This document shows positions 1 to 64,000 of a DNA stretch of 64,000 bases, in pieces. Numbering within the stretch: position 1 is the stretch's first letter; the number at the start of each line of letters is the position of its first letter. The stretch covers positions 2,110,093-2,174,092 of the forward strand of contig OZ199839.1 in the NCBI GenBank assembly GCA_964304625.1, written 5' to 3'. The translations under genes were made by a program, and so were the position numbers. The stretch comes from Kudoa neothunni (lineage: Eukaryota; Animalia; Cnidaria). Below the pieces are notes generated by a model, which searched no databases, had not been told where the DNA came from, and worked only from the letters and a program-made list of their open reading frames with translations.

Positions 1-79
1 TGCAATAAAATTCCTATTTGACAAAGGGATAATAAACAAACCAAGCCATTGAGTTTACTGCGGAAACATTGGTTTCTCT

Positions 80-215
80 GTAGATCGCAAACAATGGCGT
101 TGTACAAAAAAAGATTGTAGGAAAAAAGTGTCATTCTTCAATCGTACTTGCTTTTTTTGGTGCAAAAACCATGCGAATCTATGGAACGGGTTTTTGGGAT
201 CATTCAAAAACGTAT
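80..215 (+). mobile_element. Possible Merlin/ISXO2-like transposase remnant (N-terminal Zn-ribbon piece)
   Basis: Translates to DRKQWRCTKKDCRKKVSFFNRTCFF followed by a VFGIIQK-like stretch, resembling the WRC..C/WVFG motifs of Merlin transposases; short and degraded. Confidence 0.3.
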
Positions 216-1167
216 ATTACATATAGAATAATGTGAAAATATATTAATAATCAACGTTAATTTACAAAAAATCAACTATTAGTCTCGCAATAAATTATTT
301 TTGATTTCGATTTGACACTATCAATTATTTCAATTAATTGCAATTATTGAAATTTATCCGCAAAAATTTGTCATGGTCTAACGATGTAGAGTGATTTATT
401 GGAAACAAATTTAGCATCTTTATTTTTAAAATAAAGAATGAATATTGAGTACAAAAGTTCAGCTAAAAAAATCGGGTTTAAAAAATTGATAAAAACACAT
501 TCGAGTGACATCGTGCCCACGTGTAATCTCCTTGTTGTTTACAAAAACTCAAAAAATCCTGCTCTATTAATTTAGTTATAATACAAAATATAAACTACAG
601 TAATCAAAGAAATCTTAAAAAGTGGATTTTTAAATTATTTCAGATAGTCCCAAATAGATATTTTATAAAAATTAAACTATTTTTAAGCTTAACCGATTAT
701 GCTAATCTAAATAATGTAACATTAAAATGAACGTTTATTTTAATTTTTAGTATCTGAATTTATAAAAATGTAAATTTTTTGTCTAAAGCTGGATATAGAA
801 TAATGAAAGCGTCGCAAATCTTATCCATGGGATTTGGAGTTGTCGCTGAAATTCGTATCTTTTACATAAAATCACTGTTTAAACTTTAAACGAACATGTA
901 AGAAAGATTACTGGTCAAATTTAATTTTTCTGAAATTTGGATAAAGAAATTAAAATATTTGCAATTTTCAGATCGAGTTAGAGCATTACTAAGGTGATTT
1001 TTATAACTAATACATCGATGAAAATGTTGTAATGATTATTAATAACCAATAAAAGTCAGAATTGTCCTTTAAACTTAAAAACTTTATTTTGGTATAACAT
1101 AGGATGAATCGAGTCCAGTAATAATAAATATATTAATTTCTTAATAAAAAAATTATTTTAAGGAAGT

Positions 1168-2767
<1,600 letters not shown>

Positions 2768-4404
2768 AAACATTTGAATTTAATTCCTCGTATTAGTTAT
2801 TTTTTAGTTTTTCAAATTTTTTTGTTGTGTGAATAATAATATCTCTCAGTAAATATACGAAAACATTTATTAACATTTTATTTTAAATTATGGTATGTTA
2901 AATTAAAAGTAATATTTAAGATAACTATGATATATATTTAATCGGGAAAACTTCAAAGACGATTGCGTGTAACATGAATAATGTTTTTAACGAATTAAAT
3001 ATCTGTATGTTGTTTTCGACACAAGAATATCACGATATATCGTAAAACGGAGTTATTATTTATTTTTAACGCATCTTTCAGTAATTATAATGAAAAAATT
3101 ATTGTTTGGTTAGAAAATATAATAATAGAATAAAAATCTTATTAATTTTTAACCTTGTTTATTTTTAAACCGCCATTAAGTGCTAATGAAGAGGTATTAT
3201 ATTATTTATTGCATAAAATTAAACTTTTTTCTTTACTTGTAATTAATTCTATTTTGAAGTTATTAAAAAAATAAATATCATAGAAAAAATAATAAATTTA
3301 TTTACAGATTAATTTATGATAAACACACAATTTTATCGATATATGGAATAAATGGTATAGTTTCTTAAGTTACACGCCTTTCTAATAAAAATTAATAAAA
3401 TTTCTAAAATATTATGGAGTTTGTTGTCTTTAGAATGATTTCAGAATATAAGAACATTTAATTATCAATAAATGTTTGTAATCTTTCTTTGACTAACTGT
3501 AGTTTGGAAATATAATTATCCTTTTTGGTCTCCACCATTAATTTTAGAATTTAAAGCTATTTCCCATTGAATATTTTTAACTTTCTAAGATATAACCTTA
3601 ATGGGTTACATTAGAAATGAGATTTATTATCGATCATTTAAAAGTGAATATGATAAATAATATCATTCCATTGAAAACTTAAAAATATTTAAACTAGGCT
3701 GGAAACATAAGGTGTAATAATTTTTATTCGATTTTTAGAGATAATTCTATAGCACACACAAACTAAAATATCTAATCCTCTTCCTAAGAGTTTTTAAATT
3801 GGCAACATTTTATCAAAAATTAAAAGCTTCCGTGTCGATAGCCAGTGCCTATTAAATATGATACCATGCTGCAGAAAAACTAATAAATAACGTAATCATC
3901 ATTACCTATATTCTAAGTCGCTCTAACACCACTATATATTAAAAAAATGGTAAAAAAATTAAAAAAGTAACAAACGCGATTTGGGTGTATATGTTAATTC
4001 ACATACTTTCGATTAAATCGATTTGTTCAATGAAGGGGTTAATAAAAAATATTAACTTACACTAAATAAAACTATCTTAAGTACGATTTTAAACACAGTT
4101 ATTTTAATTATTCCTCGTAAATAAGGCCTAGCATAATTTTTCACTGCCTATTAAACAAAAACTATCTCTAAAATAAGTTATCGCAATTTTTCCAACAAAA
4201 ATTAACGTGAGATGGGGAATGTAACGTAGGAAACTGTATATCTGGTAATAATAAATAATAATAGAAATAAAAATTATTATTATTATTATTGGGTGACGAA
4301 TAATCCGCTTAAATATTGAATTTAAGGTAATTATTTTTTAATCAGTTCGGGATAAATATCTGTTCGGTAATAGGTGAACAAAAATTATTCCCGCAATCTT
4401 TAGT

Positions 4405-5607
4405 ATGTATTCTAAAACCAACTATATTACAGTATCAGATTTTGAGATTTTTTGTTCGGCACTTGATAAACTCAAAATAGAGGAATATTCTGAGGATAAC
4501 GCTATAAAGGTGAACTATTTCATTGCTGTTTAATTTAATATAAATATTATAGCTCGTATTTAATTCCACTAAAAATGAAGAAAGAGTTGAAATGCTATTG
4601 CGAGTTTTGTCTTCTCAAAGTCCATCTGAAGTATGTATTCCTTGTTCAGCTTCCCGTTTTCAAACTTTTTAGTTGAAAAGAAAGGCAAATTTAATGCTGA
4701 AAGATATATTTTCAAACCGACTTACTAAAAAAGATACATTTGATTCATTCATCAGCGATTCGTTAACCTGCGTTACTAACCTGATCATTGGTGAAACAGA
4801 TGAATCGCATCAAAATGATCTAGTATCAACAGGTTTCATTCTCATCGAGGTTATTGTTAAAGGTAAGAGAAATAAATGGGAATTTATATGGGAATTTGTG
4901 GCAAAACTACTCTCAACTGATCAACCAAACTTAATGGAATCGGTGCATAGATCGATGAAGTAGATTTTTGTTACCACGTATTGCGATTGTATGAGTGTAT
5001 AGAGAAAACCATAGTTTGTTTGGTAAAAAGAAAAAAAAATATTCAGTACAATATAGAAAGTTTTTGATGGCCTGTTTCAAAGAAGCCAGCCAACAACCTA
5101 AAGTACCTAATTCTTTAATACATATAAATAATACTTCAATGACCGTTTAAATTGGATATAATAAAAATTTCCTGTTTAATTTTTGTGGGAATCTCCATAT
5201 TTATCTTGGCTTAGGTTATATAATTTTCATTCGTTTAACACATTTAGTTAGCATTATTTGCAATGGATATGTGGCAATATTTACTCTGTTTTCAGAATTC
5301 TCTTTACTGCAACAAGACATTTGACAAATTGGTGCCTTTGTTAATGGATGCAATGGACGAATTAGTTCCAACGTTACATGGACATGATTTTATGAAACGT
5401 TTAAAGAATGTGCTATACCTGGATACCGTTGTGTTCCTAAATTGTTACAATTTACTTAGTCAAAGGATTATTACACTTTTATATACGACCGACGTTGAGG
5501 AGTTATTAGAATCTGAGCTTTTGAGTCTCCTTGATACATTAAAACCGTTATATGACATGGTTGTGTGCATTTCCACATATATGGTTACAACTGTAGTGGT
5601 TACTTAA
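4405..5607 (+). CDS. Tandem family copy A: 5-exon ~310 aa alpha-helical HEAT/importin-beta-N-terminus-like protein
   Basis: ATG 4405; GT-AG introns 4510-4552, 4631-4672, ~4960-5002 and ~5103-5247 join one open frame (MYSKTNY...LKRKANLMLK...KWEFIWEF...ENHSLFGK...LALFAMDMWQY...). Same intron positions in all four copies. Family assignment is by eye only. Confidence 0.8.
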
Positions 5608-7477
5608 CTATACAAAAATAAAATCATTCCCACTTCCATTCATTCGTTGTATTCAATCATATTATAATAAATATTTGTTTCTCCAAAATGTTTTAATCCT
5701 TGGTATTTTTGTTTTATTCTTGATAAAAAGTGATCGCGTTTTTTTATTGCTAGAAATAAAATCATAATAATTACGAAATTTTCTTCTACTATAAACTTTA
5801 TAAAAATTCTTTATATGTTATAACATTTACACGAATTTTTATAGTGATTACACAATAATATGAAGCGCCATCTATTTAATTATATTATCTGCTTAATTTA
5901 CGAATTATTAAGCCATATTTTAAGCTGCAATAAACACCCCCTATTCTCGAGGAAGACCTTCCACGACTTATCGAGGATGTAGACAAATCATAAGCCTCAA
6001 TCCCCAGCATTTAATTATCATTTTATATATTTAATAGTGCATAAGAGTCGTGTGTAAGATGACTCCAAGGCGATTGTTGTGGATGGGAATATCTCCTAGA
6101 ATAAGTGGAATATTAAAAATTTGATTTCATTAATACGTTAGGCTATACTTTTCTTAACAAAAATTTATTAATTTTTTTAAATTATTTCGCGTCGAAAATT
6201 TTTGTATTAAGTCCGTACTTTAATGATCTCTCATGTATCGAAATCGTATTTCTCTTGATCTAATTACAGTATTTAATGTTTGTACACCATATGTTAGTGA
6301 ATTAAATTCTATTATTTACAATAAGATTGATTATTGTCATGTTCGATGTGGCGTCCACAATCCATTGGCCCCACGTCTCGCATAGTCCCATAATTTTAGT
6401 AGTTGTCTTACGTTGAGCATTAATTCTCGTTTGCTCTAAATAGTGTCGTATATAATTCATAAACTTTATTATTCTGCGTCATGACTTATACGCTAAACCA
6501 TTTGGTTACGTTGAATTTAGAATGTGAATCTCCATGAATCCTCTTTTCGAGGATTGTGCTATTTAACTCACGTTTCACTTAAACTAAAATATTCTAAATG
6601 GGTTTTTGTTTATTCCCAGCGCATCTTTCTTCATAACGACTACACAAGATTCGTTTAGCTTGACTCATAACAAATGCATGTGCGATACAATGAATCTGAT
6701 GATTCGACCAAATGATTGTTAAATGAATTAGTTGATGTTTCTCCTTGGCTGAAGACAAAAATATGGACAGATAATTACAAATGCCTCAGAAAGTGCCTTA
6801 ACATGACGATTGAATCGACTTCCCTTTTTGATACGTAGGTTCCATGTCTGTTAAATATTCCAGTATGAAGTTAAAATAGGAAAGTATGGCATAAATTCAG
6901 AGAAATGAAAATCTATTCTGATAATTTTGAGTGAAATGGTTTATATTACTAGTAAAGATCAATTCGATTCCCTATGTGATGAATCATAAGGGGAAGGAGT
7001 CTCCGGCCTCAATACTTATTTTGATAAAAACTGGATCACCATGTGAAAAAGTACATTTATTTCTGAGAAAATTATTTATTAATTATTGATAAGAGAATTC
7101 ATAAACATTCCCAAGCAGAGCACAAAGTTATACTAAGAATGTTAATTACCTCTCAAAATAAAGTGAGAACGAATAATATAACAAATTTTTCTGAACAAAA
7201 ATCCTGAAAAAAGTCGCGAATCCCAAGATTTTTAAATACATTAAATCCCGAATCCCCAAATTCGTAAGTGTAATCTCATACGATAACGCTGCCGCTGTTG
7301 TTATCCACTCGGATCAATTTTACTTGCGACGTCCTTTTTTAAAGTGGTTTTCATTTTCCAGACTACTTTATTTTCAGATGAAATGTATTCAGTTTTAATT
7401 CTTGTACCATTAAATTCTTTCTTAATTTGAAATAACCGATATTGGTGCATTACGGAATCCAGTTTTGTAGCCTACTA

Positions 7478-9331
7478 CAGTCGGTGACCACTAATTCGTA
7501 ATCCCCTTGGGGATGGAGAAAATTACGAATTATACGTCAGTAACGTCTAATTCGTTATGGCTTTGTGCGCGCGGACGAAAAAAACATGAAAATTTTGATT
7601 TTATTAATTTTTAAGGTTTTCTAAAATAATCTGTTATTTTCGATTGTATTTGAGTTTTTTCAATATACTCATACACATATGATTCTAATTTAGCTAATTC
7701 ATCACCTAAAGAGTAACCAGCACCTTTGAAAAATATTTTCAAATTTTCTACAAAAATTAGAGCATCTTTAGAAGTGAATTTAGGCTCCACAGGTTCGTCC
7801 TCTACCTCCTCAGGCTCACTAACGATTTCCTCGTATGAGATGTTCTCTAAATTATCACATACGGGAAACAAACTTTCTTCGATACCTAATTCATCAACTT
7901 CTTCTAGAGATGTGGAACTATCTGGAGATAAAATTTTATTGGAATTTTCTGGTTCATTCACGGATGTTTTTAAGCTGAAACCAGATTTAGAAAAACAATT
8001 AATAATTGTTTCAGGAACTAATGAATTCCAAGTATCCTTAATAAGAGTCATTGTTTCCCATAAATCTAGAGGTTTTATATCCAGTCCAATTTCTGCACAA
8101 AGCGTATGTCGCCTCGTTAAGTAATTCCAGGATGTTGCCTTAAATGAACGAATAACACTTTGATCCATTGGTTGTAGGACCGATGTGATGTTTTTGGGAA
8201 AATAGACTATTTGAACGTTAGAGAGTTCCATGTGTTGATGGCAACTTGCATTGTCCATAAAAAGAACAATTTTTTGGTTTCTACTTCTGAAAATACTGTT
8301 AAGTTTTAACAGATAATTTCTCAAAATGCTTGCTGTCATCCAGCCTTTCGTGTTGTACTCATAGGGAACTGGAGTAGTATTTATACTTTTAAAGCATCTA
8401 GGTCGGGCATAATGACCTATCACTAAGAGGTCTAGCTTTTCACCATTCATTGAGGCTCCAAGTAGTAATGTAATCCTTTTTTTTTGACTTTTTACCACAA
8501 GACATATTATTTTCAGTAGCAGAAACGTAACTTTTTCCCATAATAATATAGATAAATACTTACGCAAAAATAATTGATTGTAGAATATTGTATAATTTCG
8601 ATCATAACGAAAAAATAATAAAGTACTCATTTGGCGCCCACAAAATAATCATGTGGAAGTAATACTATTAACAAAAAATTCTTCATTTAATGTATGTAAA
8701 AATATCTACTCGAAACAAAAATAACCATTTTTAGGAAAAACTTAGGAGGCGTTGATTGATAGAACAGCGCGGTCTCGTCGACATTGTATATTCGATCCTC
8801 TTTATAATTTTCAAGAATTTTAATTAGTTGAGTCTTCCATTCTGTGATGATTCCTATAGGTAACATGTTAGCATCGCCATGAAAACTGACTTTTTTTAAT
8901 TGAATCTATTTTTAAAGCCGCGAAATCATCCGTAACTAACATTTTTGAAATCGTCATCAGAAGCACCGATCTCATTTCTTTTATTAATTATTTCGATGGA
9001 CGATAATTCGATACTTTTCGACCTCATCCAAATGAACCACTCATAAACACGTTGATCGGCTTCTTCATCTTTTCTTTTCCGCATTGATCTTCGTTGGGAT
9101 GGAAGCAATTGATTCTCAAATGCTTGTGTAATTTTACCCCTTTTTTCTAAAATGCCATTTAATGTTGAAATATAACCTATTTTGAAGTGTTTAATAGTTC
9201 CCGTCTTTCTATTTAAGGGTGGCAAACTATCATATTATTTAATTATGTCATATTTCTCTTGAAGCGTTCTGAATTTGTGAATTCTTCTTTCGGGCATTCA
9301 GAAATGATTACGAATGAACGGTCACCTACTG
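7478..9331 (-). mobile_element. pogo/Tigger (Tc1-mariner) DNA transposon, degraded
   Basis: TA-flanked ~26-bp TIRs (CAGTCGGTGACCACTAATTCGTAATC / CAGTAGGTGACCGTTCATTCGTAATC); transposase pieces with CENP-B-type HTH, YNVDETALFY, KGWMT, MDNASCH, LQPMDQ; interrupted by a ~200-bp AT-rich insert near 8532-8738. Confidence 0.92.
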
Positions 9332-10323
9332 TAACACTTCAGAATTAATTTAATTTCCTGTGCAGAAGATCTTATAAATAGTTGGAAAGTTGTATTAAGT
9401 ATGGAATAAAGAAATTAAAGGCCATTAAGATAGTCTTTTTCTGGGGTCCGGACGGACCCCATCGGAACACGCATGATTTTTTCCCGCACAGTACAAAGAG
9501 GGTAAATGAAAGCAAATTTTTAATATCTCACTTATTCTAGGAGATATTCCAATCCGTGCAAATAGCCACCGCCTTGATTTTATTAATGGTACGAACATTA
9601 GCTTTTATAATAGGGATTACTTACGAGTCAAAGCTCATTAGAAGGTTAAATAATATAAATTGGTTAATTATGGAAACCTAACTAAAATCGATTTTATTGA
9701 ATAAATCTAGATTATCTTTGGTACCTGCTTTGGCGTAACAAACAGATATGGTTAATCTTCAAATTTGTATCTTGTTTTGTGACATTTATTTGTCCGAAAA
9801 TACGCAATCATCGAATTATTTTTTTGCATAAGTATTCTAAGAGTTAATTGAGAATAAGATTGGAGGACTTGTTTCGTGCGTAGTTTCATTTTGTTTTATA
9901 AGCTCCTTGTCTCGTCTATTATGTTAGTATGAGCTCCAACGGATAAATTCTGTTCTATTCTGTGATTCGTCGTTATATGAACATATCCATATTCAATTAA
10001 AGACAATAGATTGTTCAGAAAGCTGGAATTCAAATCAGCTTCTGTGGTGTGGGCGGAATTTAAATGTGCGAAAATTTATTCGATTTTAATTTCAAAATTC
10101 GTATTCACCCAAAAAATAAAGATATCCAAACAAAAGTCTTTATCAACTGATATCTCTATTCTCGATAACATTTATTTTAATCACAATTATTATTTAATTA
10201 TATTAATCAGATAACGAATAATCTATTTAAATATTTGAACGTGATTTATTAACTTTTTCATTCCGATCGGAAAGATAACTTTCTCGTAATGATTAGTGAT
10301 AAATAATTATTTCAATTCGAGAA

Positions 10324-11465
10324 ATGGATTCTAATAATAACTATTCTATAACATCGGATTTTGATAATTTTTGTTCTGCACTAGAACAACTTCCTCAAGA
10401 AGATTATATTGGTGACAACTCTATAAAAGTGAACGGCATCTATATGAACTATGCTTAAACAAATAATTCAGATTCTTTTCAATTCTAAGACAAATGAGGA
10501 AAGCGTTGGACTACTGCTGAGTGTGTTGTGTTCGAAAAAATCTATGAAAGTATTTGTTTATTTACTTTGGACTCTCAATAATTTCAATATGTAGTTAAAA
10601 TTAATTTCGAATTCAATGCTAAAACATATTCATTCAGCTTGGCTCACTAAAAAAGATATTCCTGAAACATTTATCAACGAATCTAAATCATGTATTACAA
10701 ACCTAATAATTGTTGAAACAGATGAATCACATCGGAACGAGCTTATCTCAACAGGATTTCTTCTTGTTCAAATCATTGTTAAAGGGAGAAAAAATAAATG
10801 GGAAACCATATCTGAATTTGTGATAAAATTACTCTCAACTAACCAACCAAACTTAACGGAATTGGTGCGCAAATCACTGAAGTAAATTTTTTATAACTTG
10901 TTTTGTTTGTATGACTGCGTAGAAAAAACCATACTTTGTTTGGCAAAAAGAACAAAAAATATTCAGTGCAGTATGGAAAATTTTTGATGGCCTGTCTCAA
11001 TGAAGCCATTCGTCGGCCCAATGTACGTAATTGTTTTGGTCCTAATAAATAATTGCACATAAAATATGGATATAATTTAAATTTTCTTGTTGGCGAAAAT
11101 CTAAAAATAACCATAATTAATATCATGGATTAACTATGGTTTTATTTTTTTATCACTTTTAGGTGGCATTATTTGCAATGGATATGTGGCTTTATTTACT
11201 TTGTTGCCAGACTCATTTATATTGTAGTAAGAAATTCCACAAACTGATTCCTTCGTTAATGGATGCGACTGATCAAATGGTTACTTCGGCCGATGGATAT
11301 CATTTTATGAAATTCCTAAGATATTTGTATTATTTGGATGATACAGTTTTTCTAAAGCACAGTCTCGAGTTTAATAGAAGGATCTTTGCACGTATGTTTA
11401 CTGTTAAAATTGAAAAATCAATGGAATCTGAATTACGTCGTTTTCTCTATATGCTGATGTACTAG
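10324..11465 (+). CDS. Tandem family copy B (5 exons; shorter C-terminus)
   Basis: ATG 10324 (MDSNNNYSITSDFDNFCSALEQL...), introns at the same positions as copy A, last exon VALFAMDMWLYLLCC... ends at TAG 11465. Confidence 0.78.
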
Positions 11466-12259
11466 TTACATCGTCCTCTTTTATATAACCAATGACTAAA
11501 GCGTTGGTCTATAACTACTTATATGAATTTTATTTCTATGCTTATATAATAAAATTTAAGTATTGTTTTTCTTTTCATTTTGTCAAAACTATTTTATCCA
11601 ATAAATCTAATATAAAATTCAAAATAGTTGATTTACTATAGTATTTTATGCATCTATTAGTTGTTAATTCAAGTTGATATATTGAACGTTCAACCAGAAT
11701 ATTAAAAGCCTAGTTATTTTATAATAAAGATGCGCTGTTATAAAATTCTGCCTTGAGAATTGTTGAGTGTCCTTTCTGCATTTGTTTTATGAGTTTCTGA
11801 GATAGTATAAACATTTTAGATACGAAGGTTGAACAAAATTGGGTTTTATATGATAACTTCAATCAATGACCTTACATAAGGGCTCTCAGAGATAATACAA
11901 TGGATGAGGTGTGGTTCTTAAATCTCAGAAATATTTCAAAATTAGCGACTATAAAGGAAGCAAATTGTAAAATTCTAACTCAAAACACACATTTATTAGA
12001 AATTCTACTGGCTGTTTAACAATCAAATTTTTGGAATCTTCATTATTTTTGTAGACTAACGTGCGGTTCGCATCTTTAGAACGAATTAACACCAAGATTT
12101 TATTGTAATAACTACTGCATGAAGAAGAAAATACAACACAATATTAGAACTGTAACGAAAAACCATAGAGTAATCGAGTATTTCGAAAGTCAACCCTATA
12201 GCAGGATAAACTCAAGAACTATTAAACTTTTTAATATATTATATCTACACTTGTTTTGT

Positions 12260-12891
12260 ATTAAATAAAAAGGATGGTATCATTAGCGCATTTGATCGCA
12301 GCTTGGTTTAAGAAAATACACGATTTTTAAAAAACAAGAGAGAAATGTTTTGTTGTTTTTAAACAATGTCAGCTACCATGTAAAATTGGAATATTCAAAT
12401 GTTAAACTAATCCTTATTTCAAAAAACACTCCGAATGCTCTCCAACCCATAAATCAAAGCATAATATACTAGTTAAAATTCCATTATAACGTATATATGA
12501 TAAAACACCACATTTTTTCCGTCGAAGTTTCAATGAAACCCGTACCTCCTAATATTTTGGATGCATTTTATTGATTGAAACATCGTGGGATTCGATGACT
12601 AAAATAACTATTGTTAATTTTTTTATTAAGATGAAATTTAATCGCAAAAATATTTCTGTTTCTATTGATCATTTAGATAAGAACGACGATGAAAATTTAA
12701 AATTCAAATTTTCCGATGAGATAAATGAAATGAACAATGATTCAATAACATCAAACGTCGCAGATATCGAAAATGACAATCTTTCCGAAGAACATGAAAA
12801 CATCATAAAGTTAATAAATATCCAGACGATGTCACCGAAATCAAAGAAGACATTTATGAATTCAAAAATTAATAAAAATATTAATCTCTAA
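12260..12891 (+). mobile_element. pogo/Tigger transposase remnant
   Basis: Broken frames with KGW, NVSYH..SNVKL, KNT..LQPINQSII and IETSWDSMTKITIVNFF, followed by an acidic tail. Confidence 0.6.
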
Positions 12892-12911
12892 ATCTGCCCT
12901 ATTCTATTTAA

Positions 12912-13413
12912 CCCTTTGAACCCTGAATTTCATTCAATGACTGAAACATTTTTTTTTCTCATTATGTTTGATTTTAAATAATTTTATATAAAATATCCAA
13001 AAATTGGTGCAGTCATTTCAAAAATTAAAAAGATACGCACATGGTGCCGAATGGCAACATGGATTAATCTGCCCCTATAGTATACATATCAAAACATATT
13101 TTCTTCTTAGATTCATTTTTAGAATAAACTTATTTAATAGTATATGTGTATATATTTTAATGTTATTGAAACCTCAAAATTCTAAGTTCAATTTCTGGAT
13201 ACTCATAACCTTTTTTATACTTGCCGTAGAGTTAGATATTCATCTGTATTGCTCTTGATATAAAACATAAAAATTTGTATAATTCGTTCATATAAAATCA
13301 AATAAACATTAACTATATTATTATAATAACGATGGATTTAAAAAATGGAATTAAATGGTTAAACACTTACAAAATTATAATGTTGCCATTTGGCAACATG
13401 GGGATTCAAAGGG
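12912..13413. mobile_element. piggyBac-type MITE (~500 bp)
   Basis: TTAA on both sides; termini CCCTTTGAA.../...TTCAAAGGG; repeated palindromic subterminal motif TG(T/G)TGCC..(A/T)TGGCAACATG at ~13040 and ~13380. Confidence 0.75.
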
Positions 13414-13432
13414 TTAAACGAATTTAAATAGG

Positions 13433-13650
13433 GCAGAGGATATTGGCACGGTAAAATTTAATCCTAAATGGCATGATCGATTGCGCAAAGAGAAATTTTA
13501 ATATCAGCAACTCCAACTTACAAGCTGGTTACAGATTTGCTATTTAAGAATCTGCCATATCTAATTATTTCTGGTTCCTAAGAGCGGAGCGAAGGGCCAG
13601 AAATAATTAAATATAGTCAAAACTAGTACCAGCTGAATATTATTTACATA
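13433..13650 (+). repeat. ~220-bp dispersed repeat with internal hairpin, copy 1
   Basis: TTGGCACGGTAAAATTTAATCCTAAA...GAAATAATTAAATATAGTCAAAA shared with 37192-37405 (same strand) and 55282-55498 (opposite strand); partial match near 27520-27560. Confidence 0.75.
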
Positions 13651-15314
13651 ACCGATAGCCATTTTCTTTAAATAATATTTAATCCAACATGTTTCGAGTG
13701 AATACAAATATACAATCGATATTGATAAGTAAGTACATTAAATAATCATAAAAGTTAATAAAATTCAATAATATTTTTGCACAAAATGAATTGAACTAAT
13801 TATCAGCCCCTTCTAGTTACTGTGATTTAAAATAAGAAAGCGAACCCATTTGTCAAAGGTTACGGACGTATGGTCCGTAATTTTTTTGAGGCTTTAATAA
13901 GTAGACGAAGGACCCCTCGTTTATTGTATTTGAAAAATTACTTAGAGTGCGCAGATGGTGAAAATTTGCCGGCTGTAATTGATATATAGTAGGCAAGCGA
14001 TAATACGTAATCCTCCCGGGGCCATAAAAAAAGTGCGTATTAAACGTTGGAACCAATAATACACACCAAAGATGCGTATGCGTGAAATTGTATTTTGCGT
14101 TTTCTTTATTTTTCAGCATGGGTATTACACTATTTAAATAGAATAACAAAAAAACATTAAGATTATTTCGCCGAAAAATAATTTGCAATTTTTATTTTAA
14201 TCATATTTATTAATAAAATATTTGTATCCTTTTACACTGGGATAAAATTTAGTAAATTGTCAGTTCTAAAAAACTATAAATATTATTTTATGTCTTATTC
14301 ACTTTTCAGCGCAATATGAAATTTTTTTATATTCTTATCCTAAAATCTTTATTTATGAACATCTCTAACATTCTTTGGTTGGCGACTAATATTGCCTTGG
14401 AATACAAATTATTCTATTTTCATTTTAATGGAAATGATCATTTTTTGATAGATATCTCAAAAAACTTTTTCAATTCGTTCAAAAATTCAACCGTCAGAAT
14501 TTAAATTTTTCCCTCGTTTCTCATAAAAACAATTAAATATACGTGGTTTGGCCGAAAAAAGTTCGTATTATCGGTTAGTCCTGTGATATAACAGATTGGA
14601 AATTTCCTAATTTAATTCAAAAATATTATAAAACGTTCCACACAATATAAACTTTGACTATGTCATATCGATGAAAGTGCGTAATATCGGTTGCATACTG
14701 TAGAATATTTTCTCACCTGATCAACATAATTTTCAAAAAATTATCTCATTTTTAAATTTCGTGAAACGTATCATCGTGTTAGTTTCATTTTATGTAAACT
14801 AATCTTCGGCTAATTCTTAATCCGCGAATTCACGTGCGATCGTCATTCTGCATTTTTAATCTCGTTAATTTTAACGATTTAAAAATATGAACTGTTATAT
14901 GTTATAGCTTCATTGAGATATATTTTTTTGTCGTTACGTGATTGAATTAAAAGATGCAAATCACCTAATTCAATAAATTAACGTCCAATAGCTTTTTAAT
15001 CTATTTAATGTGCTGTGATTAATTTTTATTACAAGATCAAATAAATTGTTATATGAAATAAATATTTTAAAATATCGACCCAGTGTAAGATACTGAGCGT
15101 AACTGATGCCTAGTTTGTGGTATTATAGCTCGAACAGTATGTGTCTTAAAAAATATTGGATTATAAGAATTTCCTCATTAATTATTCATAATATGAAAAA
15201 ATGAATAATCTTCTTAAACATTCGAGGCCAAAATTGGTGCTCTTTCATCACATTCGGTAAAATAAATTCGTAGTGGTAGTCAATAAGATATTATTTCCTG
15301 CATTTTCTAAATAA

Positions 15315-16507
15315 ATGGATATCGAAGAAAAATACAATTTACCAACCTATTTTGAAAGCGTTTGCTCAGAATTAGAGGCGTTAAACTTAGAGGACGAATC
15401 CTGGAAAGATGCGACCGGAGTATTCCATCATCTAATTGTATATGATTTAAATATGTTCATATAGTTAATATATAAATTACCAACAAACGAAGAAAGAGTA
15501 AGGCTTTTGCTTCGTGTAATGTCCACTCATAAATCACCCCGAGTATCACCTAATCGTTGATTAACATTACGCAAGTAATTTGTGTTTTAGTTGAGAAGGA
15601 CAGCTACTTCAATACTCAAAGTCATATTATCAGGGTTGCTTCATAGAAATGACACTTCGGATGCATTTATCAATGAATGCAAGTCCTGCGTTGCCAATCT
15701 AATTATCGTTGACCACGATGAAATCTATCAAAACGAACTTATTTCAATTGGTTTTACCCTTATTGAAGTTCTTATTAAAGGAAAGAAAGATAAATGGGAG
15801 GCTATTTCAGAATTTGTAATAAGATTACTATCAGCGGATCACCCAATAATAACGGAATTGATACATAAATCATTGAAGTACATTTTTTGTTTTTCAGTTT
15901 GACCTCATAAACTCCTAGAGAACATCATCATTTGTTCGGCAAAATAAAAACAAGTTATTCGTCGCAATATGGGAAATTTTTGATAGCATGTTTTAAAGAG
16001 GCGGCCTACAAACCCAAAGTAAAAAAAATTTGGTTCATCGATTACTTTAATAGAAACATCATAAAACAGTTTGATTCGACGTAGGAATTTTTAGATTATA
16101 TATCGACTAAAAATATTTTTTAAATATCTATTTCTGCAACATTTGTTTTCAACTTTATTTAGGTAGCATTATTTGGATTGAACATGTGGCAATATGTATT
16201 TTGCTGTCAAAAATCCTTATATTGCAAAAGAAAGTTTTTCAAAATGATACCTTATTTGACCGACGCACTGTATAAGGTGGCCATGACAGCCGAAGGATAT
16301 GAATTTGTGAAGCGTTTCAAATGCGCCTTTTACCTGAATAGGCGACTATTCCAATCAAATAGCAAAGATATTATCAGACAAATTGTTTCACTACTACATT
16401 ATCCTACTATCGATAAAATGGTTGAATCAGAGCTTCTTACTCTTATTTCTTTACTGAAAGATTTCAGAAATCATTTGCATTTGGTGAATGACAATACTTG
16501 GTTATGA
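15315..16507 (+). CDS. Tandem family copy C (5 exons)
   Basis: ATG 15315 (MDIEEKYNLPTYFESVCSEL...), LRRTATSILKVILSG exon, EHHHLFGK exon, VALFGLNMWQY exon; all junctions GT-AG and in frame. Confidence 0.8.
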
Positions 16508-17242
16508 GATTTTATCAAAACCCCACAAAAAGATAAAGAGGTCCACGCTGTCTGATATCAACATGCCCAACTTTCGCTGACATCATTATTCTAATTAACG
16601 TCTAAGTTTGAATCCGTCATTTGTTTATTTATGGTTCTTTTCTGAATTTATTATGTTTTTACTCTTTGTTTTGAATAATAGAGAAATATTATAATTCATA
16701 ATCTACGTTATAAATTTGTATACTTACATAAATAAATTTATAATTTATATTAACCTATAAGAGTGTCATGAAATCCCCTATTTAAACGATAAATTACAAA
16801 TGTCTGATGTTACCTAAAAATTGAATACAAACGGAATACTGGAAACAATCTCGCTAGAATGCTTACCATTTAAATTATATAAAAAATGCACGAATTTCCG
16901 CATTCTGACATATTAATGTAAATATTCCCCCAAATTTTTTTCTGCTTAAATATTCGCCACAGAGCATTCTAATTTACCTAATATTAGAATTTGGAAATTT
17001 TAGAATTATTTTTGACTAAACGCTTCTACCAAATATGGATTAAAAAAGTTTTAGCATTTTCCCCAAAATTTTTTATTGAGTTTGCACATGCAAGAAAAAT
17101 AAATTTCTTATTTTTAACTAGAAATGTCGTCATTCAGGTAATAGTCGGTATAATTTTTATTAAGAAAAATTTTCAGTGTTAATGCATTCTAGTTTTTCTA
17201 ACTAATAAATATGGAGTTTATTTAATGCACTTTTCATATTAA

Positions 17243-19658
17243 CCCTTCTGACCCGAAAAAAAATCGAGAAAAAATATTTTCCATTATATATCATTTCCAG
17301 ATATAAAATTAAAGTGGAATACACTACCTTTGGTTTAGAAAGTATTATAAATAATTAAATAACTACATGATGCCATATAGCATCGTTCGGCGACTCAAAT
17401 TGTAAGATAGTTGTCACTACACATGCGTTTATATTAAGCGAATATAGAAAACACTGATTTTATCAAAATAACTTAAAATTTACATATTAAACAATGAAAA
17501 TTTATTTAGCATGATATGAAACAAAACAATTTTTGCCACTATTGAGACATAGATGCAAGTTACATTTAATGAAAAAGGTTCCGCAATACATGTCACATAA
17601 TTTGCACCTTTTTTGGTTTGATCCATGTCTGGAAAATGAAAATATCCATCAAACAGAGCGTTCGACGTTATTCCATTCTCACTAGTTTTATACCTTCTAG
17701 CGACAAAGATTGGAGTACTTAAAATCTTAGTTGAAGCAGACGGTCGACCTCTCTTTGGGATTAAGCTGACATTTTGACCAAAAAAACCAAGTCTTCACTT
17801 ACTTCGATGCAAAACTCTTGTAAATCCATCATTTGTTTGGTTTTTACACCAAGCGAGTTACATTGCCATCGGTAGAGAAGCCATCCATTTAGAGGGCACA
17901 GATTTAAACACCAAAATAATATTCGGTTATACCATTTGCATGATTCGTGGTCCAAACGATACTAAGCCATTAGAATGTCAAATAAATCAACACCACCATG
18001 TGTTTGTTGTACGTTTTGACCATGTTAGGGTAGGTTATTGTTATCATATTCTTTGCTTCCTTGTCGAATCGAGGTATAGAGGAGAGAGGAAACACAGAGT
18101 AATAGGTTGACGATACGTTAACAATAGACCCATCAAGCCATATTAAAACGTTAATTTTGGTCCCATTCAAATGGTAGATTCCAAACTCGAAACTTCATTC
18201 CTCTAACTTTTTCATATGTTTGTTACCCTTGAAGGGGCGTTTATCCATGCGATTTTTTCTGATGGTGGAGGTTGAGAAATAATTATCATAATATATATGA
18301 TAAGTTTTGTGGGGTAGTGTCTCGCAGAGCTTCATCACGATATCGGAGGAGTTGTTCCCAGTGCTTGTTCGGGGAGTAATTGTAGGCCTACCGCCAAAAA
18401 AGAAATCATGGATTATTCCACCCTCGCCGTTTCTTGTGTAAACTTTGAAACCTAGTTCGTAGGTTTTGATGAGAGATAACGTTTTAAGTTTGTTTTACCA
18501 TTGAATGGGATCATCTGTTCGTCAATCGACTGGTTGTACTCAGGTTCGACTTCCAAATGTACTCGTTTCATTATATTAAGGACAGGCTTTATTTTATAAA
18601 ATAGGACGTATCCAGAATGGTCCGGTGATGGTATGGCATTGTTGTTGTTATCGCAAAAATGAAGATATCGTAGTAGTAGCCCGAACTTATCTCTGGTCAT
18701 TCGCTCAGTTATAGTATTGTAGCTCGGCTATTTGACCAATAAATTTTGTACCTTGGCAATTTTACAATTGACGTACGTACGAGAATCCCGATGAGTAAAC
18801 GAATTTCTTCAACCGTTGTTTTAAATGTTGAATTTAAACAGAAGAATATTTATTTGTTTCATCAGTTATCAACTCAAACAGCTCATCAGTAAAGAACCGA
18901 TTAAAATAAGAATATGGATCCATAATGGTATTGTCAATATCTTTAAACAATAATTCAGATTCACTTAATTGCGGCATTTCGATGAACTCATTAAAAATCC
19001 ATCTTGTCTCTGAGACAGTCTGTTATGTATGTAATGGCGGGTGCGCAGATATATAGTGTTCGGTTTGGCATTGTGTTTGTCTTGGCGCTTACATTCATCA
19101 CACAGTCCCTTCTGAGTCACTTTCGTTTTCAGACAAGGAGCAGTCACTTGAAGAAATATTGTTTTCATCATTATCAGATTGATTTTCGGCATCAGATTTG
19201 TCAGGGTCTGGGAGCGGCTCTAATTGTTTTAATACTCTGCCTGGTTTTATTATTTTCGCGACAAAATTGGCATCCATCACAAATCTTCACCAGATATCGT
19301 ATGCGCTCCGAATGATGCCATATGGCGTCATTCGTTGTTTCACCTCCCGAACCCGCTATATATCATTATTTTTAAAATTGGATCCAATTTTTGAAATTTA
19401 TTTGCTTAATAATAAATGATTATATTTTTAATTTTAAAAATATAGATTCGTTATTTCGTAAATATCGATACAATAATCCATTTTTTGTTAGCACCGTTCG
19501 CGCTATTTGTTTCCTATTTTGTAATGAACAAACAATAGATAATTCTAAATTTTTAAATTTATTTAATAAAGCATGTGTTATATTTTTATACAACGATAGA
19601 TTTAAATTGTAGATACAAAGATGGAATAGATATTCCGGCATCATTCGAGTCGAAAGGG
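17243..19658 (-). mobile_element. piggyBac DNA transposon, degraded
   Basis: TTAA on both sides; TIRs CCCTTCTGACCCGAA / CCCTTTCGACTCGAA; transposase fragments MTRDKF..LLRYLHFCDN, SIDEQMIPF.GK, W.D..V...ST, YNKHM, KWY.RIL.W, and a Cys-rich C-terminal remnant. Confidence 0.92.
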
Positions 19659-20745
19659 TTAAACCGACCATAAACATGTGTTAATTCTGTTGTTGAATTC
19701 AAGTAATCCGATAAACAAACTTTAAATTGACAAAATCACCATTTCCAACACATTTATGGGAACATTTGGAAATGTGAAAACGATTTTTGAAATATTGTGA
19801 CTTTTAAAAAATTTCATAAATGTCTCTATAATATAAAGAAAAAATTGACGCACATGCGTACTTGGTGACACACAGACACCTCAGCTTTAATTATAATCGT
19901 TAGATTTCCACCCCAATTTTATTTTGAAGGTGTTTTTACATTAACTTTTTTGATGTAAGACAAAAAAAATTTCTACTCATTTTTATGAAAGTTTTAATAA
20001 AGATTACAAAAAATGGAGAGGAGTTATCTTCCATTTGTACACCATAATATTGTTGGCGAAATTCACTTGGGGTAGAAATCTACCCCATTTTATTTAGAAG
20101 ATTAAGTCAACCAACTCTAATTTTGTTGGATTGCTATATTTCATCCTTAGCGATTGTCAATTATTAAATCTGTCCATGAGAAAAAAGAATTCGTATTTTA
20201 TGCAAGCATTAGGTGCTCAATTGTAGCAAATGCATAACCATAATATCCAAAATAATATATTGAATAAAAATAAGTCATTCCAGCCAGAAATTATAGCATA
20301 CATATAACGCAAATCTAGGTTTAAAAATATAGGATTAATATTCGAACTAATTGTGATCTTAATCTGAAATTCGGCCATTATTCTGCATTTTAACCGAGTG
20401 AATAAATTAAAGGTTATTAATTTATGAAACATTTTAATGTGTGGTGATTAATTTTTATTACGAGATCAAAGGGGTTGTTGATGTAAGAAGTTCTTTAAAT
20501 AGTCGTCCAGCATAGCATATTGATCGGAATGTTGAATTATATTTTTTGGAATTAGAGTTTGTTTAATTGATAATCTTTTTATATGTTTAGATTGTGATAT
20601 TATTCCCCACTTATTATTTATAAGATTAAATAAATGGATAAGCTCCTTATTTATTCGAGGTACACATTAGTGTTTTCACTTCATTCGGAAAGATAAATTC
20701 TTAGTGATAGCTAATAAGATAATTTCCTCTTCATTTTCTAAATAA

Positions 20746-22009
20746 ATGGATAATAATGAAAAATACGATATACCAACCTATTTTGAAAGTTTTTGCTCAG
20801 AATTAGAGGAATTAAACTTAGAGGACGAATCTTGGAAAAAAGCGAGTGGAGTATTCTATCACCTAGTTGTAAATGAGTTGAATATGGAAATATAGTTAAT
20901 ATACAAATTACCAACAAACGAAGAAAGAATAAGGCTCCTGTTTCGTGTACTGTCCTCTCATAAATCACCCCAAGTACCCAATTGTTGATTAGAGTTAAAC
21001 GAGTAATTTGTGTTATAGTTGAGAAGGACAGCCACTTCAATACTCAAGGTCATATTATCAGGACTGCTTTCTAGAAATGACACTTCGGATGAATTTATCA
21101 ATGAATGCAAATCTTGCATTGCCAATCTGATTATTGTCGATTATGATGTGACCTATCAAAATGAGCTCATTTCAATTGGTTTTATCCTTATTGGAATCCT
21201 TATTAAAGGAAAAAAAAATAAATGGGAGATTATTTCAGAATTTATAATAAGATTGCTATCGGCGGATCAACCAGTCATAACGGAATTAATACTTCAATCA
21301 TTAAAGTATATTTTTTATTTTTCAGTTTGACCTTATACATTCCTAGAGATCATCATCATTTGTTTGGTAAAGCTAAATATAGCTACTCGTCGCAGTACAG
21401 GAAATTTTTGGTGGCATGTTTTAAAGAGGCGGTCTATAAACCCAAAGTAAGCATATTTATCGAGTTAGGATTTATTTATTAGTGACATCACAATAGAGTT
21501 TGATTCACGTTAGGAATTTTTAAATCATATCTCGATTAAATATATCTTTTAAATACCTGTCTAAAAACGTTGTTCTCAACATTATTTAGGTGGCATTATT
21601 TGGAATGAACATGTGGCAATATATATTTTGCTGTCAAAAATCTTTATATTGCAAAAGGAAATTTTCAAAAATCATACCCCATCTATTGGATGCATTGGAT
21701 GAAGTGGCCCCTACGACCGAAGGGTATGAGTTTGTGAAACGTTTCAGATGTGCATTTTATTTGAACGAATCACTGTTCGAATTTTGCAGCAAAGATGTTA
21801 TTCAGAGGATTGTTGAACTAATGTATAAGGCAAACATTGACAAATCAACGGAATCTGAGCTCTTTGGTCTTCTCTCCTTGTTAAGAGACTTGAGGGATAA
21901 ATTATTGGTATTAAACGACGGTATTCCCTGGTATGATTGGGTTAGAAAAAAACAGAAAAAGACAAAAAAGTCTTCAAAATCTGATAACAGCGATTTCAAA
22001 CTTGGATAA
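20746..22009 (+). CDS. Tandem family copy D (5 exons; Lys-rich C-terminal tail)
   Basis: ATG 20746 (MDNNEKYDIPTYFESFCSEL...); most similar to copy C, including ~300 bp upstream; ends ...WYDWVRKKQKKTKKSSKSDNSDFKLG. Confidence 0.82.
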
Positions 22010-23804
22010 GATCGAGATTCTGATAAACTTCTACATTAAAATTATTTATATGTTTTTAGTTTTGTTACTTGAAATATTTTGCATATGTCTAGTACTGATT
22101 ATTATATCTATTAATTTAGTATACTCAAACATAAAGTCTAATTCTAAATTTTTATATATAAAAATAAATATCATTTATACAAATTAACCCTCATTATCAC
22201 ATATTATCACATTATGTTTCAAAATTTGAAACATCTGACGGGTGATCATTTTTTAAATTTTTAAGATATATCATTAAACTTAAATCATGCAATAATCTTA
22301 AAAAGACAATAGATGGTTTTTCAATATGGCGAATATAATTCATAAAAATTATATTTTATTTTTATTTTATTGTCGGCGTAAATAATGAAGTTTACGCCTC
22401 AGATAGGTTAATTATGTTTTATGTATGGTTAAATTAATATTTCTCGTTTTTTCCTTCGCTGGTTCTAAAGTTGTACGCAGAAATAAATAGAATAACAAAC
22501 ACTCATTCATACAACGATGTCAAATTCCCCAAGCATTTTAGTTGAAGTTAGAAACGTAGTTACAATTTCTAGTAACCGTAGATTATTTATGTCTGATGTT
22601 ATTCATGTGAGAAAGTACAATTAATTGATTAACATGAGCCTTTTTAACCATGGTGAGAGTTAAGGTGTTTCTTACTCAATTTAACCTTTAAGGGACCGAG
22701 CGGGGTCTACCGAGACTCCAAGATACGTTTTTTTATCATAGTTCTAAAAATCGTCTTCGGTTGATGTTAAAATTATTAGAATACTCATAAAACACGTAAA
22801 CCTATATGTGTGGAAGAAAATCTTTTTTCTCTTTTTTTTAACTTTATAAGAAAACACATTATTTTGATTGCATGCAATTATAAATGTTCCTAACTTAAAT
22901 TATTTATTTTATTAATAATAATTTTAGTGAAATATTAAAAAATATATTTTGTTTAGACATTAAATGTGTTGGAAAATAACGACAAAAATCTCAGAAGATA
23001 GCCGCTATATATTACCTATAATTAATCCGACTGATCTCCTACGTTTTGTTGCTTTTCCTAAGACATTGAATTTGTTGTTCTTGACAAATAATTAAAATAA
23101 TGCTGGAAATTCCATCCGTGATTATTCCAAGGGTGAGACAACATCTGAATATATAATGTCTGAATAGGACCTGGAATGCATGGATGAATGCGTTATGACA
23201 TTGAGAAATGCGATGACCAATCAGGTCGTACTGATTATATACATAAGCATGTCTAAAATGTTTCAATGTTTTTCCTTAAATATTAATCCTCCAAAGTATA
23301 ATTAAAACTAACATTACTTTTTGTGCACTCTTTATAATTTCTCAATTTTTTATCTATTTTACTAAATTTTTGTACAGTATATAATAATAAAATTAGGAAG
23401 AAATAATCACAATAGTATGAAAAATGTTTATCTCCGGAGGATTTTTCAGGTCAAATTGACCCCAAGGTTTTATTTTACGATTATACTATAAAAAAATTTT
23501 AAACAATAAAGAGGTGATGTTTTATGAATTCCACCGACTCATTCTTTGGTAAAATGGTGACTAATATATTGTTTAATCTGTGTTAATATATTATTAATAA
23601 TCTCGGATCCTGTTCGCAAATGATCCTACGAAGAATGGATATTTCGCGTTCATTGTTTTAATCGATAAGTTGAGGAATCTATATTCCTCACGCAACAAAA
23701 CGATTATATAAATTTTCAAAAATTTGATCCTAATTATATAATTATTTGAACAATTTTTAAATATTGAGGGATGAGAAAATAACATTCAAAATTATTGAAT
23801 GATA

Positions 23805-25348
23805 CAGTAAGGTCTCGATATTGCGTGTTTTGTAGGGAATAGGAATTTTCTACGCAATACTGAGACCGGCGCATGCACAAACAACGAAAAATATTAATTT
23901 TTAACAACGAAGTCAACTATTTTTTGAAACTTATCTCTAATTTTAATAATTTCATATATTTCGTCCATTATGGGATGAGTATAGATTAAAGCAGAAGGAT
24001 TCTATTGCACATAAGCTTTTCTGATAATATTTATCGCATTTTGAAACAATAGAAATATCCTTATCGATTTGATATGATGCGTCCTCAATTACGGTTTCAG
24101 CTTCCTCCAATTCACTTACATCGTCAAAGTCGTCTAGCAATTTATTCGAAACAAACTTACCTGAAATGCGTATTTACCAACAATTATTGTTTCAGATGCG
24201 TATCCGACATCTGCATTAATATCCCCTTTATTTTATATTATTATTAATTTATTAGTTAATCGTACGATTTCTAAATATCTGAGATTTCTCGAAACAGTTT
24301 TCGATAGTTTTTCTTTCTACCATGTCCCATGCTTCATTCAACGTATTTAAACAATCCATAATCGTGTATTTGAAGGATGTTAAAGTATCCTCGCCGGACA
24401 GAAACTTTCTGGCAAACGATTCGCGTTAGTTTTCCTTCAAACTATGAATGATGCCGAGATCCATTGACTGGAGGACGCTGGTGGTGTTTTTAGGTAGGAA
24501 AAACAATTCAATGTTATTAAAGTGGTTCGTTAAATTGGGATGAGACGGGCATTGATCAAGGAGGATAAGGACTTTTCTCTTTTTTTGACTGAATTTGTTA
24601 TCTAAATTTTTAGGATTTCTAAGAATAGAGCCGCGGACATCCAACCATTTTTTGGGACTTTATTTTACTGAGAGATTTTTGACTCCATTAAAACAACGCG
24701 GCTTCATCCATATTTATAATATTTTCTCGTTTATACTAACCAAGAATATCTGAATTATTGTTAATCCATTCGGGGATCGCACTTACATCAGCACTCCCAG
24801 CCTCTCCATGTAATCTGATATTCATCAAACAATACCTTGTCTTGAAATTGGAGAACCAACCTTTACTACAATTAAAATCGTAAATTTTGAGATCTTCAGC
24901 TTTTTTGAAGCCTCTTCGTAAATAATAAATCCAGGAACATTTTCCTTCTTTTCTCTTTGGAGAACAATCCGAATGAATAGTAGACTTTCAAACCAATCAT
25001 ATTCCCTTTTTTTTAATACGACCATCAGAAAAATTCGAATCAACGATTTTGCTTTCCTTAGGCAACATTCTATCCAACCGAGAATAGCCTATGTTTATTT
25101 AATAATGATTAGAAATTAATGCTTCTCTGACATCTAACCATTTCAACTTCTGTAGCAGTACACAAAAGGTGGATTAATCGGGTTATTTTATGTTAAAAAT
25201 GCCACATAGTAGCAAGACCCTCGATTTTCACTGATCTTACATAAATATATTTTATTAATAATATAACAACCTTTCAGCCTATTAATTGTACAGTGTGAAT
25301 TAAACAAAGACTACAAATTGAAAACCACGCAATATCGTGACCTTACTG
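23805..25348 (-). mobile_element. pogo/Tigger DNA transposon, degraded
   Basis: TA-flanked TIRs CAGTAAGGTCTCGATATTGCGTG / CAGTAAGGTCACGATATTGCGTG; KVLILLDQCPSHP...FLPKNTTSVLQSMDLGII fragment. Confidence 0.88.
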
Positions 25349-28261
25349 TAATATTAAAAATAAGGCACTTTTGGAGTAGATTTAATTCACCTTTCTTTAT
25401 TATGTGTTATTTTGATTGATCTCAAAAGAAAGCTGAGAAGACCTAACTTAACTACTTAAAAAAATCACTTCTAATTATTAGACTTAAAATTAAAGTTTGA
25501 AAGTTTTTTAAATAACATTTAGACAGATTTGGCTATAGGGTAACTTAATATAGCGAGGTTCTGTTTCGTAAACCTATTTAATTATCTTTGATAAAATACT
25601 GGTATCAAATTTTTATTTAATATTAAAATTAAAAATTATGACATATGAGGTAACATACCCCAAAAATGCCAGTAAATCAAAATAAATATTGTGATTGTTT
25701 ATGTTTAATGTCTCATACTTTTTTTGCTCAAAATTTAATATTAATTTCATATCTAAGATCATTTTGGTAATGGTAAAATATGCGGCACCTAAAAAGGTCC
25801 TCTTGCGCAAGTTTTTCGATTTTCTTTTTTCACGCTTATCTATGATAAAATAAAAAAATATGGAGAGCGAAAATTTAGATCAAAATAATAACTTCTAAAT
25901 TTTCAGAATTTTCATTCGAACGCTGTCGAATACACGTGTAATCTCCATCCTTTTTTTCCAAAAAACATTGAATTGCTCTCTAATTTGTTTTGATAGTCAT
26001 TCATAAATTGGTTAAGATTCATACTTTTTATCATAAAATATAATTTTTACAATATCAGATTTATCTATATATGTTTTTATTGGTTTTATATGTAAATAGT
26101 TTAAAAACGAGAAGACAATCACGTGCTCTCAAAATGCATTGTTTTAATTTTCTTAGAACTGATGATTTTTGTTAGTAATAAATCAACACTACATTTTAGA
26201 TAAACATTTAATTTCAATAGGTAAATAACCTAAAGGGTATTATATGAAGTTATTAGATTACTAGAGGAGTTCTTACCTGTGTATTTAGTATAACATTCGA
26301 TGAACGTAAAAAAATTGTTATAATAAAATTCGAAGAATTGTTATTTCTATAAATTTATTAGTTTTAGTAAATTATAAGTGTATCGATGAAAATAATAACG
26401 TTGGTTAACATAATGTATTTACACCTTGTAATATTCTTAATTCGTATATTTGACAGATTTTGTTGTTCCCAGATTAGGACATATTAAAAAAACTTAAAAA
26501 CAATAAAAAAATAACTTACTATTTTTTCTTCGATATTTTTAAAATACTGAAAAGTAAAACAATTGAATATTATCATTTAAAAAATTAGGTTTCTGAATTT
26601 TAATAATAAAAATAGAATAAATTCTTCATTTCTAACAACAAATTAAATAAAAAAAATTATAAACTAAAAAAATTGAACGACATCAGAATCTATTTTATAA
26701 AGCAGAAAAAGTATTTCTATCATAATGAAAGAGAGATCTTTCTGTAAAACACGCAATAAGTTTATTTTTAAAGTTAGTCCATATAAAAGTGTTATAATCA
26801 ATGATGAAAATCTAAATAATAATAATAAAAAACAAACCTTTAGGTTAATAACAAAAAAAGCGAAAAAATATGGAGATTACACGTGTACTCGACCGCGTTC
26901 GGATGAAAATTCTGAAAATTTAGAAGTTATTATTTTGAGGGCCATGGGGTTCGACTCTCATCCGCTACACCGCATATTTTCCCACTATCCCCTACACGAA
27001 ACGCACGAATGGTTTCGTGTCCATAACTTTAAGATCAGAAAACTTCGTGCGCTCATGACACGAACGGGCATTTTTTGCATTATTCCCATTTACAATCTTC
27101 AGCCAATATGGCTCATCAAGTCAACTTTAGTAATCAAACTTTTCTCTTTCCTCTCATTTTAAAGTATTTAATTTTATATACAATGATAACATTTAAGATA
27201 ATATTTTAAGAAAAATTGAAAATATTCTCCGTGTCGTTTGGTTGTTATGATAACTTTCATCCATAATTTTGTCATTGCATGAATTTTCAAGTTGGGAAAA
27301 TCAATTTCATTATCGGAACCATAGTAACTTGATATGAGATTCATAATTGTAAGTCCTAAATTCAGAATTTGTTTTTTCAAAATACGATCCAAATATTCCC
27401 TTAATGCACAAATCAGATCGTTGTTATCATGTAATTTGCCAGAAACACCGAATAAAGTGCACATAGACGTCATTTAGGAGGAATATTTACCTTTAGCATA
27501 TTGCACACACGCACGCGCAATATCAATTTTTAATCCCAGCAACTCTCATTTATACGTGATATTAAAATTTTATTCTCAATTAACTATTATGGTTAATAAT
27601 TTTTAAGCCTTAATTATGCTTTTAAAAGTTAAAATAATTATACAGAATCGTAACTACACAGGATTAAATTTGCTCAATCTAATAGGTACTTCCTCCGTAA
27701 TAAACCTTCAAATGAATTCCACTATCTTTTATAGCTTCCTTTACTAGTTACATTGTAATTGGAGTCAAACATTCAAGATTTCAAATTTTTTTTCTAATAG
27801 ACGTAAACTTTTTCAAGAGGAACTCTAATTTAGATAGTGACAGTTATGTGATATTCACACTATTTAACTACGTGGTCCTGTCGTAATCAAAAAATTTCAA
27901 TTTAAATATACTCAGTGCCATTTACTTAGGTAATGTAGATAAATAATGTCAATTTGTGAGAAACAAAAATCAACGATAAATAATCAAATTTTTGTTTGAT
28001 TCTGAAAAAAAAAATAAATTTAATAAATAGAAAAAGTAACTAATTTAATTTTTGTGTAGTTTTAGGAACTAAGAAATAATACACGGAATTACGAAATAAA
28101 ATGATGTTGATAGAATTGGCATGACAGTGTTAATTGGATAAAGGCGGAATTGAACGAAAACAAAAGTAATACTAAAGTTAAAATTTTGTCCACTAAAATC
28201 AACATTGTTAGATTGGTAGTTCTACTTTGAAGTAGCCCTAAACATATTACTACAAACATCG

Positions 28262-29656
28262 ATGTATTTCGGGCCAGGCCGGCGTATATCTGTTAAAATG
28301 AATACACCTTCACTCCCTATCAGCGCTGAACGTATAACTCAATTTCATTCGGCCCTAAACGAGAAGTACTACAATGCTGATCGTTCATATGAGCAAATAT
28401 ATCAATTGATGCTGGAGCTGGAAGTAATTTCAGCCATGTTATGCGCTCATAAATTATTATGGATATTAGAATTATTTGGCTAAATGTGATTTTACTCCAT
28501 CAATACTTTCTGATACTAGCAATGATAAACTCACCATTAATGCACAATTAAGTAAGTAAATTGTGCTTAATTAGAAAAAGTTTTGAGTTACTAATTTGCT
28601 CTCTCATTCATCAGGGGATTGTTTTGAGATTGGAGCAAAAATTGCTCTACGTATGCACAAATCCAGCAACTTTGAAACATGGATCAATGTTGTTTTGCTT
28701 ATCTATATCAATTTCGAGTAATTGTTATATATATAAAATAATAGATAAATTGTTTGAATATTGACAAAATTCACAAATTATATAGGGGAGTTTTAAGTGG
28801 TTCACTCGAAGCTGAACGGATGTTTTCTTTGTATTTATTAAAATTGATCAGTTTGAACAATTGTAACGAATACAACTGTGTATGATGGAGTTATTGAAGT
28901 GCCTCTCTTTGATGAATTATCTTAGATGATTGAGAAAATCCCATATACTATACTTGAGACAGGGACATTGATTAAGATTCCATTAGAACTTCATATGGTT
29001 ATTTATTCTTTGGTTTTTTCACTTTTTTTAATTAGGTTTTTGTTTAGAACTTAACGTCATTGAATTTTGGACATGTATAAGATAGATCCATTGGTTATGT
29101 ATTAGATTATAACAATTAAATCATCTAGGTCTATCGTATTCTAAATAATATCAAAGATGATATCGATTTTGTTAATTTTATTGGTCCTATTGTTTTTCTA
29201 ACCCGATGTCAACAAGCGGCAACTCTTGAATGCACTTGTACTAATGTGTCAGTTGGGGATGTGGCACGATTATTCAGACTTGAAAGTGAGGTCGAAGCTG
29301 AAGCATTTATTAAACTACAGGTTGGTTTTCGCTTTAATCACGATTGGATCTGTTTTTGATTATGCTTGTTACAGAGTGGATGGATGATTGACGGAAACAA
29401 AATGGTCACTTTTGGCAATACTACTCGTCCTGCCGATAAACCCGTTGTTTTCACGATTGATTCTGACCTTTCACAGCGAGCCTGTGTCCACTTGAACACC
29501 CCTTTTGAGTTTTGTTCTCAGTGCTATACAGATGATGTTGCGAATAGTCGTCGAATTGAACTCACTATGGATGTGCCAAAAGGCTATCCAGTTCAGACGG
29601 TCAAAGCTATTAAAGATTATGGCAGTTTTATTAATTTGTTTGATTCATTATTATGA
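28262..29656 (+). CDS. PSMD8: Divergent 26S proteasome lid subunit RPN12/PSMD8-like (PCI domain), multi-exon
   Basis: Spliced translation gives RDCFEIGAKIAL..SSNFETWI (cf. RDILEIGAQWSI..PSFERYM), FSLYLLKLISLNN, IKIPLELH, QQAATLEC...VARLF...SGWMI and terminal AIKDYG; short GT-AG introns. Confidence 0.8.
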
Positions 29657-31686
29657 TTCAAATAACCCTACTTATAAAAAATATAAAGTGGTCTTTTGTT
29701 GTTTACAATAAGACTCATTCAATGCTTGTGCGTAATTATAGTGAAACGATTATGATTGGATGACATGAATATTTTATATATTAAGTTGTTAGCTATAAAA
29801 TGTGATAAATGTGAAGAGAGTTATTACTTTTGTTTATTTAACGTAATTGTTGTTAAACCTATAATAATTTTACAGATGCACAGTTGTTTTTTAATATTTA
29901 TTTAAGCTAGAATTTCGATATAAAACCTTGTTTGACTACTGTTGAATTGTGCGGTAGATAAAAGCCGGCGTTATTAATGTAAATGCGTGTACCTTAGATT
30001 AAAATTATTTAATTAAAATTATTAGATTAAGTCTCAATATTCAAATTGATCGGATTTTGATTGTAAATTTTCGACAGATTGATGGATTATATTGGGCAGG
30101 TGTATTGAAACTTCAACTTTCTGACGATTAAAATAGAACGTATAGACAGCGAGCATTAGCTTGGGTGCAATGCAATGTGGCTGTAATTTCAAACAACAAA
30201 GAGATCATTGCATCTACGCCCCTATTCTGTAATGGGTTTCCTATTTATAGTGTATGCTGACTTTTTGTGTGTTATATCTACAGCTAAAATTCAATCTAAT
30301 TAAGAGGGCCCAGTCAGACATTGAGTCATCATGGAGGTATTAGACAGTAAAATTTGCGAACTTCAGAGAGTCCAAGGGGTTGATATTGAGGGGATTAGAA
30401 ATTGAGGTGGTGGTCACTCTGACCCATGGATGTCCAGTTTTTTTTGTTTACAAGGTAAAATCCCTGGCTCAACCAATCAGGAAGTGAGGTTATGACCTAT
30501 TTGACAAGTGTTTTCTAACCTTTTTTCTATCGCGCCCTACTTTTTCTTGAAAAAAATTCCATGTCTTATCTTTTGCAAAAGTATTGATTTTTTATAAGTT
30601 AAACTGTTTATAACATTGAATAATATTCTCTATCGAATTAAAACATGAAAGCAATTAATATATACTCTTTTTTTCGTTCCGTCAAAAACAGCGTCAAATG
30701 AAACTCGTGGCAATCCAACCTTCATTAGGAAACAGTCTCGTGTATACGGGGTTAATAAACGGAACATAAATAATATAGATAAAAAATTAATCCATATTAT
30801 ATTAGGTTTAATCAAAAAAAGGGGGTATACGATTCTAAATGAGACAAGATTGAGATTCGAACCATTCTGATTCTATTCGGGTGAAGGACACGTTAAATAA
30901 TATTATTAATTTTTATATAATTAGTCATTTAAAAATAAGCGATATCGAAAGTCGTGATGTTGACTTCAAAGTACTTCATACTGCCCAATTATCTCACCAT
31001 TATCCGTTCCCCACCAAAATTTTTTTACGCATCGCGTTAGGAGACACTACGTTAGACCATCCCCATTAACGTTGTAAGCATCGCAGGACGAGTAAAATCT
31101 ATCCCCTTATCTTTCTACAGCAATGTAAAAATTTAACACAATAAACATGCTCGTTCGCTGGGCAACCGCCACCCCAAACCCTATCCATAACGTAAGGGCT
31201 TTGGCTATACAAAGATTTAAAGTCTGTCAGTGCATCCCAGCAATTCAAACGTCTAATTCAATATTCTCTGCTAGATCGAACTATAACAATGACCCTAATT
31301 GGAGGATAGAAACACACATGTACGGAGACAGTAGGCTGATCAATTGTGGGAATTGAACTTCATACCTGGGGGTATAGGGCTTAATCACCGTATCGCTGGT
31401 TTTTCAGTTCTCTCCTTAAGTGTGTCTAGTCGGTTGAATTTTCACACTACCGAAAAAAATGTGGCGAAAGGTTCCGTGTGACAATCCATATTAACTACAA
31501 TGTTCGGGATCGAGGTCCGAATAGTCATAATACCAAAACTGAACAATTTTCCTCGTGAATTTTATCGTAAAATATTGAAGTTGCAAATATTTTGTGAAGA
31601 AAGATAATTTATCACAATCATGGATTAAAAAGTTTTGATGTACGAAATAATGCTACTATTATTTAATTGGGATTTCAATCACATTA

Positions 31687-32899
31687 TCAAGCTCCTCCCG
31701 AACTATTCTCTTCTTGCTGAGAAGTAGGAGGAGTTGTAGATGTGCCTTTAGATTTCTTTCTTATCTGGTTTATAACTGTGGTAAATCTTCCGTGAATATC
31801 GTCTTGGTATTTTCGGTAGAGCAGCGCCACCATCGAAATCAACACCACTAGTATTAATAAACCACCAATACCCATCATAACTGATCTTGGATTTTTCGCT
31901 AAAGCCGAAGTTTCCAGAGTCTAAAAACTTTGAATAAGGAAAAAAATTATGATTTACATCCTTAAGCAATTCTTTTTGAATTTCTATTGTGTTATTGGCT
32001 GGTCCACCTAATTCTGGAACCAACTTAGCTTACAATACAATTTTCAAGCATTTTACCAGGTACCGCTTCATAGTAACAACTGTAGAGTAGAATATTGTAA
32101 TCTCTGTCGGGATTGGGTCCAAAAGGAACTTCTCCGGAAATTTTATCTCGATTACCCTCATCGTTATCGTCAAAAAACAAAAACTCCAAAATGGCCTACA
32201 GTTAATCACATGTTAGAAAATTATTCAGAAAGGAAAATAATTTCTACAAAATTACTTTCATTCCCTTGACACTTTGACAAGTTCTATTCTTGTATGGGAA
32301 TAAATAGAAAGGTGTGTCAGTGGGAAGTTCCATCGGAAGGTCTACACTACCCGAATCAGTGCAGCAGAAGTAAATCAAGGTAGTGTTTGCGGTGTATTCA
32401 CCATCTGGAGTACTTCCTTCGTGACTGTTAGGAAGATCTTGTTGCGATTTCTCATCATCCCAAAAAATACTTCCTGATTCGAAATTGGCGGGACACTCTC
32501 CTTTTTTGTAGATACAATATTTACCGAAAGGCCATTGTATCGTGGTGCTGGAACTGTTAGAGGATGGTTGAGTGGTATTGTCGGCTAACTTCATACAAAA
32601 TGTTTGTTCAATACCTCTGTTATTGAATACACCACTCATATGATAACTAGAATTTGACCTTCTATTTATGTTTTGATCATCCTCAGTGTTATGATAAACA
32701 GATCCGCTCTGCCAACCAGATGGACAACCTGTTGTTGGTTCAGGTAGACCATATGTGCCAGTAGGCCATTTCACATTGGAATCTTCTGTCTTTGTTGCCC
32801 TCAATATTAAACCTAGAACAGATTTTTCTCATATACATACCGATACAAAACAACAACAAAAATACAAAAAGTGATTAAATAAAAATATCTTTTAATCAT
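31687..32899 (-). CDS. Apextrin-like (ApeC domain) type-I membrane protein
   Basis: Hydrophobic signal-peptide exon from ATG 32899 (needs one-base correction near 32868); WPTGTYGLP...GCP.GW..G, WPFGKYCIYKKG.CP.NF..G.IFWDDE, FCC, LPT..PFYL, C..V.GM, EFLFFDD, CYY motifs; TM segment MGIGGLLILVVLISMVALLY then RK and a short tail. Confidence 0.88.
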
Positions 32900-33136
32900 T
32901 TATTATTTCTCAATAGAAACGCCCCTTCATCTATTCACACAATATTTGTTAGCGTTCATTCATCTGTGGTTACCAATCACTACCGCAATCCATAGCAAAA
33001 TTCAATCAATTAGTTTTAGATATAAAGAAATGAAAATTTTTTCATTATTGTATTTAACATTTTTAAACTTTGTAATATAAATTTTAATTTTTCGTTCAGA
33101 AATGTTTGGTAAATGACTATAATACTAAATTCATAT

Positions 33137-33230
33137 TTGTAATTATATATATCAAATTATTCTTTTAGTTTTAATTAACTATATACCAACTAAAAAACTA
33201 AAAGAATAATTTGATACATATAATTCACAA
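33137..33230. repeat. Long AT-rich inverted repeat (32-bp arms, one mismatch, ~21-nt spacer)
   Basis: AATTATATATATCAAATTATTCTTTTAGTTTT (33141-33172) is the reverse complement of AAAACTAAAAGAATAATTTGATACATATAATT (33194-33225). Confidence 0.85.
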
Positions 33231-33560
33231 GAACCCTTATTAAATAAGTGAATACGTTTACATTAACCAAATCCTAGATTAATTTGGTTTAAAATTAAAT
33301 TACAATGATTCAGTTTATGAATGAGATAGATTTTATATAAAAAAAGAAACTAATTTAATATAATTTTTGGTTTTTTTGAAAAAGTTTTGAAGCTCACAAT
33401 ACTCTTTTACGTAAAATGAAAAAAATGATAAATTTAAATTAGCTGCTTCTATATTTAACAAATTGTTAAAATTGAATTATTCACAAAATTTTTATTATAA
33501 ATTAAAAACATAATTAACTAACCTACATATTCATAATCTTTGATTTAATCACTTATATCA

Positions 33561-33566
<6 letters not shown>

Positions 33567-33591
<25 letters not shown>

Positions 33592-33592
33592 T
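33567..33592. repeat. (AT)n microsatellite
   Basis: About 13 uninterrupted AT units. Confidence 0.95.
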
Positions 33593-34797
33593 CAGGAACA
33601 ACACAAATAATGACTATATAGAAAAATAATATCATTTATACTTTTAAGATATTTGTTCAGAGCTTCGGTAAACGAATCTTGCTTTAATTGTTTCATTTAG
33701 AAACAAGTTGAAAATCATTCGGGAATATTTTATTTTTCAATTAAAAAGAACTTAATTTTATAAAAATTTTTGTATATTACAAAAGCTACTCAGTCAGCTA
33801 CGAAATATGTGAAGTTTTATACGTTAGCGTTACAGAAAAGGGATTTGTTACTATGGTCACCGAGTGGGTTCAACATGAGTAAATTTTATTTTAACTTTAA
33901 TTAATACTTTTTTCGTCACAATATATAAATTATAACGAGGAAAAATTAATTAATAATATTATCATGTCTAATAAAAATTAATTGATTATTAATTTTAATC
34001 GTGCTAATTGAGAAATATTAAAGCGATCATTGATTCATGCGTTCTTTTAACGCAATATAGATTTCCAACAATAAAAATCTATATAAATTTTTATTACATT
34101 GTTTAATAGTTTATTTGTTGAACAAAATAATTGTAATGATTCATTTTGTTTATATTACACATAGGATTCCTTCAATTTAAAGTAGCTAACCTTAAATATA
34201 ATAGATTCAATAAAAATAATAATGTCTATCACCAATAAACAGGAATTGTTAACATCAAAAACGACAGCGTGCACACGCACAAACTAGAATTAGGATTAAA
34301 TTCGTCTTTAAGAATAATCACGGACATTTATTAATATATCTGATTAGAAAGTTCATTAAACATATGTGTTACAGATTAATTATCGCGCAGATCTCCCTGT
34401 CGTTATTGTTTGTTACAGGTGTGTTTCCATGCGCGTGACTACAACAAATTACAATTGATTTTTTTCTGTAGAACCTCTAAAATATTAGTTTTTTAAAAGG
34501 TTTAAACCAACTATAAGTGAAATCTTACTTATTAATAGCATAGCATTAATTTTTTATCAAATATACAGGGACTCATTTGAATTGTTCGGATTGGCAAGAG
34601 TTTAATTTATAATAATAAGGATTACACAGGAATAATTTAGCAAAAAAATATTAAGACTGGTAATAAATTATGGGTTAATTAAAAAATTATGACTCTAAAT
34701 TAAATATATCCACTTTTTACAAACTTGTGTTCCTAAAGAATTATTTCCAAAAATTAGTTCGAACTTATTTGAATTTTACGCACGCGCGAACCGTAAC

Positions 34798-35812
34798 ATG
34801 TTAAATTCTTTTTGTTCCAGGTTACCGGGAGTTATAACAATACAATCGATTTCTAAATTCAATTTCCTGAAATCCTCCAATTTTTTTCGTCAAATAAATA
34901 CCACCAGAAACAACGGTAACGGGTTCCATTTGTCTGTTGGTTTATCTAATTCAAATTTGAATTGAAGACAGAGAAAATTCTTCCAATGTCGATGCTAAAA
35001 CCGCTAAATTACCAGTGTTATATCACACGATAGCAGCTGTTAGTTTGTTATTATTTGGTACGGCATTTGGCTTTCTAACAGTGCCACTCTACAGATTGTT
35101 CTGCCAAGTAGCTTCAATGATGGAGAATGTGTTGTGGAAAATTATCGTTGTGAAATTTAGCAAACGGGTTTTGGCGGGAAAGTCCAAGAGAAAACCTCAA
35201 TGATCGATATAGAGCCACAAGAAGGGAAATTTGTTACTGTACGATTCGACAAGATGGTTCACCCATCTTTGCCTTGGGAATTCATTCCTCAACAAGAACA
35301 GATAACTGTATTTTAATCGCGAATTATAAGTAAAATCGCTGTGTGTAGGTGACGGTAGGAGAACCTGCTCTAGCTTTTTACAAAGCTATAAATGTGTGTG
35401 ATCATCCCATCACCGGTATATCGACCTACTCTATGGTTCCATTCTATATGGCGAAATATTTTGTAAAGGTTCAGGTATTTGGTTGTTTGAGATGTTTATG
35501 CGATGATTGTGTTTGGTTATTAGTGTTTTTGTTTCGAAGAGCAGCGACTTGAGCCTGGTGAAGAGGTAACAAGTTTTATTCCATTCTCTATGTTGCTTTG
35601 ACACACAAATATTAAAGTTAATGTGTGTTTGTTTGTATTTCTAGGTGGATATGCCAGTATTCTTCTATGTTGATCCAAGTATTTTGGAGTCGCCAGCCTA
35701 TTACCAAGGAAATTACGCCATTCTCAATTACATGTTTTTCAAATCGAAATCTTCGGAATACTATGAAAAACTTAGATCTGACGATTCTTTGCCGTTGCCT
35801 AAAATTGCCTAG
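34798..35812 (+). CDS. COX11: Cytochrome c oxidase copper chaperone COX11 (6 exons)
   Basis: VPLYRLFCQ|QTGFGG, LPWEFIPQQ, GEPALAFYKA.N, ITGISTY, YFVKVQ|CFCFEEQRLEPGEE|VDMPVFFYVDP; presequence-like first exon; all junctions GT-AG and in frame. Confidence 0.96.
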
Positions 35813-35964
35813 GATTTATTTTGTTTTTATATGTCAAATATTTATGCAAACAAATATTTATGCAAACGGGGATATATTTTAAATCAAATCAAAAATATTA
35901 AATGTAATAAGTCTATTAGTTAAATCTTATCTCTCTAAGAATGACCAATTATCAGACTATCTAA

Positions 35965-36832
35965 TAGGGGGGTGTGCAACCGGGTTCGATTGGGTTGCCG
36001 GGCCGGATGACCGTGCTAAACTAGAAGGCGGGCTAGAATATGTATCATTTCTTTAGATGGAAAAATTTTTCGAAAGAAATTTAGAAATTAGCTTAGTAAA
36101 TTTATATTTTGGTATTGAAAAGAATACGTTTTCATTGCAGTGCTAGAAATGAAATAACGAAAGTTCGACATTTATTATGCGGAAATGACTAGTTCTATGG
36201 AATTACTACTTCAAAATTTACCCAATTTTATTGGTATTGAATTTAATATTTAGTATATTACATGATAGTTCAAAGTCTTAATGAACAACTATTAGTCGTT
36301 TCCGTTTGTAACAATAAGACTAATATCATACAATCAGTGAAAATAAGTAAATAATTTGGCTGGGAGAATATTTTAATCCTTATTTTGTTTTTTAAATATT
36401 TATATTCGGAAAAGAGAGATAATATTTAATTATTTTCGTCTATTTTGCCATTAAGCTTCTTTATGCGCCGAAAAGATTAATTACAAAAATCGAGGAATTA
36501 TACAAGTACTATCTAATATAAAAATATTTTAACCTTTTAAGTAAAGAGAGGTAGATTTCTACCCCATTTTTATTAGGAGGGTGGAAAATTTTCAGCTACT
36601 TAAAAGGTTAACCTTATCACTGCTCTCCCGTTCGCGGGCCGGTGTTGCCGAACCCCGATCTATTGGGTTAAACTGTAAAATGGTTATGACATCGTTACAC
36701 ACAATTTTTTTTCAAATGTGTGCTCACTGTATATCTCGAGGCAAGTATATGATTGTTAGATTGTAACTCTGAAGATAGCGAGCTCGATTCCAAATCACAA
36801 TAATTTTACCGGTTCTGAACTGTGCAACCCTA
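35965..36832. mobile_element. Putative non-autonomous hAT-type element
   Basis: TAGGG..TGCA termini (left TAGGGGGGTGTGCAAC, right GTGCAACCCTA) with CCGG-rich subterminal repeats; TSD poorly preserved. Confidence 0.45.
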
Positions 36833-37191
36833 ATTACTAATGGAAACTAGAGTTGAAACGTGCGATCACAGTTACGCTTATTAAATCTACAATTAAGTTA
36901 GATCCAATGGAAAGATGAAAAGGGTCTGATTAGACCAGTGTCCCCTAACCTTTTTGGTTCACGGACCCTCGAATAACTAAGCTAAATGAATACAAACCTC
37001 TTATTATATTAACTATTCATATTTATAATATTATTGTTCCAAAAATTATGTATATAAAGCCGGGAATTTCAAAAGTTAAATTTTTACGTGTAAAAGCCTT
37101 CTCACGGAGCATCCCAAATTAGTGAGGAATCCCCTGGGACCCGCAAACCGTAATTTGTGAAATACTATTATTGATCAGCCCAAATTTAAAG

Positions 37192-37405
37192 ACAGATCAT
37201 TGGCACGGCAAAATTTAATCCTAAACAGCATGTACGCGTGCGAATCGGTAATTTTTAATCCCAGTAACTCTCATTTACAAGCTATATACAAAGTTAATTT
37301 TTTAATTTCTGTTAAATTTAATTTTCTGACATATCCCTTCGCTCTTAAGGTTCAGAAATAATTAAATACAGTCAAAAATGATGCCAACTAAATATTATTT
37401 AATGT
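37192..37405 (+). repeat. ~220-bp dispersed repeat, copy 2
   Basis: Similar to 13433-13650. Confidence 0.7.
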
Positions 37406-37550
37406 AAAAATAGTCACTTCCAAATTTAAATGTATTAGTAAATAAATTACGAAAATTTTGAATTAAATTTCCTCAAAGGCACAAAAATATCAAAAACAAA
37501 CTACAAACGACAATAAATTCTTTTACATAATATCAAATAGTTCGTTGTGG

Positions 37551-40500
37551 TTAAAAAATAATTCCAATATATATTTTTACAATTGTTTTCCGATAGTAGC
37601 AATGTTCGAAGCCACACAAACATCCAAAGGGTTTTTTATTCCAAAAGGTTTCACCATAACTCATTCTAAATGTGGTATAGATCCAACAAATGAATTTAGT
37701 AACGTCATGAATAATCAAGAAATCAAATTAGCAAGGAAATATTTTCAAAGTAAAAGACTTACGACAGTGATTCTCCTTTTTTGATTCTTCTTTTGTTGAA
37801 AAAACAAATATGAGGCAGTCGCATATCCTAGTTGGAATTTAAAAGCGCTTACTAACTAACAGTATACATGATGATCGAAAAAACACTCGAAAAGATTCAA
37901 GATTGGGATTGCAATGATGATTAATGAATCGGGACACATTACCCATATTGATAAGAATCGACACAGAAAAGATCCCCTTCTTCGGCGGTGTCTATATCGT
38001 GAAGGTAGTCGTCGTTTTCTTTTTGGTTGGCTTCATTGTTGGAGCAGATTTTTCCTACATACTCACAGATGAAAGTGCCTACCGGCACATCTTGGTCCAC
38101 GGTCAAGGAATAACCTATCTCAAAATAATTAACCATGTCATTTAATAATAATTATTATAATAAGAAAGATGGACAATATATGTATTATTACCGACATTCG
38201 GAGTTTTTGATGAGTTTTAACGATACTTGTATGCCGAATTGAACAACTCTTGATGAGCAACTCAAGCTGCATGTACACTTTTCATTACATTCATAAATTA
38301 GTGGTCTATCGATTATTTTGATATCGTTGATTTTGACAAGTCTCTATCAACAACAGCAAAATCAACATGATTTATTTGTGATTACGGCAGCATATAATAT
38401 TTAATTTAATTTCTAACAATTCCTACCTTATTTTCGTACCAAATTGTTTTTTGATAAGAGAGGTTTCGGCATGAGCAAAAATCACTCAAAGCACAATCCC
38501 CAACGCAGTTACAACACTGTAATGTGTACATTTAAACATTGTCACAATAGAACTTCGCAAAAACACCACTTACAGACATATCATTTCTTATTTTGATGTA
38601 GTTGGGGAAGATATTTTTCTTCACATACACATAATGTGGTGGTGGCAGATCATCGAGATAATTCACAAGTGGAATAGCTTTATCTTCAATTCCAAAAGTG
38701 ATATCTCTATTAGGTATGTAATTTTATTTCACCTAATCAAATAAAACTGTACACATACGTTGTTGTTAGAAGTGGTTGGGGTTTGTTAGCTCGGTAGGTT
38801 TCGATGAGATCTCTTAGGATGAGTTTGCATGTTTCCGACTTAGAAATCTACGTTCATATAAATAATTAAGTGAGACGAATCAAACATCAAAAACAAAATG
38901 GGAAATGCCTCTATTGCATTACTCAATCACTTTACCGATTTTATTTTAGAAACAACAACAAAAATTTTAAAAAAATTAAATAAGGTAGCTCATTATTTTT
39001 AATTCCTTATGTCTTATTTAGTTTAACAATTGTCAAAACTTATCTGCCCGTAGAATATTAAAAAGTATCAGACAAAATGCAACTCCCTCGATTAAAAGTA
39101 ACATTCTAGAAGACGAATGAGCAGAAATATCGATTTTGCATTAGGGCACGACAGCATACATTGATAGGGAAAAGATTGTTATTGTTAGGTATGGATGGAT
39201 CCGAGCCTATCTGTAAAAGAAACTTGACCATTTTCATGTTATTTTTGCTGACTGCAATAAAGCTATATAAATTTGTGTAATTAATGAAATATTACTTTGC
39301 TACAGGTTTAATAAAAAATCAAATCTTACAGAGGAGTTTCTCCTAATTTGTTTTTTATGATTTGGATAGCATTCATAGTTTGACAGCAGAGTCACGGCAT
39401 CAAACATATTGTTTAATACGGCTAAATGGAGCGCGTTGTTGCCGTCCTATCAAGAATAAGTAAATAGTTAGAGATTAATGTTGTAAACAAGCAAAAAAAT
39501 TACTGCATCACGAATACTTAAATCAGCGCCAAAATCAAGAAGAACTTTGGCAACAGGAAGACTTTGGTTGATAAACAATGAACCACATCACAGGGGAATA
39601 TCGTTGTACGTTGTCTAGGATATTGAAATCAACCTTCAACCGAAGGAGGATGTGCAAAAATTTCAGGTTGATTATATATCACAGCGTACGTAATAAGATT
39701 CATATTGAAAATATTCTATTTTGTGATGTAAGAATAATAAGCTAGTTGAATTAACCTTGTGATGAATATTTGAGCCCATTAAAATGAGAGCAATAAAATT
39801 GTGCAATTTTCCATATTTAACACAGAAAAACTAGATCACATTTGGAACAAATATCAAGTTATAAGTTCAGTCGTTATGAATAATGGAAATGTTACCGTTG
39901 GAAGATTGAGGTCGTCATCAAGCAAATCCACAAAACCATTTGACTTGTTAAGGCCAATTAATTTAACGACATAGCATGTTAATCAACTTACAAGATAAAG
40001 CAGTCCAAACAAATTGGATACAGTGCCATATTGTGCCATATAATGTAGAATAGATTTGCCATTCATTAGATTAAACAAAGTATATATGATAGTTGTGCAC
40101 TACAGCAATAATACACATTAAAATGAGATACAAAAATGAATTGAATAGAGATGTTTTTTATGATCGTATTAAATCATTCACATAACTACAACATACAGAG
40201 CAAGGTTAACACCGCCGAAATCTTGTTAGCCTTTACACAGTCGTACGATATCAACACGATCAAAATGGGGCAAATTGATAAGGTCCATCTTAATGTGTTG
40301 ATATAATTGAGATGTTAATTACATCTGCTGCTTACTTTCAACAATTTTTTGGACCTAAATAAAAAGATAAATTTAATAAAAATATCGCCAAAATATTCTC
40401 ACATTGTACTATCGTTTTCGTCGTTTGGACAGCTACAATACAAATAATAATATACTTTTTTAAGTGAGATGAATATTTTAAAACCAATATAATATTAAAA

Positions 40501-41321
40501 TCGAATCAATCCTTTATTAGTATTATACACTCACACATTAAAAACATACATGTATCCACGAATTTCTTTAATTATTCTATTCAACTCGTCCACATGAACA
40601 ATATAATTTATAAGAAAGGCTATATGATAATTGAAATCCAAGCAACCTATATTAACTCTATTTACGTGGTACCACAGTTGTTTTCAAATAGTTGGAATAG
40701 ATCTCTTTTAGGTTCTCTAGCGTTGAATCACTATGATATGTTGTATATCAATCAATTTTATATGATTTTATTGTGTATGAAGGATTAAAAACAAATTTAA
40801 ACAATAATAATAAAACTCACATTATTTCGACAGATGGCACCAAACCATCGCTACGACTCAAATCTAACGTAATTATAAATGCATATCATCCTACATTGGC
40901 TTATTACCATCGGAATTAGATTGATTATCCATAGTTTTTGCTAAATCCAATCGAAATAGTTTTTTCATCCCTCACGTTGAACTTGACATTCTCTTAAAAT
41001 GAAATCAGGAAATATGTTAGATTGGAAGTAATTACGCAAATAAACATCAAGCTGATAACTTGTTGCAGTCCCTTTAAATCTTTCACTGCATTCCAAATGC
41101 AACAATAAATAAAAATAAAAAACTTCCAAAAAATTACAGCACGTCACAATAATTCGACGATGACACAGCCGTAACGTATGAGAATATATCTGAACTGATC
41201 TGTTCGTATTAGATTTATTTTTTACTGCGTAATTATCAATTAAAAGGATTACATCTTCAAGAATCTCCTCGACCCGGACTTTCTTCCAACTCATTGCGCC
41301 CACTTGAACGCGCATTGCCAT
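37551..41321 (-). CDS. EHMT: EHMT/G9a-like H3K9 methyltransferase (ankyrin repeats + pre-SET + SET + post-SET), many short exons, several frameshifts
   Basis: Ankyrin pieces (GKSILHYMAQYG, KVLLDFGADLSIRDA, GNNALHLA), DITFGIEDKAIPLVN, CCNCVGDC..CSC, LIYECNEKCTC..CSSRVVQFG, GTFICEYVG, YGNVSRFINHHCNPNL, RLPHICFF, YGETFW, CLCGFEHC. About six small insertions must be removed to keep the frame; N-terminal exon structure is approximate. Confidence 0.88.
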
Positions 41322-42196
41322 TTTTGAGGATTAGTTAGATCGAGCCATTGTCGACAGTCACTGGCTACGTTATTTAAGGGATAAATTAATGAGTTGATGT
41401 GTAAATTCTAAGAGCAGAGTTTTTATTGGAAAATAGTTGATAAATTCTGCTAAACGACAACTCACGGAACATAAAAAACCACTTTTTAAATTAAAAATAA
41501 ATATTTTACAAAATTATTTTTCTTGACAATGAGAAAATATCCTGTTTTAAGCTTTTAATATTTACTCAGTGAAATAAAGTTTTATAGTAAATATTAAATT
41601 TTGAATAATTAATTTTATTTTGTCCATTTTTGTTTTGTATATTGAATGTATATCATTGTTTGGATAGGACATAAAATAATTCATATCTCGTTCGATCAAA
41701 CATTGAGTCTGTGTCGGCTTCTCAGTAAAAGTGTTTGGTTCAGTGTGGTACCGCTTAAACCTCGAATTAATTCTCTAATTAACTGTACGCTGTATCCCCT
41801 TCAAGTAAGAATGTAAAAATGGGATACAAATGTGCACCACACTTTATTTTATAAAATTGTCCAAAATAAAAGTCAGTATTTACTAATAAAATGTGAGAAG
41901 AATTTATCGTACAAATTTCGAATAAATGGCCAATTTTTTAAGGTTATTTTCTGAATGTGAATGAGCGATAATATATATTGCCACATTATCTCATTGGAAT
42001 ATGATAGTATTTATAAGTCTATTTCTGCGTTTTTTAATTAAATAAATAAATAATTTAACTCCCAATAATGAATTCATTTTAATTAGAACAACTTAATATA
42101 ACATTGTGAAGAAAACCATATGATCGAAAATAGTGATTATTTCATAAAACAATTATGACACGTTTTTTAACCCTCTGAGTCACACGAGAATTTACA

Positions 42197-43272
42197 CCTT
42201 CCAAGTAAAAATAGAGTAGAAATCTACCCAGGTTTTCTCGACTAAAACTATGCCAAATTAAACTTTATTTAATTTGGCATTGTTTTAATACATTCTGCCG
42301 ATTAGATTTTAAGTAAATCAAGGTATACATATATATACTAAATATAATGAGCCCGCATTGCGTGATATATTAGGGTTTTTCACTGCCCGCTCTTGTCTTA
42401 TCAACAGTAAATCTCTTGTTTTTTCCTTAAAATATTCTTTTAATGTAAAAGAATCGTTGAAGGTTTATTGGGCACAAATAAATGTAATATTTACACTAAA
42501 ACATAACAAACATAAAGAAAAAACGGTGTTATTTCTTGAAAAATGACCACAAAACATGCCAACAATGTTTCTTATAACAAAATGCTACGCAAACATCACA
42601 TTTATGTACAGTTTTAATGTCGTACACTTGTTGATTGAATAATTCCCCCCTTGTTTCGATTATCAACGTAATATTCTGTTTTTTGAATATTAAAACACCA
42701 AAACGATTTTAAAAGGTGTTTTAGTTGGTGTTCGAGTAGATAGCGGGGCCGCAGTCTCCCATAATGTGCCATTCTTGTCAATAAGAAAATCGACTGGCAG
42801 ATTTATACTAACATCGCATTTATCTAAAGATTCTTCGTCAATAGACCGTATTAAGAGTCTGATGAGTCAAATCTGAGAAACTTTCACTGTATTCGCAAGA
42901 ACATATTGCACACAAAACGAGAGGAAAGCATTCGCACAGGGGGCTTAATAATAGTGTTTATTGATTTACTCAAAATCTAATCGATAGAATATATTAAAAC
43001 TATGAAAAATTTAATAACTTTTTATTTTAAATTGGTTTAATCCATAAAAATCTGGGGGAGATTTCTACCCCATTTTTACTTGGAAGGTAAGATACTGCTG
43101 AAGTAACTTTTTTTTATATCTAAATGATACACTTTTTTATTCCTAATATTTATATTATAAAAACGGTCACAAGATTATACTGAATTTGGATCATTTATCT
43201 TTAATTTATTGGGTAAAAAATGACTTTCTAACATCACGTGGGATAGATTTCTACCTCATTTTACTTGGACGG
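42197..43272. mobile_element. piggyBac-like non-autonomous element
   Basis: Inverted ends CCTTCCAAGTAAAAATAGAGTAGAAATCTACCC and GATAGATTTCTACCTCATTTTACTTGGACGG+TTAA; the GTAGA(A/T)(A/T)TCTACCCC motif recurs at ~19900-20104, ~36550, ~43060 and ~43540-43750. Confidence 0.6.
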
Positions 43273-43911
43273 TTAAAGTTTTTCAAAACGCCAAACTAAG
43301 AAAACTGATGAAATGTCATCACAATTTGAAGAATCAGTGTACGACTTATCAGAATCTGGGGAGTTACCACTGTATTAAGGATAGGAGAGAATGACGCGCT
43401 CGCAATAAGTCATGCATGCGTAGGAGGATCGCACGTATTGTTTTGGGTCATTTATCCCAATATTTATTCGATAGAATATTCTTTAATTTTTCCAAATGAC
43501 ATCTATAAATATTTCGAACAATTTTATAAAGGAAAAATGAGGAGTAGAATTCTACTTCGAATATATATAGAGGGTATATTTACATTAACTTTTTTTATAT
43601 ATGGTAACAAAAAATTTCAAATTCTTTTCCCAAAAGCAATTATAAAGTTGGAAGGTTGTAAAAAATTTATAGGAGTTATGTTCCATTTATACGCTATAAC
43701 ATGGTTGTCAAAATTCACTTGGGTAAAATTTACCCTGTTTTATTTGAAGCAGTGATTTTCAAACTTTTTGGAATGGCGGATCCCCCAGCAAGCTCAAATT
43801 GTCTTGCAGATCCCCATATATATATATATATATATATTAAGGAACTGGTAAAATAATAAAGTACGAAGTTTATAAAAATTTGAATGCATTTATTTGTAAA
43901 AAACTTAAATA

Positions 43912-44553
43912 CAATGAATCTCCAATATCCGGAAATCGCGCTATCTGGAAGGTATTTTAAGTTTTTTTTGGATTTTATTGAAATCATGTGTCGGTAAATG
44001 TTCGATTAACCGGTATCTCGGTAACCCGAAACCGGAACAATTATTTAATCATAATTCTGGATAAACGTACCACCCATCACCGTAAGAAATACACAATGTA
44101 GCATATATGCTAACGAAACATTTAAAGAAAAAATATTTTAGATTAATTATTTATAATTTTTTCCTCTAAAACTCAAGTTAAACATTCAGTTCTAATATAA
44201 ATTTGTACTACACCCTCACATATGCCTGTATGTGTATTAAACAAAATTTAATCACCGATTATTAAAAAAAGTATAGTACTCCTATGTGTACGTGTTTTTC
44301 TCCCATAATTATGTACAGTTTTTTTTTCATTTAAATCCCCATATACTTAGTTTATAGATATGCCAATTTTTTAAAATTTAAGTTGCAGAAGTAAACTATT
44401 TCACTTCTGCGGTAGATAGCAAAAATTGGTTATAAATCAAGTAAACAGTACTTATGTAGAAATTCGAAACTGCGCGCGCAATATTGTTTATGATAGGTTA
44501 ACCGGAGGGAAAATCGCCGGTGTCAAATTTTCCGGATAATCAAGGTTAGGCTG
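43912..44553. mobile_element. TA-flanked pogo/Tc1-type MITE, copy 1 (~640 bp)
   Basis: Colinear similarity with 59088-59727 along its length; ends ...TTTTCCGGATAATC...CTG+TA. Confidence 0.8.
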
Positions 44554-45604
44554 TATTAATTATTAAAACAATATTTCTTCATTAAATAAGACGGAAAATA
44601 ACCTCGAATTTATCATTTAATGATAGAGCTTAAAAATTTTTTGACTTTATTTTTTGATTTTAATGGTGAAATTAGTTTATTAAATAGGAAAAATAGCATT
44701 ATATTGAATCAATTAATTGAAATTTTATGTGTATATTTTAAAGGTTTCAAACGAAATTTGTGTATGGAGATAGAGAAACAAATAAATTACTTTATTGATT
44801 AATAATATTGAATAATTTTAATATTGATTTAATTTAAAATGTTAGAATAATTATTTCATTTTTTATTTAACGCTTAAAATTTTCTTGATAATGATTTCGA
44901 GAATCGACAAATTTGAACGAGTACCGAGTATCGGCCAGAAGATGATGGCGGGAAAACACCATCGACAACTTGAACATTAATTCTTAAGCCTTTAGCTTCC
45001 ATGGAGGTATATGGATTTCAAAATAAAATCAAATGTGACTAGACAATTTTTCGGTTGATTCCAATAAGAATTATTCCCTACAAACTCCCATACGTAGCTA
45101 AATATTAAAGAAGATCCTCCAGTGATCATTTGGGGTTGAATCTACGAAAATTTTTTATTTTATCGTATAATAGAAAAATTTTTTAAATTTATTTTGTAAA
45201 ATAATTAATAATTCCTTATCAATAAAAATTTAGATAAAGATTTATAGTATTCTAAATATATATTCTTTCTCATTTACCGTACTTAATTTATCAAGAATAT
45301 TCAACAATAGTTTTCAAGCAGTATAACAGGGTAGGTTATTTCCATTGATATATGAAATAATAAGCGTTTTATAAGAAAGTGCAGCATAAGAATGATATTG
45401 ACAGCTTCTTCAAATACCTTACACGGAGAGATATAAAGTACCTCGTAAAAATAACAAAATGAAAAAATAGACAAAAATGATCCAAATATTTTTTATATTT
45501 CACTCGTTTTTGATTCTCAGTAGATTTCATTAATTTATTACGTTAATTTCACCCCGCAATGAACCACCCTAAAGGACTATCAATAAGGAAATTGTTAGTG
45601 TCAT

Positions 45605-47811
45605 TCAAATCCCTCTCCCTCCAAAAAATAAAGCCTGTAACTGATACATTAAACGCCATAAAAACACCAATTTTAAAACCATATCAAGAGAATTATACTT
45701 ATTTTGCAGAATTTTGGAATAGTGTCGATTTTGAATCAATGAATTTAAGCCTTTTATAAACCCTTTCCCATAGCCCATTAATTGAATTTTGGATTCACAT
45801 ATTGATTTCTTATATTTCTTGAAATAGTTCACCAAAATAATTTTGTATATTTTGGGGTCCGTGAGAGGGTTTTGCACTGTTGTATGTTCATTGTACGTTT
45901 GCAATTATTTTGGGCAAATGATAGGAAATCATACCTACAATTGGTGTATACCAATTTTGTCGCTACAAATAGTTCAAAGTCCTTATATTTTTCTAGCGGA
46001 TATAAGGATTTTGTGAGCTCATCCGGTAGAGCTATAGTTTGTGCTTTTGCATGTCTTATCATATTGAAAAGTTCCGACAGCGATTCATCATTAAATAATG
46101 GATCCAGTAGACGGCAAGATTCATTATACGACTTTTTTTCAAATATTTTATTAAAATGAATAATTTTTATACGGCTTAATAATGAGCATTCAACCTCATT
46201 GAATTTTGGAATATTGTTGACGTTAATAATAATTTTCGACTGGATATTTTCAATTCTAATATTGTTATCATAGCTTCTTTTGCATGGCAATACTCCACTT
46301 TCTAATGTATATTATTTATATGGATATTCAATTATAAAATGTTCACCTGAGACGACTTTAATTAGGCGGCTATCAAATTTGTCAAACGGCGGGTCCATTA
46401 CACAGCATAACTTTTTCTCCCTAATATAAAATTTTAATAGTAATATCGTATAATAATACCATAAATTCTCATGTTGTTGAAATGAATTAGAGAGGATTTT
46501 TGTCTCGGAGAAAAACCCTCTGGGTATCTCACCAAAAAAATCCCCCCAAAAATGTCTTAATAATTTGAGAAAAGTGGATTTTCCATTCATACCACAGCCA
46601 TAAAAGAAAAGTATATATTTGTTTATTTTTTTTCCGTACAACGCTTCGTTTAAAAATTCCATTACGTCATGAATGTGGTCATCGCTCAATATGGAAGACA
46701 AATATTCTCGTATACTTGTGCTAGTTGTATTTGGTATGTAGTTAAATGGCAGGTGCCTTGTTACATAGTCTTCTTTTTTAATTTCCCCGAATTGATTTTC
46801 GTTAATGTTGTATATAAGATTTTTAAAAGCTATATTATCCATTGAACGAAGAAAAAAATCCGCCGGTGGGAGATATTCATTCTTTATCAACTTTTGGGAC
46901 ATCTCGCTAAGCCTTGATTTTTTAATGAAATTCTTTACGTCAGAAATTAAATTTTTAATCAATTTTTTCTCATAAATACTGACATTTTTTAAGCTCAGGC
47001 AGCCGCTCATGAAATCAATTAACTCTTAAAAAATTGAATACATTGGTTCTTCTCAATACTGATTGCTTACCTGTTCCTTCGTCAAAGATTCTACTGCATA
47101 TTTTATTCCAAACTTCCTTAGTGTCTATTAGATGCCAAATTTTTGTTTTTGATTCAAATACATACCACTTTTCGGACTCTTTGGTGATTTGAAATGCATC
47201 AATTTGGATTTTTTTCAAAATAAGGTTTATAAATCTATTATCAAGTAATTACTTAGGCCGAAGAATTAGGAGTTACCCATAATGTGAAGGATCGTTAATG
47301 AAGTATAATAAACATTTTTCATCAGTATCAGGAAACTTTTCCATGTACGCGCTAAAAACTTCCAGTGGGCTTGGGGTAGGTGGAGACGACAACGCAGTTT
47401 GATACAACTCAGAATCGGTATTTTCGCGAGTTGCAAATAAGGATTCATTGATAACCTGACCTGCAGAATGGTCATGCTTAGGTAATGGAGAGCTTTCTTT
47501 ATACGGAAGTGCAAGAAACGGGCTTGGTTGAGATGAAAGCGAAATCATATTGTTAGCATACCCCGTCTGTCTCTTCAAGATAACAATAATTTAAACAATT
47601 TCATATGATCGGTTACTCGCTGGATCGTTATCAATATATTAAAACATTTTTCGTTAACTGGGAATAAAGAATCCGCACTGCAGGCTGGTTGTTTCTCACT
47701 CCTGGGTACACTATTTGGGTCGCCATTAGAATTACTCGCTAGGCGGATTGTGACACTAGAATCGTCTACAATGTTTATAACGATATCCGACTTATCATTC
47801 GGATTATCCAT
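45605..47811 (-). CDS. Intron-containing D5-like (poxvirus D5 / phage P4-type) superfamily 3 helicase without a recognisable primase domain
   Basis: D5_N-like WYVF...KIW and IAFKN.IYNI...I.KEDYVT..LP.NY; Walker A FFYGCGMNGKSTF; Walker B-like KKLCCVMDPP; motif C IIINVNNIP; Arg-finger region LLSRIKIIHF. GT-AG introns 47573-47616, 47235-47276, 47025-47070, 46421-46459 and 46302-46346 give an open frame from ATG 47811 to stop 45829 (~588 aa). A frameshift near 45905 may hide a longer C-terminus to 45605. Confidence 0.85.
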
Positions 47812-49087
47812 AATGTTGGCAATGGCGTCTGAAATATTATTTGATCCGCTCACTTCTCACTGACAAAGCCCAATCCAACTTACCCTTAGTACCAACAGAG
47901 AACGATAAAACCGAAAGCAGAGAATGCGTCCCATCTAGAGCTTAGAGCGTGTTTGTTAATTTTTGACGGACTACATTGTTTCATTTAGGATACTCTATAT
48001 AAACAGCGATAGCTGTCACGTTTATTCCTCTAATACTGAATTAATTCCTTGATTCGATTACCATTCGAATTCATAAAAATAATTGAATAAATGTATATAA
48101 TCCAAAAAACAAAGAATCAATATTTAAACAAAGGTACCTCTCTCGAATGTAAATGTGGTCCGCTATTTTTATCCCCTTAGTAGTCGCTTTGAATATATAG
48201 CTATATTTTTGATACTTAAATCAGAAATAAATACATTTAACCGAAATTTAACGAAAAAAAAATTTATTTTCATTGATCTTAAATCGAAAAATACAAGGTA
48301 ATCTTTTTTATTCATTCATTTTGAATATATTAAATTTTTTCATGTATTTGAATTTAATCGCAATATAGTTAGTAAATTTTCATCTAATTTCAATTAATCA
48401 ATATTTATGATTTAATACTTTTACATTATGGTTCCCGTTTTTCTTTGAATTATTTTGAAATTGTAATTTAATATTTAGCAAAAAAGGTCACTTTATTAAA
48501 TGATACGTTCAATAATAATTATAGGAATATTTTATAGATCGAAAAAAATCTATTTCTGATATTTGAATAAATGTTATTTACTTCTATTTATCAAAAAAAT
48601 TTTTGTTGCAATTAAAATTGAATGACAAATAGCATAACTATTACACCTACAGTTTATCAACAGTGCGGCTCTTTGAGTTGTTAATACTCAAAGACGGTTC
48701 CGGGATAAATATTTTTAATAATTCTGTACTAGACTTAAAATGTGTTCAAAACAAATTTTTCAATTATTTTTCGTGAATTTAATCTACTCACACATAACAT
48801 GTCTTATTACCAATAGGATTTGTATATGCTTCAAAAGTAAGTTTAAAGGGACTTACCGACTTAAAGTTGGATTCTCAAACTTCATCCCATTTATTAGGAA
48901 GTAATCAAAACTGGGATGAAATATTTTATTGTGTAAAAATTTTTTACTCGTTACTTTTATGTAAAAAAGAGTAGAAAATAACGGACTTGTAGAAGATTTG
49001 AAATGCGATTAAAATTTATTTTTCAATACGTGCGCATACCAATATATTCAACATTTTCGTCATTCGAACATACGAATGTTTGGATAT

Positions 49088-51443
49088 CGGGGTTAAGACC
49101 GGTTTGTTTTTTTAACCGTCGGTTCGATTTAGGTCTGGTTTGTGGTAAAACCGAAATCGATTCTAAAAATCAATTTTTTTAATCAGTATAAATTAGCTTC
49201 TATCATTAATTGATGCTGTATTTTAAACAAATAAACGCGTATTTAAATAATAAAGGGGCAGAACATTTTTTGAGAGTGGACGTGTTTCAGCTGCGAATAA
49301 TTTTTTTGTTCGTTATTACGGTAATGGTAGCTGCTATTTGGAGCTATTTTGTTAAGCTTGCTAATGAAAAAGCAAAATGTAACAAATACGATGCAATGCT
49401 TACGTGCAAAAAAGGTTCGACTGATACATTGCATGCACATGCTAAATTACATGCGATCGATTCAAAAAATAAGTTGTTGCAATCGCTGATATTTTTCTAT
49501 TGAAATTAAGAAGCATACAAGTACGATCCATTATTTAAAGTTATGCGAGGAAAAAGTCTTCTTGGGATTTTAACCTGGAGAGTGATATTTCCAAATTAGT
49601 CGCGATTGACAACATTCCTATTTCCAAAATTGCAAAAAGTACCACCATAAGACGCTTGTTAAAAAAAATTATAATAAAGAGATCCCAGTATATTATGATG
49701 AAATTTTCGGTTCTTGCGTAAAAGTAGAAGCATCTATGGTGAGCAAGATAAATAATTTTTCCGGTGCCAATTCAAGACCTGCACTCTGTTCTGATGAGTG
49801 GACATCAAGTTCGAAAAAGCGATTTCTTAATATTCAAGCGTATGTCGAGGACAAAAAAATTTCACTCGGGGTTGTTAGAGTCATCGAAAGGTGTACAATG
49901 TACACGGTACAGGCGTAGAATTGACATCATTAATCAAAAACCAGCCTTCGAAATTTGTCGTTAAGTCCTTATTTATGTGCACCGATGGAGCATGGCAAAA
50001 TGCACTTTTGAGTTGGGCTTCCAGCAGATTAAGTGCATGCTTCATGGAATAACTTTAGGTAATTGAGTTATTAATTGACAAACCTACATTAACGTATAGC
50101 TGTAAAAGACACAATGTGAGAAGCTCGTAGCCAGAAGCCAAAAAATATCGAAACTATAACGGACGACCAAGAATTTGTCTTCGTACCAAGTTTCTTAGAT
50201 ATTGTTATATCGGGTGAGGTCAATTGTTAGTCACTTCAAAATCTAGATCTGGATTGGCCTCCGACACATTGAGAAAATCATGTGAACGAAAAGACATTGA
50301 ATACCTATCACCGAATATCGATTGTGTGACACGATGGTCAAGTTGTTACGATATGTTAGTTAAATTTGTGAAAATGTTTGAGGTTATCGAAGGCGCTTAC
50401 ATGATTTTGGAAAGGATTTACTGACCGATAAAGATGAAATTATTTGGCCAATGTAATTATCTATAAAGATATTGTAAAAATGACTGAATTTTAAGGAATT
50501 AACATCATGCCTGGAAATTGTGCATCGCACCGCTCTCAAACTTTCAGAGTCACAAATAAATCTTGCACAATGTTACTTCATACTAACCAACACAGTTGAA
50601 GATCTCTCGCTTATTGACGGAACCTTTTCAGAAAATTTAAAAATGAAATTTATCGAGCGCTGCTTTGAACGACGCATTATTTTGTCTGATATATTAATGT
50701 TTTTAAGCTTCGATTCAAACATTCGTGAAAAGAGTTTACTCTACGGAAGACCGCCAAATTTTGAACTACAAGAAATTAATTTGAATGAACCGAATGATCA
50801 AATCCCCACCTATGAACCTTCCGAAGCTGATATGGATTTAGACGATTTGATAAATTACGTGACCAGCCCAAAAAAGTCAAAATATTATTCGGATTCCAAC
50901 GAAATTACCGATTTTGTTAATCAAGATGTGATGTCAGATCGTTTAGAAATGGTTCGTAAAACTCATTCTAACATAAGGACCTACGAGTATTGACCCAGAA
51001 AGATGTGTCTCCCTATGCAACCGCGTTATTTTCCCGTTGACAACAAAACTGAGCGACTCGAAACTTGAAACCATTGTGTTCATTTATGAAAATAGAAATA
51101 ACTAAATTGAAATTTGAACTATAGAATTTTTCATAGTGCGTTTGAAAGAATTTGATCGTAAAATATTTGTAATAGTTTTTAAAGGTAATAAAAAACAATT
51201 CTTATCGATAAAATTAATTAAAACAATAAAAGCTAATATATATAATTTAATTCTATTGTAAAATAATTCGAAATTTGGGTTTAAAGAATATTCTTAAACA
51301 AAGAATAACTAAAATATGATTTCATTCATCACATTTTTACATTTTTTTGCGTTCACAAAAGTTAACATTGATACTTGAAAAAATAATTTATAAAACCGAA
51401 AACCGTTTTAGAAATAACAGAAACCGAACCGTCTTAACCCCTC
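49088..51443 (+). mobile_element. hAT (Ac-like) DNA transposon, degraded
   Basis: TIRs GGGGTTAAGAC(C)GGTT / AACCGTCTTAACCCC; flanks TTGGATAT / TTCGATAT form a near-perfect 8-bp TSD; BED finger IWSYF..AKC..GST..LH.H, SDEWTS, TDGA, CMLHG, DCVTRWSSCYDML. Confidence 0.9.
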
Positions 51444-54400
51444 TTTCGATATTGGTCGATTCATAAATAATTCTTTGTTTTTGCCAAAATAAAATTCATT
51501 TGTATCCATGGGATCAAAAAAATATTCAGGCTCATTGAAACCATATACATTAAGGTTTTCAATATTGCACAATTAATCGGTACCTGGACTTTGCTGGCCA
51601 TTGCCGAATTTCGCGCACGCGCCACAAGAATAAATTTCTAATTTTTGGACGAATAAAATCATCTACTTTGTTTGTATTATTTAATTAAGAATGTGAAGGA
51701 CATCGATCTAACAATATAAGAACTTTTAATATTTTTCTCGCAAACTTGTGATCAAGATTTTTTTAAAATATCATGATAGTGGAAGACATCCACTCATTTT
51801 TTTGATCGTAATATTTAATAGATAAATTATTAATTACTTTAAAACAGTGGGTCTCTCAAAATTAAACAATGATACCGTGGAAAAATTTTTTCTTGCAAAT
51901 TAAGCAGTTTATAACAAGGTGACAGGTTATTGATTGTTTCGTTGCATTTTAATTAAATTAAATTAAATTTTACCCATTTTTTAAGGCATATGCTCGTTGG
52001 GCACACTGTTCCTAGAAAAGATTTTTTTTTAAAGCGGTTTAATATGTTTTCTTTCTCATAAATACTTATTACCTCAAAAAAATCTGTTTACCTATTCGTA
52101 ACCAATATTTAGGGCATGTAACTTTCGATTTTATCAGGATGGTTCGGCGTTTATTTTTTCCTATTGTTTCAGAAAAAACGTCTTAATAAGAATATGCGGG
52201 AAAAGATGTGATTTGGAAAATTATATTGAGGATTGATTTAATTTATAAATTATTTAAAATGAATTTATTTACAAATACCGCAAGTTAAAGTTACCTACAA
52301 AACCAAACCATATGTAGAAACATATTGTGTTATTAAACATCGTTAGATGATAGAATCGTTAAAGCATGTCTCACCTGACCCCTTTTGTTATTTAGATATC
52401 ATAAAAATCCAAAAATAACGATTTATCATGTTTCAGCTGTAGTGTATGATGGATTACCACTTAAAATAAGAGATAATTGCACAAGACTAGAAGTTTTTCC
52501 TAGAAATGTTGCCTTACCGCATGTTCACTTTCTAATGTCAAAAATTTTGTTGATAAGCATATACTTATATTGTTTAAACAAAATTCTAGCAACGTCAACT
52601 TCTTCGACAATTTTCATGAATTTTTAAACATACCACTGTTATTAATCGTAATAAAGATTTTTCCAGAGATTAATCGTGTTCTTTCAGGAGAGAGAATACT
52701 TATTTGAATGAAAAATCTCGATGGTATTATAATTTTATAAAGATCGTGAAATTAAATATAATTATAATCTGTGTAATGTTAGTTTGTGTTTTTTGCGTCA
52801 TAGAGATGTTTGTGTAGATCTATGTATTAATCTTCCTTATACGAAAAATAAACGTCGCAAATTGCATGACCTACCAATATTATCAGGAACGATCCGTGCT
52901 TCTCTACGGAAAGGGACTTTTTAAAACAAAGGCGACTCTTGAAATTTTTGAGCCGTCCTTAGCGTTTACTGAAGCTGGTGATTTTTAAGATTATCAGAAA
53001 AATGTTTTGTCTTTTCGGTGGTCAAAAATTCTAGAATATTTTCCTTTTTGTGATTCCATGACATTAACTGGTCGTATAATTCAATTTAAATTTGAACATA
53101 TTTTGCGTTTGTAATCTTTTTACAGGTAGAAGCAACATTGGAATTCTTTATATCAGATTTATTAGACAAAATTCTAGTCAGAGAAGAATAACCTATTTTA
53201 GTTTGAATAAAACTCACAATAAGAGAATACATGGTATTCTATGGCGCCTTAGAGACATTTACGAGAATTTCAGATTGATTTAATTAAAACATATATAACA
53301 TAATTTCAATTTTTAATCAATAGTTTCTTTCATCCCTCACTATACGGAACGTTCAAATGTGTAATTTAGTGCAGCGGTTACCAATGTTTTTAGCTGGTGG
53401 GCCAAATTTTGGATTCTCATAAGCCTCGAGAATCGGATTGAAAGTTTTTATTCGAAAAGCAATTACAGAAATGAAACGAAAACAATATAAATATCAGAAA
53501 ATAATGAATTTTTATTTGAGTGTGAAAAGGAAACTGATTCTTGTGGAAACATTTAGTATATTTCAATTATAGGGTGCCAACGAGATTATGCACCATCCAT
53601 AATCTATTGTATAACTCAAAAAATCGCAACGTTGGTTATATTTATGGTTGTAATTAAGAATTACAATTTTTTTCAAGTATAAAATTCATAGTTTATTTAT
53701 TCGATTATACTCAAATTATGTAGATGCTACTAAGGTGTTCATTTGTCGAGTTTAGAAATTCTTTATTATTTCTTTATTAACCACTATTTATATATAAGAA
53801 CATAATTTTGTAGAATACTGTATATGATTCTCAAAAGTATCTAAGGAATGATTATTATTGCCCATCATTTTAACGTTATAATATCAAATCAACTAAACTC
53901 AGCCAGATTAAAAATTATAGTCAATCAGCTTAATTTATAAGTTTAAATTATTAAAGGCGCAGGAATAAAATAAACTTTGCAACATGTATTTTATCGATTC
54001 GTACGTTTTACATTCAGAATCATGCTATATTAGTGTGTCGATTTTTCTTTTGTTTCAATTTGGATAAAGTAAAAACGTTAACGGAATTAAATGAGGATTT
54101 TTAATTAACACTCGTCTACTAAGGTAATGTACTGATAATCTTCAAGTAGGTCAACACAACTTCGCGTGCACAAGCGCATTCGAATATAGGGGCAGGGCGC
54201 CCAATGAGACTATCCGAAAAAACCCAAGGTCGACAAGAAAACATAATACTATTATTAAAATAAGAATTTTTATTTTACAGGGTTTTTTTAATTATTATCG
54301 TCAATTGAATCGATTTCATCATCTTCACAACCCTCAGTTAAGAAGTTTGATGTATTTTTCAAGCGCTCAAGGTATCATTGGCTCACAACATCGTTGCTCA

Positions 54401-55281
54401 CATCATGTATCAGTTTATTTGTTGGATGCGACGTCAAACACGTATTATAATTTTCTTTGGTCGACTGCTTTGCGATAAGTGTACATTTTACAATTACAAT
54501 TACAGACTTTAATGAGTTTGTTTAGTTTTTAATGTGTTCATTAATGAATTAATTAGTTCAACATATGCGGTAGATGGAATTTCTGTCCTTAGATATTGAT
54601 CAAGTCAATATTTAAAATCTACTTTTAACCAATCTTGATTGGAGCACATATTATTCCCCGCTCTTTTTGAGCTCCGTTTAAATTTTCACGCATACTTTAA
54701 AATAATATACGTCAATAACTCCAAAATATGTTATTAAAAAAGCTAGAAAATTTTAAGACAGTGTTGAAATATCCAAATAAAATCACAGAATAACAAGAAC
54801 AATTGATTAAATAATAATTATTCAAAGGTCGGGAAACAGCGCGTCACCGACGGCCATAATATCTGTTTAAATTTTCAAATAATTTTATTCCCCTCCATTA
54901 CTATAACAATCAATATGATTATTATTCCTAATTATAAAACTTATTATTTATAAACTGATCTCAACGAACTCAACAATCTACGAGTTTTGTAAATAAACAA
55001 AAAACCCCAAGATTTAGCTTAGAGTGAAAACCCATGGTTTGGACCCCCTATGTTAGGGGGGATACCGCGGGCCATACTATGGTGACTCTAATTTAGTGGA
55101 TTAATCGGATTAGAATTTGAAATAACTATTGCCCAATAGCAGGACCTTGAATTTTACCAAAATTTCCTCAAACAAAGGTTATTTTATATTTTTGGGTAAA
55201 ATGTTAATCTAGAGGAGTATATGCATCGCAAATTTTACAATATGGAGTATAGAAATAAGAAAAAAGAAGTGGCTATTGGCA

Positions 55282-55498
55282 TAGTAAATAATATTTAGGT
55301 GGCGCTAGTTTTGACTATATTTAAGTATTTCTGGCCCATCACTCCGCTCTTAGGGGTCAGGAATAATTAAATATAGTCGATTCTAAAAAATTACATCTAT
55401 AACTAGCTAGTAAGTTGGAGTTTGTGAGATTAAAAATTCTCAATTCACATGTATACATGCCATTTAGGATTAAATTGTACTGTGCCAATAACTTCTGC
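55282..55498 (-). repeat. ~220-bp dispersed repeat, copy 3
   Basis: Reverse-complement similarity to 13433-13650. Confidence 0.75.
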
Positions 55499-55848
55499 AA
55501 TAAAAAATTGTTTCCTACCCCATACTGAACCTCGCAATATCGAGACCTTTCTGTAATTAAGATAAATAATAATCATTTTAATTAATTATTAATTTTTCAA
55601 TAACACATAATTTCATCAAGCTTATTTGGGCGTCATATTGATACAAAAATAAGTTATCTCTCCATTTTTAAATTAATTTCGCCAGCCTTAAGATAATGTA
55701 GTTACAACTTAAAATGTCATTCTAACGAATATCTAACATATACAATCGAATATAAATCACAAACTTATATCATATACACTCGGTCTGTTTCATTACTAAT
55801 ATGGGTTATATTACTACTTACTACTTTAGTTGGAACCTGTGGTCATGT

Positions 55849-55880
55849 TGCGCATGCGCCAAAATTTAGTAGTGATTGGT
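55849..55880 (+). promoter_or_regulatory. Possible NRF1-type site (TGCGCATGCGC) and inverted CCAAT box upstream of RPL4
   Basis: GC-rich palindrome matching the NRF1/ewg consensus ~300 bp before the RPL4 ATG in an AT-rich background; motif match only. Confidence 0.3.
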
Positions 55881-56158
55881 TATTGTTAAATCAGCCGATC
55901 CAAAATAATTTTCGATGACCATTACTCGTAAAATTGAAAAACTTAGTTTATTTGCGAGAGTAATCACACTCTTGTCAAAAACTACAATAATTGGCGCCAA
56001 GATGAATTTTTCTCTATACAAATAATAAGTAGAAATTATAATTACAAGTTATTTAGTCCATAGCAGATGAACTTAACATAATGGAAGTGTCAATGGATAA
56101 TGATGTAATATGACGAAAGTAATTCTCGGCGATCTTCGTCGCGAAGCACGCTGCAGAG

Positions 56159-57302
56159 ATGGTATGTCGCATTGTGTATTTGTTATATGACTAATTCGCT
56201 GAAATAGGCTACCTACAATGGATCATATGTACATAATATAGTGGAAAAAGATGGTAAGTTGATTCTGGAGAAAAAGTCTCCGATCACTCTACCCAAAGTG
56301 TTCTCATCTCCTATTCGAAGTGATTTGGTGAATTTTATCCACACTCAACTTCGTTGCAACGCTCGTCAGGCTCATGGTGTAAGCAAAAATGCAGGTGTGC
56401 AAGTCAGTGCATTGTCTTGGGGAACTGGTCGTGCAGTTTCAAGAATTCCAAGAGTGAAGGGTGGCGGTACCCATAGGTCTGGTCAAGCTGCCTACGGTAA
56501 CATGTGTAGGGGTGGACACACATTCAATCCTCTGGTAACATATCGTAAATGGCACCGAAAAGTCAATCTAAAACAGAAGCGTTTTGCCATTGCTTCAGCT
56601 TTGGCCGCTTCTGCCTGTCCCTCGCTTGTTATGGCTCGTGGTCACTCGATTGAGAATGTTCCACAATTCCCCCTGATTGTCGATGACAAGTCGGTCGGAT
56701 TGGGTGACATGTCTAAAACCAAATCTGCTGTTTCCGCATTGAAAGCTATCGGTGCTTATGATGATATTATTCGTTGCAAGGAGAGCAAGCGTATTCGTCC
56801 CGGAAAAGGAAAAATGAGAAACAGACGTTATCTCATGAAGAAAGGTCCTCTCATGATTCACACTCAAGACTCTGACAGTGCTTTTGTTCGTGCGTTGAGA
56901 AATATTCCTGGATTGGAGTTGATGCATGTGCGCAGATTGAACCTGTTGAAATTGGCCCCCGGTGGTCACCTTGGCAGGTTCATCATTTGGACTGAAGATG
57001 CCGTGGAAGAACTACGAAAGATGTACTATTTCAGTGGTGAGAAATCTGACGGAAAAGCCTTCTTTATCCTCCCCAGAAAACAAATGAGTGGTGATATTTC
57101 CAGTCTGATCAATTCGGACGCCATCCAACGAGTTCTTCGTCCCAAGATTCATAAAGTTGGCAAGTCGGCTAGAAAGATCAATCCCTTCACCAACGATCAT
57201 GTTATGCATTTCTTGAATCCTTTCGCTCGTGTTCTCAAAAGAAGAGCCATTCTTGCTAGCAGCAAAACTAAGCCGACACAAGTTCAACAAGTTGCCATGT
57301 GA
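56159..57302 (+). CDS. RPL4: 60S ribosomal protein L4 (uL4)
   Basis: ATG 56159-56161, 46-nt intron 56162-56207 (GTATGT..CTAAT..TAG), then SWGTGRAVSRIPRV.GGGTHRSGQ, GKGKMRNRRY, LLKLAPGGHLGRF. Confidence 0.98.
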
Positions 57303-59087
57303 TTACGGTTGACGTTTAGTAATAACAAATTAGAAAATTTGTGGTTTGTTGTTTACCATGAGGTGTTTTGTTTTTGTGATGCGTGAAACCAATGGAATTA
57401 ATCCTTAATAAATAGCAATAGACATTGATAGTAAAAACGAATTATAATAAAGAATAATAATTAATTGTGTGTGGGAGCCGTGGTGGCATTATAAAATTGC
57501 GACACCGAAAAGCATTTACGTCTTTAGTTTGTAGCTAGTGTATTACGGCGAAAATTCGCCAACAGATATGCGCACTAAGTTTTTTGTTAATTTCCCAAAT
57601 AAAATGGTTAACCCAGGATGACATTATCTTAATTGTCTCTAGGAATGTTGATTGTGTCCCTCAATAGGGTTTGACGTGAACGGAATATCGTTCACGGCTC
57701 TAAAATAAGCACTGCATGATTCGGTTGGATATTTGGTTCATTCTAGGTAGTTCTTTCAAAATATTGAACAAATTAAAATAAATTAATACCATGGAATTCG
57801 TTTCCATTCTATAAACGTTTATTCTTACTCGTCTCCAATGAAGTTTGTTGATATGGAAGCAAATGAGTTTATTGACAAATATAAAAATTCAACACAACTT
57901 TTATATTTACTATATAATCCAAGTTGTTGAAGTTTTCTGAAGAATATTTGACCAGAATGTAAGATGTAAAAATAAATGTTCAATTACGTTGCTTTTTTTA
58001 AAAGCAACATAAGGTGGAATTTTAAATCGATAACAATATCTTTTTTGTAAATATAATCTTCATATAAACTCATTTCGTTATTTTTTGATGTTTTCAAAAG
58101 TTTATATAATGAGAATTTTGAGAAGCTTTTTTACCCACGACGAACGCGCACTCGTTGGCGAAAATTCGTCATACCAACTAGTGTGATCGTACAAAAGTCC
58201 GAGATTAAAACCTTTGTTTTAGTAAGTGAACTATTTTTATTAAGGATTTGATTTTAAACTTGATATTTGACTGATAAAAGGCATTGAGGTTAAAATGTAG
58301 AATAGTGACTGCATTCTCCGATAAAATTATTGTTGATATTAACGTTATGCTTTTGATCAGTGGCGGTGCTGCAATGCATTAGAAAATTTCTGTAACCGTT
58401 GTTCAAAATTGAATAAATTTCTGGTGAAGAAACAATCATTTACTCTTGAACCAAGTGTAATCTTAAGAATAGCACTAAAGTGAGGATATATACCTACGTA
58501 CTATAGATTAAAACACATCTTAGGTAAGCCGGCACGCCGTAGATTGTATCTGCGTGGCCCCTAGACCTTCGCTTACGCATTACGGAAAAATCCGCCTTCG
58601 GTGGAACTGTGTAGCGCAACAGTTACGTTCAAATATTTGTGTGCTTTTTCAAGGAGTAGAGAATGTTTGGTAACATTGAACATATTAATCGTGAAATTTA
58701 AATGTTTATACAAATGGTTAAATTTAAAGAACTCTTTTTATTTAATTATACCAATACAGTAACAATAATGACCCATCTTGCGAATCGATGTTTCGTGAAT
58801 TATTAACGCGCTTTTAAATGTGAAATATACACGAAATTAATAAAATAAATATAGAATTCTCAGATCCAGAGTATAGGTGTCTACCTAGTAACAGAATCAT
58901 AGTTATCTTTCCCTGGCATAACAAGGAATATACACTAATTAAATTGAAGTAAATATGGATTAATTTTCAGAAGTTTACAGATTCTCATAAAATAATTTTC
59001 CCTAATCCCTCCTCTAACACAAAGAAAATATCATACAATATTTTTTACAAAGTATAGCAATTGGGCTGGGGAAAATCTTTAGAAATA

Positions 59088-59727
59088 CAGTCGAAAACTC
59101 GATTATCCGAAAATCTCGCTATCAAAAAGAGATTTTAAATTTTATTTGGATTTTATTGACATTACATGCCGATAAATGTTCGATTATCCGGATCCCGGAA
59201 GAATTATCTAATCATATTTCCGGATATAAATAGCACCCATCACCTTAGGACATATACAATGTAACATATATACCAACGCAACTTGTAAAACTAAAATATT
59301 TCTAGGTTATTTATTAATAAATTTTCCTATAAAACTTAAGCATTCAGTTCTTATATAAATTTTCGTTATATCTGAACACGTGTCTTGATGTATATTAAAC
59401 AAACATTAATTATTGATTATTTAAAAAAATTGGTTATTCCTCTGTAGACGTGTAAAAACTGCCATAATTATGTACTGTTTTTCCTTTAAGTCTCCATATT
59501 CTTTGTTAATAAATATGTCAACATTATGAATTTTAGTGACAAAAATTAAAACATTCTATTTAATAAATAGTAAAAAATTTCTCATTAATCAGGTAAAGAA
59601 TCCTTTAAGTAGATATTTAAAAAAACTCGCGTGAACAAGACATTGTTTATGTTGGACTAACCGGAACCTCGCTATCCGTAAAGAAAATCGCCGGTCCCAA
59701 ATTTTCCGGATAATCGATGGTTGATTG
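59088..59727. mobile_element. TA-flanked pogo/Tc1-type MITE, copy 2
   Basis: TA+CAGTCGAAAACTCGATTATCCG ... CCGGATAATCGATGGTTGATTG+TA; similar to 43912-44553. Confidence 0.8.
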
Positions 59728-60689
59728 TACAAAGATCCTCAGTTTGCTACAGCGTTGAAAAGTTGCCATGTTATTATGAATTATATTAGTTAAAATTTGT
59801 AATGATTCGAGGATTTATTCAGAGAAACATTTATTGTCTTTATTATTTTTAAGAATCAAATAATGTAATCCTATGAATCTTAATATAATTGATAAAACAT
59901 CGTGTTTTATAGTATGAATGGTACATAATAAGTTTAACTCGACGAATATTAAGAAATTTATTTTAAAAACTTCCATCTATCATGGAAAAATTATTTACGC
60001 GTATATACTAGCGGATGCACACGTAGGGGATAAGGATTATACAAATATCGAGATGACCAGGAGGTGCTGCAATTCCACCGTTCCATACACGAGCCGCCGA
60101 TGCTTTTGATACAATTTAACTCCTAATGCTCGCAGAAAATATGAAATTCTTATTCCTATAGACATAGAATTAATGGCAGGTAATCGCCAAGGAGAAATTT
60201 GGACAATCCATCAAAATCCTAATTGTCAAACTCATTTCTTACAAAACATCAGGCATGCTTTACTCGTTTGATTAAATTATATAACCAGTTCAAACAACTG
60301 CGAGGAGTTAACAGTAATTTCAATAGTATATTCCAGCAACTATTATTGAGAATAAGTAGAATGCCGAAAGTAACCTAATGATGATGCAACACTGATAAAT
60401 ACAAAAACTAAAATAATTAACAGTTTCGTTGTTGTCCGTTGTCGCTGATTTGGATTATGGCCATTATTCCGCAATTTAACCGACATAGGTTACTGCAACG
60501 GATCCATTTAATCCACATGTGTGGACTGGCTATTGCAACTGATGGAAATATCTACTAAAATAACGCTTACATCAAACGTTTAGGCCGAAATTTGATATAC
60601 GCCTCTTTAAGTCCAGTTCAAAAAAGGGTTATTGTGTAATCAACGAGATTATATTTAATACTAACAACAAGTGTGTAATAGTTGATAGT

Positions 60690-61302
60690 CATTCTAACAA
60701 GACTTGATGCATCACTATTTGAAGAGCACTGATAAAACCATCCCACATATTATTGCAGTTTTCCCCTCCATTGAAATTCAGAAAGGAATCTGTCGATTCC
60801 ATCCGTAAAAACAGAGCCATCATCTTGGACTGAAGACGTTCTATTTCGAGGCGAAATTTTATATTTTATAGCTCACATGTATCTTCAATTGTGTTTGTGT
60901 GTGGTCCAGTAGTACCATCAGCGTATTCAATGATATGATTAACCGATAAATGCTGATAGAAATTATGCAATGTAAAATAACTTATGAAGCAATCGGTTAT
61001 TATAATTGAATATAGCTTTACATGGGTTTTTATTATTTTTGTTTGTGTTTCTGCTATTCTATCAGGAACTTCTGCAAGATACAGTTTTCTTTCAGGTGTT
61101 TTTTCCACGCCATCAAGTACTCATGCTCCATTAACGTCATGACCCGGTTGTATTTCCGCTTGCCAAATGTTGATTCATCGATTATATTTTCCCCACCAAT
61201 GATGATATCTTCAAAATCTAGACTGTAACCAACTATTTGCCTGAAATGATAGCAATAATTTGTGATTGTCTGGGAACAATGAGCATTATTTTTTATCAAA
61301 TC
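60690..61302 (-). mobile_element. Merlin/ISXO2-like transposase remnant, cut by the LTR element
   Basis: IGGENIIDESTFGKRKYNR, VPDR.AET, IIITDCF.SY, HLSVNH, GPHTNTIE motifs across frameshifted ORFs; homology stops at the TGTAACGG LTR edge. Confidence 0.88.
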
Positions 61303-61419
61303 TGTAACGGATGACACGCGTCAACCGGATTTAGATTAGTGATATCTAAGTAGATTACTTTTCGAGTATATTTTATCATGGCTTCTCCTATCGACAGCGC
61401 AACTAACTCCACCGTTACA
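61303..61419 (+). repeat. Putative 5' LTR (117 bp) followed by a primer-binding site
   Basis: Perfect inverted ends TGTAACGG...CCGTTACA, then TC+TGGTGACAGGGGTG (resembles a tRNA-Leu-type PBS). The 3' LTR lies outside the window. Confidence 0.75.
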
Positions 61420-64000
61420 TCTGGTGACAGGGGTGTTGACTCTGTTAAGCCACCGCCACTCAAGAAATTTACCGGCGCCGCCGATAACTTCGCCAAGTTC
61501 CACCGCTCTTTTATGCTCCTTGCACTAGCTAGCAACTGGAATGACCTGGACAAAGCTAGGAATTTTCCCTTGTACCTCGGAGATACCATCCTCGATTTGA
61601 TCGAGACCAACGGTATAAATATGTACCGACCAACGAGGGATACATTCAACCTTATGGTGGAGCTGTTAAATAATACATATCGCCCTATCACTTCTTCCGC
61701 ATTGTCCCTTCAATCGTTCTACAGTTCGACGTGGGACAATGTCACCCCCTTTGCTGAATTCTGCTTCGGAGTGAACAATTTGCTTCGCAAGGCCCTACCC
61801 TCTATCGACGAAGACACCGCTAGAACTCTAGTTATGGACCAATGCACGAAGTCGTTGCCTGAGTACATCAAACGTATTATCGTTGCTTCGAAACCCCAAG
61901 CACTTCCTGAGCTGATCCAATCGGTTGAGGAACAGCTAAATATTCCAAATCACACTGCAGCAGCCTCGTACGGCGAGAGGAAATCCAAATACAAGAAACG
62001 ATCTTGCAAAAAATGTGGCTCAAATAATCACTCAACCAAAGAGTGCAAAGGTTTTGCAATATGTAAAACCTGCCACAAGAGGGGACACCTCTCATATATA
62101 TGCAATAGCAAACATACAAATAACATTAACTGTATCAATTTTAATGAATCTGTTTCGGATGAGGCCAATTATTCGTGTTTTGTTTCTTCAGCGCAGTTTG
62201 ACTTGTCTAAAAATTTTACAATACCAATTGAAATCGGAACTAGAGTTGCAACTGCTCTGATTGACACTGGATCTTCCATATCAATTATAAGACACGGCTT
62301 CGATGTGGAAATGCACCCTGACAAAATTAGTCTTACATCCGCAGGCGGGAAGCAAATGGAAACCATTGGTACTAGCATCGTCGAATTCTCTCTAAATGGA
62401 AAGGTCTTCAAATGGAGAATGGTTGTATGTCATAATCTGGTAACAGATTGCATCCTTGGTCGCGATTTTTTGTCTGCACATGCTGCCCTCATCACCTGCC
62501 AGAATGGTTCCATAACACTCCCTGCAGTACGTGGGAATACATGTTCAATCGCCCCGAAACAGGATCACGCAAAAGTTCCTCCATACTGTTTCAAATTCGC
62601 CGATAACCCCTTTCACATCTCCACCAGGAAAATCCCTTTCGCCCTCTCCCCAATTTTTAAGGAGCAGATAGATAATATGCTCAACGATGGTGTAATACGT
62701 AAAAGTAACAGTCCGTATTCATCCCCAGTGCTCCTCGTCAAGAAGCGCAACAATGAATATAGATTCTGTGTAGACTATCGGAAACTCAACTCTCAGATAG
62801 TTTCGGAACAATTCCCCATACCATTACTCCATGACATTATCTCCACCCTCTCTTCTGCCACCTACTTTTCAAAAATCGACCTCAAATCCGGATTCTGGCA
62901 GATACCACTCCACGAGAATTGTAAATATGCGACCGCTTTCTCCACTCCCTTTGGCCACTACGAATTTAATGTGTTGCCATTTGGTTTGGTAACAGCCCCA
63001 TCTGCATTCCAAAGAGCCATGACCGAAACTTTGAATGACTACATTGGGAAATTCTGTCACGTTTACCTTGACGATATCCTAATCTATTCCTCCTCTTCTA
63101 ACGAGCACGATGAACATCTCAAATTAATCATGAAGCGTCTCACAGAATTCAACTGGAAACCCAACACAAAAAAATGCATTTATAAGGTAACGTCAATCAA
63201 ATATCTCGGCTTCGTAATCTCAAAAGATGGAATCACACCTGATCCTGATAGAATCAAATCAGTAGCTGACATACCCATTCCCAATACACCCAAACGCCTC
63301 CAATCATTCATTGGCTTCGCAAACTATTACCGCGACCTAATTCCAAACTTTGCTAGCATAGCACAGCCCCTCTACAATGCCATTTCTACAAAACCCTTTG
63401 AATTATCCACCGAAGCTATTAATCGAATAAGTAACATCAAACATTTGTTAACATCCTCGCCACTACTCAGTCTTCCTAACCTGAATAAAAATTTCACAAT
63501 TTCCACCGACGCTTCAGACACAGCCATCGCATCAGTACTCTATCAGGAAGTGAATGGCAAGAAACATGTCATACGTTATGCCAGCCGTATCCTCAATAAA
63601 TCCGAAATTAATTATTCCACCTTCGAAAAAGAAGCACTAGCGCTAGTACATGCACTCAAAACATTTCACCAATATGTCTACGGCAAAAGAACCAAAGTAT
63701 GGACGGATCACAACCCCCTAACTCACCTGAAAACCATCAAAGACTCTCACGGTAGAATATCCCGTTGGCTGCTATTTCTCCAGAACTACGACCTAGAAAT
63801 AGTCTACAAACGTGGCCCTGATAATGTAGACGCCGACTTTTTATCGAGAACACCGTGCGAATCAAATGCTATATCAGTCCATTTCCTATCCCTACCAGTA
63901 GACAAGTGGATATCGGCCCAAAAAGAGGACATAACTATATCGAACATCGCAAAATCCATTGAACAAAATAAATACAAAGGTAAGAGAGTTTACCGATTCG
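61378..64000 (+). CDS. Single-frame Gag-Pol polyprotein (partial)
   Basis: One frame from ATG 61378: two CCHC knuckles (CKKCGSNNHSTKEC, CKTCHKRGHLSYIC), protease ALIDTGSS, RT RFCVDYRKLN / LPFGL / VYLDDILIYS, RNase H TDASD / EKEALA / TDHNPL / ADFLSR. Absent from the ORF track because no stop occurs before the window end. Confidence 0.95.
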   Translation, partial: MASPIDSATNSTVTSGDRGVDSVKPPPLKKFTGAADNFAKFHRSFMLLALASNWNDLDKARNFPLYLGDTILDLIETNGINMYRPTRDTFNLMVELLNNTYRPITSSALSLQSFYSSTWDNVTPFAEFCFGVNNLLRKALPSIDEDTARTLVMDQCTKSLPEYIKRIIVASKPQALPELIQSVEEQLNIPNHTAAASYGERKSKYKKRSCKKCGSNNHSTKECKGFAICKTCHKRGHLSYICNSKHTNNINCINFNESVSDEANYSCFVSSAQFDLSKNFTIPIEIGTRVATALIDTGSSISIIRHGFDVEMHPDKISLTSAGGKQMETIGTSIVEFSLNGKVFKWRMVVCHNLVTDCILGRDFLSAHAALITCQNGSITLPAVRGNTCSIAPKQDHAKVPPYCFKFADNPFHISTRKIPFALSPIFKEQIDNMLNDGVIRKSNSPYSSPVLLVKKRNNEYRFCVDYRKLNSQIVSEQFPIPLLHDIISTLSSATYFSKIDLKSGFWQIPLHENCKYATAFSTPFGHYEFNVLPFGLVTAPSAFQRAMTETLNDYIGKFCHVYLDDILIYSSSSNEHDEHLKLIMKRLTEFNWKPNTKKCIYKVTSIKYLGFVISKDGITPDPDRIKSVADIPIPNTPKRLQSFIGFANYYRDLIPNFASIAQPLYNAISTKPFELSTEAINRISNIKHLLTSSPLLSLPNLNKNFTISTDASDTAIASVLYQEVNGKKHVIRYASRILNKSEINYSTFEKEALALVHALKTFHQYVYGKRTKVWTDHNPLTHLKTIKDSHGRISRWLLFLQNYDLEIVYKRGPDNVDADFLSRTPCESNAISVHFLSLPVDKWISAQKEDITISNIAKSIEQNKYKGKRVYRF

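Follow-up and report, generated by a model that had tools for sequence, protein, structure and literature searches.

Helicases of the SF3/D5 family form rings and translocate with 3'-5' polarity. Most of the viral genes that animals have co-opted code for envelope proteins, capsids or transposases, and a helicase of this kind is an unusual enzyme on an animal chromosome. The closest described systems are the D5 proteins of Nucleocytoviricota (vaccinia D5, MPXV E5, ASFV C962R, and the mimivirus and klosneuvirus D5 of BFVD), the P4-family proteins of phages and plasmids (TIGR01613, SaPI5 7OLA), and the D5-like SF3 proteins of Polintons, adintoviruses, PLVs and virophages, which belong to the same family, are in some cases shorter, and are integrated in eukaryotic genomes (PMC11296320, PMC8502044, PMC4405056). 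A 'primase' from Vairimorpha necatrix (P0014, XP_065330172.1) lies on the chromosome of a eukaryotic parasite, and genes of viral origin kept in a host genome have been described elsewhere, such as the planthopper toti-like element (PMC10636211; general PMC12344493).

We analysed a window of 64,000 nucleotides from Kudoa neothunni, in which one gene of the minus strand is predicted to code for a D5-type helicase. Like the Nucleocytoviricota proteins it has a D5_N domain, an SF3 core, the catalytic motifs and the fold, and the helical segment ahead of D5_N aligns with P0043 and P0151; unlike them it has a low-complexity N-terminus in place of any AEP primase or PriCT match, carries five putative spliceosomal-type introns, lies among host genes and reaches at most ~30-34% identity. 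Polinton and PLV elements differ from this locus, which has single-copy-like depth and lacks terminal repeats as well as any capsid, packaging ATPase, integrase or PolB gene nearby. With the P4 family the helicase shares TIGR01613 and PHROG primase matches, but the TIGR01613 score is below the cut-off and in the tree the helicase falls outside the phage-like groups, which is moderately supported. P0014 is likewise a primase-less D5 protein, of ~620 aa and with a low-complexity N-terminus, but it has a degenerate Walker B and a degenerate motif C, whereas both are intact in the helicase. P0014 is possibly a pseudo-ATPase and, since it is not the sister of the helicase in the tree, probably represents a separate acquisition.

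The reading that we favour, and to which we give somewhat better than even weight, is that an old viral helicase was adopted as a catalytically active, primase-less host gene acting on host DNA. The gene is probably domesticated.

Gene structure and predicted splicing

After removal of five GT..AG segments, one stop-free frame of 588 codons runs on the minus strand from the ATG at 47811 to the stop at 45829. The five putative introns (44, 42, 46, 39 and 45 nt; A+T 67-87%) all have intact donors and acceptors. Exon 1 (47617..47811; minus strand, as for all features of the gene) starts from the provisional ATG and codes for an acidic low-complexity N-terminus with no domain match. It is followed by putative intron 1 (47573..47616, 44 nt, GT..AG, phase 0), whose removal is required for the open frame. 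Exon 2 (47277..47572) contains a Ser/Pro-rich stretch leading into the start of the D5-like region, and putative intron 2 (47235..47276, 42 nt, phase 2) contains in-frame stops. The N-terminal part of the D5 profile matches in exon 3 (47071..47234), and the open frame again requires removal of putative intron 3 (47025..47070, 46 nt, phase 1, donor GTAAGC). Exon 4 (46460..47024) codes for the helical segment typical of eukaryotic-virus-type D5, then D5_N and the Walker A motif at 46599-46573. Directly before Walker B lies putative intron 4 (46421..46459, 39 nt, phase 2), which is in frame, stop-free and 87% A+T. Exon 5 (46347..46420) codes for Walker B, with its acidic residue at 46395-46393, and for the motif B' Lys; putative intron 5 (46302..46346, 45 nt, phase 1) contains an in-frame stop and is situated inside motif B'. 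Exon 6 as assembled (45829..46301) carries the motif C Asn (46218-46216), the Arg finger (46173-46171) and then the C-terminal tail.

A preliminary description of this locus had joined the ORF fragments by introns of 44, 42, 46 and 45 nt. We found all four, each GT..AG and each needed for the open frame, as an early stop appears if any one of them is kept; the 39-nt segment is in frame and stop-free. The 39-nt and 45-nt segments had also been proposed to remove inserts from the SF3 core, and the profile scores agree with this. With a profile of 130 D5 matches, the five-intron model scored 221 bits, compared to 199 with intron 4 kept and 198 with intron 5 kept, a gain of ~23 bits each with this broad profile, and the match fell into two pieces when both were kept. 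With a profile of the closest clade (22 virus-type D5), removal of intron 4 or intron 5 gained 11 or 20 bits, respectively. After removal of both, the alignment was gapless at either junction against P0043, P0151 and P0014, three virus-type D5 helicases.

Deletion scans were carried out around the two core introns. For intron 4, a single GT..AG deletion was present among 1680 in-frame deletions, with rank 32 by D5-profile score, and the top-scoring length was 42 nt, not 39. For intron 5, two of the 1710 in-frame deletions were GT..AG (ranks 45 and 561) and the top-scoring length was 45 nt. By these scans the two predicted core introns exceed chance. Intron 4 is the least certain of the five because AlphaFold accepts its read-through as a helix (pLDDT ~78), compared to a pLDDT of 35-49 for the read-through of intron 5; it is nevertheless likely to be real. 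The anatomy of the gene is thus well supported at the sequence level, the splicing being predicted, and the spliced product would have ~600-650 aa. Four RNA or presumed-RNA runs (X10, X12, X14 and X16) gave no reads over the gene, nor did the last three give any over RPL4; none of the runs contained the organism.

A sixth intron of 51 nt (46933-46983) had been considered possible. The broad D5 profile gained 3 bits from its removal, but the closest-clade profile (22 sequences) scored 195 bits with the segment and 177 without it. P0043 and P0151 align straight through the segment, which we read as coding. The intron sizes had been said to match those of neighbouring host genes; the ranges do overlap, but the helicase introns (39-46 nt) are at the short end of the host range of 41-83 nt. 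The GC3 of the helicase gene is 0.34 and that of host genes 0.28-0.41.

The two ends of the gene

The start codon is not settled because the gene may have more introns at its 5' end. Upstream ATGs can be linked to the main frame by about 50 splice models, which add <55 aa. The strongest local splice signals, GTAAGT..TTTCAG, delimit a probable extra 5' intron of 55 nt (47829..47883), which would belong to a 5' UTR or to a short upstream coding exon, and the reading of splice sites gives a possible further 5' intron at 47935..47974. Between them, the ATG at 47934 of a 51-nt upstream segment (47884..47934) opens an Arg-rich, acid-free, presequence-like 17-mer. This ATG lies in the main frame with one stop between the peptide and the helicase frame, and the segment reaches the main frame via weaker splice sites only. 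At least four Arg residues together with no acidic residue were found in 5 of the 816 ATG-started 17-mers of the window, and a looser presequence test was passed by 30 of them.

At the 3' end, near 45.9 kb, the assembled frame departs from the pattern of the family. Contigs of the short-read runs X1 and X3 have single-base indels relative to the window at this break, and the X1 contig has another near 45.78 kb. In all, a 4-kb part of the window differs from short-read contigs by six one-base indels. Because the X1 and X3 contigs differ there and the SET-domain and ApeC genes of the window slip similarly, the break is probably an assembly error. The gene limit of 45605 given in the preliminary description included a sixth ORF piece (45605..45904) that no listed intron joins; it is probably a part of the C-terminal tail shifted by assembly indels. 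A 58-nt intron at 45934-45877 was discarded by inspection, as it has the wrong phase for the downstream ORF piece. A winged-helix (Pox_D5) profile gave 2-3 bits on the best frame of the tail and up to 5.8 bits on shuffled sequences.

Family assignment, catalytic motifs and fold

The predicted protein is a D5/P4-type SF3 helicase with no primase match; a virus-type D5 helicase had been proposed in the preliminary description from the letters of the sequence. D5_N (PF08706) was detected ahead of the ATPase with 31.6 bits for a Pfam cut-off of 22.4. TIGR01613 matched with an E-value of 1.2e-18, yet with 67 bits for a curated cut-off of 108.7, the query being the intron read-through, and PHROG DNA primase families matched as well. 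A HMMER search of 1.84 billion representatives gave 1307 matches at E<=0.001, of which 5 were at <=1e-10 and none at <=1e-30, with 25-35% identity among the 150 matches listed. The AlphaFold model had a pLDDT of 74.7 and its top Foldseek matches were poxvirus D5/E5 and the SaPI5 primase-helicase (E ~1e-13 to 1e-16), followed by mimivirus, klosneuvirus, virophage and phage D5 proteins; an alignment of D5 matches was used for the model, so that this fold check is partly dependent on the profile searches. The best matches could have been to a vertically inherited P-loop family, and this was not so: G-alpha matches were weak (E 0.01) and restricted to Walker A, and the profile and fold matches are D5. 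An Endotoxin_N match (E 0.056) was considered noise.

The retention of Walker A, of the motif C Asn and of the Arg finger was verified against the homologue columns. The Walker A Lys is intact, as in 156 of 157 homologues, and so is the Walker B Asp, at a position occupied by Asp or Glu in 151/154 (Asp in 65). The motif B' Lys (the same in 150/153), the motif C Asn (144/148) and the Arg finger (146/148) are intact as well. Some positions of motif B' are unusual, and its Gly column corresponds to the junction codon, shown as X. In the first glycine codon of Walker A the X1 contig differs from the window and the X4 contig agrees with it, and the X2 contig covering this part has two differences.

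The first ~140 residues are of low complexity. A Pfam search of the exon 1-3 ORFs (E<=1) detected no AEP/Prim-Pol or Toprim primase domain, the only match being DUF7796 (E 0.058). An Rfam search of the window gave no match.

Relatives and phylogeny

The top match was P0004, a protein of 219 aa from a 2070-nt Logan contig, 27% identical to the helicase and sharing with it the signature M[DE]P..FDSxLIKV. The two are reciprocal best matches within the hit set, P0004 giving 68.6 bits with the helicase and 43.9 with the next sequence; the hit set had been picked with the window's own query sequence. P0004 was the sister of the helicase with a support of 99/97 in a maximum-likelihood tree of 48 of the 158 rows (the top 45 by score and the named ones) and of 0.947 in a FastTree of all 158 rows, on end branches that are long (0.78 and 1.29), so that long-branch attraction is possible. 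The alignment with the P0004 ORF ends right after LIKVLTG, at the position of intron 5, and the ORF itself ends 12 residues later. This break-off fits a read-through into a phase-1 GT intron, from which we infer that intron 5 is common to P0004 and the helicase. P0004 is a divergent candidate orthologue.

In the maximum-likelihood tree, the helicase and P0004 together were sister (95/83) to a clade with the giant-virus-type primase-domain sequences P0051 and P0041 and two eukaryote-encoded proteins. The deeper placement was without support in the 158-row FastTree. The pair leans towards the eukaryotic-virus-type D5, on branches that are long.

Other searches brought few relatives. With exon 4 as query, a word-based search of longer proteins gave 2706 candidates, none of them related, and an alignment search with P0001 and P0004 gave 8 matches out of 7480, with P0004 alone close. 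No relative was present in the viral contigs (255 pattern matches) or the metagenome contigs (598), and phage records gave generic primase matches only, at 24-30% identity. Among the aligned sequences, P0151 corresponds to Paulinella micropora g16269, a eukaryotic gene model ending in a D5-type helicase and placed near P0125 (100/100).

Copy number and genomic surroundings

Contig depth was used as a rough measure of copy number, which sees only copies at least 85% alike. In run X2, at 85% likeness, the depth was 5.9-11.3 over 45.4-49.0 kb and 6.4-9.9 over RPL4, with 25-372 over the repeats between the two. The stretch was present in four runs of one sample at a contig depth of ~3-10, within 830-920 million letters of contigs in the runs mapped, which suits a minor organism living in a host. 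No pile-up of diverged contigs was seen on the helicase gene in the short-read runs, and a profile search detected no second D5 copy within the window. The many near-identical copies with shared termini that would mark a mobile element were not seen, the depth being like that of RPL4, and the helicase gene is apparently single-copy.

No terminal or inverted repeats flank the gene within 40-56 kb, where the only element with such ends is an unrelated one at 42196-43088; this is MITE-like, with inverted ends of ~130 nt and a possible aspartic-protease relic, the motif being recognized by eye. The reported lack of capsid, PolB, integrase and packaging ATPase genes nearby was reproduced: none of the 43 flanking ORF pieces in 40-54.5 kb matched any Pfam family (E<=0.001), hence no capsid, packaging ATPase, protease, integrase or PolB, in a scan by ORF pieces that can miss short spliced exons. 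High-copy repeats extend over 49000-55900, directly upstream of the helicase gene, and include a decayed hAT-like transposase identified by eye.

The window has ~30% GC and is eukaryotic. It contains RPL4, COX11, a SET-domain gene with an ankyrin-like piece, an apextrin (ApeC) gene and four tandem orphan genes, together with remains of hAT-like, Tigger, piggyBac, Merlin and gypsy transposons. Host introns that passed an open-frame check measure 53, 41, 49 and 79 nt in COX11 and 57 and 83 nt in the SET-domain gene, and have weak GTa..AG signals; a 77-nt segment of the SET-domain gene (frame lost) and segments of 40 and 97 nt (motif basis only) were left out of this list. Intron medians are 49 and 61 nt in two Kudoa genomes, with a GC of 26-30% (PMC12239612), and 22-27 nt in myxobolids (PMC13644364). 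The animal-type genes, the GC of ~30%, the introns of 39-83 nt and the weak GTa..AG signals fit non-myxobolid myxozoans (PMC12239612, PMC13644364).

Proposed origin and role

In the reading that we favour, the gene would be an ancient acquisition whose source was a large DNA virus or a Polinton-like element, and its five spliceosomal introns were likely gained in the host. The product would be an ATP-driven DNA-unwinding ring working in the host's own DNA metabolism, and by analogy with the family it may form a hexamer that translocates 3'-to-5'. Because a low-complexity N-terminus has replaced the primase, it would unwind DNA for host enzymes and would not itself start replication. The default role would be in nuclear replication, recombination or repair, the compartment being putative. 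A long retention under selection is suggested by the invariant residues, which are kept though the best identity is only ~30%. That a viral acquisition turned into a host gene, as the preliminary description supposed, agrees with the D5 identity, the introns in the core, the RPL4-like depth and the host surroundings. D5 genes were said to be normally intronless, and this needs a qualifier: spliceosomal introns are reported from mirusviruses, pandoraviruses and some chloroviruses, and also from endogenous viral elements in decay (PMC12768974), so that introns alone are no proof of domestication.

The main alternative is that a Polinton-like virus or large DNA transposon with introns of its own left the gene behind or lost a copy here, the introns and intact motifs then reflecting selection in the element. 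The lean of the tree to eukaryotic-virus-type D5 (95/83) would agree with such a source, PLVs and Polintons carry D5-like helicases (PMC11296320, PMC8502044, PMC4405056), and the neighbourhood is rich in transposon remains. We consider this unlikely, however, as the depth equals that of RPL4 with no pile of diverged contigs on the gene, terminal repeats are absent and so is any viral gene in the ORF scan of 40-54.5 kb, and the protein has none of the primase or polymerase fusions described in PMC11296320 as thought necessary for such elements. A domesticated or viral gene that died recently, its 3' frame break being real, would account for the break near 45.9 kb and for the X1 variant in the Walker A glycine codon, but at the break two short-read runs disagree with the window, host genes slip likewise, and the 588 codons have no stop and all donors and acceptors are intact; we regard it as the least probable of the readings considered here. 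Hardly more probable is an antiviral decoy, which would bind viral origins or, when large DNA viruses enter, poison their helicase rings. P0014, with its degenerate motifs on a V. necatrix chromosome, indicates that parasites do retain altered copies, and endogenous PLVs and virophages are described as protecting protists; a poison would not need the catalytic residues, however, and all of them are kept, so that the virus-interference role suggested earlier fits poorly. Mixed rings with a viral D5 are also unlikely, because the identity to any sampled viral D5 is ~30%.

The protein might also be imported into mitochondria and serve there as replicative helicase beside or instead of Twinkle, which in animals is likewise a helicase-only protein (PMC3610141). 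COX11 in the window points to aerobic mitochondria, the Arg-rich peptide at ATG 47934 is presequence-like and in frame, though one stop apart, and myxozoans are described as having lost many mitochondrial proteins and as retargeting others (10.1101/2024.02.09.579586). Nevertheless, the strongest splice signals leave this peptide out of frame, ~50 alternative 5' models exist and 30/816 window ATG peptides pass a similar test, and the N-terminus is acidic if translation starts at ATG 47811; mitochondrial import is thus improbable in our view. A wider proposal, that a giant-virus-type SF3 helicase is an ancient, conserved and spliced part of the replication machinery in one lineage of parasitic animals, possibly mitochondrial in place of Twinkle, is doubtful too, if slightly less so than mitochondrial import.

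If the favoured reading of an adopted host helicase is true, a catalytically intact viral replication enzyme would hold a cellular job within a reduced, gene-shedding parasite, which would be an unusual case and relevant to the way in which these parasites replicate nuclear or mitochondrial DNA. It would mark a parasite-specific enzyme and be the trace of an old infection, by a Polinton-like element or a large DNA virus; our searches found no such infection described for this group. Our search of the openly accessible literature gave no report of a co-opted D5-type animal helicase or of D5 in Myxozoa. The word 'helicase' is absent from the main text of three myxozoan genome papers, and a supplement file of PMC12239612 contains no primase or D5 term. 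The gene may already have been annotated automatically. ORF-based screens for endogenous viral genes would miss such cases: the authors of one large screen state that they did not take introns into account (10.1101/2025.04.19.649669), and the word-based search with the unspliced exon gave no relative.

Other features of the window

RPL4 (56208-57302, plus strand) is intronless and highly diverged among otherwise intron-rich genes, its nearest relatives being 73-74% identical. One-base frame slips occur in conserved host genes at 37560-38900 (minus strand) and elsewhere; the assembly is thus error-prone, and any other 'frameshift' reported from this genome should be checked. The SET-domain gene also contains a candidate 26-nt GT..AG intron (38758-38733, minus strand), far shorter than its neighbours. 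The ApeC gene (31690-32828, minus strand; 195 bits) is followed by a probable transmembrane segment, contains frame slips and is unexpected in a reduced parasite. Finally, an intron-containing orphan family, whose tested pieces had no match reaching the Pfam cut-off, is present on the plus strand in four tandem copies (4378-5607, 10303-11465, 15315-16507 and 20746-22009), which are parted by transposon remains.
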